Origin: an uncultured Planctomycetota bacterium
GTDB taxonomy: Bacteria; Planctomycetota; Planctomycetia; Gemmatales; Gemmataceae
Assembly (NCBI GenBank): GCA_963849325.1
Contig: CAWKHF010000002.1
Coordinates: 192,001-256,000 of the forward strand
Length of the DNA stretch: 64,000 bases
Reading direction: 5' to 3'
The notes under the pieces are model-generated. The model worked only from the letters and a program-made list of their open reading frames with translations, did no database searches and had not been told where the DNA came from. Positions 1 to 64,000 of the stretch are shown piece after piece. The translations under genes were made by a program, and so were the position numbers. Within the stretch, counting starts at the first letter, position 1. Each line of letters opens with the position of its first letter.

Positions 1-1196
1 GCGCCGCCGGCATCACCGCGACTTCCGCCCCGCCTACAACGCCCTGTGGGCCGCCGGCCGACGCGCCGAGGCCCTGGCCTATCGCCTGCTCTGCCTCGCC
101 CTCAAGCCGCTGATGCGTCAGGCCCCGGCGACCACCTGCTCTTCGCCATCGACGACACGCCCACGGCCCGCTACGGCCCCGCGGTGCAGGGCGCCGGCAT
201 CCATCACAACCCCACGCCCGGCCCGGCCGGCGAGAAGTTCGTCTACGGCCACATCTGGGTCACGCTGGCCTGGCTGGCCCGCCATCCCGCCTGGGACACC
301 CTGGCCTTGCCGCTGCGCGCCCTCCTCTACGTCCGCGCCAAGGACGTGCCCACACTGGCCAAGCATTACCCGTGGACGTTCCGCACCAAGCTGGAATTGG
401 CCGCCGAACTGGTCCGCTGGCTGACGCGTCTGGCTGGGCGGCCTGGGCAAGGAGCTGTGGCTGGTCGGTCGATGGCGCCTACGCCAAGCGGCCCTTCCTC
501 AAGCCGGTGCTGGCCTTGGGCGTGGTGGTGTTCAGCCGGCTGCGCAAGGATGCCAACCTGCGGAGCTTGCCGCCGAGCGAAACGTCGGCGCGGTCAGCGG
601 GGGCCGCTGCCGACCTACGGCAAGGAGCGGATCGACCTGGCCAAGCGTGCCGGGCAGAAGCGCGGCTGGCAGACGGTGGCGTGCGTGCAATACGGCGAGC
701 GGGTGGTCAAGACCATCAAGACGTTCGAGGCGACCTGGCGTCCGGCCGGCGGCCGCATCCGCGTGGTGATCGTGCGCGAGGACGACGGCTGGCTGGCCTA
801 CTTCTGCACCGACCCGGCGGTGACGGCGGCGGACGATCCTGGAGGCGATGGCGGATCGCGGCGCCATCGAGCAGTTGTTCAAGGATGTCAAGGAGGTGTG
901 GGGAGCGGGTCAGCAGCAGGTGCGCAACGTGTACGCCAGCATCGGGGCGTTCACGGTCAACCTGGTGCTGTACAGCGTGGTGGAGGCGTGGGCGTGGGCG
1001 CGTGGCGAGGAGGAGTTGGTGGACCGGAGCCGGTCGCCGTGGGACACGGAGGAGCGTCGGCCGTCGCACGCGGACAAGCGTAAGGCGCTGCAACGGCGAA
1101 ATCCTCCGCGAAGAAATCCAGGCGGCTCTGGGGCAGCGGACAGAGCGAGAGGAGTTTCAGGATCTCGCCATCCGCCTGCTCGATCTGGCCGCATGA
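1..1196 (+). CDS. IS701-family DDE transposase (5'-truncated by window edge, several frameshifts)
   Basis: Stitched ORFs 46..1083, 372..1196 and 848..1249 give FAIDDTPT...YGHIW...VDGAYAKRPF...RGAIEQLFKDVKEVWGAG, a DDE pattern typical of IS701-like transposases. Confidence 0.8.
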
Positions 1197-1221
1197 GTGT
1201 TAGATTTTCACGGAAAGTACA
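1..1221 (+). mobile_element. IS701-like insertion sequence, right part
   Basis: Transposase followed by ...cacggaaagtaca (reverse complement tgtactttccgtg), which resembles an IS701-type terminus. The left end is outside the window. Confidence 0.6.
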
Positions 1222-1259
1222 ATCCAGTTCAAGCAAGATGAGTACATGAAGCACTACCA

Positions 1260-2781
1260 GGGTAGGCGTCTCGAAAGTTGGTGGAATTTTTGTACACAAA
1301 GAGGAATGTTGAGCGTTTGCCGGAAATCCACCCTTCACCCGGAGGCCAGCATGAAGGCTCCCCTGTCGGACCAGCAAGAAGCCAAGCCCAAAAACTGGCC
1401 CAAGCCATCGCACAGGCCAGCTACGACGACATCCTCAACATCGCCCGTACCCTCGTCGCCACCGACAACGCCTCTCTCTTCGGCGATACCGAGTTCACCG
1501 TCCGCGACCTCAGCCACCGCATCGCCGCCAAAGCCTACCGCCACCATCTTGAGCAAAAAAAAACGGCTACCAAGGAGCCAGCGTAACCTGTCCCCACTGC
1601 CACTACGCCGCCGCTTATCACGGCGACGCTGCCATCGCCTCGTCGGCCTGTGCGGCGAGCTTCGCCTGCCAACGCGCCTACTACTACTGCCGACGCTGCG
1701 GCCAAGGGCTTTTTCCCCTTCGATCAGCAAGCCGGCATCGGCCCAACGCCGCCTGACCCCCGCCGCCGAACGACTGGCGACTCTGGCCGGCGGCGTCAGC
1801 GACAGCTTCGACAAAGCCCGTCAACTTCTGCACGAGATGGCCGGCGTGCGACTGTCCGAATCGACCGTCGAACGCACCACCGAAGACGTGGGCCAACGCA
1901 TCGCCCGGCTTTTGGGCAAGGCATCACCTTTGGCCCGGATGTGCGTTGGCGTTGGCATCGGGATGCCCAGGGACGAAGCGTGGCCTACGTCACCTTGGAT
2001 GCCAGCGGCACCACGGCAGCAAGGGCCAGGCGGCCGGCACGCCGACGGCCGCATGGCCTATGTCGGCGGCGTCTACAATCCGCCGCCGCCGGAGTGGTTG
2101 CGTCCGGGCGGCCCGGCGCCGCCGCTGCAAGCGCGTTACGTCAGTGGCTTGTATTCGCTGGCGCAGATGGGACCGTTGTTGCGTTACCAGGCGACGGCGG
2201 TGGGCATGCAACCGGCGGAAGTCTGGATCGCCCTCAGCGACGGCGGCAACGGTCTGGAGGAGCTTTTGCAAAGCCATTTCAACCGTGCCGACCTGGTGGT
2301 AATTTTGGACTTTTACCATGCGGCCAGCTATGTGCAAGCGTTGGCGCGTGCCTTGTATGCCGACGAGCGAGAGCAGGCGTCGCGGCAAGCGGAGCAGTGG
2401 TGTCGTTTGTTGAAAGAGGAGGGGGGAGCGACGACGTTGGCGGTGCTGCGTGCCTGGGATTGGCCGGCGCGGAAGTCGTGGGCGTGGCGTGCGGCTTGGC
2501 AGGCGTTGGAGAGTTATTTTGCGAACAATCTGCATCGGATGGAGTATCCGGAGTATGTAGCGGAGGGCTGGCAGATTGGCAGTGGGGTAGTGGAGTCGGC
2601 GTGCAAGACGGTGGTAGGTCAGCGTTTGAAAGGTGCGGGCAAGCGTTGGGGCGAAGCGGGAGCGCATGCGTTGTGTCATGTGCGGGCTTTTACCGCAGTG
2701 AGAATGGTCAATGGGAGGCGTTCTGGGAGCGCGACTACGCGAACTGATCATTTGTTCCACCAACAAAAGTGATGCCTACCC
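1260..2781 (+). mobile_element. ISKra4-like insertion sequence with imperfect 27-bp terminal IRs and 9-bp target-site duplication
   Basis: Left end gggtaggcgtctcgaaagttggtggaa vs reverse complement of right end gggtaggcatcacttttgttggtggaa. Direct repeat gcactacca at 1251-1259 and 2782-2790. Confidence 0.9.
1351..2747 (+). CDS. ISKra4-family transposase (A-run at ~1555 plus further indels)
   Basis: Motifs LSDGGNGL, ILDFYHA, GWQIGSGVVESACKTVVGQRLKGAG. Confidence 0.85.
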
Positions 2782-3025
2782 GCACTACCATCAGCGGAGC
2801 AACGTCGAAAGCACCTTCTCAACGGTTAAGCGGAAGTTCGGCGACTACATTCGCAGCAAGCTGGAAACGGCGATGGTCAACGAGGACTTGCGCAAGTTCC
2901 TCTGTCACAACCTCTGCTGCCTGATTTAAGAAGAGTGCGAGTCGGGAATCGATGCGATCTTCTGGCCGGACGCCAGCCAGTGCAGCTTGAAGTCAACCGT
3001 CCGGTCTGATACGATTTAACCAAAC

Positions 3026-3063
3026 TGCTACGGAATCAATGGTTTAAGATTGATTCCGTAGCA
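3026..3063. terminator. 15-bp perfect inverted repeat, possible terminator
   Basis: tgctacggaatcaat ... attgattccgtagca, just past the stop of the minus-strand gene ending at 3096. Confidence 0.55.
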
Positions 3064-3095
3064 AAGAGCGTGCCATGCTTGGCGTGGGGCCGCCA

Positions 3096-6000
3096 TCATT
3101 TCGGGAGCCGGATCAGCGTGTAATGCGCCTCGGCAGGATAGAAGTCGCCGCCGCCAGAAGCAAGGTTCTTCAGCCGCAATTCGTACACGAACCCTGTCCG
3201 CATCTCGGCGAGTTTCAGCGTCACGCGCCGCGCATCGGCGGCGACGGAAACGTCCGTCACTTTCTCTGTGCGGCGATCGCGGTCGGGACCGCCGTAGGCC
3301 GGCGTCGCCTCGCGGCGGTAGGACTGGAGCGCATAACTGTCGCTTCGCCCGGCCCGCTCGCGGTCGATCGGCCGGAAGAAGTCGAGGACGAAACCGTCGC
3401 GCGTCGCCCGTACCTCGGCGATGCCACAGGGTAATTTGTCGGGCTGGACCTGGACGCGGACGATTTCACCGACGTTGTTGCCGGCGCCCCAGCCGCTGTC
3501 GCGGATGCTGCCGACGTACAACTCGCCGCGCGGCGACACGGCGCAGACCAGCGGACCCAGAAAACCGCGCTGCGGGTCCGTCGGTGGGATGCTGAGCGGG
3601 TACGCCGCTCCCTGGAAGGTGTCGCCGACACGCTGGAGCGTCATGCGGATCAGCCGCCGCGTGTCGTACTCGCAGCCGAGAAGGTGTCCTTCCAGCGGGC
3701 CGAAGACGTCGCGGCCGAGCTTCGCGCGCAGCTCCTTCGGGGTGTACAGGAAACAGATGCCGTTGACACTGCGCGTCCACGGATGCGGGATGTCGATGGC
3801 CGATGGCGTGCGCGGCGGCGCCGGCTTGCCGCGGTCGAGGTAGTTAATGAAGCCGAAGTGGGTGTCCGGCCGAACGTGGTTCAGTTCGTTGAACGGCTTG
3901 TAATTGCCCTGGTTGTCGGTGACGAACAGTTCGCCGGCGCGGTCCAGCGCCAGGCCCATTGGGAAGCGATGGCCGGCGGAGATCGACATGGGCGCGAACC
4001 GTCGCGGATCGTCCGTCGTCGGCGGACGCGGCACCAGGCGCAGGACGTCGCCATGAAACCGAGCGGCGGCCGGCGAGCGTTTGTCCTGCTGGCAGGGGAT
4101 GCCGAGGAAGTATTCGCCGCGCTCGTTTTGCGGCAGGCCCACGGCCCAGTCATGGTAGTCCGGGCTGTAACCCCAGCCGGAGGCAATTACCTCAACCCGT
4201 CGGCCCGACGGGCTCGCGTCGCCCAGGCGCAGCACGGCATACTTGGCGCTGACATCGACGTAACCGGGTCCGGCGTGGACGCCATACGGCGCCGGCAGGC
4301 CGTCGGCCAGAAGTCGCAAACGGTCCTCGTCGCCATCGCCATCCGTGTCCATCGCCTCGTAGACCTGGCCTTTCAGCGAGCAGAAGACGAGTCGGCCGTC
4401 CGGCCTCCAGGACAGCCCTGTCGGCATGATTTCGGACGACAGAGGGAGCCGTTCGCCGACGAAGCCGGGGGCGACCTCCACGGGTTCGCCCTTGCGGACA
4501 ACGACCGGAGGCTGCGGCACCTCGGCGAAGCGATCGACGGGAACCTCCGACTGATAGTACACACGGGCACCAACCGTCCCCTTTGCGTCGGGGGCCAGCA
4601 CGATGTTCGTGGCATCGTCCGTGAAACGTGCGTCCATTGGCTTCACGAGGACGATGCGGCTGGCGAAGCGATCGCCGAGGCGGATGGTGCGGCCATCGGC
4701 CGAGCGCATCGCTTTCCGCGCCGCTTCCGGGGCCAGCAGGCGCAATCGCACTTCGGTCTTGGCGGGAACGCCCTCCACCGATAGTTCCTCGGCAAACCCC
4801 GCAGCCAGCGGAGTCAACTTGCGACGGACTCGGAGCACCACCGTTTTCGACCCTTCGCCGACCGGGGCGGGGACATCAAACTTCAGCCGAGAACTCACCA
4901 CGACGCCGGGGCCATCCGTCTGCCAGGCATCGGCCTCCGCGACGAACTGGCCGAGCGCCTGGGCCGATAGCACACCGTCGGCGCTCGCAGCGACAGGTCC
5001 GGCCCGGCCAGCCCCGTGTCGAGGACCGTTGTCCCCGCCAGTTCCCAGAACCACGCTTTGCCCTTGGTCCGCTGGCGGGCGGTATCGCCGACGGTCCACC
5101 GGACCAGGCTGCCGGAACCCAGGTCGAGCAGTACGTTGTGCCGGTTCGCTAGGCCGGCGAGGAACGGTTGGAGCCACATTTTCCCGTCCTGCTGCACGAT
5201 GTCGGTCAGCAGGACCGGCTCGGCGCCGGCATCGTTGCCGGACTGCCGGAGAGTGCGGATCGGGTTGGGCAGCGGCGGCTCGAAGCCGGGCAGGTTGAGG
5301 ACGTGCCACACGGCGGCGAGCTGATCGTCCAGCTTGCCATCGAGTACCCCGGACACCGGAATTTGCACCGACGGCATCTCCATGCGCGGCACGATCCGCG
5401 CCGGGTTGCGCACCCAGCGGTCGAACCACGGTCGGCGGATACGGTGATCGAGCTGCGACAGATCCGGCCCGCGGGCGTTGAGCGGAGCGCTCGGCGGCAG
5501 CACACGGCCGACCTGGTGGCAGCTGGTGCAGCCGAAGCCGTCGCTGGAGAGGAGCCGGCCGCCGGCAAGGGTATAGCGGTCCTGCCGAGACGGGTCCGTC
5601 GGCGGAGGCAAAGCCGTCTCGCGCGGGGGCACGCGGTCGGTGTCGATCAGGTGGCGCACCAGCGCCTGCAACTCCTCGTCCGCGAGGGGGAAGCGCGGCA
5701 TGCGCACGTGGAGATAAGAGCGATGCGTCTCGCCCCGGCGGACGATCGCATCGGCGAGAGCCGAGTCGGTGAGCTTGTCGCCGACGCTGTTGAGGGCGGG
5801 CGGCGTCAGCGCAGGCACCAGGGGAGCAAGGTCGGGATAGCGGCGGGCCACGGCGGTCAGCTTGTCGGCCAGCAGCGGCGGCAGCAGCGGGATCGTCTCG
5901 CGCGTCCCTTCCCGCGCGTGACAGGCGAGGCAGTTGTGCTCGGCCAGAATGAGCCGGCCGTCGCGCCGCGGCGAACGGGTGCCAGCGTAGTAGTTGCGCA

Positions 6001-7352
6001 GGGCCAGGGCATCGCCTTTGTTCAGCCGGTAGCCGGGACGCTGTTTCGCCGCCTCGGGTGTACCGGCGCAGGAGTGGTCCCAGTTGCTCCGCTCGCGCAG
6101 CCGCGGCACCGAGCGAACTGCCCTGTCCGGTTCGGCGCCGGGCAGTCGATGGCAGGCGCCGCAGCGGAAGCTGCTCGACCAATTTTCCGCCCTCATCGCC
6201 TTGCTCGCCGCGGCCGCGAGGAGTAAAGTCCGGCTTAACCTCTCCCGTTTTCTGGGCGGCGAGGAAGAGGGATAGGGAAGTCCGCTCGTCGTCCGACAGC
6301 GCGAACACCGGCATGTGGTGATCGCGGTTGAGGCGAGCCGGGTCGGCGAGCCAAACGGCGAAGAAACCGGCAGGCCGTTTGTCCGCAACGTGCGTCAGGT
6401 CGCCGCCGCCGAGCCAGCCGCTGGCGCCGAGGTCGCGCCAGGTATGGCAGGCCAGACAGCCCAGCGTCAGGAACAGGCGCTCGCCGGTTTGGGCGTCGGG
6501 CTTTGGCGCCTTCTTCCGCGGCTTTTTCTCCGGCGGAGGAGCAGGCGTGGGACGCTCCTCCGACCGCGCCGAAAGGAGCCAGTCGGCGATGGCTTCCGCC
6601 TGCGCTTCCGACAAGCCCAGCGCCGGCATCCGTCGCGGCGATCGTTCGTCCGGCGCGGACGAGACGTGCTCGCCGGCGATCAGCCAGCGGACCAGCCAGC
6701 CGCGCGACAGATTTCCTCGCAAGCGATCCAGCGCCGGCGCCGGCCGAGACGGCTGCTGCTCGCCGTGACAGCGGCCGCAACGCAGCACACGGGCGAGCAG
6801 TTGGCCGCGCTCGTAATCGCGGCCGATTGTCTTCTCACGTGGATGAAACAGGGAGCGCGACGGCATCGGCTCCAGTCCAAAGTCGGGACCGGACCAGAGA
6901 AGCATCAGTCGGGCGTCCTTCTCCGTCCGCCGGAAGGACAGCTCCAACGGGTGATAATCGGCGCTGAGCCGCACCGCGGCCGATGTCAACCAATCCTGTC
7001 GCACATTCTGGCGAGGCACGATCGCCTGTCCGGCGATTTTCAGCTCCACCTCTCCGGTAGCGAACAGGAAGAAGTGGTACTCGCCGCGCGTGGTGACAAG
7101 CAGATGTCCCTGCCAGCTTGCCCGGAACTCGCCTGCGACCAGGCGCGGATCGGGCGGCGTCTCGCCCCAGTGGAAGGCCGGTTGGGGATCGAGCCGGATC
7201 ACCGTATGGCCCTGGCCATCGCGGAAGTTCGCCAGCAGTCCAGGCAGGAAAGGCTCGTCATCGTCCGCCCCTTCGGCGGCGAGCGCCGGCGATCCGATCA
7301 CCAGCACGGCCAGCACGATGAGCCGAGTGAGGATACGCAGCAATCCAGGCAT
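3096..7352 (-). CDS. Exported multiheme cytochrome c with N-terminal PA14-like domain and C-terminal dehydrogenase-like beta-propeller (compensating frameshifts ~6170 and ~4990)
   Basis: Signal peptide. PA14-like GEFRASWQG...LMLLWSGPDF. Five CxxCH (CGRCH, CLACH, CGACH, CLACH, CTSCH) when ORF 4895..6388 is stitched in. Propeller motifs GHRFPMGL, TDNQGNY. Confidence 0.8.
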   Translation of the reverse strand: MPGLLRILTRLIVLAVLVIGSPALAAEGADDDEPFLPGLLANFRDGQGHTVIRLDPQPAFHWGETPPDPRLVAGEFRASWQGHLLVTTRGEYHFFLFATGEVELKIAGQAIVPRQNVRQDWLTSAAVRLSADYHPLELSFRRTEKDARLMLLWSGPDFGLEPMPSRSLFHPREKTIGRDYERGQLLARVLRCGRCHGEQQPSRPAPALDRLRGNLSRGWLVRWLIAGEHVSSAPDERSPRRMPALGLSEAQAEAIADWLLSARSEERPTPAPPPEKKPRKKAPKPDAQTGERLFLTLGCLACHTWRDLGASGWLGGGDLTHVADKRPAGFFAVWLADPARLNRDHHMPVFALSDDERTSLSLFLAAQKTGEVKPDFTPRGRGEQGDEGGKLVEQLPLRRLPSTARRRTGQGSSLGAAAARAEQLGPLLRRYTRGGETASRLPAEQRRCPGPAQLLRWHPFAAARRPAHSGRAQLPRLSRAGRDARDDPAAAAAAGRQADRRGPPLSRPCSPGACADAARPQQRRRQAHRLGSRRCDRPPGRDASLLSPRAHAALPPRGRGVAGAGAPPDRHRPRAPARDGFASADGPVSAGPLYPCRRPAPLQRRLRLHQLPPGRPCAAAERSAQRPRAGSVAARSPYPPTVVRPLGAQPGADRAAHGDAVGANSGVRGTRWQAGRSARRRVARPQPARLRAAAAQPDPHSPAVRQRCRRRAGPADRHRAAGRENVAPTVPRRPSEPAQRTARPGFRQPGPVDRRRYRPPADQGQSVVLGTGGDNGPRHGAGRAGPVAASADGVLSAQALGQFVAEADAWQTDGPGVVVSSRLKFDVPAPVGEGSKTVVLRVRRKLTPLAAGFAEELSVEGVPAKTEVRLRLLAPEAARKAMRSADGRTIRLGDRFASRIVLVKPMDARFTDDATNIVLAPDAKGTVGARVYYQSEVPVDRFAEVPQPPVVVRKGEPVEVAPGFVGERLPLSSEIMPTGLSWRPDGRLVFCSLKGQVYEAMDTDGDGDEDRLRLLADGLPAPYGVHAGPGYVDVSAKYAVLRLGDASPSGRRVEVIASGWGYSPDYHDWAVGLPQNERGEYFLGIPCQQDKRSPAAARFHGDVLRLVPRPPTTDDPRRFAPMSISAGHRFPMGLALDRAGELFVTDNQGNYKPFNELNHVRPDTHFGFINYLDRGKPAPPRTPSAIDIPHPWTRSVNGICFLYTPKELRAKLGRDVFGPLEGHLLGCEYDTRRLIRMTLQRVGDTFQGAAYPLSIPPTDPQRGFLGPLVCAVSPRGELYVGSIRDSGWGAGNNVGEIVRVQVQPDKLPCGIAEVRATRDGFVLDFFRPIDRERAGRSDSYALQSYRREATPAYGGPDRDRRTEKVTDVSVAADARRVTLKLAEMRTGFVYELRLKNLASGGGDFYPAEAHYTLIRLPK

Positions 7353-7396
7353 TCAGGACGTCCTTCTGCTGAAACGCGGGCGCCTTTGCTAATGTA

Positions 7397-9703
7397 TCAC
7401 TTCGGCCAGTGCAAATGCTGGTGCAGGAAGTCGAACGTCCCCTTGCCGTGGATAGCATGGCCATCGTTGGAAAATTCGATGGCCGTGCGTTCGCCCAGGC
7501 CGAGGTGGTCGTAGAGCCGGCGCACCTTGGCGTATTCGTAGGCCACCCACTCATCGGGGGCCACGGGATCGTCGTGGCCGCGCTCCACCATGAACGGCCG
7601 CGGCAGCATCAGCGCCGCCATCTCGGCATAGTTGAACGTCGCGCCCATGTCGAAATAGGGCATCTCCCATTCGACGGTGAACATAAAGCTATATTTCGCA
7701 TCCGTGGAGGCCACCTTGCGGGCCCAGTCGTTGAAGTCGGCCGAGCAGATCGACAGGCAGTAGCGCTCCAGCAGCGGCGGCACGCGCACCGCCGTCTCGC
7801 CGCCGTAGCTGAGTCCGTAGAAGGCGATGCGCGTGGGATCGACCTGCGGCAGTTTCTCCAGCCAGTTGAGGATTTGCTGGTGCTGCGCCAGGATGAACGA
7901 GAACAGGGACGCCTTGGCGGTGTTGGCCTTGCGGCTGAGAAAGCGATAACGGTCCTCGCCGCGATAGGGATTGTGTGGGGCGAACACGATGAAGCCGCGC
8001 TCGGCCAGGCGGGCGCCAAAGTTACGAAGAGAGGGTTTGTCTCCCTCGATGGCGTGCCAGGGTAGGCCGTTGCGTCCGTGCTGGCAGACGACGACGGGCC
8101 GTTTCTCGCCGGGCTTGAGGTCTTTGGGCAGCAGCAGCACCCCCCAGGCGAACACGTCGGGATGAACGTCCAGGACGACTTCATAGCCCACCCACTTGTC
8201 GCGGTCGTAGACCTTGCGCGAACGCGGATTGGGCGGCAGCGAAGGATCGTCGAGTTTGCCGAGCACCTCGGTCCAGAGATAACGTCGATAGCGCGGCGTC
8301 TCCTTCACGAACGCATCCAGTGCTCGATGGCCGGGAGCCGGATTGATCGGGAAGAAGCGATCGCGCACGCGGTCGGCGCCGCGCACCAGACGCTGGACGT
8401 GGCGCTCCAGTTCCCGCACCTGGCGTCGCTGTCGCTCGGCGGGATCAAGGCGGCGGCGATGCTCCGCAGGCAGATCGTCCGACAGCTTCATGGCCGATTC
8501 GATTCCGAGCAGGTGGGCGAACGCTTGCAGTGCTCGCGGCGAGCCGGGTCCGACCGTCTGGCCATCGCTGCCGGCGATGAGGTGCCGAGGCTGGAAGTTG
8601 GGTTTTAACAGCGTATCGATGCGTCGAAATTCCGCCTGGACCGAGGCAAACTCCGGAGTCGTCACCTTTCCGGCGGCCGCACCACCGCGCCGCCCGGGTT
8701 GGACCGGCGGAGGCTCCTTCACCGTCGGCGCCTCGCTGTGCTCCACGACCAGGCCGCGCGGGGCGATCAGCGTGGCAATCTCCGCGTCGCCGAACTCGTG
8801 CAATAGGCTCCAGACGTTGCGATAAATCGGCTCCTGCCAGGTGCGCTGCCGACTGTCGAAATAGCCACTGACCAGGCAAGCGTCGATGCGCGGATCGACG
8901 GCGGCGGCGTAGAAGGCGAGCAGACCGCCCTCGCCGTAGCCGACGACGCCGACTTTCGCCTTCGGGCCGGGCCGCTGCTTGAACCAGTCCACGACGGCGA
9001 GGATTTTCTGTACCTCGTAACCGATGACGTGCCGACCCATGTGGTAGGCTTGCCGATAAATCCACTCCCGATGCGGCTGATTGGTCCAGGCGACCTCGGC
9101 GTTTCCCGACCAGCGATCGGAGCGATCGATCAGCACCGGCACGACGACCCGGAAACCGTTCTCCGCCAGCCGGCGGGCGAACTGCGCTTCCTTCTCCACA
9201 CCCGGTGCCAGGCCCACGAGTTGTTCCGGTGTCTGGTCGGCGTCCGGCAGCGCGACGACGCACGCACGCGGCTCGTCCTTCGGTTCCAGAAGCAACCCTT
9301 CGCCGCTGACGTCATCGAGCACCAGCCAGCGGACTTGATAGATCCGGTAACGATCCATCTCGGCCACGAGCGCGAGAGCAACGTCATCACCGAAGCGCTC
9401 CATGCGAACGGGCAAACGCGGATCGACGACGCCGATGATCTTTTGAAAGCGTTGGCGGTTGGGCTGAATCGACTTCTCGTAAGCCGCGGCGGAGGAAAAG
9501 TCCCGCCGCCAATGGCGTGGGCGCTGTTCGATCGATTGCTCGATCTTTTTCTCGATATAGGCGTGCAGACCGTCCATCATCTTGTCGGCGAGATCGCTCT
9601 TTTCGCTCAGGGGCACGGTGCCCGGCAGGCGTAAGACTTCTTCGGCCGACGCCAGCAACGGTGACAAGAAGAAGGCGAGAGGAAGACAACGCGGCAGGAT
9701 CAT
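7397..9703 (-). CDS. Exported tandem alpha/beta hydrolase (dienelactone hydrolase/Abhydrolase_7-like)
   Basis: Signal peptide. Two hydrolase modules, GYGEGG (degenerate) and GLSYGG (nucleophile elbow), with terminal GH. Confidence 0.75.
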   Translation of the reverse strand: MILPRCLPLAFFLSPLLASAEEVLRLPGTVPLSEKSDLADKMMDGLHAYIEKKIEQSIEQRPRHWRRDFSSAAAYEKSIQPNRQRFQKIIGVVDPRLPVRMERFGDDVALALVAEMDRYRIYQVRWLVLDDVSGEGLLLEPKDEPRACVVALPDADQTPEQLVGLAPGVEKEAQFARRLAENGFRVVVPVLIDRSDRWSGNAEVAWTNQPHREWIYRQAYHMGRHVIGYEVQKILAVVDWFKQRPGPKAKVGVVGYGEGGLLAFYAAAVDPRIDACLVSGYFDSRQRTWQEPIYRNVWSLLHEFGDAEIATLIAPRGLVVEHSEAPTVKEPPPVQPGRRGGAAAGKVTTPEFASVQAEFRRIDTLLKPNFQPRHLIAGSDGQTVGPGSPRALQAFAHLLGIESAMKLSDDLPAEHRRRLDPAERQRRQVRELERHVQRLVRGADRVRDRFFPINPAPGHRALDAFVKETPRYRRYLWTEVLGKLDDPSLPPNPRSRKVYDRDKWVGYEVVLDVHPDVFAWGVLLLPKDLKPGEKRPVVVCQHGRNGLPWHAIEGDKPSLRNFGARLAERGFIVFAPHNPYRGEDRYRFLSRKANTAKASLFSFILAQHQQILNWLEKLPQVDPTRIAFYGLSYGGETAVRVPPLLERYCLSICSADFNDWARKVASTDAKYSFMFTVEWEMPYFDMGATFNYAEMAALMLPRPFMVERGHDDPVAPDEWVAYEYAKVRRLYDHLGLGERTAIEFSNDGHAIHGKGTFDFLHQHLHWPK

Positions 9704-9803
9704 ACGCAGCCTCTCTTCACGAGTTTCGGGATCGATACCCCCACAGCGGTTACGGCAGCCATGCGTCCCGAAGCGATTCTACCGGATGGACGAAAAAAGA
9801 CGC

Positions 9804-9896
9804 AAAACCACGAATCACACGAATAACACGAATAAGAAAAAACACGAAGAATGTACCTCTTCTTTCATTCGTGTCATTCGTGTGATTCGTGGTTTT
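9804..9896. repeat. Long palindromic element built of 9-nt units (family C, copy 1)
   Basis: Arm aaaaccacgaatcacacgaataacacgaat and its reverse complement (1 mismatch in 30). Confidence 0.9.
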
Positions 9897-10539
9897 CCTC
9901 TTTACTATAGTGGTCCTTACTTCCGATTGTCCGCAAGACGGCGCGGACAGGACTGGCATCGAAGCCGACCAGCTTCAACGGCAGCGCGATCAGCTCGTAC
10001 CGTCCTTCCGGCACATCCTTGAGCAGCAACCCTTCGAGGATCGCCATGTCGTACCTCAGGAATTGCCGATGGCTGGGCAGGTCCGTCGAGTCGAACAGGT
10101 CCACGCTCGGCGTGTCGATGCCGACCAGGCGGACGCCTTGCCGGTGCAGATGGACCACCAGTTCCGGGTCCAGGGCGGCGAAGTCCTCGTTGAAGTCCTC
10201 CGGATTGGGATAGGTGCCGGTGGCCAGCAACACGCGGGGCGCCTCGATGGGTCCGGGCAGCATGTCCGGCGCGATGCGTACACGCCGCGGCACGCTCAGC
10301 CGCACTACCTGGCATGGGCCGAGGTAATCGTCGAGCCGACACTGATCGATGGCCGGCGCATCGGCGCCGTAGTGGCTCGGCGCGTCGGCGTGGGCGCCGA
10401 GGTGGACCGTGGCGTGCAGGGTGGACAGGGTGATGTTATCGCCGCGCCGCAGGTCGCACAGCACTTGCCGCGATGGCGGCGTATCGCCGGGCCAGACGCG
10501 AAGACGCGGCGAGATGGTGGGAGTGATGTCGAAAATCAT
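9874..10539 (-). CDS. kynB: Kynurenine formamidase (cyclase family)
   Basis: MIFDITPTIS...WPGD...HLGAHADAP...GIDTPSVD...ILEGL...SPVRAVL. ATGA overlap with kynA. Confidence 0.88.
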   Translation of the reverse strand: MIFDITPTISPRLRVWPGDTPPSRQVLCDLRRGDNITLSTLHATVHLGAHADAPSHYGADAPAIDQCRLDDYLGPCQVVRLSVPRRVRIAPDMLPGPIEAPRVLLATGTYPNPEDFNEDFAALDPELVVHLHRQGVRLVGIDTPSVDLFDSTDLPSHRQFLRYDMAILEGLLLKDVPEGRYELIALPLKLVGFDASPVRAVLRTIGSKDHYSKEENHESHE

Positions 10540-11318
10540 AGTTTGTGCCGAATGGCCCACAGGTCCGCGAATACCGGATGAAATAGCGACCGTTTGAGGA
10601 AATCGACGCCCAGCGAGCCGCCGGTGCCGCGCTTGCTGCCGATGCTCCGCTCCACTAACTTGATGTGGCGATAACGCCATTCCTGAAAGCCCTCGTCGAA
10701 GTCCGTCATCAGCTCGAACAAAATCTCCATGTCCGGCTGCGTCTTGTACAGGCGCAGGACGCCCTCCGCGACGGTCTCGTCGGCCACCGACGGTAGGGTG
10801 ACGTCGCGTGCCCGCAACTCCGTCGGGATGGTGACGCCGTGGCGCTGGAGGAAAGTGTAGAAGCAATCGACCAGCGACGGCTCGTGCAGGCGGCGGAGCA
10901 GGCGCTCGTAGGCCGGCGTATTCGGCTGCTGGTAGCGCAGCATGTCCGCGCGCTTGTAGCCGAGTACAAACTCGAATTCGCGGAACTGGCTCGATTGAAA
11001 GCCGGACGCGGTGTCCAGGCGCGCGCGGAAACTGTTGAACGACATCGGCGTCAGCGTTTCCAGAATGTCGATCTGCTCGACCATCACTTTCAGGATGGTG
11101 CGGACGCGCTTGAAAGTGGCGATGGCGCCGTACAGGTGATCGTCGAGGAAATCGCGCTTGATCTTGTCCAGCTCGTGCAGTTGCAGCTTGAACCACAGCT
11201 CATACGCCTGGTGGCTGATGATGAACAGCATCTCGTCGTGCTCGGCCGGTTGGGAGCGCGGCTCCTGCAAGGCCAGCAGCTCATCGAGCTTCAGGTAAGT
11301 GGCGTAGGTCAGGTCCAT
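10536..11318 (-). CDS. kynA: Tryptophan 2,3-dioxygenase
   Basis: TYATYLKLDELL, HDEMLFIISHQAYELWFK, ASGFQS, WRYRH, GTGGSLG. Confidence 0.95.
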   Translation of the reverse strand: MDLTYATYLKLDELLALQEPRSQPAEHDEMLFIISHQAYELWFKLQLHELDKIKRDFLDDHLYGAIATFKRVRTILKVMVEQIDILETLTPMSFNSFRARLDTASGFQSSQFREFEFVLGYKRADMLRYQQPNTPAYERLLRRLHEPSLVDCFYTFLQRHGVTIPTELRARDVTLPSVADETVAEGVLRLYKTQPDMEILFELMTDFDEGFQEWRYRHIKLVERSIGSKRGTGGSLGVDFLKRSLFHPVFADLWAIRHKL

Positions 11319-11330
11319 AGCGAGGCTCCC

Positions 11331-12667
11331 TCAGCGCAGCAGGAGGACGCCCAGGAGGACGAGGGCGGCGAGCACGGCGGCGACGATGCCGCGCACCACC
11401 CAATCCTGACGGCGAGCGCGGCGCAGGGCGTCGGCGTAGGGGGTGCGCGTGAACTCAATCAGGACGTACAGCGGGACGTAGCCGCGCGGCAACAGACGGT
11501 GCAGCAGCAGGCCGAATTTCTTGCGGAGCACGAACAGCCGCGAGCCGACCCGATCGCGCATCTCCACAAAATTCTCGATGCACAGATCGGCCAGCACATC
11601 AAGGTGTTCTTTGCGCACGACTCGTAGGCGGCGAAGGCGGCGGCGCGGTCGGTGTGGCGATCCAGGCAGTCGGCGAGGACGGTGCAGTCCTCGAAGGCGG
11701 CGTTCATGCCCTGGCCGAGGAACGGCACCACGGCATGGCAGGCGTCGCCGAGCAGGACGACGCGGCCGTCCCAGTGCCAGGGCTGACAACGAATGGTCAC
11801 CAACGCGCCGGTCGGGTTGTCCAGGAAGTCGCGGCCCAGTGTCGGGATGAGCGGCACCACGTCGGGAAACTGCACGCGGAAATGCGCTTCAACGGCGTCC
11901 GCGCTGCGCAGGGCGGCGAAGCTGTTAGGCCCCTCGAACGGCCAGAACAGGGTGCCGGTGAAGGAGCCGTCCTGGTTGGGCAGGGCGATCATCATGAAGC
12001 TGCCGCGCGGCCAGATGTGCAGCGCGTGCGGGTCCAACCGGAACGAGCCGTCCGGGCCAGCCGGGATGGTCAACTCCTTGTAGCCGTGGCCGAGGTAGTC
12101 TTGCCGGTAGTTGAAACGCTCCTGCTTCTGCAACGAACCGCGCACGGCTGAATAGGCCCCGTCGGTGCCGACGATGAGGTCCGCCTGGACCCGGACGGCG
12201 GCCGGCGTGGCCGGATCGACAAACTCCAGCGTACCGGTGTCCAGGTCCACTCCGGTACACTTGTGGCCGAAGAAGAGACGGACGGACGGTTGACGGGCGG
12301 CGGCCTCGACGAGCAATCGGTTCAAGCCGGCCCGCGAGACGGAGTGCAGGACCTCGGAGTCGTCCTTGCCGTAGGGCTGAAACGTTTGTTCTCCGCTCGG
12401 TGCATGAATCATCCGACCGCGCATGAGGATGGCGGACTTGAGCACGTCCTCGGCCAGCCCGATCTGTCGCAGGGCGTGGATGCCGCGCACCGAGAGAGCA
12501 AGGTTGATGGAGCGGCCGGGTTCCTGCCCCTGTTGGCGCGGGTCGGGTCGCTTCTCGTACACCTCGACGCGATGGCCGGCGCGGGCCAGCGAGCAGGCCA
12601 GCAGCGCGCCGGCGAGGCCCGCGCCGACGATGGTGACGGTCGGCTTGTTCGACGGTGACTCGACCAT
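11331..12667 (-). CDS. kmo: Kynurenine 3-monooxygenase (frameshift ~11620)
   Basis: GAGLAG FAD motif, GRSINLALSVRG, ALHIWPRG, GDACHAVVPFLGQGMN. C-terminus ENFVEMRD in second frame. Confidence 0.92.
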
Positions 12668-12916
12668 GCGGAAGCCTCGTCCCAACAGCGAGGCGAGAGC
12701 GGACAACCCTTACATCCGCCTGCGCAGATGGTAACACGAATTTCCCTTGCTGTCGCCGCCCCATCTCGTCGGCCGGCCCGTGCGGTTCTCGCCTTCGTCT
12801 TGACCGCCGGTCCCGATCCCTGCTATAACCAATCATCCGTAGGGGACCAGGGCGCTGGGGGTCCGCGCATCTCCAATCCCAGGGGCCAGTTCCGGCGGAA
12901 GTGAAGGAGAGGATTG

Positions 12917-13681
12917 ATGTTCGGCAAACACGGCGGACTTTGGGGTTTGGGGCTGCTCGCCGCGCTGCTCGTCTTCGCGCTGGTGCAGCGGACGCCGGCC
13001 GCCAATCCCAACGAACGTACCGTCAAGCCGGGAGCCAACGTCCAGGACGCCGACGACATCACCTCGCCGACCAGCAAGGTCTGGGTGCTCGATTTCAAGT
13101 TCAAGGATCCGCGTCTCATCAAGGTGGACGTGCCCGGACGCGGTCAAAAAGTGTGCTGGTATCTGTTCTACCAGGTCATCAACAAGACGCCGCAGCCGCG
13201 CACGCTCATCCCCGACTTCGAGCTGGTGACGCACGACCGCAACACGGTCCACCACGACCAGATCCTGCCCAAGGTGCAGGAGGCCATCCGCCAGATCGAG
13301 GATCCGTCCAACTACCTCAAGATCAAGAACTCCGTGACCATCCAGGCCGAGCCGATCCCGCCGTCGCGCAAGGAGGCCGAGCCGCGGGCCGTCACCGGCG
13401 TGGCCATCTGGGATGATGTCGATCCGGAGTCGAATTACTACAGTATCTTCGTGTCGGGTCTGTCCAACGGCTGGGCGGTGACCGACGACCCGGAGAAGCC
13501 CGGCGTCAAGTCCATCGTGCGGCGCAAGACGCTGCAACTGAACTTCCGCCGCCTGGGCGACCGTTATCTGCAAAGGTCGGAGGAGATCCATTTTGTGCCG
13601 CCGGCACAGTGGCTCTATCGAGGCTCCTCGTTGACCGTGCCGGGTTTGCCGTCCGCCCCGGTGGAAGGAAAAAAAGAGTAG
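12917..13681 (+). CDS. Conserved-looking exported hypothetical protein
   Basis: RBS aggagagg, N-terminal signal/TM segment, coding-like composition. Confidence 0.7.
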
Positions 13682-13700
13682 GCCGTTTGAGGGAGACAAC

Positions 13701-13958
13701 ATGGCTCACAAGAAAGGTCAAGGCTCCGTCCGCAACGGGCGCGAATCGCACAGCCAGCGGCTGGGCATCAAGGTTTACGGCGGCGGCTCGGTGACGGCCG
13801 GCAGTATCCTCGTTCGTCAGCGCGGCACGCGCTTCCACCCCGGCCGTAATGTCGGCCGCGGCAGGGACGATACCCTGTTCGCCCTGACCGATGGCGTCGT
13901 TCACTTTGATCGCCAGGGCCGCCGCGTCAACATTCTGTCGGCCCCGCCCCAACAATAA
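13701..13958 (+). CDS. rpmA: 50S ribosomal protein L27
   Basis: [16 protein letters not shown]...ILVRQRGT...GRDDTLFAL. Confidence 0.98.
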
Positions 13959-13989
13959 GCGCAAACGGAAAGAGCCCTTCCCGGCTCGG

Positions 13990-14056
13990 AGCGTAACAGC
14001 TTTTTGCATCGCGCGGCGCAAGTCGTGAACAACGCCATGCAAAAAGCTGTTACGCT
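13990..14056. terminator. 20-bp perfect inverted repeat between convergent genes
   Basis: agcgtaacagctttttgcat ... atgcaaaaagctgttacgct. Confidence 0.65.
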
Positions 14057-14069
14057 GCGCACCCTCCTC

Positions 14070-16832
14070 CTACTTCTTCTTCTTGAAATCGCCGGCGCGG
14101 ATGATGACCAGCTTCTGGGCGTCGATGTGATTGCGGAAGGCGCTGTTGACCTCCTCGACGGTCAGGGCATCGACTCTTTTCTCCAGTTCGCCGTAGTAGG
14201 CGATGCCGCGACCGACGTGCAGCTCGCTCTGGAGGATGCCGGCTAAACTGGAGTCGCTGGCACGATGCTGCTTGAGGGAGGCGAGAAACGCCTTCTTGCC
14301 CTCGCGCAGCTCCGACTCCGTGACGCCCTCCTTGCACATCTTCTCTAGTTCCTCCAGCACCACTTTATCGAGCTTGTCGATGTTGCTGGGGTTGCAAATG
14401 GCGGCCATCAGAAAGCGCGCCGACTTATCCTGAGCATCGGCGCCGTACTGCGACTGGACCCCGTAGGACAGTCCCTCCTTCTGGCGGACGCGGTTGGCCA
14501 GGCGCGAGGAGAGAGCGCCGCCGCCGAAGAGGAAGTTGGCCACTTCCAGGCCGGCGTTGTCCGGGTCGGTGTCCCGCAGCGGGAACATCAGGGCGGCGAC
14601 GTAAAAGGCGTTCTCCTTGTCGGGCGTGTCGATGACCACGCGCTCGGGCTTGACGTTCTCCGGCGCCGGCCGTTCGATGCGCCGGTAGGCGACGCCCGGC
14701 TTCCAGTCCTTCAGGGCGTCGTCCATCTGCTTGAGCACCGGGGCCGGATCGAAGTCGCCGACGACGACCAGCTCGCCATTCTGGCCGCCGAGCTGATCGG
14801 CATACAGCTTCCGTACTTCCTCGACGGTCACGGCGTCCAGCCGCGCCAGCGATTCGTCGATGGTCGGCACATAACGGACGTCCTCGGGAGGATAAGGAGC
14901 GAGTTTGCGCTGCATGGCGCGGATGGCCCGCTGGATCGGCTCGGGCCGCGAGCGTTCGAGTTGAGTGCGAAGCTGTCGTTTGAGGACGCTGAACTCGTTC
15001 TCGGGGAACGTCGGCTCGCGCAGGATTTCGGCCAGCAGGGCCAGCACTTCGGGCAGCGCCTTGCGCTTGCACTCGATGGAGAAGGAGGCGGTACCCAGAA
15101 GTCCGCCGGGCGAGAGCCGAGCTTGAAGGCGGTCCAGCTCGTCGGTCAACTGCTGGCGGTTGTGTTTCTTGGTGCCGCGCGCCATCAGCGTGGCGAGGAA
15201 CTGCGTGGCGCTGGTGTGGCCCTTCATCGACTCGGCGTTGCCGTAGTGCAGCACCAGCTGGAGCGTGACGACCTCGCCGCGCGTCTTGCGCGGCAGCAGG
15301 GCGGCCTTGACGCCGCCGGACAGTTGCGAGGTTTGCACGCGCTTCTCGATGTTGGCCACGGTCGGATCGAACGATTCGCCCTGAACGATGGTCTCGCGGC
15401 CCTTGTAGTCCTCGACCAGCCTGGTGACGTCGGGCGTGGCGGGGATGGCGGCGCGCTCAGGCTTCTTCGTGGGGAGGTAAACGCCGACCGTGCGGTTAGT
15501 CGCCGTCAAATACTCGTGCGCGACACGGCTGACGTCGGCGGGCGTCACCTTGGCCACGCGGTCGCGTTGCAGGAACATCAATCGCCAATCGCCGCGCGAG
15601 GCCCATTCGCTGAGCCTGACACCGATGAGGTTGCTCTTGGTCATCGCCAGCTCCCAGTTCTTCTTCAGCTGAAGCCGAGCCCGATTGACCTCGTCCTCGC
15701 CAATCGTGCCTTCGCGCACCTCGTCGATCGCCTTGAGCAGAGCGTCGCGGGCCGACTCCGGCGTGCTCTTGTCATCGACCGAGGCCAGGATGAGGAAGAT
15801 GCCGGGATCGTGCAGTCTTTCCGCGGCCGACTGGACGCTGGTAGCCTTCTTGCCCTTCTCGACCAGCGCCTGGTACAGCCGGCCGGACGGCTGCGCCGTG
15901 AGCACTTGCGACAGTACGTCCAGGGCGGCGAAGTCCTCGTGCGCGGCGGCCGGGATGTGGTAGACGGCACCGACGACGCCGACGGCGCCGACGCGGCGCA
16001 GCACCACCGTGCGCTCGCCGTCCTGCGGCGGCTCCTCCGTGTACGTGTCCTCCAACCGGCGCTCCGGCTTCTTGAGGGCGCCGAAATACTTGGCGATCAG
16101 GGACAGGGCTTTGTCTTCCTTGAAGTTGCCGGCCACGATGACCATGACATTGTCCGGCTGGTAATACTTGCGATAGAAGGCTTGCAGCTTCTCGATCGGC
16201 ACGCGCTCGATGTCGCTGCGATTGCCGATGGTGTTCTTGCCGTAGTTGTGCCACTCGAAAGCGACGCCCAGCATGCGCTGCATGAGGATGGACTGCGGAT
16301 TGTTCTCGCCCATCTCGAACTCGTTGCGCACCACGGTCATCTCGGAGGCGAGATCCTCGCGGCGGACGAAGCTGTGGACGAGACGGTCGGACTCCAGGCG
16401 GATGGCGAACTCCAGATTGTCGTCGGTGGCGTTGAGCGTCTCGTAGTAATTGGTGCGGTCGTCCGAGGTGGTGCCGTTGTACTCGGCGCCGCGATCGCGC
16501 AGGGCCTTGGTCACGTCGGTCGCCTGGGGATACAGGCGTGTGCCTTTGAACAGCATGTGCTCCAGCAGGTGGGCCATGCCGGTCTCACCGTAGCCCTCAT
16601 GGCGGGAGCCGACGAAGACGGTGCAATTGACCGTGACCTTGGAAGTGGAGGCATCGGGGAAAAGCAGGATACGGACGCCGTTGTCGAGACGGTATTCGGT
16701 GATGCCTTCGACGGTAGTGATCTTCTTGGGAGCCGCAGGCGCCTCGGCACGGCCCGGCGAAGGGCCAAAGACGAGGGCGATGAGGGCGGCGAGGGCGAGG
16801 CAAGACCGCGGGGTCGATCCGGATCGCGTCAT
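14070..16832 (-). CDS. M16 family zinc peptidase (pitrilysin/PqqL-like), exported
   Basis: GMAHLLEHMLFKG (HxxEH), YRLDNG, VRQKEGLSYG, signal peptide. Confidence 0.93.
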   Translation of the reverse strand: MTRSGSTPRSCLALAALIALVFGPSPGRAEAPAAPKKITTVEGITEYRLDNGVRILLFPDASTSKVTVNCTVFVGSRHEGYGETGMAHLLEHMLFKGTRLYPQATDVTKALRDRGAEYNGTTSDDRTNYYETLNATDDNLEFAIRLESDRLVHSFVRREDLASEMTVVRNEFEMGENNPQSILMQRMLGVAFEWHNYGKNTIGNRSDIERVPIEKLQAFYRKYYQPDNVMVIVAGNFKEDKALSLIAKYFGALKKPERRLEDTYTEEPPQDGERTVVLRRVGAVGVVGAVYHIPAAAHEDFAALDVLSQVLTAQPSGRLYQALVEKGKKATSVQSAAERLHDPGIFLILASVDDKSTPESARDALLKAIDEVREGTIGEDEVNRARLQLKKNWELAMTKSNLIGVRLSEWASRGDWRLMFLQRDRVAKVTPADVSRVAHEYLTATNRTVGVYLPTKKPERAAIPATPDVTRLVEDYKGRETIVQGESFDPTVANIEKRVQTSQLSGGVKAALLPRKTRGEVVTLQLVLHYGNAESMKGHTSATQFLATLMARGTKKHNRQQLTDELDRLQARLSPGGLLGTASFSIECKRKALPEVLALLAEILREPTFPENEFSVLKRQLRTQLERSRPEPIQRAIRAMQRKLAPYPPEDVRYVPTIDESLARLDAVTVEEVRKLYADQLGGQNGELVVVGDFDPAPVLKQMDDALKDWKPGVAYRRIERPAPENVKPERVVIDTPDKENAFYVAALMFPLRDTDPDNAGLEVANFLFGGGALSSRLANRVRQKEGLSYGVQSQYGADAQDKSARFLMAAICNPSNIDKLDKVVLEELEKMCKEGVTESELREGKKAFLASLKQHRASDSSLAGILQSELHVGRGIAYYGELEKRVDALTVEEVNSAFRNHIDAQKLVIIRAGDFKKKK

Positions 16833-17031
16833 GTCGGGGCCTCCTGTTGGCCGATAGGGTAGAGTAGGTATGTTGGCGCTTCCTGGCCGTGGTCTCCATA
16901 CCGTCCGCCGGTCGAACCCGGATGGAGTTGACGGGGGAGGACGGGACATGGTATGCCGCCGCATTGCCAGGCGACTCCGCCCGGCCCGGCCGCGTACCGC
17001 GACGTCCTCCGGAACCAGAGGGAGTTGTTCT

Positions 17032-17617
17032 ATGGTACTTCTACGCAAGTCGCAAGCGTTTGGTTGCGTCCGCACGCTGATCGCGTCCGGCTTGCTAACG
17101 TGCCTGACGGTTAGCGGCTGCGAGACGGCGGCGGGTACAGGGGCGACGGCCGGCGGTCTGCTCGGCGCCGGCATCGGTGCCCTGGCGGGCCACTGCCCCG
17201 GTGCGGCGCTGGCCGGCGGCGCCTCGGCGCCGGTGCCGGCCTGCTCGGCGGGGCGGCCGTGGACGTGACCCGCGAGAAGCGGGCCCAGCGTGCCGCCGAC
17301 CGCGCCGTGGCCGCCAACGTGGCCATGCGCGCGCCAGCCTGGAAGACATCGTGCGCATGACGCAAGCCGCCTTGCCCCCCAGCCAGATCATCGACCAAAT
17401 TCGGACCAGCGGTGTCGTGTACCCGCTGACGCCGGACCAGCTCGTCTGGCTGAACCAGCAGGGCGTCAACGCCTCCGTCATCCAGGAGATGCAGGCAACC
17501 GCCTACCGCGGCGGCCGTGTCTACACTTCCGCTCCGGTGGTGATCCAGCGCCCCGTCTATGTCGCCGAGCCGGTCGTGATGCCGGCTGTCGGCGTCGGGA
17601 TTGGCGTCGGCCGATGA
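17032..17617 (+). CDS. Glycine-zipper lipoprotein (frameshifts ~17222, ~17335)
   Basis: Lipobox-like VSGC followed by GATAGGLLGAGIGALAG. C-terminus LEDIVRMTQA...IIDQIRTSG. Confidence 0.7.
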
Positions 17618-17662
17618 GGTTTGTAATGTCCACCAATCCAGGCTGCTTCGACTAGCTATAGC

Positions 17663-17716
17663 TAGCCCGGAGCGCCAGCGACAGGTTATGCAACCTCGTC
17701 GCTGGCGCTCCGGGCT
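17663..17716. repeat. REP-like palindrome (family B)
   Basis: agcccggagcgccagcgac ... gtcgctggcgctccgggct. Confidence 0.8.
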
Positions 17717-17832
17717 TGTGGGGCATCTTGTTCGTGGCTCTTCCCAGGTTGGCACGTCCTTTCCGGCGGACGATGGGGATGTTAGGATAGCAGGATGTTC
17801 GTCCCCAACCAACCACGCGGGAAAACCCACCT

Positions 17833-20800
17833 ATGCTCCGTCATTCGACCCAGTCTCTTCTCCTGGCCGCCTGGACTTTTGCCGCCGTCGTCTTGCACGT
17901 TTCTCCGCTCCGCACGGCGGACGAGCAGAACATCTTCACGCAGAAGCCCGAGGTCGCCCCAGCCCGCGTGCGCGGCAAAGCGCCGGCGCCGATGCCGAAG
18001 GAACTTGCTCCGCCGTCCGACTTGTTCAAGAAAGGCCCCACTCCTCTGTGGATCTGGGGGGCGGACAGCAATGGTCGCTACGTCCTGCGTAAGGAGTTCC
18101 CCGGTGGCTCGACGGCGGCGCGTCTCAAGGCTACCTGTGACAACCGCATGAAAATCGCCATCAACGGCCAGGAGGTTGCCCACGGAGATAACTGGCAGAC
18201 GCCCGTCGAGGCCGACGTGCAGAAATACCTCAAGCCGGGCAAGAACGTCTTGACCGCCGACGTCACCAACGACGGCGGGGTCGCCGGCTTCCTTCTCAAA
18301 CTCGTACTGACCATGCCCGACAAGGAGACGCGCTACGTCGTCTCGGATGAGACGTGGCAGGCGAAGGAGGCCAAGAGGAACGCCAAGGCGGTCTCGGCCC
18401 GCAAGATCGCCAAGCTCGGCGACGCTCCCTGGAGGGACGTTTTCGACGCCCCCACCAGTTCGGCCACGCCTTCCGGCGTCTTCAACGTGCTGCCGGGCTT
18501 TCAGGTGGAGCGACTCTTTACCGTGCCGCGCGACAAGCTCGGCTCGTGGGTGAGCATCACCTTCGACAACAAGGGCCGTCTGATCGCCAGCGATGAGGCC
18601 CGCAAGGGTCTCTGTCGCATCACGCCGCCGCCGCTCGGGCAGCTCCGAGCCGGTCAAGGTCGAACACCTCGACGTGAAAATCACGGCGGCTCAGGGACTG
18701 CTCTATGCGTTCGACAGCCTGTACGTGTCCGTCAACGGCGGGCCGGGCAGTGGGCTGTACCGGCTCCGCGATACCAAGGGCAACGACCAGTTCGACGAAG
18801 TGGTGAAGCTGCGGCCGCTGGCCGGCGGCGGCGAGCACGGGCCGCACGCCGTGCGCCTGTCGCCGGACGGTAAATCGCTCTTCTTCGTCTGCGGCAACCA
18901 CACCGACCTCCCGCCGAAGATCGATGGCAGCCGCGTTCCCCGCAATTGGGGCGAGGACTTGCTGCTGCCGCGCCAGTGGGACGCCAACGGCCACGCGCGC
19001 GGCCGCATGGCCCCCGGCGGCTGGATCGCCAAGACCGACCCCGATGGCAAGACGATTGAGATATTCAGCGTCGGTTATCGCAACGCCTACCGCTTCGCCT
19101 TCAACGCCGACGGCGAGCTGTTCGCCTACGATTCCGACATGGAATGGGACATGGGCATGCCGTGGTATCGGCCGACGCGGGCCATGCACGCCGTCAGCGG
19201 CAGCGAGTTCGGCTGGCGCAGCGGCACCGGCAAATGGCCGGCCTACTACGTCGATAGTCTGCCGGCGATGGTCAACATCGGTCCCGGCTCGCCGGTCGGC
19301 ATGAGCTTCGGCTACGGCACGAAGTTCCCGGCCAAGTACCAGAAAGCCCTGTACCTGCTCGACTGGACGTTCGGCACCATCTACGCGCTGCACCTGGAGC
19401 CGGACGGCAGCACGTACAAGGCGGTCAAGGAGGAGTTCCTGTCACGCACGCCGCTGCCGTTGACGGACGTGGCCGTGGGACCGGACGGGGCGCTGTACTT
19501 CACGGTCGGCGGACGCGGCACCCAGTCCGAGCTGTACCGCGTCACCTATGTCGGCAAGGAATCGACGGCGCCGGCCGACCTCCACGATTCGCGCGGCGCC
19601 GAGCGCGGTCCCTGCGGCACCAGCTGGAGAAATATCACACTCCGGCCGACGATCCGGCGAAGGCCGTCGAGTTCGCCTACCCACACCTGGGACACGGCGA
19701 CCGCTTCATCCGTTACGCCGCCCGCGTGGCCCTGGAGCATCAGAAGCCGGTGCTGTGGCAGGATCGCGTGCTCGCCGAGCAAGACGCCGAGACGCTCATC
19801 ACCGGGTCCGTGGCCGTGGCACGGCAGGGTTTTCCGTCATCGCAATCGCAGCTCCTGGGGGCACTGGACCGCCTCGACTTCGCCCGACTCACCGAGTCCC
19901 AGCAACGGGAACTGCTGCGCGTGTATCAACTGGTCTTCATCCGCATGGGCGAACCCGACAGGACGACGGCGGCCCGCGTGGCCAAGAAGTTCGACGCCTT
20001 CTATCCCGCCCCATCCGAAGCGCTCAACCGCGAGCTGTCCACGCTGCTCGTCTATCTGAAGTCGCCGACGGTCATCGCCAAGACCATTGCCGAGATGCAG
20101 CAAGGAGTCGAAGAAGACCAACGCGGAGCGGATGGACGAGTTGCTGGCCCGCAACCAGGGTTACGGCAGTACCATCGCCAAGGTGGCAACCAACGGGGCG
20201 GACCTGCAGAAGCTCCACTATCTGTTCGTGCTGCGGAACCTGCGCGACGGCTGGACGATGCAGCAGCGGAAGTTCTACTTCCAGTGGCTCAGCGACGCCC
20301 GCAAGTACAGCGGCGGAGCCAGCTACCAGGGCTTCCTCAACAACATCGAGAAGGAAGCGTTCGAGAACGCCAGCGAATCGGAGCGGCTGGCCATCGAGGC
20401 GGCCGGCCTGCGCAAGCCATTCCAGATGAAGGAACTGCCCAAGCCCAAGGGTCCGGGCCACGACTGGAAGCTCGACGCCCTCGTCTCGTTCGCCGAATCT
20501 CGGCTCAAGAGCCGCGATTTCAAGAACGGCCAGAAGATGTACGCCGCCGCTCGCTGTGTGATCTGCCATCGCTTCAACGGCGAGGGCGGCGCCACCGGGC
20601 CGGACCTGAGCCAGGTCGCCGGCCGTTTCAACTTGAAGGATCTTTGCGAGTCCATCGTCGAGCCGAGCAAGGTTGTCTCGGACCAGTACCGCGCTTCCGT
20701 CGTAACCACCAGCAGCGGCAAGGTATACACGGGACGCATCATCAACGAGACCAAGGAGGCGCTGACGATCCTGCTCGACCCGGAGGATTCGACGAAGATC

Positions 20801-20959
20801 GTGGAGGTAAAGAAGAGCAACGTGGACGAGGTCAAGCCGTCGCCGGTTTCGGTGATGCCGGATGGTCTGCTCAAGACGCTCAACGAGAACGAGGTGCTCG
20901 ACCTGCTCGCCTACCTGCTCTCGCGCGGCGACCCGAAACATCCGATGTTCCGCAAGTAG
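17833..20959 (+). CDS. PVC-type dehydrogenase-like protein: jelly-roll + beta-propeller + helical region + C-terminal heme c domain (frameshifts ~18640, ~19605, ~20100)
   Basis: GGGEHGPH, GYRNAY, YDSDMEWDMG, GPGSPVG. C-terminal CVICH...GPDL...IVEPS...S.MPDGL. Confidence 0.82.
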
Positions 20960-21010
20960 TCCGGCCGCCCGCGGCGCATGCGATCGGCATGCGCCGCGGG
21001 CGGAGCGCGG

Positions 21011-21839
21011 TCACTCAAAGAGTGAGCGCTGCTCGGGCGGCCGATCCGCGAACGGCTCGACAACGCGGGCTTGAGGTAATCGTTCTCCGATCAAATCGCG
21101 CAGCTGCCGGGCGTTGGCGATGGCCTGCCCACCAAAACAATTGTTGAACAGAAACAACACCTCCTCGGTTCGGTCCTGTGCAGCGCGCAAAGATTCCACC
21201 CACTCAGCCAATTCCGGATCTGCGTAAGTGTAATCGTAGCGCTCCTTGTCGGAGGCGTACCAGTTGGCCGCCTTGCGCGAGTGCAGCCGCACATAGGCGC
21301 GGCGGCTAGACTGCACCCATCCGCGCGGGAACAGGGCCGGCAAATCGGGCACGTCAACGGCTACCAGATCGAGATGGTTCGTCGCCATCCAGTCCGCGAG
21401 ATCCGCGCGCCCAGGAGCGATGGCGGAACTCGACGGCCAGGCGAAAATCAGCCAGTTCTCCGCTCAACGTCTCCAACCAGGCCAGGGCTTTCTGTCCGAA
21501 GCGAGTGGACTGAGGCAACTGGCAGAGCAGCCCCTTGAGCTGGTTGCGGCGCTGTAGCTCGATGACGGCCTGTCGAAAGCCGGGCAAGTCGTCTGTCTTC
21601 TGCTCGTGACTGAGGGAACGCGGCAGCTTCACGAGGAACGAGAAACCGTCGGGCACATGGTCGGCCAGTCGCGCCAGCATGTCCGCCGTGGGGGGGCGAT
21701 AGAAGGTGAAATTCAACTCCACCAGCGGAAAGCAGCGACTGTAGTAGGCCAGCATTTTGCCGGATCGGGTGCCGGGAGGGTAGAAGGACCCGACCCAATC
21801 CCGATAAGAATATCCCGAGGTGCCGATCCACACGTCCAT
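21011..21839 (-). CDS. DUF72 (YecE-like) protein (frameshift ~21405)
   Basis: IGTSGYSY.DW, VELNFTFY, LCQLP, AVEFRHRSW, YVRLH, FNNC. Confidence 0.9.
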
Positions 21840-21847
21840 AAAGAGTT

Positions 21848-21945
21848 AACCACGGATGAACACAGATCAACACGGATAAGACCGAAACAATAGTTGAATT
21901 ATCGTTTGGTCTTCCATCTGTGTCCATCTGTGTTTATCTGTGGTT
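21848..21945. repeat. Palindromic 9-nt-unit element (family C, copy 2)
   Basis: aaccacggatgaacacagatcaacacggat ... atctgtgtccatctgtgtttatctgtggtt. Confidence 0.88.
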
Positions 21946-23399
21946 TATTTTTGGTGTGTGCCGCTGAGAGTGTGCCAACCCGAGTCCTCCGTTCGCAGCG
22001 CCGGCTCTGAAACGGCTTCCTGACGGGTGGCCCAGGCCAGTACGCGGCGAGCGACTTCGGCCGCCTGTCGGCTGTGCAAGGGCGGCAGAGGCTGATCGAG
22101 CGCCAGGCCGAGGTCCACACCGAGGCGGCGCTGCACGACCTGGGCGATGCCCAGGGCGATCTCGCGGTTGGGCAGCCGGGCCAGGTCGTGCAGGGCGGCC
22201 ACGGCCTCGGCGCAGTTGCCCTGCTCCAACAGCGCTTCCACGGCGATCAGGCGCAGCGGCGCCGGGTTGAGCGGATCGAGCAGTTGCCGCAACAAAGGGT
22301 CATCCAGCTCGCGGTTGGCATGGAGCACCCGCGCCAGCTCCAGCCGCAGCAGGGCCGGCGTGTGCGCGTCGGCGAGCTGCCGGCGCAGACCTTCCGCCAG
22401 AGTGGGGTCCGGCGCCAGCGACAGCACGCGATGATAATGACAACCGAGTGTCAGCGCCGCCCGCAGCGCCTGCACGCCCTTCTCGGTGCTCCACGCGGTC
22501 AGGTCGGCCACTGCCTCCGCGGTCAACACGTTGCCCTCGTGACGCATCGGTCCATCGTCCTGACACACGGGGTCGGCCAGGGTGCGGCGCACGGCCAGGC
22601 GAATCCACGGCCAGTTCTGCTCGGTGTTCCACAGCAGCGCTTCCGCGGCGGTCTGCCGGACCAGCGGCGACGAGTCGCGCAGGAACTCGGCCAGCGCCTC
22701 GATCGTGGTGCGGTCGTCCACGTTCGCCAGGGCGTTGAGGGCGGCGGCGCGTACCTCCGGTTCGACGGCGTGCTGGGCTAGCTGCAAGATCACTTGCGGT
22801 TGTCCCGGCCGCCAATTCTGTCGGAATTCGAGGGCGGACAGCGCCGACACGCGCACCTCCGGCCGAGGGTTGGACAGCAAGGACAGGGCCGGCGACGCAT
22901 CGACGTGTAGCGCCTCGCGCAGCGCCTTCACTTCCGGCAGCAGCCGGCAGTCGTTCAGCTGCGCCGGCCAATCGAGCCGATGCGCCAACCGATGCGCCAG
23001 CTGACGCGCTCGTCGTAGCGTCGGGCGCCCGGACTCGCGCAGGCACTGCGCCGCGAAGTAAACCAGCGGCACCACGAGAAGGACGGCCTGGGCCAGATGC
23101 AAGAACCAGTCATCCGCGCCGACCGCCCCCAGCAGCATCCAGCTCAGGGCAATCACGTAGAGCATGATGACGGCGGACCCGGTCAGCTCGCGCCGGCCCT
23201 GCCGGCCGAAGAGAGACAGGCCGCAGGCCAGCAGCTGGAAGAGAGTGCCCAGCCAGAGCAGGCGCGGAGAGGCGCTGCTTCCGCGCAGGCAGCAGATCAT
23301 CAGCAGGATCAGGGGCAACAGCAGCAAACAAAGGCGGCCCGCCATCAGCAGGAAACTCGCCCTTTTGCTACCGGATTCGCCCCGTGCGGATGCGTGCAT
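21945..23399 (-). CDS. Membrane protein with four N-terminal TM segments and HEAT repeats
   Basis: Hydrophobic N-terminus. PEVRVSALSAL, PEVRAAALNALA, PLVRQTAAEAL. Confidence 0.78.
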   Translation of the reverse strand: MHASARGESGSKRASFLLMAGRLCLLLLPLILLMICCLRGSSASPRLLWLGTLFQLLACGLSLFGRQGRRELTGSAVIMLYVIALSWMLLGAVGADDWFLHLAQAVLLVVPLVYFAAQCLRESGRPTLRRARQLAHRLAHRLDWPAQLNDCRLLPEVKALREALHVDASPALSLLSNPRPEVRVSALSALEFRQNWRPGQPQVILQLAQHAVEPEVRAAALNALANVDDRTTIEALAEFLRDSSPLVRQTAAEALLWNTEQNWPWIRLAVRRTLADPVCQDDGPMRHEGNVLTAEAVADLTAWSTEKGVQALRAALTLGCHYHRVLSLAPDPTLAEGLRRQLADAHTPALLRLELARVLHANRELDDPLLRQLLDPLNPAPLRLIAVEALLEQGNCAEAVAALHDLARLPNREIALGIAQVVQRRLGVDLGLALDQPLPPLHSRQAAEVARRVLAWATRQEAVSEPALRTEDSGWHTLSGTHQK

Positions 23400-23605
23400 A
23401 CTCGTTGCTACTTTGCCGGCGTATCTCCGTCGCCGCGACGCTTCGAGACGGCCCGGACGCGGAGAATGGCCGTCCGCATTTGTCCCTCTTCAGTATGGCT
23501 TACGGAAGAAGAAAAGGCCAAGGCGAGAGGGGAACTCTGACGCTGCGGCGAAAACTTCTGTTAGCATGACGGTCGCGTCCGATCCTGGGAACTGGAGTTC
23601 GATCC

Positions 23606-25372
23606 ATGAAGTGCATGCTCGCCGGCCTGTGCCTGTGTCCGTTCGTCCTCATGGTTTTGTCCGCTCCGGCCTCCTCCGCGGAGACGGAAGACGAACGGTT
23701 GACGGCTTTCTTCAAGACTTATCTGGACGAGGCGTTTCGCCGCCGGCCGTTGGAGGCGACGCGCCTGGGCGATCATCGCTTCGATCATCTTCTCGACGAC
23801 ATCTCGGCGGAGGCCCGGGCCGGCTGGGCCGACCATTACCGCGCGACCCTCACCGACCTGCCGCGCAAGATCGATCCCGGCAAGTTGTCGCGCTCCGCCC
23901 AGATCGATTACGAGATCTTCAAGCACAACCTGACCGCGTCGCTGTGGCTGGCCGAGAACACTCACCCATTTGAAACCGATCCACGCACCTACAGCGATTA
24001 CCTCGGGGACAGCGTCTATCTTTTGCTCACGCAGTCCACGCAGCCCAAGGCGACGAACCTCCGCAACTGCGTGGCCCGCATGGCCTTTTTCCCTCGCATC
24101 CTCGCCGCCGCCAAGCAGAACCTGAACAACCCGCCTCTCGTCGTCCTGGAGACGGCCATCCGGCAGACTCAGGGCGCCATCGCCTTTTACGACCACGGCA
24201 TCTACGAGCTGGCCGGCGAGAACCCCCAGCTGAGCGATCTGAAGCCGGCCGCGGCGCGCGTTCTGCCCGCGCTGAAGGACTATTTGAAGTTCCTCGAAGA
24301 CTGGCGGCCGCGAGCGAAGGGTGATTGGCGGCTGGGGAAAGAGAAGTTTGCCCGCAAGCTCGACCTGGAACTGGACGCGAACCTGTCGGCGGACGAAGTG
24401 TTGAAAGAAGCAGAGACGGAATTTGCCCGCGTCGAGCGTGACCTGTACGTTATCGCTCGCCAGTTGTGGAGCGCCACGCATCCCGGAAAGCCGCTGCCGC
24501 CCGACGACGCCAAGGGGCGAAGTGAAACCATTCGCCTCGTCCTGGATCGACTCAATCAGGAGCACGGCAAACCGGACGACCTGGTACAAGATGCCCGCGC
24601 CACCGTCCAGCGCATCAAGAGGTTCATCGCGGACAACGACATCCTCCGCCTACCCGAACCCGACCAGTGTAAGATCATCGAGATGCCGGAGTTCCATAGG
24701 GGCAATTCGTTGGCCTACCTCAACCCGGCTCCGCCGCTGGACGACAAGGCGGCGAGCTATTACGCCATCAGTCCGCCGCCGAGTGGTTGGGACGCCCGCC
24801 GCGTCGAGACCCTTTTGCAGGAATACAACTCCCGCATGATCCAGGTGCTGACCATCCACGAGGCGTACCCCGGCCATTACGTCCAGCTGGCCTATTCCAA
24901 TCGCCATCCGTCGCTGATCCGCCGCGTCCTCTCCTCCGGCGTCTTCGCCGAGGGCTGGGCCGTCTACACCGAGCAGATGATGCTCGATCAAGGCTACGGC
25001 AAGGGCGATCTGGCCCTGCGGCTCAATCAACTGAAGTGGTATTTGCGCAGCGTGGCCAACGCCATCCTCGATTACAAGATGCACTGCGCGAACCTGAGCG
25101 ACGAGGAAGCGATGGAGCTGCTGACCAGGCGAGCCTTCCAATCCGAGGGCGAAGCGGTGGGCAAGATCATTCGCGCCAAGCAAAGCTCCTGCCAGCTCTC
25201 GACGTACTTTGTCGGCCGGACGGCCTTCTACCGTCTACGCCAGCAAATTCAGCGCGAAATGGGCGAATCGTTCCAGCTCGGCCGCTATCACGAGGCTGTC
25301 CTCGATCACGGCACGCTGCCGGTGAAGTATCTGCCGGAACTGGTGCGCGAACGGCTCAAGCGGTCGCGCTGA
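23606..25372 (+). CDS. DUF885 family protein (putative metallopeptidase fold), exported
   Basis: ATRLGDHRFD, IHEAYPGHYVQ, FAEGWAVYTE, QLSTYFVG. Confidence 0.92.
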   Translation: MKCMLAGLCLCPFVLMVLSAPASSAETEDERLTAFFKTYLDEAFRRRPLEATRLGDHRFDHLLDDISAEARAGWADHYRATLTDLPRKIDPGKLSRSAQIDYEIFKHNLTASLWLAENTHPFETDPRTYSDYLGDSVYLLLTQSTQPKATNLRNCVARMAFFPRILAAAKQNLNNPPLVVLETAIRQTQGAIAFYDHGIYELAGENPQLSDLKPAAARVLPALKDYLKFLEDWRPRAKGDWRLGKEKFARKLDLELDANLSADEVLKEAETEFARVERDLYVIARQLWSATHPGKPLPPDDAKGRSETIRLVLDRLNQEHGKPDDLVQDARATVQRIKRFIADNDILRLPEPDQCKIIEMPEFHRGNSLAYLNPAPPLDDKAASYYAISPPPSGWDARRVETLLQEYNSRMIQVLTIHEAYPGHYVQLAYSNRHPSLIRRVLSSGVFAEGWAVYTEQMMLDQGYGKGDLALRLNQLKWYLRSVANAILDYKMHCANLSDEEAMELLTRRAFQSEGEAVGKIIRAKQSSCQLSTYFVGRTAFYRLRQQIQREMGESFQLGRYHEAVLDHGTLPVKYLPELVRERLKRSR

Positions 25373-25408
25373 CGATCAGTTGTCATTAGAGGCACTAACA
25401 AAATACAA

Positions 25409-25456
25409 TTTTGACCACGGATAACACGGATAAAACGGATAACACAAAAGAAGCGT
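25409..25456. repeat. Left arm only of a family C palindrome, abutting the IS5 element
   Basis: ttttgaccacggataacacggataaaac...gaagcgt matches the left arm and loop start of the copy at 33048. Confidence 0.8.
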
Positions 25457-25458
25457 TA

Positions 25459-26391
25459 AGAGCCTATCCGAATAACCTGGTGACGAGTACAATGTCTATA
25501 GTCCGTCGGCACTTGTGTCTCGATGACTGGCGTTGTGCGGAGGCTCTACCATGGACGAACGACCCATTCCGGACGATTGGCGTATCTCCGATGACCTCTG
25601 GGAGGCCATCGCTCCGCTGCTGCCCGAACACCCAAACACACACCGCTTCGGCGGCGGTCGGCCCCGAAAGCCCGACCGTGTTCTGCATGGAAGCCATCCT
25701 CTTCGTGCTCCGCACCGGCTGTCAATGGAAGGCGCTGGACGCCACCAAGTTCTGCCCGGCTTCCACCGCCCACGATCGTTTTCAAGAATGGGTCCAGGCC
25801 GGCGTCTTCCGGGAACTCTGGGAACACGGCTTGATGGCCTACGACGACTGGAAAGGGATCGATTGGTCCTGGCTGTCGATGGACGGGTGCATGACCCAAG
25901 CACCCCTTGGGGGGGAAAAAGACGGGCAAAAATCCCACCGACCGGGCCAAGAAGGGCAGCAAACGCAGCCTGCTGACCGAGGCCGAGGGCATCCCGGTGG
26001 GACTGGCCGTGGACGGTGCCAACCGTCCGGACATGAAGATGGTCGAAGAGACTCTCGACAGCATCCCCGTGGAGCGTCCCGAGCCGACGCCCGACGAGCC
26101 GCAGGGTCTGTGCCTGGACTTGGGCTATGACTATGACGAGGTGCAAGCGATTGCCGAAGAATTCTACTTCACGACGCATCTGCCGCCCCAGAAGGGAGCC
26201 GCGCAGCAGGTGAAGCGGAAGGCGGGCCGTAAGGCGAGACGTTGGGTGGCGGAGCGGACGCACAGTTGGATGAACCGATTCCGCGGCATTCTGATCCGTT
26301 GGTGCAAGAAGGCCGAGAACTATATTGCCCTGTTGCATATGTCTTTCGCCTTCATCATTTACAAGCGTATGGGGTTAACCGGATAGGCTCT
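25459..26391 (+). mobile_element. IS5-family element (IS427/IS1031-like), ~933 bp
   Basis: Terminal IRs agagcctatccg / cggataggctct, flanked on both sides by TA. Confidence 0.9.
25551..26386 (+). CDS. IS5-family transposase in two frames (G7A5 slippery site ~25909-25920, extra indel ~25675)
   Basis: ISDDLWEAIAPLLP, ILFVLRTGCQW, SMDG, LDLGYD, RWVAERTHSW. Confidence 0.9.
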
Positions 26392-26432
26392 TAGCGGAGG
26401 TCGCCGTCCTCCGCTCGGTTGGCGAGGTCATC

Positions 26433-26738
26433 ATGGATCTCGATGCGAAGGTCTGTTACTGTTTTCACGTCACGCAGCGCAAGCTGCTCAACTTCCTCCG
26501 CGTCGAGAAGCCGCGCGTGGCCAGCCAGTTGTCCGAGTGCGGCGGCGCCGGCACCGGCTGCGGCTGGTGCATCCCTTACCTGAAGCAACTCTTCCAGCAG
26601 GCCGCCGCGGGCGGCGCGACCGAACTGGAGCAACTGACCCCGGCTGAATACGAGCGTCGCCGGGCCGTCTATATCCGGGCGGGCAAAGGCACGCCGCCGC
26701 CCGGCGCCACTCCTTTGCCGACCGATTCCGAAACCTGA
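26433..26738 (+). CDS. BFD-like [2Fe-2S]-binding protein
   Basis: VCYCFHV ... GAGTGCGWC. Confidence 0.85.
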   Translation: MDLDAKVCYCFHVTQRKLLNFLRVEKPRVASQLSECGGAGTGCGWCIPYLKQLFQQAAAGGATELEQLTPAEYERRRAVYIRAGKGTPPPGATPLPTDSET

Positions 26739-26894
26739 TCTTTGGCGATGGCTCGACTTGATGCTGGCGATGCCCCGCGAAGGGTGTTACTTTGTGGGGA
26801 CAGTGGAGTTCTTGCCCGAAGTGTTCCGCGGCCGCCGTACACCGTCCGTCGGGACGGATGGGACGTGCTTACCTGGTCTGAAGGGAGAAACAGC

Positions 26895-27957
26895 ATGGAG
26901 AAGAAAAAGGTTTGTCCGGATTGCGAGTCGGCCGATCTCGGCTTCGACCGTCGTGATTTCCTCCGCAGCGTCGGCGTCACCGCCGCCGCCGCCTCCGCCG
27001 TCAGCTTGCCCTTGTTCGCCACCGCCAAGGTCCACGCAGCGCCGAGCCAATCCAGCGCCGCCGAGACCGCCGTCAAGGCCCTCTACGATACTCTGACCGA
27101 TCCGCAGAAAAAAAAGATCTGCTTCGACTTGGATTACAAGGACGAGGACGGTCTGCTGCGGACGCACGTCTCGAATAACTGGCAAATCACCGAGCCGCAC
27201 ATCCGCAGCGATTTCTACACCCGGCAACAGCAGACGATCATTCACGACATCTTCCGCGGCATCATCAACCCGGAGTGGTACGCGCGGTTCCTCAAGCAGC
27301 TCAAGGACGACACCAACGGCAAGCCGTGGGGCGCCGATCAGAGCATCGCCATCTTCGGCAAGCCCGGCGGCGACAAGTTCGAGTTCGTCATGACCGGCCG
27401 GCACATGACCGTCCGCGCCGACGGCAATACCGAGTCGCACGTCGCCTTCGGCGGCCCGATCTTCTACGGCCACGCCGCCAGCGGCTTCAACGAGAAGGCC
27501 GGCCACCCCGGCAACGTCTTCTGGGAGCAGGGCCGCAAGGCCAACTACGTCTACCAGATGCTCGACGGCAAGCAGCGCGAGGCCGCCCTCGTCGCCAAGC
27601 GGCCGCATGAGTCGGCCGTGGCCTTCCAGGGAGCCAACGGCAAGTTCCCCGGCATCCCCGTGACGGAGCTGGCCCGCGATCAGAAGGCCGAGCTGCAAAA
27701 GGTGCTGTTGGCGCTGGTCGAACCGTACCGCAAGGAGGACCGGGAAGAGGCGCTGGAATGCCTGCAGCAAGCAGGGCGGCCTCGACAAGTGCAGCCTGGC
27801 CTTCTACAAGGACGGCGACATCGGCAACGACGGCGAGTGGGACAACTGGCGCCTGGAAGGCCCGTCGTTCGTGTGGTACTTCCGCGGTTCGCCGCACGTC
27901 CACGTCTGGGTCAACGTCGCCGATGACCCCTCCGTCCGAACGAACGCCAAGGGATAA
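26895..27957 (+). CDS. Tat-exported DUF3500-like protein (frameshift ~27766)
   Basis: DRRDFL Tat motif, IAIFGKP, TGRHMT, GGPIFYG, WRLEGPSFVWYFRGSPHVHVW. Confidence 0.78.
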
Positions 27958-27963
27958 TCTTGG

Positions 27964-28024
27964 TTAACCGCGACGCGCAGCGGAGCGCGGGACCGACCCG
28001 CGCTCCGCTGCGCGTCGCGGTTAA
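27964..28024. repeat. REP/REPIN-like 28-bp-arm palindrome (family A, copy 1)
   Basis: ttaaccgcgacgcgcagcggagcgcggg ... cccgcgctccgctgcgcgtcgcggttaa. Confidence 0.92.
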
Positions 28025-28027
28025 ACT

Positions 28028-29172
28028 TCAGCGCATACTGCTCCACAATTCGGCCGCACCGGGCAGGCTCATGCCCGGTACGGTCAAATTGTGCTTGAGG
28101 GCCAGGTCGAGTAGACGGAGCGGATATTCCGGCCACTTGCCCTCGAACTGGCGCAGCCGGTGGAACTCGACCGTTTTCACCGCTTGCCGCAGTGTGGTTT
28201 CGATGAAGGTCTGTACGGCCGGCGGGAACTCGTTCGGCCGGCTCGCGCCCAGGGGAGGCATGGCCCTCCGCTGCTCGTCGGTCAGCAGGGTCACGAACGT
28301 CCTGGCCCATTCCGGCCAGACGCCCTCGACCTGCTGGAGCTTCTTCCAGGCGTCCACTCGTCGCTCCCAGAACGGTTTCGGACCGGCGATGCTCTTGGCC
28401 TTGTCCGGAAGGTCTTCGTAGCGCGTGACCGGCCGGTTCGGCGGCGGCAGGGGCGGCAGCACGGGATGCAGGTCGGCGAGGTGCTTCACCGTCCGCGGAA
28501 ATTCCGGCTGGCCCTCTGCCTCCTCGTACTGGCGCTTTTCGTCGGCGCTCAGCCGTGGCAGCAGGTTTTTCTCGACGTAGTCGCGGACCTCCGGGGGCAA
28601 GTCGCGTCGGTGCGCCGGCGGCTTCGCCGGCCGCCCGGCAGCACCGGCGCCGAGCGGCCGCTGCCAGAGTCGGCGCTGAAGACGCTCTTGCTCGCGGAGT
28701 TGGACGATCCGCTCCGTCCTTTCCTCGGGGGGTAGCTGCAGCAAGTTGTCGCGCACTTTCCGCGGCAAACGCTCGAACCATTGCCGCTGTCGGATCTCCC
28801 TAATGAGGCGCAGCCGTTCGTGCCTGTCGGCGGTCGTCTCAATCTGTCGTCGCTGGTCCTCGGGCAGTCGCTCCAGCCACGCGCCATAGCGTTCGACGGC
28901 CTTCCACAGCCGTTTTTGCGTGTTCGCGTCGAGTTGATGGAATTCCTTGTCGAGCCGGCGAAGACGGTCGCGCTTCGCCTCGGGTAAGGCCCAGAACTCT
29001 TGCAAGTCGCGGCGAAGGCGGGCGTAATGCTCGGGGTCCGTCTTCCACTTCTCCAGCAGCCGACGGTTGTGGGCCAGGTTATCCGCGCGCGCGCCTCTTC
29101 GTCCGTCGGCATCGCCGTCAAAAGGAATCCCAGCATGGGGGTGAACAACAAGACATAGCGCGAGATGGACAC
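28028..29172 (-). CDS. Helical exported protein, DUF3106-like, third gene of ECF operon (frameshift ~29090)
   Basis: Signal-like N-terminus and repeated [FW]xxLPxxxR motifs. Confidence 0.6.
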
Positions 29173-29182
29173 GCTCGCCTCC

Positions 29183-29677
29183 TCAGGAATTCGTGGCTTC
29201 GTCGCCGAATAACTCGGGCGTGTCGAGCGCCCGCCAGAAGTCCAAATCCTCGACCAGATCGTAAGAACGCTTATTCTCGATCAAGCGCAAATCGTGGATA
29301 AGTTCCGGATCGCCCGGTTCGCGCGGCACGCACCAGTTAAAGCCTGCGTAGCCGCCCCAGCCGGCCAGGAGCAGCGCCGCCGCCCAGCCCAGGCCGAGGC
29401 AGCGCGTCCTCCAACGCTGTCCGCGTCGTCCTTCGTTGTCCCGCACCGGCGACAGTCGTTCGAGGGTGCGATTGGTGAAGGTAGGCGACGGCTGCGGGCG
29501 CGGGAGGTAATCGAGCAGCTCCCAGGTACGGCGCAGGGAGTCGGCCTCGGCGCGGGCCGCCGCGTTCAAGCTCAGCTTCGCCTCCAGGTCGCGGGCGGCC
29601 TCGTCGGCCAACTCGCCGTCGAGGTAGGCCACCAGGTCGGCCCGCTCCTGTTCGCTCATGGGAGACGGTTCGGTCAC
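29183..29677 (-). CDS. Membrane-anchored anti-sigma factor
   Basis: DLVAYLDGEL motif, one TM helix, GTGA overlap with the sigma gene. Confidence 0.85.
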   Translation of the reverse strand: MTEPSPMSEQERADLVAYLDGELADEAARDLEAKLSLNAAARAEADSLRRTWELLDYLPRPQPSPTFTNRTLERLSPVRDNEGRRGQRWRTRCLGLGWAAALLLAGWGGYAGFNWCVPREPGDPELIHDLRLIENKRSYDLVEDLDFWRALDTPELFGDEATNS

Positions 29678-30329
29678 GGACCCTCCTCCACATCTTCCGG
29701 GACGGGTTCGCCGTCCATGTAGATGTAACCGCTCAGGGCCGCGCGTAGGTTCTCCGCGCCCGGCTCAAGAGCGACTTGACCGCCTTGGTCGTCAGGCCCA
29801 TGACCTCGGCGATCTCGGCGTAATTCATGTCCTCGAACTTGTTGAGGACGACGGCCATGCGCTGGCGTTCGTTGAGTCCTTCGAGCGCCTGGCGAACCAT
29901 GGCGGCCAGTTCTTGTTGCTGGATGCGCTTCATGGGTCCGCTGCCGCGGTCGCGGACGATCTGCTCGGCGGGGCGTGGTCCTAACGGGCCGGAATCCTGG
30001 GCCGGCAGCGGCACTACCGGTTTGCGTTGCCGCGCCCGCAGGGAGTTGAGGGCCAGATTATTGGCAATGGTGAACAACCAGGTACAGAACTTGGCCCGTG
30101 GACGATATTTCTTGCGTGATCGATAAACGCGCAGGAACACCTCCTGGGACAGATCTTCGGCCTCGGTGGCGTTGCCGACCAGGTGATTCATGACGGCCAC
30201 AAGGCGGTGCTGATACAGCTCGACCAGTTCCTCGAACGCGCCGGGTTGGTCGTCGCGCACGCGCAGCATGAGGCGGATGTCCGGATCGCGGAGGGCCAGT
30301 TGCGTGCTGGTCTCGCCGGTCGCTGCCAC
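29674..30329 (-). CDS. ECF RNA polymerase sigma-70 factor (frameshift ~29755)
   Basis: AEDLSQEVFLRVY, TWLFTIANN, YAEIAEVMG...VKSLLSRAR. Confidence 0.95.
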
Positions 30330-30345
30330 AACAATCCCACCTCCA

Positions 30346-30488
30346 AAGAATCAACCACAGATGAACGATGAACACGGATAAACACAGATAAGAGAGAAAG
30401 CAAGCAATCAACAGCGGGTAAACTCGTTTGTAGTTATTTCTTCTCTTTAATATCTGTGTTGATCTGTGTTCATCTGTGGTTGATTCTT
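30346..30488. repeat. Palindromic 9-nt-unit element (family C, copy 3) with AT-rich loop
   Basis: aagaatcaaccacagatgaac ... gttcatctgtggttgattctt. Confidence 0.88.
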
Positions 30489-30490
30489 CT

Positions 30491-31593
30491 TCATTCAACC
30501 CCGATCACCGGCGCGGGTTCCGCCCGTTCCAGTGCCTCGCGGCGCAGCTGTCCGCAGGCCGCGTCGATGTCGGCCCCCTTGCGCTGCGCACCTTCACGCT
30601 GATGCCGGCGCCGCGCAGGATGGCCAGGAAGTCCGTCAACGCCTGCTGCGTCAGACGCCGGTACGGCAGCCCGGCCACGTCGTTGAACGGAATCAGGTTG
30701 ACGTGGGCCTGCCGTCCCCGCAGCAACTTCGCCAACTCCGCCGCGTGGGCCGGCTGGTCGTTGATGTCTCGCAGCAGCACGTATTCATACGTCACCTGCC
30801 GGCCGGTCGTGGCGTGGAAATAGTCGGCCGCTTCGAGGATGGCCGACAGGCCGGTCCTGTCGTTGGTCGGCACGATGCGCGTGCGCAGCTCGTCGTTGGG
30901 AGCGTGCAGCGACACGGCGAGGTGATACTGTTTGCCGAGGTCGGCAAGTCGGCGGATCTTCGCTGGCAGCCCGACCGTCGAGATGGTGATGTGCCGTGCC
31001 CCAATGCCCAATCCCTCGGGCGAGGTGGCGATGGCCAGCGCTTCCAGCAAAGCGTCGAGGTTGGCCAGCGGTTCGCCCATGCCCATGACAACCACGTTCG
31101 TGAGCCGTTCGCCGGCCGGCAGCAGGTTGCGGGCATGGAGAAGTTGCTCCAGGATTTCGCCGGACGTCAGATTGCGGACGACGCCGCCGAGGCCGCTGGC
31201 GCAAAAGACACAGCCCATGCCGCAGCCGACTTGCGTGCTGACGCACACTGTCCGCCGGTCGGCTTCCGGCAACAAGACACATTCGACGACCTGACCGTCG
31301 GCCAGGCGCAAGAGCAGCTTGTGGGTGCCGTCGCAAGAGATCAGGTGGCGGGCGATGTCGCTGCCCAGCGGCCGAAACGCCGCGGCCAACTCCTGACGCA
31401 GTCCCCGCGGCAGGTCGCTCATCTGCTCGAATGAGGTGGCTCGGCCGGCAAACAGCCAGCGTCGCATTTGTCGAGTGCGCAGCGGCGCTTGCTCCCGCGA
31501 CCGCAGCCACGCCAGAAGCTCCTCGGACGACACTTCCAGCAAGGCGCGGCGCGAGTCGGTGGTTTGGGACAGAGTCAATTCCTGTGCATGCAT
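30491..31593 (-). CDS. rlmN: 23S rRNA (adenine-C2)-methyltransferase RlmN (frameshift ~30585)
   Basis: CVSTQVGCGMGCVFCASG, MGMGEPL, SLHAP, VNLIPFN. IDAACGQL in second frame. Confidence 0.96.
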
Positions 31594-31817
31594 GTCGTCA
31601 TTGTAGACGGCTGACTTCCGGCGCGGGAAGAGACGACCTCGCCGAGTGGAGCGTTTTTTCGAGAAGTTGGCCGTTACGAGAAGCAGCGCGGATTTGCCCT
31701 TGGCGGCGGTTCCTCCCATAATAACCGCGTCGCCTCTACGACGTGTGCCTTGCCGGCCTGTTCTGCCCGGCCGTCCCCACCGTGGCCGCGTGAACTGAGC
31801 AAGTAAGAGTGACTACC

Positions 31818-32957
31818 ATGAGTGAGCCGGAGTTTCGCCCAGGATTGGCCGACGTTCCCGTGGCGGAGTCGGCGATTAGCTTCATTGATGGCAAGCGTGC
31901 CCGCCTGGAATATCGCGGCATCGCTGTCGAAACCCTGGCCCGAGAGAGCTGTTTCGAGGAGACGGCCTGGCTGCTGCTCAAAGGCGTGCTGCCAACTCAA
32001 CGAGAACTGGCCGCCTTCGACCACGACCTGCGCCATCACCGTCGCATCAAGTACAAACTGACCGACCTGATCAAGTGTCTGCCGGAGACGGGCCATCCGA
32101 TGGACGCCCTGCAAGCGGGCGTTGCCGCCCTGGGCATGTTCTACCCCGCCCGCGATGTTCACAACGAGCAGAGCAACTGGGATTCGGTCGTGCGCCTGAT
32201 CGCCAAGCTGCCGACCATCACCGCCGCCTTCCACCGCCTCCGCCACGGCGACGCGCCGATCGGGCCGCGCGACGACCTCGGCCACGCTTCCAACTTCTAT
32301 TACATGCTCACCGAACAGGAGCCATCGCCGGCCGTCGCCAAGGTGCTCGACGCCTGCCTGATCCTGCACGCCGAGCACACCATGAACGCCTCGACGTTCA
32401 GCGGCCGCGTCACCGGCTCGACCCTGGCCAATCCGTACACGGTCATTAGCTCCGCCATCGGCACGCTGACCGGCCCGCTGCACGGCGGCGCCAACGAGCA
32501 GGTGCTGGACATGCTCGACGAGATTGGCTCGCCGGACAACGTCCGTGCCTGGCTCGACGACGCCATCGCCCACAAAAAGAAGATCATGGGCCTGGGCCAT
32601 CGCGTCTACAAGGTCAAGGACCCGCGCGCCACGGTGCTGCAAGAACTGGCGGAGAACGCCTTTGTCGAGACCGGCCGGCCGAAGCTCTATCAGCTGGCCC
32701 TGGAAATGGAGCGCGTCGCCGCCGGCGTCCTGGGACCGAAAGGCATTTATCCCAACGTCGATTTCTACTCCGGCATCGTCTACCTGAGCATAGGAATCCC
32801 GCGCGACCTGTTCACGCCGATCTTCGCCATTGCCCGCGTCGCCGGTTGGCTGGCGCACTGGCTGGAACAGTTGAAGAACAACCGCATCTTCCGGCCGGAG
32901 CAGATCTACGTCGGCAAGCACGACGTACCGTATGAGCCGCTTGAGCAACGGCCGTGA
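31818..32957 (+). CDS. gltA: Citrate synthase
   Basis: LHAEHTMNASTF, GPLHGGANE, MGLGHRVYKVKDPRA, PNVDFYSG. Confidence 0.97.
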   Translation: MSEPEFRPGLADVPVAESAISFIDGKRARLEYRGIAVETLARESCFEETAWLLLKGVLPTQRELAAFDHDLRHHRRIKYKLTDLIKCLPETGHPMDALQAGVAALGMFYPARDVHNEQSNWDSVVRLIAKLPTITAAFHRLRHGDAPIGPRDDLGHASNFYYMLTEQEPSPAVAKVLDACLILHAEHTMNASTFSGRVTGSTLANPYTVISSAIGTLTGPLHGGANEQVLDMLDEIGSPDNVRAWLDDAIAHKKKIMGLGHRVYKVKDPRATVLQELAENAFVETGRPKLYQLALEMERVAAGVLGPKGIYPNVDFYSGIVYLSIGIPRDLFTPIFAIARVAGWLAHWLEQLKNNRIFRPEQIYVGKHDVPYEPLEQRP

Positions 32958-33047
32958 TAACCTGCTTCACGCATATCGAGCCAGGAGGCCGCGAGGCGAA
33001 CGAGGATCGCCTGAAAGTGATCCCCGTGCCTGGAGCATCATGTCTCC

Positions 33048-33132
33048 TTTTGACCACGGATAACACAGATAAAACACCAGAAGCGTTCGGGTTTTCTTTA
33101 TCCGTGGTATCCGTGGTATCCGTGGTTCAAAA
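33048..33132. repeat. Palindromic 9-nt-unit element (family C, copy 4)
   Basis: ttttgaccacggataacacagata ... tatccgtggtatccgtggtatccgtggttcaaaa. Confidence 0.85.
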
Positions 33133-33378
33133 TGCATTGGGCCGGGCGAGTCGCCGGTTTCTCGCCCTTGACGAACGCCAACGCGAGCTGTAGCGTACAA
33201 AATCGAACACGCCTTCCGGCCGTGAACGACACCAGGCATCGCCCCTAGCTCCGGTCCCGTCGAAAACCGGGCCGCCTGGTTGACGTTGGAGAGATGCCCT
33301 GTTCTAATAGCGCACCAATCTCTTTACTCCGTGGCCCTTCCCCGGTGGAGGGCCGCTCCTGCTCCGGGAGTCACCGCC

Positions 33379-35645
33379 ATGAAGGACATTCCCCGTCTGC
33401 TGATCGCCGTCACGCTGGCCATCGTCGCCGCGGCGCCGCTTCAAGCCGCACCAATCCGGCACGCTCTGCTGGTCGGCTGTACCAAATACGACAACCTCGA
33501 TCCGGCCAACTACCTGGTAGGCCCGGCCAACGACGTGCTCCTCTTCCGCGACGTGCTGACGAATTATTACGACTTCCGCGACAAGGACATCGTCATCCTC
33601 TCGGAAGCGGCCGGCAAGGAGAAGGGCGAGCGCTTCCGGCCGACGCGGGCCAACATCCAGCGCGAGTTCGCCGAGTTGGCCCGCAAGGCCGGCAAGGATG
33701 ATCGCGTGGTCATTCTCCTGGGCGGACACGGCAGCCAGCAGCCCGACAGCAAGCCCGATGACCCCGAGCGCTTCGAGCCGGACGGCAAGGAAGAGATCTT
33801 TTTGCCCGCCGACGTCGGCCAGTGGGACGGCGTCTCGCGCGTCAAGAATGCCATCGTCGATTACGAGTTCCGCGATTGGCTCAAAGACATCCGCAAGACC
33901 GGAGCGTCGCTGTGGGTGATCGTCGATGCCTGCCATTCGTCGTCCGTGCTGCGTTCGCCGACGGAGAAGCCGCGCGAGGTGGAGGGGAACAAATTGGTGC
34001 CTGCCGACGTGCTGCGGCAGGCCGAGGACAAGGCTCGCAAACGCCAGGAGGGCCGCGAACGCGGCAAGAAACGGCTGACGTTCAAGCTCCCTCCTCAGGA
34101 GCCGGACCTCGTGGCCATCTACGCCGCGCAGTCCACCGAACCGACCGTCGAGCTGGTCCTGCCGGAAGAAGGGCCGGAGCGGAGTCGCAAACCGCAAGGT
34201 TTACTTACTTACACTCTCTGTAAAGTCCTTATTGAGGCGAAGGAAGCCAAGGCTTCGCTCACCTACCATCAGCTGCTTCAACGTATCCACGACCACTACA
34301 AGGGTTGGAACCGGACCTATCCCACGCCGCTCATCGAGGGCAAGGACCGCAACCGCGAGATTTTCGGCGAAGTGCGGAGGGGGGAGCGAACGCCGGCGAT
34401 ACACTGATCCGCCTCGATCAAGACGGACAAGGCGACTGGTTCATTGACCAGGGTTCGCTGCACGGCCTCACCGTGGGCAGCGTCTTGAAGGTCTACCCTC
34501 CCGCCGGAGGGGCCGATTCCGAGAAGGCCATCGGTCATGTCGAAATCCTGGAGGATGATTTCGGTGCTCTGCGGGCGCGGGTCAAGCCGTGCGCGTTCGC
34601 CCGGATGCCGGAACCGAAGGGGAACGAGTTACCCAAGCGCGGCCGCTGTGAGCTGGTCTTCGTCAATTATGGCGAGCAGCGGTTGGCGGTGGCCGTCGAT
34701 CCGCGGACGCTCAAGGACGAGGAAGTGCCCAAGGACAAGCGGCAGCCCCTGCTCGACATGCTGAAAAAACTCGAGGGCGAAGAAGGTTCACTCGTCAAGT
34801 CTGCCTCCCCCGCCGAGGCGCAGTGGCTGTTGCGCTTCGATTCGCTGCAATCAGGCAAACTATATCTGACCCCGGCATCCGGCCTGTCGTTGCCGGACGG
34901 GTCCGGCAAGTCGGCGGCGCGAGTCGGAGCGTCGCCGAGCCTGCCGCCGCTGTTCGGCCCTGTCCCCGCCGGGAGGGAGAGTTGGCTGCGGGAGCGCCTG
35001 GCCCGCATCGCTCGTGTGCGGAACCTGTTGGCCATCGCCAATCGGCCGGCCCGCGCTCACAGGGATTCTCCCCTCGACGTGAAGTGCAAGTTGGAGGTGG
35101 TACGGTTCCGCAACGACGACGACGAAACCGGCGCGCCGCTGACGCGCGGCCCCGAAGGTGCCGTCCTCCATGACCGAGACAAGGTTGGCATCGTGGTGAC
35201 CAACGAGGGCCGCGAGCCGATCGACGTCACCATCCTTTTGCTCGACAACGAGTATGGCATCAGTTCGATTTTCCCGCAGGCGGCTGATACGGACAACCGC
35301 GTTCAACCCAACAAACCACTCCCCTTTCGCACGACGCTGCGCACCAAGACCGGGGGAGTCGAACATGTCCTGGTCGTTGCGGTCAAGGGCGAGAGTGTCC
35401 GGGAGTATGCCCAGTTTAGCTTCCTGGCTCAACCGAGCATCGAGAAGGCCACCCGCGAAATGGCGAGCGTTTCCCGGGGAACGCGGGAAAGGAGTCTGGA
35501 ATCGTCCCTGGGCAAGCTCCTGCTGGGCGCGGCTTACGGTCGGGGCAAGCAGAGGGGCATGGAGATGACGGCGGCGAAGGAGTTTGCCTTCCAGCTATTC
35601 TCCTACGAGGCCATGCCGACGCGGTGCCCGACCGGCAAGAAGTAA
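33379..35645 (+). CDS. Caspase-family (C14) protease with signal peptide and C-terminal DUF4384-like beta domain (frameshift ~34400)
   Basis: HALLVG, GPAND, PTRANI, catalytic GGHGSQ and DACHS. C-terminal VGIVVTNEG...VTILLLD...ISSIFP. Confidence 0.88.
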
Positions 35646-35695
35646 ACGCAAAGGTTTGTCACCCAATGAAGTCTTTTTCTTCGAGGAGCAACGCG

Positions 35696-37651
35696 ATGAG
35701 GTATCGTCGAGTGGGGAGCGTCCTGGCGGGGATGGCCGCCTTATCCGCCCTGATGTGGCTGACTGCGATCTCCGCCCCGGCCGAGGGACGCAAGGACATC
35801 GAGGCGAAAAAAGCGGCGACGCGGGCCGCCCCGGAGGACGCCCTGCGAGCGCTGACGGCCTTCCGTCCCGCCGCCGCCTCGGCCGACCGCGGCGAACCGA
35901 TCCCGCAAACCATCGCCACGCCGTACACCAGCGCCTACAAAGTCCTCCACCTGGAGTTCAAGAACGCCGACTCGTGTGAGCGCTTCAAGGCCGACGGCGC
36001 TTACGTCTTCAACCGTTTCGGCCGTTTCGCCGACCTGTTCATCGACGCCGACAAGAACCTGGCCGACGTGCTGTTCAAGGACAAGAACGCCGGCATCGTC
36101 TGGTTCGACTTCTCGACGACGGCCATCGCGCCGCCGCCGCCGCCGGCCCGCAAGGACAAGGAGAACGTCCGCGCCCTCGAGGGCGTCCTTCGCGGCGGCG
36201 CCGGCGCGCTGACCGGCAAGGGCGTCCTCGTCGCCATCATCGACACCGGCATCGACTTCCATCACCCCGACTTCATCGACTACGACGCCGACGGTAAACC
36301 GACCTCGCGCCTGCTCGCCTTCTGGGACACCGCCAGCGACGCCTACGCCGATCAGATCGGCAGTCCGGGGCCGGTTCGCTATCCCAACGGCGCCTCGGTC
36401 GGCACGGTCTTCTCGCGCGCGGACCTGACGACCGAGCTGCGTTCGGGCAAGCCGCGCATCCACGTCTGGGACATCGACGGCCACGGCACCGCCTGCGCCA
36501 GCATCGCGGCCGGCAACGGCAACGCCCTGGAAAAGAAGCGTTACGCCGGCGTCGCTCCGCAGGCCGACCTCATCGCCGTCCGCATCCAGGATCGCGGGCC
36601 TGGACTGGAGAACTTCTATCTGCTCAACGCCATCTGCGCCTGGGTTAATGACCTGGCCGCCAAGGAAGGCAAGCCGGCGGTCCTGTCGTGCAGCTTTGGC
36701 GGCCACGTCGGCGGTCACGACGGCTACCGCATCGATGAGCGCCAGCTGAACGCTCGCTTTCCCAACACCCTCCGCGGCCGGGCCATCTGCATCGCCGGCG
36801 GCAACGAGGGCGCCGACCGCATTCACGCTGCCGTCTCGTTCGGTCCAGACGACAAGGGCACTCTGAAATGGGACTCTTATCGCGGCGGCACCCTCGACAT
36901 CTACACGGACGCCGAGAACAAGACGGACGTCGAGGTCGAGGGCGTCAGCGACAAGCAGGTCGTCAAGTTCTTGCACGGGTCTGACCGGCAAGGTGGTGCT
37001 GTACGTGCGGGTGCCGGCCGGCCGGGGCGAGCTGCGCCTGATGAGCAAGGCCAACAAGAAGCTCAGCGCCGACGCCTACATTCCGACGAGCCACTATCCC
37101 GGCGACGGCTTCGACGATTCGTGCCGGGTGCCGGGCAAGCAAATCGGCACGCCGGCGACGACCGGCCAGGCCATCACCGTGGGCAGCTACGACTTCGACA
37201 ACCACTTCGAGCTGCAGGGCAAGCCGGTCTTCTTCAAGGCCGAGGACAGCAAGGGCCAGCTGACTGCGCATGACGCTCGGGCGCCCTGTCGGGCTACTCC
37301 AATCCGGGACCGAGCCGCATCGGCGACGTGGTCAAGCCGGACCTGGTAGCGCCGGGGCAATACTGGACGGCCAGCGCCGCTCTGAACACACGGGCCATCC
37401 GCGACACGTCGGGCGGCTATCGGCTGTTCAACGGCACCAGCGCCGCGACGCCGTACACCGCCGGCGTGGTGGCCCTGCTGATGCAGAAGAAGCCGTCAAT
37501 CACGGTGGGCGAGATCAAGGACTTGATCCGCAACCACGCCGACAAGGAGGACGATCACGTCAGCCGCTCCGGCCGCACGCCGAACCCGGAGTGGGGCTAC
37601 GGCAAGCTCAACCGCAAGGCCGTGGCCGCTATGCTGGAGGCGATTCGCTAG
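35696..37651 (+). CDS. S8 family subtilase with signal peptide (frameshifts ~36978, ~37268, ~37283)
   Basis: RBS gaggag. Triad VAIIDTGID, DGHGTACASIAAG, FNGTSAATPYTAG. KPDLVAPG, WGYGK. Confidence 0.93.
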
Positions 37652-37659
37652 GAACTGTC

Positions 37660-37712
37660 GGGGCCGGCTGGGTGAGCGACGGACAGCACCGTCGCTGACG
37701 CTGCCGGCTCCG
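37660..37712. repeat. Degenerate REP-like palindrome (family B-like)
   Basis: gccggc...tgagcgacgg ... ccgtcgctgac...gccggc. Confidence 0.55.
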
Positions 37713-37750
37713 ACCCCTCCTCCGCCCTTGGCCGCATCAGGAGGACAGGC

Positions 37751-40700
37751 ATGTCTTCGTATACGCATTCCAGGCTGTTGTGCTTTTGTCTTCTCAGTGG
37801 GTTAACGTGTCTTGTTTTCTACGCGCCGTCTCCTGCCGGCGATCCACCGCCACTGACAGGAGTGCAAAAGGAGAAGCTGAAGGAGTTCAACCGCCTCGCT
37901 GGGGAGGCGGTTCGGCTTCGCCGCGAGGGCAAGGCGGCTGAGGTCGTCGCCACCATCGAGAAGATGCTGACAATCGAGCGACAGGGATTCGGCGAGGTGC
38001 GAGAGAGCGGAGTTTCATGGCTGGAATGGCTGGCCGGAATGCATGAGCAGGGTGAGGACTTCACCGCCGCCCGCAAGGCGCGGCAGGAAGTGCTGGCGAT
38101 CCGTACCAAGCTCCACGGTGAGGAGCACTGGAGGGTCCTTGATGCCCGGCTGGAGTTGGCGGACGTTGATCTGCTGGAAAAGCTGGACCGCGAGCAGCGG
38201 CGACAGTTGAGCGAGGCCGACACCCTGCTGCGGCAAGTGAGTCAACTCTACCAGCGAGGCAAGGCGCGAGAGGCTTTACCCCTGGCGGAGAAGGCCCTGC
38301 GTATCCGCCGGAGTGTTTACCGAACACAACACCCTCGTTATGCCGCGGCGTTAGTTTGGCTCGGTCTCCTGAATTCCTCCCAGGGTCACTACGCCCGGGC
38401 CGAGTCGCTGTACCGCCAGGCGCTGGCCATCCGCAAGCAGGCGCTAGGCGAGAAGCACCCCGACTACGCCCTCAGCCTGAACAACCTGGCCCAGCTGTAC
38501 TTCTACCAGGGCGAGTATGCCAAGGCCGAGTTGCTGTACCGCCAGGCGGTGGCCATCCGCAAGCAGGCGTTGGGCGAGAAACACCCCCACTACGCTACCA
38601 GCCTGGATAACCTGGCCGCGCTGTACGACTCCCAGGGTCACTACGCCCGGGCCGAGCCGCTGTACCGCCAGGCGCTGGAGATCAAGAAGCAGGTGTTGGG
38701 AGAGAAGCACTCCGACTACGCCTTCAGCCTCAACAACTTGGCCCATCTGTACTATTCCCAGGGCGATTACGCCCGAGCCGAGCCGCTGTACCGCCAGGCA
38801 TCCGAGATCTGGAAGCAGGCGCTGGGCGAGAAGCACTCTCTCTATGCCACCAGCCTGAACAACCTGGCCGCGCTGTACTCCTCCCAGGGCGACTACTCCC
38901 AGGCCGAACCGCTGTTCCGCCAGGCGCTGGAGATCAAGAAGCAGGCGCTGGGCGAGAAGCATCCCGACTACGCCACCAGTCTGAACAACCTGGCCCAGCT
39001 GTACAAGTACCAGGGCGACTACGCCAGGGCCGAGCCGCTGTACCGACAGGCGTCGGAAGTCTTGAAGCAGGGGATGGGCGCCAAGCACCCCAACTACGCC
39101 ACCAGTCTGAACAGCCTGGCCCATCTGTACTATTCCCAGGGCGACTACGCCAAGGCCGAGCCGCTGTATCGCCAGGCGCTGGACATCCGCAAGCAGGCGC
39201 TGGCGCGAAGCACCCCGACTACGCCCTCAGCCTGAACAACCTGGCCTTGCTGTACAAATCCCAGGGCGACTACGCCCAGGCCGAGCCGCTATACCAGAAG
39301 GCATCGGAGATCTACGAGCAGGCACTGGGCGCGAAGCACCCCGACTACGCCACCAGTCTGAACAACCTGGCCGCGCTGTACGACTCCCAGGGCGACTACG
39401 CCCAGGCCGAGTCGCTGTACCGCCAGGCGTCGGAAACCTGGAAGCAGGCGCTGGGAGAGAAGCACCCCGACTACGCCCGAAGTCTCAACAACCTGGCCCA
39501 TCTGTACTCTTCCCAAGGCGACTACGCCAAGGCCGAGCCGCTGTACCGGAAGGCATCCGAGATCTGGAAGCAGGCGTTGGCGCGAAGCACCCCGACTACG
39601 CCACCAGTCTGAACAACCTGGCCCAGCTGTACCACTCCCAGGGCAACTACGCCCAGGCCGAGCCACTATGCTTGCAATCCCTTGGCATCTCCCGCGATAA
39701 CCTCGAACTGGCCGCCGCCGTGCAATCCCAACGTCAGCAACTGGCCATGCTGGAAAACCTGCGTTTCCGCCTCGACGCTTACCTATCCCTGGCAGCCGAG
39801 GCCAAGAAACCCGCCGACAAGCTGTATGAGCAGTCCCTGACCTGGAAGGGCATCGTCGGACTGCGGCAACGCAACCAGCGAATGGCCCGACGCCATCCCG
39901 AGTTGGCCGCCGACTTCGCCGAACTCAATCGCGTCGCCGCACGCCTGGCTACCCTCGCCCTCAGCATGCCCGATCCCAAACGTCTCGACGTACACCGCCA
40001 GCAGATGCAGGATCTGACCGAGGACAAGGAACGACTGGAAGGCCGGCTGGCCCGCCGCAGTGCTGATTTCCGTCAGGAGAAAGAACGAAGCCGGCTGACG
40101 CCGGCGCAACTGCAAGCCGCACTGCCCAGGGACGCCGCCCTCCTCGACTTCCTCGAATATACCCACTTCACTCCCTCCGCCCAGAAGAAGGGACAACTGA
40201 ATCGAGAGCGCCGGTTCCTCGCTTTCGTCGTCCGCCCCGATACGCTGGTGCGGGTGGACCTCGGCCCGGTCAAGCCCATCCAGGAAGCGATCGAGCGCTG
40301 GCGGCCGGCCCTGCAACGCCGCTTCCGCACCGAAGGCGATGACGCCCTCGGCGCCGCCGTCCGCCAACTCGTCTGGAACAAGCTGGAGAATCACTTGCAG
40401 GGAGCGCAAGTGGTGCTGGTCTCTCCCGATGGCGCCCTGGCCCGCGTGCCCTTCGCCGCCCTGCCCGGCAGCAAAAAAGACTCCTTCCTGCTGGAAGAGT
40501 TGGCCATCGCTGTCGTGCCCGTGCCGCAACTCTTGCCGCAACTGCTGGCACCACGCCCGGACGAGGGCAAGACCGAGCCGTCGCTGTTGCTGGTCGGCGA
40601 TGTCAGCTACGATGCCGGCGTTGGCGCGGCGGTCGCCGACAGCCGCTCGGCTCCCCGCGCCGGCACGCTGTTGAGCTGGAAGGCGTTGGAGAACACGCGC

Positions 40701-41423
40701 GCCGAGGTGGCGGCGGTCAAGGACAGCTTCCAGCGTCGCTTTCGCCGCGGCGTCGTCACCGACCTGCGCGAAGACGAGGCCAGCGAGGCCGAGGTACGCA
40801 AGGAAGCGCCGAAGAATCGTTATCTGCACTTCGCCACGCACGGCTTCTTCGCCCCCAAGGAGCTGCGCTCGGCCCTCAGCGCTGCCTCGCGCGGCAAGGA
40901 GTCTGACTCCGCCAACCTGTTCGGTGGTCGCAAGGACATGGCCGGCTTCCATCCGGGTCTGCTGTCGGGTCTGGTGCTGGCGGGGGCCAATCGGCCGGCG
41001 GAGGTGGGCAAGGACGATGGCATCCTGACGGCGTTGGAAGTGGAATCGCTGGACTTGGCCGGCGTCGAGTTGGCGGTGCTGAGCGCCTGTGAGACGGGCC
41101 TGGGCGAGCAAGCGGGCGGCGAGGGCTTGCTGGGATTGCAACGCGCCTTCCAGGTGGCCGGAGCGCGCGGCGTAGTAGCGGGTCTGTGGCAGGTCGATGA
41201 CAAGGCCACGCGCGATCTGACGATGCGCTTCTACGAGAACCTGTGGAAAAAGAAGCTGCCCCGCCTGGAGGCGTTACGACAGGCGCAGTTGTGGATGCTC
41301 AAGGAAGGCATCAGCCGGAGCATGGTGAACGTGAAGGTGCCGAAAGAACGGCTGGGCAAGGACGACGGACGCTTGCCGCCTTATTACTGGGCCGCCTTCG
41401 CCCTCTCCGGCGACTGGCGCTAA
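37751..41423 (+). CDS. TPR-CHAT protease with signal peptide and 11 kinesin-light-chain-type 42-aa TPRs (frameshifts ~39203, ~39581)
   Basis: Repeats HPDYATSLNNLAxLYxxQGDYAxAEPLYRQA. CHAT motifs SPDGAL..VPFAAL, HFATHG, VLSACETG, LWQVDD, PYYWAAF. Confidence 0.93.
38327..39690 (+). repeat. 126-bp tandem coding repeat x11 (TPR array)
   Basis: Recurrent aagcaccccgactacgccaccagtctgaacaacctggcc. Confidence 0.92.
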
Positions 41424-41432
41424 TCCCGCCAT

Positions 41433-43076
41433 TTAGACCAGGTAATCGCCCAACAGCGTCCGGGCGATCAGGAAGTAGATGACGATGCCCGTCACATCGA
41501 CGGCGGTGGCCACGAAGGGGCTGGAGGCGTAGCCGGGATCGCGGCCCAGACGTTTGAGCAGCAACGGCAGCATCGAGCCGACCAGGGTGCCCCACAAGCA
41601 GATCGACGCCACCGCCAGGGCGATGACCAGCGACAGCCGATAGCGGTCCACCGGATCGTGGATCACCCGGCAATTGCCCGGAAACTTGTAGATCTCGAAA
41701 TGATCCGGATCATGGACATCGGGGACGATCTGATAATTCTCCTTGCGAGGTAGGCCAATTTTCGTCAGATGTTGGTCCACCATGCTCTGTTGGTAGCCAG
41801 GCGGGACCAGGACGACCGTGAAAGGCTCCTTTTCCGTCCACTCCGTCACCGGGTATTCGTCGAGTCGCGTCCCCCGGGGCACCTTGACCTGGAACGGTTC
41901 GGGGCGCGAGGCGGCGCTGCTGCGGACGCTGTCGGGAGTCAGCGAGGCGCGGCCGAAGCCGATCAGGCCCAGCGTCGCCCCCAGGATCAGCCCCATGCCG
42001 ATCTCGTGACGCAGCACGCGCAGCCAGTCCTTGCCCCGGACCTGGCCCAGGGCCATGGCGCGCGTGATTAGGGTGGCGGCCTGCGAGCCGGAGTTGCCGC
42101 CCGTGGAGATGCACAGCGGCACAAACAGGCTGAGCACGACCACAGCGGCGATGGCGTCCTCGAAGTAGGACAGGGCCGTGAATGTGAACAGCTCGGCGAC
42201 GAACAGGATGGCCAGCCACGAGGCCCGCTTGCGCCAGATCAGAAAGAAGCTCGCTTCCAGGTAGTTCTCTTCCAGCGGATTGACCGCGCCCATGCGGTGA
42301 ACGTCCTCGGTCGCCTCGGACACGACCACGTCGATCACGTCGTCGTAGGTGACGATGCCGACGAGGCGCTTGTCGTCGTCGAGGACGGGGATGGCCAGCA
42401 GGTCGTAGTGCGTCATGTCCTGGGCGACCTTCTCGCGGTCGTCGCTGACGCGCACGGTGATCGGCTGGGCGTCCATCAATTCGTTGACCAGCGCCCGCCG
42501 CGGCGCCAGGATCAGCTCGCGCAGCGTCACCACGCCGAGCAAGCGTCGCTGCTCATCGACGACGTAGACGTAATAGATGGTCTCGCTGTTCGGCGCCTGC
42601 AAGCGGAGACGGTCCAGCGCCTGTTCGACGCTGATGTTGGCCGGCAGCCAGGCGTAGTCGGTGGTCATCAAGGCGCCGGCGGTGTTCTCCTCATACTTGA
42701 CCAGCGTGGCGATGTCGCGGCGGTCGGCCTCATCGACCAGGCGCAGCAGGCTCTCGACGACCTTCGGCTCCAGATGGCGCAGCAGGTCGGCGCGATCGTC
42801 GTGCGACATCTGCTCGATCAGGCGAGCCATGTGCGGTCGGCCCGTGCCCTCGACCAACTGTTCCTGCCACTCCAGCGGGAAGTACACGAAGATCGTGGCC
42901 TGATTGGCGATCGACGTGGTATTGAGGAAACGCCAAACGTCTTCGACCGCGAAGTGATCGGCCAGCGACTCGGCGACCGTGGCCGGGTGCAGCGTCTCGC
43001 AGAACGCCTCCATCGCCGCGGTGTCTTCTTTCTCCAGCAGCAGACGGGCTTCCGGGGTGAACAGGGGATGCGACAT
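41433..43076 (-). CDS. mgtE: Magnesium transporter MgtE, with an insertion in the membrane domain
   Basis: MgtE N domain, CBS pair (TAGALMTT, IYYVYVVD, GIVTYDD), GGNSGSQ, FVATAVDVTG. Confidence 0.95.
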   Translation of the reverse strand: MSHPLFTPEARLLLEKEDTAAMEAFCETLHPATVAESLADHFAVEDVWRFLNTTSIANQATIFVYFPLEWQEQLVEGTGRPHMARLIEQMSHDDRADLLRHLEPKVVESLLRLVDEADRRDIATLVKYEENTAGALMTTDYAWLPANISVEQALDRLRLQAPNSETIYYVYVVDEQRRLLGVVTLRELILAPRRALVNELMDAQPITVRVSDDREKVAQDMTHYDLLAIPVLDDDKRLVGIVTYDDVIDVVVSEATEDVHRMGAVNPLEENYLEASFFLIWRKRASWLAILFVAELFTFTALSYFEDAIAAVVVLSLFVPLCISTGGNSGSQAATLITRAMALGQVRGKDWLRVLRHEIGMGLILGATLGLIGFGRASLTPDSVRSSAASRPEPFQVKVPRGTRLDEYPVTEWTEKEPFTVVLVPPGYQQSMVDQHLTKIGLPRKENYQIVPDVHDPDHFEIYKFPGNCRVIHDPVDRYRLSLVIALAVASICLWGTLVGSMLPLLLKRLGRDPGYASSPFVATAVDVTGIVIYFLIARTLLGDYLV

Positions 43077-43138
43077 CGGTAGAGTTTCGGGTTTTGGGTT
43101 TAGTGGCCCTCATGCTCCGTCGAAATCTCCCAGACCAT

Positions 43139-43205
43139 TCGTTTAGCCGCGACGCGCAGCGGAGCGCGATGGTCCCGCGCTCCGCTGCGCGTCGCGGCTA
43201 AACGA
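43139..43205. repeat. REP/REPIN-like palindrome (family A, copy 2)
   Basis: 30-bp perfect arms tcgtttagccgcgacgcgcagcggagcgcg. Confidence 0.92.
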
Positions 43206-43230
43206 GGGTTTCGATAGAGCATGAGGTGTT

Positions 43231-44092
43231 CTAAACCCTATCGATCAGGAGATTATCGATCAGGCGCGTGCCGCCGAAACGGACGGCAAGGGCCAGCAAA
43301 ATCGGTCGGCCGGCGCCGAGCCGGGCGAGAGGTTCCAACGAGTCGGCATCCACGACAGCAGCATAATCGAGGACGGCACCGCGAGCGGACTGGACGTGCT
43401 CCGCCATCACCCGGCGCAGCACGGCGGCGTCTTGCTCTCCCGCGTCGATCCGCTGTCGCGCTTCCGTGAGCGCGCCGTGAAGGACCGTGGCCTGACGGCG
43501 CTCGTCCGCTTCAAGATACTGGTTCCGCGAACTGAGAGCTAGACCATCCGCTTCACGGACGATTGGACAGACCCGGACCTCGACCGGGACGTTCAGGTCG
43601 TGCGCCATTTGCCGAATGAGGCGCGCTTGCTGGGCGTCCTTCTGACCGAAATAGGCACGATCCGGCTGGACCAGGTTGAAGAGCTTGAGGACGACGGTAG
43701 CCACGCCGCGGAAGTGCCCCGGCCGTGATGCGCCGCACAGCACGTCCTGCCAGCCGGTCACCTCGACGAAGGTGCGGTAGCCCGGCGGATACAGCACGGT
43801 CGGCTCCGGATGGAAGACGAGATCGACGCTCGACTCGGCGGCACAGTTCCAGGTCGCGCTCCAGCGGACGGGGGTATTGCTGCAAATCCTCGTTCGGGCC
43901 GAACTGCGTTGGGTTGACGAAGATGGAGACGACGACGTAAGCCGTCTCGGCACGGGCTGCCTCGATCAGGCTGAGGTGTCCCGCGTGCAGGGCGCCCATC
44001 GTCGGCACCAAGCCAATCGTCAGAACGCGCCGGCGAGCATTGGCGACGGCGACGCGCAGGGTAGGAATGTCCGTCACCACGGTAGGTTTCAT
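43231..44092 (-). CDS. panC: Pantoate-beta-alanine ligase (frameshift ~43840)
   Basis: [49 protein letters not shown]. Confidence 0.97.
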
Positions 44093-44676
44093 GGGGCGTT
44101 CTCCGGGATGTCCGCAGGCTGCGGCCTGCCGAGGACGGACAGCAGAAGGTTGAGGTACGAACGCGGCTGGAGATCGGTCAGGCCGAGGGAGGCAGTGGTG
44201 TCCGCCAACACGATCCGGGCTTTGTCCACCCGTTCCTCCGCAGCGAGGATCTCGACCTCGGCGAAGCGGCCCAGGTGCTCGACTTCGTCCAGGCACACCG
44301 TCAGGGCGAAACCGTCTCGCTCCAGTTGGTACATCCGACGATGCTTGCGGACCACGGCGACGGGACGATAGCCGAGGTGAACGAGGAGCTGCATGAACTG
44401 CTCCGTCGCCTCGTCGCCATCGCGGAGCGGGATTTCCAACTCGGTGCGGACCTTGACGGTGCCGGCGCTTTTGGGGCCTTTGTAGGTCAGGAAGTTCGCC
44501 GCGCCGACCCGACGCAGACGGAACGCCTCATCGGTGCGTGCGAAATCGCGGTCCGGCGCGTTGAAGTAATGGTCCGCCTCCGTGTGCGCCTCGCCCGGCT
44601 GTGCGCCCCATTCGGCCAGGCGACGTTCGAGGACGGCGAAGTCGGCGTATGCGAATTTTTGTTCGATTTCGAGCAT
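44089..44676 (-). CDS. cyaB: CYTH-domain protein (class IV adenylate cyclase-like)
   Basis: MLEIEQK (ExExK), D.YFNAP, LTYKGP, LG.FAEVE, terminal SY. Confidence 0.85.
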
Positions 44677-44766
44677 GAGTGGCGAATCCTGAGGGGTCGG
44701 TGAGCAGGCGGAAGTCGAAGAATGGCTCACGGACGTGTACACCGCAGCCCATAGGAGCAAGAGACC

Positions 44767-44823
44767 GTCCGAGCCGCGAACGTCAGCGGGTCGGTCGCGC
44801 TCGCTGGCGCTCGCGGCTCGGAC
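44767..44823. repeat. REP-like palindrome (family B)
   Basis: gtccgagccgcgaacgtcagcg ... cgctggcgctcgcggctcggac. Confidence 0.8.
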
Positions 44824-45002
44824 TTGTCAGGGAATCGTCTTGACCCGTTCCTGTTCCCCCTCGGACATTCTAATGTTCGGTATCTGTCGCCGCAAAGTCC
44901 ACTCCCTTCGCGGGAAAGGCTCGCGGTGTACAAGCCCCGAACATCCGCTAGAATCAGGACAAGGACACGGCGCGGGGTCCGTGTGTTCAAGTGAGAGACA
45001 TT

Positions 45003-45368
45003 ATGGCCGAGAAGGAGCGAGTAGATACTGGCACGTCGGGCGCGTGGCGGACGGTCTGCCGGGTCGGCGAGTTGGCCGAGGGCGAAGGCAAGACCGTGAC
45101 GGTCGGCGGACGGCTCCTCGCCATCTTCCACAGCCAGGGCGGTTATCAGGCCATCGATGACACCTGCCCGCACATGGGCGCTTCGCTCAGCGGCGGCTAC
45201 GTCGAGGAAGGTCTCGTCACCTGCCCCTGGCACGCCTGGCGCTTCCGGCTGTGCGACGGCCTGTGGGCGGACAACCCGCGAATCAAGATCGGCTCCTATC
45301 CGGTGCGCGTCGAGGGGGACGAAGTGCAGGTCCAGATGGGCGAGGGACCGTCCAGCCCGAGAAAATAG
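45003..45368 (+). CDS. Rieske [2Fe-2S] ferredoxin (NirD-like)
   Basis: CPHMGASL ... CPWHAWRF. Confidence 0.92.
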   Translation: MAEKERVDTGTSGAWRTVCRVGELAEGEGKTVTVGGRLLAIFHSQGGYQAIDDTCPHMGASLSGGYVEEGLVTCPWHAWRFRLCDGLWADNPRIKIGSYPVRVEGDEVQVQMGEGPSSPRK

Positions 45369-45379
45369 GGGGCGAACCG

Positions 45380-45919
45380 ATGAGGCACATCCGCGAGCTG
45401 TTGGGCCTCGCCTTGCTGGCGGGCGGGATCGCGGTGACGGCATGGGCCGCCCCGCCGCGGCGGTTGCCGGAGCAGTTGCCTCATCCCGACGCCAAGTTCG
45501 TGCCTCGCTTCGAGGCGGTGGCCGAGACCAAATTGCTCATGGAAGGATTGGCCCAGCCCAATTACGCCGCCCTGGAAAAACACTTGCAGGGCGAGGGACC
45601 ACCCGACGCCGACACCTGGGTGTTCGCGCGCGGCCAGGCGCTGCTGATCGCCGAGACGGGCAACCTCCTGTTGCTGCGGCCGCCGCGCAACGACGGCCGC
45701 GATACCTGGATGCGCCGCGCCATGGAGATGAGGGAGTCGGCCGCCAACCTGGCTCGACGGCTGGGGCAGCGCGACCTGACACGCGGCCGTGCCGCCCTGG
45801 CCGACCTGGCCGCCCGCTGCAACCGCTGCCATCAGTCCTTCCGCGTCCCGACGCGCATCCGACCCGACGCCTCGCCGACCGCGCCCGGAGCGAAGGGCGG
45901 CAACCGCGATACGGAGTGA
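45380..45919 (+). CDS. Exported cytochrome c (c'-like, C-terminal heme site)
   Basis: Signal peptide, helical body, CNRCH near C-terminus. Confidence 0.8.
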   Translation: MRHIRELLGLALLAGGIAVTAWAAPPRRLPEQLPHPDAKFVPRFEAVAETKLLMEGLAQPNYAALEKHLQGEGPPDADTWVFARGQALLIAETGNLLLLRPPRNDGRDTWMRRAMEMRESAANLARRLGQRDLTRGRAALADLAARCNRCHQSFRVPTRIRPDASPTAPGAKGGNRDTE

Positions 45920-46076
45920 GCGAATTACCTGGAGTGCTTGACAACCGAGGCGTCGGCCTTTAGGTTGTGGCCTGGCGCCGACGGTTTTTCCTCAAGATCA
46001 ACCGCCGAACCGCGAAAGAGTCCATAGAGGGAACGTCGCGGAACTTAACCGCTTACCGATCAGGCGAGAACCATCC

Positions 46077-46931
46077 ATGTCTGTCGCGCAACCGCAAACG
46101 CTGCCGCCGGCCACCTCGGCCAACCGCGAAGTCCGGATTGTCAGCCACTCCAGCTTGTTTTACTGGTGGCCGGTGTGGGCGATCGGTTTCCTGCTCGGTT
46201 TGCTCTCCCTGTTTTCCGGCTGGCGCATGGTCAGCGTGCCGGAGAATACCGAGATCATCCAGGGGGCCGACGTGATCGGACCGACCAAAGACGGCAAGGA
46301 AACCACGTACAAGGACCGGGAGGTGTTGGTCCTACCCGCGGTCGATCCCAAACATCCCGATCAAAAACTCTCGGAGGCGCCCCTCCGGCTCCGCGCCTAT
46401 CGGGGCAAGAACTTCGGCGTCCTCTTCGCCACCGTCCTGCTCCTCGTCCTCGTCATCACCAACGTCCCCCTGCGCGGCATGTGGTCGTGGATGGTGATTT
46501 TCCTCGTCATCGCTCTGTCGATCATCTTCGCCCTGGCCGACTGGTGGGGGAGAATCATCTCCGTCATCCATTTGCTGGACATCCGCATTAACGCCGGCGG
46601 CTACTTCTACATCTCCGGCATCCTGTTCAGCATCTGGCTGTTCACCATCCTGATCTTCGACAAGCAGATTTACATGGTCTTCACGCCCGGCCAGTTCAAA
46701 GTCTGCACGGAGGTCGGCGGCGGCGAGCAGGTCTACTCGACCGTGGGCCTGACGCTGGAGAAGCGGCGCAGCGACCTGTTCCGCCACTGGATTCTCGGCC
46801 TCGGCTCGGGAGATCTGATCGTCAAGACGTTCGGCGCGCAGGCCCATCACTTCGAGATGGACAACGTCCTATTTATTGGCAAGAAAGTGCAGCAGATCGA
46901 GGAGATGGTCCGGCAGATTCCGGATCGATAG
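46077..46931 (+). CDS. Hypothetical multi-pass membrane protein
   Basis: Several TM segments, HSSLFYWWPVW, ILGLGSGDL. Confidence 0.75.
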   Translation: MSVAQPQTLPPATSANREVRIVSHSSLFYWWPVWAIGFLLGLLSLFSGWRMVSVPENTEIIQGADVIGPTKDGKETTYKDREVLVLPAVDPKHPDQKLSEAPLRLRAYRGKNFGVLFATVLLLVLVITNVPLRGMWSWMVIFLVIALSIIFALADWWGRIISVIHLLDIRINAGGYFYISGILFSIWLFTILIFDKQIYMVFTPGQFKVCTEVGGGEQVYSTVGLTLEKRRSDLFRHWILGLGSGDLIVKTFGAQAHHFEMDNVLFIGKKVQQIEEMVRQIPDR

Positions 46932-46939
46932 ACAATCCG

Positions 46940-46987
46940 AGCCGCTTGCGGCTTAGCATCCCATCAACGCTAAGCCGCGAGCGACTG
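46940..46987. terminator. Inverted repeat between convergent genes (REP-like/terminator)
   Basis: agccgcttgcggcttagc ... gctaagccgcgagcgact. Confidence 0.6.
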
Positions 46988-47010
46988 GGAATACCTTGCG
47001 GAACGCTCCC

Positions 47011-47436
47011 TTATTCCTTCTTCTCTTCTATCGGCTCCTTGAGGGGTTGAAGGAAGAACGGTTGCGGAGGGTTCTTGGCGGCCGACAGCTTGGCAGCGTG
47101 TTCCTCGGCCTCCTTGCGCTTGGGGTAATCGAACTTCGCCACGCACTGGTTGGAGTTGTTGAACACGCCCCAAACGACTTTCATGCGCACTTGCTTGGCC
47201 GCGCGCGTCCGCTTGGGCTTGGCTTCCTTGACAACCTTCTTTTTCTTTTTGGGCGCTACTTCTTCCGCCTCCTCCTCGGCCTCTTCGCCTTCGTCTTCGG
47301 CTTCGACCTCGTCGTCGGACTCGTCGCTTTCTTCCTCGTCGCCTTCGACCTCTTCTTCGTCGTCCTCTTGCTTGCGGCGCTCAGCCGCCTCGAAGTCGGC
47401 GCGGAGGTCTTTCCGGTTGAGAATGCGTCGTGCCAT
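47011..47436 (-). CDS. Small acidic/basic low-complexity hypothetical protein
   Basis: D/E tract, K-rich tract, C-terminal VWGVFNN domain. RBS-like aggcagggg. Confidence 0.75.
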   Translation of the reverse strand: MARRILNRKDLRADFEAAERRKQEDDEEEVEGDEEESDESDDEVEAEDEGEEAEEEAEEVAPKKKKKVVKEAKPKRTRAAKQVRMKVVWGVFNNSNQCVAKFDYPKRKEAEEHAAKLSAAKNPPQPFFLQPLKEPIEEKKE

Positions 47437-47683
47437 GGGTTCCCCTGCCTTCAGGACGTCATCGCTCGGCGTCGTTCCACCGAGGATCGAACCGGGTCAT
47501 TCGTGCAATCAGACCGACTTTTACAGTAGCGAGCGGATGGACGGGTTGCAAGCCGGTTTGACACTCGTTCGCACGCCCCTGTCCGGTCCCTCGGATTGTC
47601 GGATGACGCCGGTGCGGATCGTGTTATGATGGCCTGATTCTCCCGCCGTCCTGCCTGCCCCGAACCGGCTCCCTGGAGGTCCC

Positions 47684-49369
47684 ATGTTCCTGACGTCGCG
47701 TCGATCCGCTGGCTTCCTCGTCGCCCTTCTCTCGCTCTGTCCGGCCGGGTGGTCGTCCGCCGCCGAGCCGGCTTACGACCTGGTCATCCGCCACGGCCAA
47801 ATCGTGGACGGCAGCGGCAATCCGTGGTTTTTTGGCGACGTGGCCATCCGCGGGCAGCGACTCGTCGCGGTCGGACGGATCTCCGAAGGAACGAGTCGGC
47901 GAGAGATCGAGGCGCGGGGCTTGATCGTGGCCCCCGGCTTCATCGACATGCACTCGCACTCCGACTTCGTACTATTGGAAGACGGCCGAGCCGAGAGCAA
48001 GGTCCGGCAGGGCGTCACCACCGAAGTCCTCGGCGAAGGCGCCTCGGCGGGGCCTTACCAGGGACCGCTCCCGCCGCATTCCGTCGTCGTGGCAGGGACG
48101 CCGCGAAAATGGACAACGCTGGGTAGTTATTTCGAGACCGTGGAACGCGCCGGCATCTCGGTCAACGTCGCCTCGTATGTCGGCATGGACAACGTCTGGC
48201 AGAGCGTGATGGGACGTTCGTTTGAACGTCCCACAGCGGAGCAGCGCGAACGGATGAAGGCGCTGGTGGACGAGGCGATGACCGACGGCGCCTTCGGCCT
48301 GTCCACCATGTTGGCCATGCCGCCCGGCTCCCTCACGACCACGGACGATCTTGTCGAGTTGTGCAAGCCGGCGGCGCGGCACGGCGGCATCTACTCCAGC
48401 CACATCCGCAACGAGGGCACGGGCGTTTTCGAGTCCGTCAAGGAGGCCATCACCGTTGGCGAGCGGGCGGGCCTTCCGGTGGACATTATCCATCTCAAGA
48501 TCGCCGATCAGAAATACTGGGGCCGCATGAACGAAATCGTCGCACTCATTGAGGAGGCCCGCAAGCGCGGCGTGAACGTGCAGGCCAACATTTATCCGTA
48601 CACGCGCGGCCACAACGATCTGGCGAGCATCATCCCCCCGTGGGCCCACGAGGGAGGACGGAAGAAAATGCTGGAACGCCTCCAGGAGCCGGAACAGCGC
48701 CGGCGAATGAAGAAAGACATCCGCGATGGCCTACCGGGCTGGTACAACCACTACACGGCTGTCGGCGGCGATTGGGGCCGCATGCTCGTCAGCGGCAAAG
48801 GACGCTACGAGGGGCTTACGATGGACCGCGTGTTGCAGATCAAGAGCAAGGGCAAGGAGCCGGCGCCGGAACCGCTGGACGTGCTGTTCGACCTTCTGCT
48901 GGAAGAGGGCGGATCGGTGCCGACGATCTACGAGCATCACACCGAGAAGGACATGAATCGAGCATTGGTGCAGCCGTGGTGCTCGATCGGCTCGGACGGT
49001 TCGGCCCTGGCCATCGAGGGACCGCTGCGGCGCGGCAACCCCCATCCGCGCAGTTTCGGCACCTTTCCGCGTATCCTCGGCGTGTACGTCCACCAGCGCC
49101 AACTGCTCCGGCTGGAAGACGCGGTTCGCAAAATGACCTCGCTCAATGCCGCCAAGCTCGGCATCCGCGATCGGGGTTTGCTTCGGGCCGGTCAGTACGC
49201 CGACCTCACCCTCTTCGACCCCGAGCGCGTCCGCGACACGGCCACCTACACCAATCCGTTCCGCTACAGCGAGGGCGTCGAATACGTTGTCGTCAACGGT
49301 CAAATCGTCCTGGAGCGCGGCAAGCGCACCGGGGCACGTCCCGGAAAGGCGTTGCGACACCATCCCTGA
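47684..49369 (+). CDS. N-acyl-D-amino-acid deacylase (amidohydrolase), exported
   Basis: VAPGFIDMHSHSD, SHIRNEG, IGSDG, PHPRSFGTFPR, ADLTLFDP. Confidence 0.92.
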   Translation: MFLTSRRSAGFLVALLSLCPAGWSSAAEPAYDLVIRHGQIVDGSGNPWFFGDVAIRGQRLVAVGRISEGTSRREIEARGLIVAPGFIDMHSHSDFVLLEDGRAESKVRQGVTTEVLGEGASAGPYQGPLPPHSVVVAGTPRKWTTLGSYFETVERAGISVNVASYVGMDNVWQSVMGRSFERPTAEQRERMKALVDEAMTDGAFGLSTMLAMPPGSLTTTDDLVELCKPAARHGGIYSSHIRNEGTGVFESVKEAITVGERAGLPVDIIHLKIADQKYWGRMNEIVALIEEARKRGVNVQANIYPYTRGHNDLASIIPPWAHEGGRKKMLERLQEPEQRRRMKKDIRDGLPGWYNHYTAVGGDWGRMLVSGKGRYEGLTMDRVLQIKSKGKEPAPEPLDVLFDLLLEEGGSVPTIYEHHTEKDMNRALVQPWCSIGSDGSALAIEGPLRRGNPHPRSFGTFPRILGVYVHQRQLLRLEDAVRKMTSLNAAKLGIRDRGLLRAGQYADLTLFDPERVRDTATYTNPFRYSEGVEYVVVNGQIVLERGKRTGARPGKALRHHP

Positions 49370-49439
49370 GACCTTCTCCCGTTCGCGGCGGCTCGACGGG
49401 TCGCCGCGAACGGGAGAGAGGAGGTCCCAGGACGCGCCC

Positions 49440-50741
49440 TCACTTGGCCTTCACGTCGAAACAGAGCAGCACGTCCTGATCGCGCAGATACAGCCGGCCG
49501 CCGGCGATGACGGGGTGGGGCCAGGCCTTTTTCTTACTGCGCTGGGGCTGCTCGAAGCGGCTGATCTCCTTGTAGTCGGTCGGGTTGGCCTCCACCAGCG
49601 CGATCGGCCCGTCCTCGCTGCGCACGTAGAGCCGGCCGTCCGCCGCCGCGATCGACCCTTTACCCACCGAACGATTCTGCCATTTCGTTTCTCCGGTCTT
49701 GAAGTCGAGGCACACCAACCCCGTGTTGTTGGTGCCGTAGAGATAGTCGCCGACGCGCACCACGCCGCCGTGATGGTTGGCCAGATCCGGGTTGTGATAA
49801 ACTTTCTTCGCCACGACGCGACCTCCTTCGGCCGTCAACTGGACGAGGTCGGCGCCGCTGGTCGGCGTGCGTCCGCGGCCGCTGGCGGAGACAAACACGG
49901 CGTCGTTGTGGAAGATCGGCGTGGTGCAATTGGTGATGCCGGTGATGCCGTCGTAGAGCCATAACAACTTGCCGTCCTTGGCGGCGACGCCGACCAGACA
50001 GCCGCCGAGGAACTGGATGTATTGCTTGATGCCGCCGACAGTGGCCACGATGGGCGAGGCGTAGGCGGCGGCATTGCGCGGCAGCCCCCGGCCGCGCGGG
50101 GCCGCGCCGGCGGCGCCGCCTGCCGACACGGAAGCCTGCCACATCTCTTTCCCCGTCTTCTTGTGTAGGGCGACCAGTGTGGCCTTCTCGCCGCCGGGGG
50201 TACACACCAGCACATCGCCATCGATCAGTGGCGACTCGGCGTAGGCCCAGAGGCCGCGGAGTCCACCGTAGTCCTTGCCGAGGTTCTTGCGCCAGGCCAC
50301 CTTGCCGGCGGTGTCCAGCCAGAGCAGATCGCCGCTGGAGCCGAGGACGCACAGGTGATCGCCGTCCACTGTCGGCGTCGAGCGCGGTCCAGGATAGGAG
50401 GGAGGACCGTCGGGAGCGATGGGACCGACCTCGGTGGCCCACAACTCTTTGCCGTCCTTGCTGCTCAGGGCGATGGCATACTCCTTGCCGTCGCGCGTGC
50501 CCAGCAGGTAGATCCGGCCATTGGCGATGGCGGGAGTGGAGTAGCCGCCGCCGAGTCCGGTCGCCTTCCAAATCACCTTCGGGCCGCCCTCGGGCCACTT
50601 CTTGAGCAAGTCCTTTTCCTGGGAAACGCCGGTGCGATCCGGCCCCATCCAGCCGGGCCAGTCGGCGTCCGCTGCCTGGAGCTGGCCTTGAACCGCCAGA
50701 ATCGCCGCCGACAGCAGCGCGATGGTTCGTGCGGAGAACAC
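49440..50741 (-). CDS. PQQ-like beta-propeller protein (BamB-like repeats)
   Basis: DWPGWMGP, GGGYSTP, GPRSTPTVDG, ESPLIDGD, WPHPVIAGGRLYLRD. Confidence 0.88.
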   Translation of the reverse strand: MFSARTIALLSAAILAVQGQLQAADADWPGWMGPDRTGVSQEKDLLKKWPEGGPKVIWKATGLGGGYSTPAIANGRIYLLGTRDGKEYAIALSSKDGKELWATEVGPIAPDGPPSYPGPRSTPTVDGDHLCVLGSSGDLLWLDTAGKVAWRKNLGKDYGGLRGLWAYAESPLIDGDVLVCTPGGEKATLVALHKKTGKEMWQASVSAGGAAGAAPRGRGLPRNAAAYASPIVATVGGIKQYIQFLGGCLVGVAAKDGKLLWLYDGITGITNCTTPIFHNDAVFVSASGRGRTPTSGADLVQLTAEGGRVVAKKVYHNPDLANHHGGVVRVGDYLYGTNNTGLVCLDFKTGETKWQNRSVGKGSIAAADGRLYVRSEDGPIALVEANPTDYKEISRFEQPQRSKKKAWPHPVIAGGRLYLRDQDVLLCFDVKAK

Positions 50742-51057
50742 GGTTCGACTCCTTCACAAAGAGGATAGTGAGGAAACCACCGAGGCGGTTTCCGTTGCCA
50801 GTTTGAACCCCGACACCGCGAAGGTGTCTCGCCGATGGCTGGGAGGGCGTTCGCTAGGATCCACCCGAGAAGCGGCTGGCCAACCGAAATGCTATCCCGA
50901 ATCAGAAGCGGCCTCAAGGAAGTGATCGGCTCGACAGACTCTGGTGTCGGAAGGTTCGGAGAGATAAGCTGACAAGTACGCGGTCCATCGTCCGGGCTGC
51001 GCTCGATCAGCTGAATCAAACGAACGTTCTCCGCGCCGACCCGAGGAGGTCTATTCG

Positions 51058-54000
51058 ATGCGGACATTCGTGCAGGGCTGCGCCCTCGTCGCCGCGTTCT
51101 TGTTGGTGACGCCGACCCTGCGTGCGGGTTCGGCGGACGTGGGGAAAAAAAAGGTTCCGATAATCCTCGACACCGACATCGGCACCGACGTCGATGACGC
51201 CTTCGCGCTGGCGCTGGTTGTGGCCAGTCCGGAGTTGGAGCTGCGCGGCGTCACCACGGTCGGCAGCGATCCGCGGACGCGCGCCCTGATAGTTTGCCGA
51301 TTCTTGACCGCGATCGGTCGCCGTGAAGTTCCCGTGGCGGCCGGAGCAGCGCCGCAGCCGGCCGAGGAGATCAAGGGACAGGCCCGATACGCCAACCATC
51401 CGGACGTCATCAACCATCGAACCTCGAAGCCCGTGAAGGAATCGGCCGTCGAGTTTCTGTACGGGCAGCTCAAGGCGCGGCCGGGCGAGCTGACGCTGCT
51501 GACGATCGGTCCCCTGACGAACATCGCGCCGTTGCTGCGCGAGCACCCCGACTGCAAACCGTGGATCAAGCGCCTGGTGATGATGGGCGGCTCCGTCCGC
51601 GTCGGCTACAAGGGCACGGCGCCCGCCGAACCGGAATGGAACATGAAGTGCGATATCGCGGCGGCGAAGACGGTCTTCTCTTCCGGCGTTCCGCTCGTGG
51701 TCGCTCCGCTCGATGCCACGACGATGCTCAAGTTGGAGAAGCCGCTGCGGCAGCGCCTGTTCCGGGCCGAGACGCCGCTGACGTCTCAGGTCCAGGCGCT
51801 GTATCAGATGTGGGCTGCGCCGACGCCGACGCTTTACGATCCGGTGGCGGCGGCGCTGTGCTTCGACGAGCACTTCTGCACGATGGAAGACCTGCGACTG
51901 GAAGTCGGTGATCGGGGCATTACACGTCCGGTCAAGGGCAAGGCGAACGTCCGTGTCGCCAAGGCAATCCGGGGCGACGATTTTTTGAAGTGGTACGTCG
52001 AGCGCGTCGCGTCGGCGGCGCGGCCCAAGCAACCGAGGAGCGTGGACAGCGAAGCAGGCGCGGCCAGACTGCCGCAGGGGTTCACGGAAACGGCGATCGT
52101 CACCGGCATCAACGGGGCGACGGCGATGGACTTCGCGCCGGACGGCCGGCTGTTCGTCTGCGAGCAGACCGGAGCGCTGCGCATCGTCAAGAACGACCTG
52201 CTGCTGCCGCTGCCTTTCGTCACCGTCAAGGTCGATAGTAGCTGGGAGCGCGGCCTGCTCGGCGTGACGTTCGATCCGCATTTCGACACGAACCACTACA
52301 TCTACGTCAATTACATCTCGCCTGATCCCTATCCGCATCACCGCATCAGCCGCTTCACGGCGGACGGCGATACGGCCATGCCCGGCAGCGAGGTCGTGCT
52401 GTTCGAGGGCGACGATCAGAACAAACTCGGCGGCGGCGTCAAGAATGGCCACCAAGGCGGGGCCATCCACTTCGGCCCGGACGGCAAGCTCTACGTCGCC
52501 ATCGGCGACCAGACCGCCGGGACGCCGGCGCAGGACATGAAGACGCTGCAAGGCAAGATCTTGCGCATCAACGCCGACGGTAGCATCCCCGAGGATAATC
52601 CGTTTTATCGCCAAACGACGGGGAAATACCGGGCCATCTGGGCATTGGGACTGCGCAACCCGTTCACGTTCGCGTTCCAGCCGGGCAGCGGCCGCATGTT
52701 CATCAACGACGTGGGCGGCGCTAATGAGGAGATCAACGTCGGCGCGGCGGGGGCGAATTACGGTTGGCCGATTGCGGAGCACGGCCCGACGAAGGATCGG
52801 CGTTTCCGGGGGCCGATCCACTGGTACAAGGAAAGTTCCATCGCCGGCGGGGCGTTCTACAATCCGCCGCGCCGGCAGTTCCCAGCGAAGTACGTCGGCA
52901 AATACTTCTTCGCCGACTTCAAGCAAGGCTGGGTTCGGACGCTCGACCCCGACAACCCGGCGGACGTGCGCGATTTCCTTACCGGCCTGGGTAATCTGAG
53001 CGTGGTGGATCTCAAGATCGCGGCGGATGGCAGTTTGTACTACCTGCGCCGCCTGGCGTGGGTGCGCGACAAGGATTACAAGGCGAACACCGGCGTACTG
53101 TACAAGGTCCGCTACGTTGGGGCGGAGGCGCCGGCGCGTATCGCGGCGGAACCGGCAGACCAGCGCGTCACGGTCGGGCAGGCTGCGACGTTCCACGTCG
53201 GCGCCGACGGTGGTAGTCCGCTCCGCTATCAGTGGCAGCGCGATGACAGCGACCTCGCCGGCGCGACCGGCGCGACCTACACGTTGCCGGCCGTAACCCA
53301 GAACGATGACGGCGCTCGCTTCCGTTGCGTCGTGACCAACGCTCACGGCAAGGCCGTCAGCCGCACGGCGACGCTGACGGTGCTTCCCTCGTTCGAGGAC
53401 ATCGAGGCGGAAGGATTCGACGGCGTGAGCGTGACGCCGCGGCCGGCAAAATACACAGGGCCGGTGACCGTGCGCCTGACACCGCACGATCCGCGCGCGA
53501 CGATCCGCTACACGACCGACGGCCGCATGCCGAGCGCCGTGTCCGCGTCCCACGAAGGGCCGTTCGTCCTGGAGAAGACGACACGACTGCGCTGGCGTGT
53601 GTTCCGAGACGACAAGCCGTGGGGGCGGTCGGGCGAGGCACTCTTCATCATCGAAGGCGGGGCGCCCTATGGGCTGGCGTCGCGCCCATCGGTGTCGGGC
53701 CTGCGTGTGCCACTGATGGCCGAGAACGTACCGGCGATACTGTCGCAGACGGGGTTGTTCGCCTCCTTGAGCGATCTGGTTCCTCGGCGGGGGCTGGTCC
53801 CCTATGACGTTAATGTGCCGCTATGGTCCGACGGTGCGGTGAAACAGCGCTGGATGGCGCCGGGACGCAGCCCTATTGTCTTTACGCCGGAGGGCGAGTG
53901 GACTTTCCCGGCCGGCACCGTCTTCGTCAAGCATTTCGATCTGTCGATCGACGAGCGCGATCCGCGCCGGAAACGTCGTCTGGAGACGCGCCTGCTGGTC

Positions 54001-54708
54001 GTGGACGGCACGGGCAACGGCTACGGCGCGACCTACAAATGGCGAACCGACAACAGCGACGCCGACCTGCTGCGCGACAGCCTCCTCGAAGACGTCACTA
54101 TCCGGACGGCGGCGGGCACGCGGCGACAGACCTGGTATTACCCCAGCGCGGCGGACTGCCTGACGTGTCACACGACCGCCGCCAAGTTCGTCCTCGGCGT
54201 CAAGACGCGGCAGTTGAATCGGCCGTTCACCTATCCCGCCACCGGCGTCACCGACAACCAGCTGCGCACCTGGAACTATCTGGGACTCTTCCGTCCACGG
54301 TTGGACGAGACCCAGATCGCCGGCTTCCGCAAGCTCGCCGGGTTGGGTGACACCCAGGCGTCACTGACCGACCGGGTCCGCTCGTACCTCGACGCCAACT
54401 GCGCCAACTGCCATCGTCCGGGGAACATCCTCCGGGCCACCTTCGACGCTCGCTTCGACACGCCGCTGGCACGGCAGGGGTTGATCGACGTGCCAACGGT
54501 CAGCGACAGCCTGAACCTGTCCGATCCGCGCGTCGTCGCCTGCGGCGACGTTGGACGGTCGATGGTCCTCCAACGGATGCGCCGCACGGACAAGTCGCGC
54601 ATGCCGCCGCTGGCCAGTGCGGTCCCCGATCGCGCCGCCCTGGACGTGCTGGAACGATGGATCAAGACTGGAAAAAAAGGTTTCTCCCATGATTCGCTTG
54701 ACGAGTGA
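51058..54708 (+). CDS. Exported fusion: nucleoside hydrolase + PQQ-type glucose/sorbosone dehydrogenase propeller + Ig + chitobiase/Fn3-like + diheme cytochrome c
   Basis: DTDIGTDVDD, GPLTNIA, EWN, YDP (IU-NH). ERGLLG, HQGG, GLRNP (GSDH). YQWQR (Ig). IRYTTDG. LWSDGA.K.RW, CLTCH, CANCH, MPP. Confidence 0.85.
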   Translation: MRTFVQGCALVAAFLLVTPTLRAGSADVGKKKVPIILDTDIGTDVDDAFALALVVASPELELRGVTTVGSDPRTRALIVCRFLTAIGRREVPVAAGAAPQPAEEIKGQARYANHPDVINHRTSKPVKESAVEFLYGQLKARPGELTLLTIGPLTNIAPLLREHPDCKPWIKRLVMMGGSVRVGYKGTAPAEPEWNMKCDIAAAKTVFSSGVPLVVAPLDATTMLKLEKPLRQRLFRAETPLTSQVQALYQMWAAPTPTLYDPVAAALCFDEHFCTMEDLRLEVGDRGITRPVKGKANVRVAKAIRGDDFLKWYVERVASAARPKQPRSVDSEAGAARLPQGFTETAIVTGINGATAMDFAPDGRLFVCEQTGALRIVKNDLLLPLPFVTVKVDSSWERGLLGVTFDPHFDTNHYIYVNYISPDPYPHHRISRFTADGDTAMPGSEVVLFEGDDQNKLGGGVKNGHQGGAIHFGPDGKLYVAIGDQTAGTPAQDMKTLQGKILRINADGSIPEDNPFYRQTTGKYRAIWALGLRNPFTFAFQPGSGRMFINDVGGANEEINVGAAGANYGWPIAEHGPTKDRRFRGPIHWYKESSIAGGAFYNPPRRQFPAKYVGKYFFADFKQGWVRTLDPDNPADVRDFLTGLGNLSVVDLKIAADGSLYYLRRLAWVRDKDYKANTGVLYKVRYVGAEAPARIAAEPADQRVTVGQAATFHVGADGGSPLRYQWQRDDSDLAGATGATYTLPAVTQNDDGARFRCVVTNAHGKAVSRTATLTVLPSFEDIEAEGFDGVSVTPRPAKYTGPVTVRLTPHDPRATIRYTTDGRMPSAVSASHEGPFVLEKTTRLRWRVFRDDKPWGRSGEALFIIEGGAPYGLASRPSVSGLRVPLMAENVPAILSQTGLFASLSDLVPRRGLVPYDVNVPLWSDGAVKQRWMAPGRSPIVFTPEGEWTFPAGTVFVKHFDLSIDERDPRRKRRLETRLLVVDGTGNGYGATYKWRTDNSDADLLRDSLLEDVTIRTAAGTRRQTWYYPSAADCLTCHTTAAKFVLGVKTRQLNRPFTYPATGVTDNQLRTWNYLGLFRPRLDETQIAGFRKLAGLGDTQASLTDRVRSYLDANCANCHRPGNILRATFDARFDTPLARQGLIDVPTVSDSLNLSDPRVVACGDVGRSMVLQRMRRTDKSRMPPLASAVPDRAALDVLERWIKTGKKGFSHDSLDE

Positions 54709-55141
54709 GACGATCGATTACCACGCCCTGACCGAGCAGGTGCGTCGGCCCGGCTGTGGCGGCGTCGTCGTGTTCCTCGGCACCGTGCGCGACCTGACCG
54801 GCGATCGGGAGACGGTGGCGCTGGATTACGAAGCCTATCCGGGCATGGCCGAGAAAAAGATGGCCGAGATCGAGGCGGACACGCGGCAGCGCTGGCCGGT
54901 CGGCGACCTGGCCCTGGTGCATCGCCTCGGCCATCTCGATGTCGGCGAAATCAGCGTCGCCGTGGCGGTCAGTTGCCCGCACCGCGCCGAGGCGTTCGAG
55001 GCGTGCCGGCACGCCATCGATCGTTTGAAGGAACTGGTGCCCATCTGGAAGAAAGAGAACTGGGCCGACGGCTCGACGGAGTGGGTCCATCCCGACTCCG
55101 AGCCGCGAGCGTCAGCGAGCGGGCCTGATCCCGCTCGCTGA
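54689..55141 (+). CDS. moaE: Molybdopterin synthase catalytic subunit
   Basis: FLGTVR, LDYEAY, HRLG, HRAEAF, VPIWKKE. Confidence 0.95.
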   Translation: MIRLTSETIDYHALTEQVRRPGCGGVVVFLGTVRDLTGDRETVALDYEAYPGMAEKKMAEIEADTRQRWPVGDLALVHRLGHLDVGEISVAVAVSCPHRAEAFEACRHAIDRLKELVPIWKKENWADGSTEWVHPDSEPRASASGPDPAR

Positions 55142-55157
55142 CGCTCGCGGCTCGGAG
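55096..55157. repeat. REP-like palindrome (family B) overlapping the moaE 3' end
   Basis: ctccgagccgcgagcgtcagcgagcggg ... cccgctcgctgacgctcgcggctcggag. Confidence 0.88.
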
Positions 55158-55160
55158 CCT

Positions 55161-56251
<1,091 letters not shown>

Positions 56252-56273
56252 GCGGAGTTCCGAGAATAACTTC

Positions 56274-56339
56274 GTTTAGCCGCGACGCGCAGCGGAGCGC
56301 GGAGCGATTCCCGCGCTCCGCTGCGCGTCGCGGCTAAAC
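56274..56339. repeat. REP/REPIN-like palindrome (family A, copy 3)
   Basis: gtttagccgcgacgcgcagcggagcgcgg ... ccgcgctccgctgcgcgtcgcggctaaac. Confidence 0.92.
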
Positions 56340-56375
56340 CGAGAGGAAATGAGACACCTTCCCCGGTAGCAAGTT

Positions 56376-58021
56376 TCAGGCGGTTCCGACCTTCGCCTTC
56401 TGCTCGCCGGGCGGCACGTCGTCGGAATCGGGATCGAACCACGATTCCTGGAACTCGATGCGCTGGTGCTTCCGCATGGCGTGGTTGGCGGTCAGGGCGA
56501 TGATGGCATCGGCCATGGCGACCTTGCCGGGGCAGCGTGGCAGACGGCGGTCCTTCTCGTTGGCCTGGTTCCACAGGCGGACGCAGTAGGCGAAGTCCTC
56601 CATCTCCTCGCGGTAGCCGCGGCTGACCGGGCCGCCGCCCGCTCCCGCCGGGCCGGCCGCTGCCGCGGTCGGCGACACCGTCGGGCCGCCCCACGTCGAG
56701 CCGGACTCCAGCACCGGCTTGTCTTTGCCGCCGGCGCTGACGCCGACCTCCGTGGCCCGCGGCTGCGTCTTGACCTTGCCCGGCTCCAGCTCCGGGAACA
56801 CCATCACCGTCGATTCCTTCTCGACGATCATGGTGCCGCGGTCGCCCGTGACGCATTCGCCGTAGTTCTCGAACTGGTTCGTGCTGATCGAGGAATAGGT
56901 GACGACGACGACATCGTGCTTGTCCCGGGCGTGGTTCTTGCCGGGGAACTCGTAGGTGGCGAAGACGTGGTCGTCAATGTCGCGGTCGTTGCGGCCGGGT
57001 CCGAAGAACGAGCGCGTGCCGACGCCGGAGACGGCCAGCGGATGGACGTGGCCCAGGAAGATGCTGCAAGCGTCGAGTTGATGGCTGCCCAGTTCGGCCA
57101 TCAGGCCGCCGCCCGTCGCCTGGTAGAGCCGCCAGCGGATCAGTTGCTCGACGTTGTCGAAGCCGTACTTCTTGAGCATGTCCTTCTTGTCGTGCAGGGC
57201 GTCGTAATCCAGGTGCGTGATCGGCGGGAACCAGCCGTCGCGGAAGGTGGGCTGCGCCACGTCCTTGACCAGTCTCCATCTTGGGATCGGCGTGGAACGG
57301 CCAGGTGAAATTGCGGTGCCACAGGGCGCGGATGTGCTTGATGTCGCCCAGCACGCCGGCGTTGACGACCTCCGTGGCGTGGGCGTACAGCATACTGTAA
57401 TGGCGCTGGTGGCCGACGGCCAACAGGCTGTTGCAGTCCTTGGCCGTGCGGATCATCTGCTTGCACTGGGCGATGTTCCAGGCCATCAGCTTCTCGGTCA
57501 GCACGTGGATCGGCTTGCCGCGCTCCTTGCCGATCTTCATGGCGTCGATGGCCGCCTTGGCGTGCATGACCAGCGGCAGGGCGATGACGACGGCTTCGAT
57601 GTCCTTGTTCTTGCGCAATTCCTCCATCAACCCTTCGTAGGTGTCAAACTTCTTGATCTTTTCGGCGTCGTTTGCCGTAGACCTTGTTGAAGCCCTTGCG
57701 GAGCGCGACCTTGGGGTCGCCCTCGAAGATGCGCGTCATGTTCGAGGGGCGGATGTCGCAGACGGCGACGAACTGGAGGTACTCGGGGTTGTGTTCGCCG
57801 ACGAGGACGCCGCCCTCGTCGCCGCCGCCGATGAGGGCCGCCTTGACCGGCTTGCCCTCCATGCCCTTGTAGCCGAAGTAAACGGCCGGCGAGACGACGG
57901 CCACGCTCGCCCCCGCCACCGCCAAACTCTTCATGAAGCCGCGCCGCGTCAGGCCGTCAGCCGTGTGCGCGAAGTTCGCCGTGCCGGTCGCGCGTTGTTC
58001 GGGGGTCAGGTCGATCGCCAT
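56376..58021 (-). CDS. Tat-signal Gfo/Idh/MocA oxidoreductase (frameshifts ~57672, ~57272)
   Basis: [41 protein letters not shown]. Confidence 0.88.
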
Positions 58022-59209
58022 GTTGGATCTGTCTCCAAAAAGTAACCTTCTTGTTCCTTTTCGAGCCTCTCGTGATCCGAGACGGCATCCTGTTTCAAAC
58101 CACCGGCTGCCGAACGCACCGGCCGCGGCGTCACGGGCCGGCGCCAGCCAAAGAAGAGGGCATGGATCAGCGCATCCAGGCCGAACCATCGCCCGCTCGC
58201 CGTGGTCGCCAGGGCCAGAAGGGCCAGCATCTCGATCAGGTTCTTGTTGACGAAGGCGTAATAGCCTTCGGTGTTGGGCGCCACCGGCAGCCACGGCCAG
58301 GGCGGCACGCACAGATACGTCATCAGCAGGAAACCGGCCGACAGCACGCACGCCGTCCGCGAGAACAGTCCCAGCAGCAGCAAAGCGCCGAGGATCGCCA
58401 GGCCATACATCGTCGAAAGATCGAGCCATTTCTGGATGCGACTGGGCGGCGGCTGCGGCTGCGGCGGCTGGCCCTTGTCCTCGGCCTGCTTCTTCTGCTC
58501 CTCGGTCAAGATGCCGTCCAGGCTCTTTTGCAGCTGCTTGGTGTAGTCGTCGAGTTCCGCCAGCAGGGCCAGCCGCAGACGCACGACTTCGCCCTTGGTC
58601 TCCAGCAGGCGCCGCCCTTCCACGTCATGGCCCAGCAGATAGAGGCGGTTGCTCATCGTGTCGCGCAGCTCGCCGAGTTTCGCCTTGTACTCGGCGATGC
58701 GCTGCGGCATCGGCAGCTTCACCTCGACGGTGTTCGACTGGAAGCTCTTCTTGACGGACTTGGTCTTCTCGTCCGTCTGTTCCTTCGTCAGCCATAGCAC
58801 CACCGCGTCCTCGGTCTGCTTCCGCTTGCCCTCGGCCTCCTGGCGTTGTTTGTCGTCCAGGGCGTAGTAATCGCTGAAGCGCTGAACGTAATCGCTCCAT
58901 TCCTGGGCCAGCAGCGGCGGCGTGCGCGTGTTCGCCGGCGCGTTGGCCGAATCGCCGGTTTTCGGCAGCGGCTCCAGCCGACCCAGCGCCTCGTCGTCGG
59001 GGTCGCCAACTTGCTTGCGGACGACCTGGGCCAATGGGCCGGTGCCCTCGCGGAAGTAGCCGGCGCTGCTGAACGGCTTGAACTTGCCGACGACCGTTTC
59101 GGTCGGGCCGCGCCAGTAGCCTTCCAGCTTGTGGAAGCCCTCGGCGAAGAAGTGCCAGCCGATCGCCAGGCGCAAGGAGGATCAGGAAAAATGCGGTGCA
59201 TCGATTCAT
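58006..59209 (-). CDS. DoxX-family membrane protein with large soluble insertion (frameshift ~59172)
   Basis: LRLAIGWHFFAEG, LLLLGLFSR, VNKNLIE, GRWFGLD. Confidence 0.82.
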
Positions 59210-59230
59210 GGTGCCGGCCGGGGGTGCCTT

Positions 59231-60290
59231 TCAGTTCAGGGCGAACTCCTGCGGGGCGAGTCCTATCACGACAGCTTCCGCCCCCTCTCCCTCCGGCAGC
59301 AGGATCGCGCCGACGCCGGGATGGGCGGCACAATATCGGCGGGCCAGATCGACGCCGCCGACGTAGAACGCGGTCGAGAGCGCGTCGGCCTCGGCCGCGG
59401 TCGGGGCGAGGACGGAGGCGCTGGCGACGCCGGCGGCCGGCCAGCCCGTGCGCGGGTCGAGGATGTGGCCCAGCTTTTGTCCGTTATATTCCAGGTGCTG
59501 AAACGTGGCCGCCGAGGTCCCCAGCGCTCGGTCGCGCAGCCAGACCCGCGCCAACCGTCGCTGCCGGTCCCACGGATGCAGGATGCCCACCTGCCAGCCG
59601 CGTTCGCCGTCTGGAGGACTGCCTCTAGCGTACACGCTGCTGGTGCCTCCGTGCAACAACATACGGCGAAAGCCCCCATTCCTCGCGCCAGCAGCCGCGC
59701 CATCCGGTCGAGGGCGTAGCCCTTGCCGATGCTGCCGAGGTTGATCTCCAGCCCCGGCCGTCGGTAGCGCACGGTCCGCCGCGGCTCGTCCAGCTCGACC
59801 CACTGCATGCCGACGCGTTCCCGCACGGCCGCGCGTTCCGCCTCGGACGGCACGCGCCGCGGGCCGCGGAAGAAGCCCCACGCCTTGATGAGCGCTCCCG
59901 CCGTGATGTCGAACGCGCCTTCCGTCTCCGGTGGATCTGGGCCGCCAGCTCCAGCAGGCCGAACAGTCCGCTGCTCCACGCGCACCGGCGCGGCGAATGC
60001 GCGCCGATTGAGCCGGCTGACCTCGCTGGTCTCGCGGTAGACCGTCAGCTGGTCTTCCAGCGCGATCGAGCAACTCGAAGGCGTCCTCGCCCATCTCCAC
60101 GCGCGTTGGTCGTCCCGAAGGGCAGAACGATCTCGAAGCCGGTGGCCATCGCTCGCCGGCGTAGGTGGAGCAGAACGCTGTTCTCGGACGAGGAAGAGTC
60201 CGGCGCGTCGGCCCACTCGTCGAGAGCGCCGAGCATGTGGCCGGCCGTTTGCGCGAGCTGTCGGGGCTGAAGGAAATCGCGGCGGTTCAT
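59231..60290 (-). CDS. apbE: FAD:protein FMN transferase ApbE (several frameshifts)
   Basis: AMATGF, SEVSRLN, GAFDIT, NLGSIGKGYALD, HILDPRTG, ADALSTA. Confidence 0.92.
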
Positions 60291-60294
60291 CAAA

Positions 60295-60371
60295 AGTTGC
60301 TGAGTTGCTGAGTTCTGAGTTCGTGAGTTCTGTCATTTCACTCAGAACTCAGAACTCAGAACTCAGAACTT
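60295..60371. repeat. Inverted arrays of 7-8-nt tandem repeats (gagttct / actcaga)
   Basis: gttgctgagttgctgagttctgagttcgtgagttctg ... ctcagaactcagaactcagaactcagaact. Confidence 0.85.
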
Positions 60372-60374
60372 CGG

Positions 60375-61513
60375 TTATTCGTTGCCGTCGTGGATCATCG
60401 GTTCGAGCTGCTTGGTGTTGCGTTCGACGGCGAGGACGATGGTGCGTTCCTCGATGCCGTCGGGCGAGGCGGCGACGGCGGGGATGATCTGCCGGCTGTC
60501 GGGCAGGCTGAAGCGCATCGTGAAGGTGCCGTCGGGGCGCAGCTTGACCGGCTCGCCCTGCAGGGTGACGCGGGCGTTCGGCTCGGTGGCGCCGTAGACG
60601 ATCAGCTCGGCGTCGAGCTGGAACCAGAACTTGCGCGTCTGGCCGCCGAGCAGCCATGCCGCCGGAGCCGAAGCTGGTGACGGCCGGCGAGCCCAGCGGC
60701 CGGCGCAGGCGTTCCTCGAACAGCTGCTTCAGTTCGAGACTGCTGGCGGTCGGATCGAAGCCGCCGGACATGGCGTAAATGCGGTCGGCCTTCTTGGCGT
60801 CGATGTCGGCCCAGTTTTCGTCGATGACGTCGCTGACGCCGGCGCGCGGCGTGGTGACGACGTTGGAGCGGGCCAGGACGTAGAACTGGCCGCTGCGGGC
60901 GAGGTAGCCGATGTCCACGCGGAAGGAGCGCGGCGGATTGCTGACGTCGATGTACCAGTTGTTGCAGCCGCCGTGGATGTCGATGTCGCGGAGGATCGAC
61001 TCGGACGTGCTGGTCGTGTCGTGGCTGCTGACGTCGAGCAGGCGCAGGATCGGCTTGGCCGTGTGCCAGTCCTGGCCGAGAGCGGCCTCGGCCCGCTGGA
61101 TGGCGTGGCGCGTCAGCTCCCAGTAGCAGTGCAGCCAGTACGGATCGCGCACCATGACGACGATGCGGTCCTTGCCGTAGCCGGCCGGCAGATCGCTGGG
61201 CACCTTGGCCGACAGATCCTTGGTCGGCACGCCGACGTCGTACTTGCTGCTTTCGACCTGGTCCTCGGCGGAGGGAGTGCTGGAGGTGTCGCGGGCGGCG
61301 GCGGCCTGGACGGGAACGGCCAGGCGCGAGCGCGAACGGGTGCGGGACGGCTTTGCGAGCAGCGGGCCTGCGCGTCGAGGAGGACCGCGAGCGCTTGGCC
61401 AGGGTCTCGATCAATTCCTCCTTGGTCATATCGTGCCAGCCGGCGATGCCTTGCTGGCGAGCCAGGTCGATCAAGGTCTTTTTGGTGCTGGCTTGCAATT
61501 GATCGCGAGTCAT
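60375..61513 (-). CDS. DUF4912 protein with N-terminal Rho-N-like helix pair (frameshifts)
   Basis: TLIDLARQQGIAG...MTKEELI, YGKDRIVVMVRDPYWLHCYWE, LARSN, FWFQLDAELIVYGATEP. Confidence 0.85.
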
Positions 61514-62075
61514 GCCAAACCACTCCCGCGCCGTCCAAGCACGGCGCCGCGAAAAGGTGCCGGGGAGACATCCCTGTGTAATACCTTCCCGGAGGGTCCG
61601 TTCCAGGGAGTGTTACCGCATCGCCCCTCGCATTCACTGTGGATGCCGTGTTAGGGGAGCACGGACGGAGTACGACAAAATGTCCATTCTTCCACGAAGA
61701 GGGAGGATGGCCTTAGCGGAAAACAGGGCTGATTCTCAGGAGCACGATTCGTTCAACGCAGGACGAGTTCGGGAGGCGAACTCTTGCTGTGGGGTTTTGC
61801 CGTAAGGCGTCTTACCCTCAGGCTGGCTTGATTTTAAAGAGATGCGGCGTGAATGTCAACAAGAAAAACCTTGATTCGCCGCGAAAAACACAGGCGGGGC
61901 CGTGGCCGAGACGTTGCCGATGGCAGGAACGGAACCTCTTTCCGACTTTGTGAAAACTTACACGAATTTCAGATTGACTTTCCTCTCCGGGTCCAGAAAA
62001 TACCCCCGCACAGGCAAGGAAGGCCGGAGGGAGAGGTTTTTCGGGGTCCGGCGTGGCCGCCCTGGAGGACCGTTG

Positions 62076-62318
62076 ATGTTCCCGGAGATGCCCGACCGCA
62101 AGGAAATGGGGCGCTATCTCGCCCTCAGTCAGATCGGCCTGGAGATGGTCGTGCCGATCGTCGTCGGCCTGGTGGTGGATCACTACCTCGGTTGGACGCC
62201 GTGGGCGTCCGTGGCCGGCGCCGTGCTGGGGATGTGCGGCGGACTGGTGCATCTGGTGCATTTGTTGAACAAGATGGACGCGAAGGATTCCTCGCCGTCC
62301 GACCGGGAGTCGCGGTGA
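62076..62318 (+). CDS. AtpZ/AtpI family protein
   Basis: RBS ggagga. QIGLEMVVPIVVGLVVDHYLG, two TM segments, first gene of atp cluster. Confidence 0.85.
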   Translation: MFPEMPDRKEMGRYLALSQIGLEMVVPIVVGLVVDHYLGWTPWASVAGAVLGMCGGLVHLVHLLNKMDAKDSSPSDRESR

Positions 62319-62731
62319 TTGGGCGTTTGTTGTTCCTGACTGGGGGTTGTGCCGCCTTTGGCCTGCTCGTTGGGCTGCCGGCCCGTCATCTCGGCGGCGG
62401 CGATTCGGCCCTCGTCTTCATCGCCACGGCCCTGCTTCTGTGCCTGGTGCCCGCTGTCGTCACGCTCTTCTGGGGCGAGCGGGCGCTGCACCAGAGCGCC
62501 GACAAGCAGCTGGTCCTGGTGCTGGGCGGGACCGGCGTCCGCATGGCGTTCGTCCTGTTGGCCGGCTGGACGCTCTACCAGTGTGTTCCCTACTATCAGC
62601 AGCAATCCAGCTTCTTGATCTGGTTGGCCGTTTGTTACCTGTTCACCCTGGCCCTGGACATGACGCTGCTGCTGGCGGGGCGTCCCGAGGGGGGGCCGGA
62701 AACTTCCGCTTCGCGGTCCACGATTCAGTGA
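62315..62731 (+). CDS. ATP synthase subunit I-like 4-TM protein
   Basis: GTGA overlap with previous gene, four hydrophobic helices, position before atpB. Confidence 0.7.
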   Translation: MIGRLLFLTGGCAAFGLLVGLPARHLGGGDSALVFIATALLLCLVPAVVTLFWGERALHQSADKQLVLVLGGTGVRMAFVLLAGWTLYQCVPYYQQQSSFLIWLAVCYLFTLALDMTLLLAGRPEGGPETSASRSTIQ

Positions 62732-62739
62732 GTGTAGAC

Positions 62740-63748
62740 ATGGCCCAGCACGCGGCCCACGAACCGCATCCGTTCGAGCACGTGATGGACTCCCACAACT
62801 GGGAGTTCTTCAACGCGGTGTTCGGCCCGCCGGTCGAATGGCACCTGCCCGGCTTCAACATCGACATCGGTTCCTTCCACCACCGCTTCCAGCTCACCAA
62901 GTTCATGGTGCTGGAGCTGGTCGCGGCCATCCTGATCCTGTTGATTTACGTCCCCCTGGCTCGCCGCTCGCGCAACGGCGAGCTGCCCAAAGGGGGATGG
63001 TGGAACGCCTTCGAGTCGCTGTTGACCTTCATTCGCAACGAGGTCGCCAAGCCCAACCTCGGCGAACACGACGCGGACAGGTACGTCCCCTATCTGTGGA
63101 CGCTGTTCTTGTTTTTGCTGTTCTGCAACCTGCTCGGCATGTTTCCGTTCCTCGGTTCGCCGACGGCGAGCATCTGGGTAACGGGAGGCGCTGGCCTGCA
63201 CCGCCTTCGTCATGCTGCACGGGGCGGCCATCGTGAAGATGGGCTTCGAGTACGGCCACGGCGGTGGGCACCATGATGGACACGATCACCATGAGGGGCC
63301 CGGACATCATCTCGGCCACGGACCCACCCCCAGTCCACTCGTGGACGGTCTGCGGAAGGTTCCGTTCCTTGGCCCGCTGCTGGCCGGGGTCGTCCTCTAC
63401 GCCAAGGCGTTGTGGCCGCACATCGAGGTGCCTTACGTCGGCTGGTTCTTCAGCCTCACCATCTTCTGCATCGAGTTGGTGAGCACCGTCATCAAGAGCG
63501 GCGTCTTGGCCGTGCGTCTGTTCGCCAATATGTTCGCCGGGCATACGGTGCTGGCGGTGATCCTGCTGTTCATTTACTCGGCGGCCAACGCCGGCAACGG
63601 CTGGCTACTGGGCGGTGTGTCGATTGCCAGCGTGCTGGGCGTGGTGGCCCTGAGTCTGCTGGAACTGTTCGTCGCCTTCTTGCAGGCGTACATTTTCGTC
63701 TTCCTGACCGCGCTGTTCATGGGCATGTCGCTGCACCCCGAACATTGA
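62740..63748 (+). CDS. atpB: F0F1 ATP synthase subunit a (frameshift ~63190)
   Basis: CNLLGMFP, LAVRLFANMFAGH, ELFVAFLQAYIF. Confidence 0.97.
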
Positions 63749-63814
63749 CGGTCGCTTGCGGATGCGTTCCCGGACGGTTGTGACCTGAGTTGACACAAGG
63801 GAGTTAAATTGTCC

Positions 63815-64000
63815 ATGAAAGTCCTGAAACTGTTCCTCATGGTGGTGGGCGCCCTGTTGTTGCTGGCGGCGCCGGCGATGGCCCAGCAGCCGCCGACGGT
63901 GAACTCTTTGACGCTGTCCGGCCGCGGCGTCGGCGCCGGCCTGGGCGCCGCCCTGACGATCATCGGTGCCGGCTGGGGCTTCGGCCGCATCGGCGCCGCC
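63815..64000 (+). CDS. atpE: F0F1 ATP synthase subunit c (partial), with N-terminal signal-like extension
   Basis: GAGLGAALTIIGAGLGFGRIGAA after atpB. RBS aaggga. Confidence 0.9.
   Translation, partial: MKVLKLFLMVVGALLLLAAPAMAQQPPTVNSLTLSGRGVGAGLGAALTIIGAGWGFGRIGAA

Follow-up and report, generated by a model that had tools for sequence, protein, structure and literature searches.

We uncovered three neighboring protease genes in a 64-kb stretch of DNA from an uncultured gemmataceal planctomycete (the window, by which we mean this whole stretch). They code for a caspase-family (Peptidase C14) protease, an S8 subtilase of a Csp-like subfamily and a TPR-CHAT protease, each with a putative export signal. 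These genes constitute a recurring operon-like neighborhood with a variable order, and the view that they form a functional module of three proteases is well supported. We propose that they represent a conserved, probably co-transcribed, Sec-exported module of the periplasm or cell envelope found in several phyla, in which the subtilase may act as a convertase and whose output may lie in envelope signaling or defense; taken in its entirety, we place this reading somewhat short of even odds (roughly 0.45), with the cascade and its biological role being what we infer.

The three genes are co-oriented between the genes for citrate synthase (gltA) and MgtE, with the 50-bp and 99-bp gaps that had been noticed in the sequence-only reading of this DNA (Table 1). 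Each of them is preceded by a Shine–Dalgarno-like purine run, and no plus-strand terminator-like site was found in either spacer. The catalytic residues listed in that reading (GGHG and DACH of the caspase, Asp-His-Ser of the S8 domain, THG and SACE of the CHAT domain) could all be located; its description of the cassette as catalytically intact stands as far as these motifs go and falls on the reading frames, as none of the three genes is a single open frame.

Table 1. Coordinates of the three protease genes, their motifs, frame breaks and flanks, numbered from the first letter of the window
Feature	Position	Strand	Details
Citrate synthase gene	31794-32957		Pfam 3.5e-138; one flank of the protease trio
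Gene 1, C14 caspase-family protease	33379..35645	+	~755 aa if read through, two frames
Gene 1 signal-peptide-like N-terminus	33379..33447	+	23 aa: basic n-region, 15-aa hydrophobic core, LQA before putative cleavage site
Peptidase_C14 domain	33457..34290	+	Pfam PF00656, 71.5 bits vs cut-off 21.4, 1.1e-19
GGHG, catalytic His motif of C14	33721-33732	+	
DACH, catalytic Cys motif of C14	33925-33936	+	
Frame break 1, gene 1, frame 1 to 0	34379..34384	+	run of six G
C-terminal region of gene 1	34389..35645	+	model mostly beta-sandwich, DUF4384-like
Spacer gene 1/gene 2, 50 bp	35646..35695	+	GAGGAG Shine–Dalgarno-like run
Gene 2, S8 subtilase, Csp-like subfamily	35696..37651	+	~651 aa if read through; frames 2, 0, 1, 2
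Gene 2 signal-peptide-like N-terminus	35696..35782	+	29 aa, SAPA at end; common to orthologs
DTGID, S8 Asp motif	36242-36256	+	
GHGT, S8 His motif	36479-36490	+	
GGNEG, S8 oxyanion Asn motif	36797-36811	+	
Three S8 frame breaks	36977..37282	+	~36977 (2 to 0), ~37269 (0 to 1), ~37282 (1 to 2)
GTSAA, S8 Ser motif	37433-37447	+	beyond three frame breaks
Spacer gene 2/gene 3, 99 bp	37652..37750	+	contains AGGAGG
Gene 3, TPR-CHAT protease	37751..41423	+	~1224 aa if read through; frames 2, 1, 0
Gene 3 signal-peptide-like N-terminus	37751..37837	+	29 aa, PSPA at end; AGGAGG 8 nt ahead of ATG
TPR_10/TPR_12 repeat array	38252..39660	+	TPR_10 4e-93 (303 bits), TPR_12 5.7e-87 in piece 1; TPR_12 1.8e-37 in piece 2
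Frame break 5, gene 3, frame 2 to 1	39200..39213	+	CTGGCGCGAAGCAC, one G fewer than intact repeat copy at 39325
Frame break 6, gene 3, frame 1 to 0	39577..39590	+	TTGGCGCGAAGCAC, same motif and missing G as break 5
CHAT domain	40347..41414	+	Pfam PF12770, 220.5 bits vs cut-off 24, 4.2e-65
ATHG, CHAT His motif	40833-40844	+	
SACE, CHAT Cys motif	41082-41093	+	
MgtE gene	41433-43076	minus	other flank of the protease trio

In all, six frame breaks interrupt the three genes, as gauged from the GC3 frame profile, inspection of the sequence, ortholog alignment and piece-wise BLAST. Each is a single-base change at a run of G or C, mostly G; breaks 5 and 6 are the identical GGG to GG change in the same 14-nt context, and four residues of gene 2 that are encoded in frame 1 (MTLG; 37270-37281) match the RMTLGALSGY of its orthologs. 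Were these breaks true mutations, the locus would be a decaying relic in the source genome, with no protein made from any of the three genes. Such a reading could draw on the source's own protein calls, which are fragments (P0001 of 390 aa and P0010 of 525 aa), and on the density of breaks, namely six in the 8-kb cassette versus four firm and one probable across the remaining ~56 kb, where their detection was much less sensitive than inside the cassette. What speaks against decay, besides the nature and the repetition of the single-base changes, is that the nine gene pieces have no internal stops and that the pieces after a break are as similar to the orthologs as those before it (75–88% for the S8 pieces and 70–73% for the CHAT piece). 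Other genes of the window are also split, namely those for DUF72, AIR-synthase-related, GFO/IDH/MocA and ApbE proteins, and probably PanC. Split genes of this kind are seen in indel-prone long-read assemblies. Given that at least four other genes of the window are split and that the post-break pieces are stop-free and conserved, the breaks are, judging by the sequence, most likely assembly indel errors; the three genes are therefore probably functional in the organism, and a relic appears improbable.

The product of gene 1 belongs to the Peptidase C14 family, with a model match above the cut-off and the His-Cys dyad in place, and 32 sequences of the family hardly vary at the GHG and DxCH positions. 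Enzymes of the metacaspase type in this family cut after Arg or Lys, those of the caspase type after Asp. The gene 1 product matches the full-length family HMM in two segments (33418-34389, 1e-140; 34392-35636, 3e-144), and the solved sequences nearest to its C14 domain are the metacaspases Yca1, MC9 and MC4 (1.5e-10 to 1e-6). The AF2 model of the tail (pLDDT 85.2, pTM 0.82) has only weak, generic beta-sandwich matches in the PDB, among them some resembling the Wzt carbohydrate-binding domain. Relatives of this region fall into 1129 representative clusters (E<=0.001) and are typically proteins of 720–770 aa, in which the match begins near residue 335–390. The label C14+DUF4384, under which this protein had first been described, has to be loosened: the window protein itself reaches 12 bits (E=0.2) versus a cut-off of 27, while the nearest Atlas cluster of its C-terminal region is a “DUF4384 domain-containing protein” (score 0.96) and a relative from another locus (L003) passes with 35.6 bits.

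Gene 2 codes for an S8 protease with the catalytic residues in the order Asp-His-Ser, the oxyanion Asn and Peptidase_S8 (PF00082) matches on two of its pieces (63.8 and 59.9 bits versus 21.8; 2.1e-17 and 3.3e-16); the D, H, N and S residues are invariant in 38 homologs, and HMM matches cover 35696-36982, 36948-37265 and 37277-37648. Its best sequence match in the PDB is Csp (3.3e-20). Likewise, the model of an ortholog (P0013; pLDDT 81.5) finds its best fold matches in CspB, CspC and CspA (9.5e-29; TM 0.76 by target), followed by Tk-SP (4e-16), and displays a prodomain-like beta-alpha unit (residues 75–139) and an eight-strand beta-rich insertion in the subtilase domain (372–457). The gene 2 product falls far below the curated Csp families of NCBIfam, scoring 92 bits versus a cut-off of 1250 for CspBA (NF040809) and 75.5 versus 675 for CspC (NF040808). 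It is thus no Csp, although its modeled fold is Csp-like.

Gene 3 combines an N-terminal TPR array with a CHAT domain that scores above its cut-off, possesses the His-Cys dyad and is the sole CHAT match in the window. An alignment of 20 sequences shows hardly any variation at the CHAT His and Cys positions, and 20 of the 22 TPR-CHAT ORFs of at least 900 aa from the loci described below have an LSACxT motif; the CHAT piece has no sequence match among solved chains at E<=0.01. In Gemmataceae, the TPR-CHAT proteins form a very large paralog family (3703 matches among 8000 scored candidates), and as many as five of its genes share a single 35.8-kb contig.

All three products begin with a segment that has features of a Sec type I signal peptide (a basic n-region, a hydrophobic h-region and small residues at -3 and -1), both by eye and by our own crude hydropathy rule, which, along with conservation in homologs, was used for these calls in place of a trained predictor. 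The three N-terminal sequences quoted in the earlier reading are exact, and by the crude rule such N-termini are the norm in each family: they are seen in 93 of 108 full-length representatives of the caspase family and, among the matches listed, in 83 of 120 S8 and 81 of 120 long TPR-CHAT homologs. The rule also flags 25/37 S8, 23/32 TPR-CHAT and 32/44 caspase ORFs from the loci in other genomes, and four of five caspase homologs with a complete N-terminus are signal-like by eye. Neither a lipobox nor a conserved twin-arginine motif was seen in the signal-like N-termini. The hydrophobic cores of genes 2 and 3 span 17–20 aa and could be membrane anchors instead.

A scan with the S8 alignment retrieved 58 loci, of which 39 carry the same S8 subfamily (37–53% identity) and 19 a distant S8 that served as controls; the 39 are distinct from the window's own genome and from its closest relatives (S8 63–76% identical to that of the window). 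Partners were called with family HMMs on six-frame ORFs within 10 kb of the S8 gene. A caspase-family gene was found at 22/39 loci, a CHAT gene at 20/39, at least one of the two at 28/39 and both at 14/39, as against 0/19 for the controls (Fisher p = 9e-6 for caspase, 4e-5 for CHAT and 6e-8 for either). Recurrence of the linkage in other genomes had been set beforehand as one of the results on which the sequence-only reading should stand or fall, and the linkage did recur. Blind clustering of the 451 ORFs from the 39 loci recovered the same families as the only widely recurring ones, with S8 in 37 loci, TPR-CHAT in 24 and caspase in 23, the next cluster reaching 6; besides the 20 loci with a CHAT gene, two more (L030 and L034) have an ORF of the TPR-CHAT cluster that is truncated at the contig end. 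All of these ORFs were clustered and a part of them Pfam-scanned, and no fourth conserved family or effector was found beside the trio in the clustered ORFs of the 39 loci. By phylum, a partner is present at 20/20 loci in Acidobacteriota, 7/15 in Planctomycetota, 2/3 in Armatimonadota and 0/1 in Kiritimatiellia. The low share in Planctomycetota, to which the window belongs, weighs against a module. The genes of the trio are usually on the same strand, overlapping or separated by ~0–120 bp, and occur in at least five different orders.

These observations bear on the possibility that three unrelated exported proteases have come to be neighbors by chance, their genomes having many genes of this sort. 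Both TPR-CHAT and caspase genes do occur in multiple copies in these phyla, and both partners are missing at 10/39 S8 loci, three of which lie on contigs of <6 kb; chance adjacency is likelier in Gemmataceae than elsewhere, because TPR-CHAT paralogs are so many there. With the contrast to the controls, the absence of any other widely recurring family, and overlapping or near-abutting genes in several orders across three phyla, we regard mere coincidence as highly improbable.

A more serious alternative is that the trio is a digestive set, in which co-regulated but independent proteases of complementary specificities degrade proteins outside the cell or in the enlarged planctomycetal periplasm, for nutrition and with neither a cascade nor sensing. 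The putative export signals and catalytic motifs of the three families, as read from the sequence, would suit such a role, as would the likeness of the caspase tail to generic binding beta-sandwiches, the Wzt-type ones included. In three closely related Acidobacteriota loci (L020, L021 and L027) the S8 and caspase genes follow genes for a Peptidase_C11, a reprolysin M12B, another C14 protein and a 1290-aa outer-membrane barrel; this block fits nutrition better than signaling, although it is limited to those loci. According to the available text of PMC5394234, intact GFP and dextran build up in the planctomycetal periplasm. The nearest folds to the S8 protease, on the other hand, are the Csp convertases rather than broad-range subtilisins, and some loci are adjoined by a sigma/anti-sigma-like pair or, in four planctomycetal loci, have a CHASE2 protein near the trio. 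Moreover, bulk digestive enzymes do not typically join a caspase-fold domain to a large array of TPR or WD40 repeats; some Acidobacteriota have, in addition, a second C14 protein with WD40 propellers. On balance, a digestive set strikes us as somewhat unlikely.

The sigma-like genes point to another possibility, in which the exported proteases would make the site-1 cut in a membrane anti-sigma factor after sensing by the TPR or WD40 arrays, in the manner of DdvA–DdvS but with the parts on separate proteins. At six of the 20 Acidobacteriota loci, a divergent ECF sigma-like gene and the gene for a single-pass membrane protein (one TM helix in 6/6) lie directly beside the protease genes. Such a coupling has precedents in the TPR-CHAT protein DdvA (described in the available text of PMC11506125) and in the Csx29 system of type III-E; the sigma model of the latter, NF041236, weakly matches the sigma-like protein of these loci (6.9e-5). 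However, the pair is confined to 6/39 loci and may merely regulate the operon; its sigma match lies below the curated cut-offs (TIGR02989, 3e-10), and the anti-sigma match has E=0.14. In the window, the nearest ECF sigma gene (29733-30350) is on the minus strand, 3 kb away beyond two unrelated genes, and its product has no tblastn match to the sigma-like protein of the Acidobacteriota loci. A sigma pathway as the general function of the trio is quite unlikely.

Under the reading that we prefer, that of an exported three-protease module, the Csp-like subtilase would be made with a prodomain and, by analogy with the Csp proteins, act as a specific convertase, either maturing the two caspase-fold zymogens or being itself matured by them. 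The choice of target would fall to the TPR repeats of the CHAT protein, a role that the WD40 propellers of the second C14 protein might take over in some Acidobacteriota, and the beta-sandwich tail of the C14 protein could tether it to an envelope component. The output would then be regulated extracytoplasmic proteolysis for envelope signaling or defense, not bulk digestion; the sigma-like genes and the CHASE2 proteins of some loci hint at signaling. Going further, one could envisage an undescribed extracytoplasmic caspase-fold cascade of S8, C14-plus-beta-sandwich and TPR-CHAT or WD40-C14 proteins in several phyla. Diversified TPR or WD40 arrays would serve in the periplasm as receptors of signals that betray foreign matter or damage, the activating convertase would be the Csp-like subtilase, and the output would lie in envelope signaling, sometimes via the ECF sigma/anti-sigma pair, or in defense. 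This fuller version is speculative, and we deem it unlikely to hold in all its parts.

Nearly all current understanding of caspase-fold proteases in bacteria comes from immune systems of the cytoplasm, namely gasdermin activation, Craspase and the SAVED-CHAT cascades. The trio described here joins two such proteases to a convertase-like subtilase, all three with putative export signals, and is found as a unit in Acidobacteriota, Planctomycetota and Armatimonadota, abundant, little-studied phyla of soil and water. If the three enzymes work on one another or share a target in the envelope, they would provide a new setting for caspase-like regulated proteolysis, and, if the cascade holds, an “outside-the-membrane” equivalent of the caspase-like immunity known from the cytoplasm. 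Even if merely digestive, they would still be a widespread secreted protease set, relevant to soil protein turnover and the “digestive periplasm” of Planctomycetes. As a comparative resource, the trio offers intact operons in Pyrinomonadaceae for biochemistry and, for receptor diversification, the expanded TPR-CHAT paralogs of Gemmataceae.

Among known systems, the bacterial gasdermins are activated by neighboring caspase-like or subtilase proteases. Their activating proteases come from the same families as the trio (S8 and caspase/CHAT) and are specific activators of a neighboring substrate, but those systems are cytoplasmic. The earlier remark that the window shows no effector gene was borne out: Pfam found no gasdermin among the window ORFs scanned, PADLOC returned only generic “caspase”, “subtilase” and “TPR” matches in the window, and the other loci have no conserved fourth gene. 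In SAVED-CHAT/PCaspase cascades, a sensor-switched caspase-fold protease cleaves a specific partner. The Csx29 protein of the type III-E Craspase has the same TPR-CHAT architecture as gene 3, but both Craspase and the SAVED-CHAT systems belong to the cytoplasm and are coupled to Cas7-11 or cyclic-nucleotide sensors. Craspase has Cas7-11/gRAMP and Csx30/Csx31 as gene neighbors; the 49 window ORFs scanned contain no cas-related Pfam family, and no SAVED domain was found in the window ORFs scanned. In fungi, HET-Q2 S8 and CHAT proteases are presented as gasdermin activators in the available text of PMC8851545.

A 2012 survey of prokaryotic metacaspases and orthocaspases (PMC3501461, available text), which share with gene 1 a C14 domain with the His-Cys dyad, lists 46 sequences in which a lone N-terminal helix is “possibly a signal peptide”, along with 23 operons whose neighboring genes relate to proteolysis. 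The terms CHAT, subtilase and DUF4384 each occur 0 times in that text, which describes neither a ~750-aa protein made up of a signal peptide, a C14 domain and a beta-sandwich tail nor a linkage of it to S8 and TPR-CHAT genes. The clostridial Csp proteases (PDB 4i0w, 6mw4, 9pr8 and 9pr9) are the best fold match of the gene 2 ortholog model and the best PDB sequence match of gene 2, but at ~20% identity and from another phylum; the organism at hand has neither spores nor SleC, and gene 2 has a putative signal peptide. CspB activates pro-SleC, and its prodomain stays bound to it (available text of PMC3567191); zymogen activation by the gene 2 product would be an analogy with Csp only.

The closest precedent for gene 3 outside the cytoplasm is DdvA of Myxococcus xanthus, whose periplasmic TPR-CHAT domain has been solved (PMC11506125, available text, for all that follows). 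With it, the premise of the sequence-only reading, which placed the characterized caspase/CHAT modules in the cytoplasm, proves wrong. Besides a transmembrane helix, DdvA possesses a zinc-binding anti-sigma domain in the cytoplasm, and its partner is the ECF sigma factor DdvS. In gene 3, by contrast, the hydrophobic segment is preceded by just eight residues and no sigma gene adjoins, which sets it apart from DdvA-like anti-sigma proteins; that text reports no S8 or C14 partner of DdvA. As in gene 3, the TPR array of DdvA leads into a CHAT domain that has a His-Cys dyad; the DdvA domain lies outside the cytoplasmic membrane, as the gene 3 product would, and for DdvA, too, the proposed mode of action is proteolysis in the envelope upon a signal.

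The three co-oriented protease genes of the window, which encode a C14 caspase with a beta-sandwich tail (gene 1), an S8 subtilase (gene 2) and a TPR-CHAT protein (gene 3), constitute a conserved, operon-like module, predicted to be exported and present in at least three phyla. They are separated by spacers of 50 bp and 99 bp, are flanked by the genes for citrate synthase and MgtE, and each displays a purine-rich Shine-Dalgarno-like run upstream of its ATG (3/3). Family HMMs run against six-frame ORFs recover each of the caspase, S8 and CHAT families as a single copy within the window. The sequence features attributed to the trio by the sequence-only reading are real: all the catalytic motifs it named were located, with coordinates, and the N-termini it quoted for the three proteins match exactly. 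Its description of the cassette as catalytically intact holds for the motifs, every one of which is present, but not for the genes as assembled, none of the three being a single open frame. A promoter/terminator scan, which is uninformative for Planctomycetes, returned no promoter-like sites. It gave five terminator-like sites, a count below that of shuffles, and each of them is on the minus strand. An IS remnant, in the form of a DDE transposase fragment (DDE_Tnp_1, profile positions 22-195 of 200), lies about 7 kb upstream of the trio.

Coordinates of the protease trio, its frame breaks and other features of the window
Feature	Position	Strand	Details
DDE transposase fragment	25895-26386	+	
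ECF sigma factor/anti-sigma-like pair	29183-30350	-	sigma factor 29733-30350; anti-sigma-like ORF 29183-29764
Citrate synthase (flank)	31794-32957	+	Pfam 3.5e-138
Gene 1, Peptidase_C14 domain	33379-35645	+	Pfam 1.1e-19
Gene 2, S8 subtilase	35696-37651	+	Pfam 2.1e-17, 3.3e-16 (two pieces)
Gene 3, long TPR_10/TPR_12 array and CHAT	37751-41423	+	Pfam 4e-93 (array), 4.2e-65 (CHAT)
MgtE (flank)	41433-43076	-	
Caspase frame break (1)	34379-34384	+	G6 run
S8 frame breaks (3)	~36977, ~37269, ~37282	+	MTLG of orthologs reproduced by four third-frame residues
TPR-array frame breaks (2)	39200, 39577	+	identical GGG->GG change; intact motif copy at 39325
Four split genes and PanC (joint list)	21011-21845, 55161-56275, 56376-57735, 59234-60348, 43231-43965	all -	
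Open frame with PA14 and cytochrome c matches	3096-7352	-	1418 codons
Second frame overlapping the preceding one	4895-6394	-	own cytochrome c match

The linkage of the three genes, which the sequence-only reading had itself put forward as a check, recurs in other genomes. A locus scan anchored on the S8 alignment yielded 58 loci, of which 39 (L001-L039) belong to the same subfamily at 37-53% identity; Gemmataceae relatives whose S8 proteins are 63-76% identical lie outside this set. The remaining 19 (L040-L058), centered on distant and mostly archaeal S8 genes, served as controls. Using tblastn and family HMMs on six-frame ORFs, where the caspase family was represented by a full-length model (the 'ctd' HMM) and not by the tail alone, we detected the caspase family in 22 of the 39 loci and the CHAT domain in 20, with at least one of them in 28 and both in 14, against no partner in any of the 19 controls (Fisher p = 9e-6 for the caspase, 4e-5 for CHAT and 6e-8 for either). 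In two more loci, L030 and L034, a TPR-CHAT gene is truncated where the contig stops. Label-free clustering of 451 picked ORFs produced exactly three widely recurring families, namely S8 (37 loci), TPR-CHAT (24) and the caspase (23), the next-largest cluster covering six loci. Partitioned by phylum with a quick S8 tree, partners accompany the S8 gene in 20/20 acidobacterial, 7/15 planctomycetal and 2/3 armatimonadotal loci, and in 0/1 from Kiritimatiellia; three of the ten partnerless loci are on contigs under 6 kb. A separate scan anchored on the caspase (an 11-sequence alignment and one pattern) gave 33 matches, none of which was confirmed.

In Acidobacteriota the trio is read from a single strand with its genes abutting or overlapping, in variable order: S8>TPR-CHAT>caspase in L003, L019, L023 and L036, S8>caspase>TPR-CHAT in L028, L030 and L035, TPR-CHAT>S8>caspase in L017, and the order of the window, caspase>S8>TPR-CHAT, in L025.

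The third-position GC profile, the local sequence, ortholog alignments and piece-wise BLAST together place six frame breaks across the trio. Gene 3 shows 14 stops when read through in one frame. None of the nine in-frame pieces of the trio has an internal stop, and piece-wise similarity to orthologs is 75-77% before and 86-88% after the breaks in S8, and 70-73% for the CHAT piece. Other genes of the window are likewise split, namely those for a DUF72 protein, an AIR-synthase-related protein, a GFO/IDH/MocA oxidoreductase and ApbE, and PanC is without its first 73 profile positions; these point to indel errors across the assembly. Given the stop-free pieces, the undiminished similarity to orthologs and the other split genes, we therefore read the breaks of the trio as probable assembly indel errors. 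It is possible that they are instead real mutations, as the density of breaks is higher in the trio than that found elsewhere in the window, where detection was less sensitive. Within the TPR array, a 14-15-nt repeat motif is present in three copies, one of them intact (CTGGGCGCGAAGCAC) and the other two one G short. The likeliest source of this twice-missing G is a context-specific base-calling error, ahead of gene conversion having spread a real deletion among the copies. Two further observations touch on the assembly. The second of the two overlapping same-strand frames with cytochrome c matches has the higher third-position GC (0.85), and the two probably belong to a single large exported cytochrome protein whose gene has additional frame breaks. 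In the long-contig planctomycetal records L006 and L039 the protease genes also run over several frames, as in the window, which hints at assembly errors of this kind there too.

Predicted export is not an oddity of the window. Signal-like N-termini were called by a hydropathy rule and not by a trained predictor, the requirement being a 10-residue window with a mean Kyte-Doolittle value >=2.0 near the N-terminus and no acidic residues. By this rule they are present in 93/108 full-length representatives of the caspase family, 83/120 listed S8 homologs and 81/120 listed TPR-CHAT homologs, and among the locus ORFs in 25/37 S8, 23/32 TPR-CHAT and 32/44 caspase proteins; the sequences that fail it are mostly fragments or over-extended ORF calls. 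Thus, from these high fractions in all three families, export is a predicted trait of the families themselves. In genes 2 and 3 the hydrophobic core is long, at 17-20 aa, and may therefore act as a membrane anchor that is not cleaved off; whether the signal is cleaved or the anchor kept, the catalytic domains would be on the periplasmic side. For the S8 protein, Tat export was considered and rejected, as the RR of the window protein is not kept in its orthologs, and so was a lipoprotein signal in gene 3, where inspection by eye showed no cysteine in a lipobox context. Among the proteins P0130-P0249, many Gemmataceae TPR-CHAT paralogs share a conserved N-terminal motif after the signal-like segment, roughly AEPP...LT.EQQEKLKERDRL, with a possible role in docking or as a pro-region.

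Several loci vary this theme or add to it. Seven acidobacterial loci (L012, L020, L021, L022, L025, L026 and L027) code for proteins of 1063-1274 aa that have a signal-like N-terminus and WD40 propellers and end in a C14 domain. Their genes adjoin the S8 gene and, in L021, L026 and L027, occupy the place of TPR-CHAT, which is absent there; what the two architectures share is the fusion of a caspase-fold protease to an array of repeats. In six acidobacterial loci (L022, L025, L026, L028, L030 and L033) the protease genes are directly adjoined by a divergent ECF sigma-like gene of about 200 aa (TIGR02989 3e-10, below the cut-off) and by the gene for a single-pass membrane protein of about 320-350 aa with a TM helix at ~112-146 in all six. 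It is possible that these two form a sigma/anti-sigma pair that regulates the module or is itself under the module's control. The window has an ECF sigma factor of its own, and the ORF after it has a single hydrophobic segment and an N-terminus resembling that of anti-sigma factors; this pair lies 3 kb from the trio on the opposite strand and displays no similarity to the sigma-like genes adjoining the module in Acidobacteriota. In the planctomycetal loci L001, L006, L031 and L039 a pair of membrane proteins is encoded near S8, and one member of the pair carries the sensor domain CHASE2 (2.5e-30 in L006).

The three families differ in what can be read from their relatives. The region after the C14 domain of gene 1 has no Pfam match above the cut-off (DUF4384 E=0.2); one locus relative passes the DUF4384 cut-off, and the nearest Atlas cluster is a 'DUF4384 domain-containing protein' (0.96). 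The region still defines a large family, for which E<=0.001 gives 1129 representative clusters and <=1e-30 gives 230, with members typically of 720-770 aa in which the match starts near residue 335-390. The confident AF2 model of the tail (pLDDT 85.2, pTM 0.82) is mostly beta, and a fold search of the PDB returned generic beta-sandwich relatives only (TM ~0.2 by query) that point to no function. The S8 subfamily, of about 650 aa, extends over Planctomycetota, Acidobacteriota and others (412 matches among 8000 scored candidates). Relatives of TPR-CHAT, for which the query was just the CHAT piece that is in frame, are very numerous (3703 matches among 8000 scored candidates), and paralogs often share one contig, with up to five on a contig of 35,760 bp; the same piece had no match among PDB sequences. 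None of the three proteins scored above the cut-off of an NCBIfam family, and PADLOC assigned only generic protease and TPR models to the trio.

The predicted S8 structure offers a hint as to how the components might work together. The model of the ortholog P0013, built from 38 sequences (pLDDT 81.5, pTM 0.84), comprises a prodomain-like unit, an insertion of eight strands and the subtilase core. In the PDB it is matched far better by the clostridial Csp germination proteases (CspB 9.5e-29, TM 0.76 by target) than by the next entry, Tk-SP (4e-16), and Csp is also the best match for S8 in a PDB sequence search. CspB is described as a convertase that activates pro-SleC and whose prodomain stays bound (PMC3567191). 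By analogy, we infer that the subtilase might be the maturase of both caspase-fold zymogens, or be matured by them, with the target being chosen by the TPR or WD40 array and the C14 enzyme being anchored by its beta-sandwich tail. The main alternative is that the trio is a co-regulated digestive set. This would fit the closely related loci L020 (3395-9449), L021 (65-9915) and L027 (2-9632), where additional exported hydrolases, a Peptidase_C11 (clostripain family) protein and a reprolysin-like M12B protease, are encoded upstream of S8. In L021 and L027 these are accompanied by a C14 protein of 537 aa and an outer-membrane beta-barrel of 1290 aa. It would also fit the report in PMC5394234 that Planctomycetes take macromolecules into their periplasm intact.

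The sequence-only reading had presumed that known caspase and CHAT modules are cytoplasmic. This premise is contradicted by DdvA, an anti-sigma factor of Myxococcus xanthus whose periplasmic TPR-CHAT domain has a solved structure according to PMC11506125; moreover, a 2012 survey (PMC3501461) notes that many metacaspases of prokaryotes have one helix at the N-terminus, which may be a signal peptide. The TPR-CHAT protein of the window is not DdvA-like, as it has neither a cytoplasmic anti-sigma domain nor an adjacent sigma factor. That reading had also seen no effector gene, and indeed the window ORFs scanned include no Cas gene, which sets the trio apart from the type III-E CRISPR protease Craspase, and no gasdermin, which sets it apart from the gasdermin systems, while the related loci feature no conserved fourth gene. 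Full-text searches of a largely open-access body of papers returned no description of a module joining S8, C14 and TPR-CHAT. The trio is, in sum, a variation on known protease families and known caspase-like systems.
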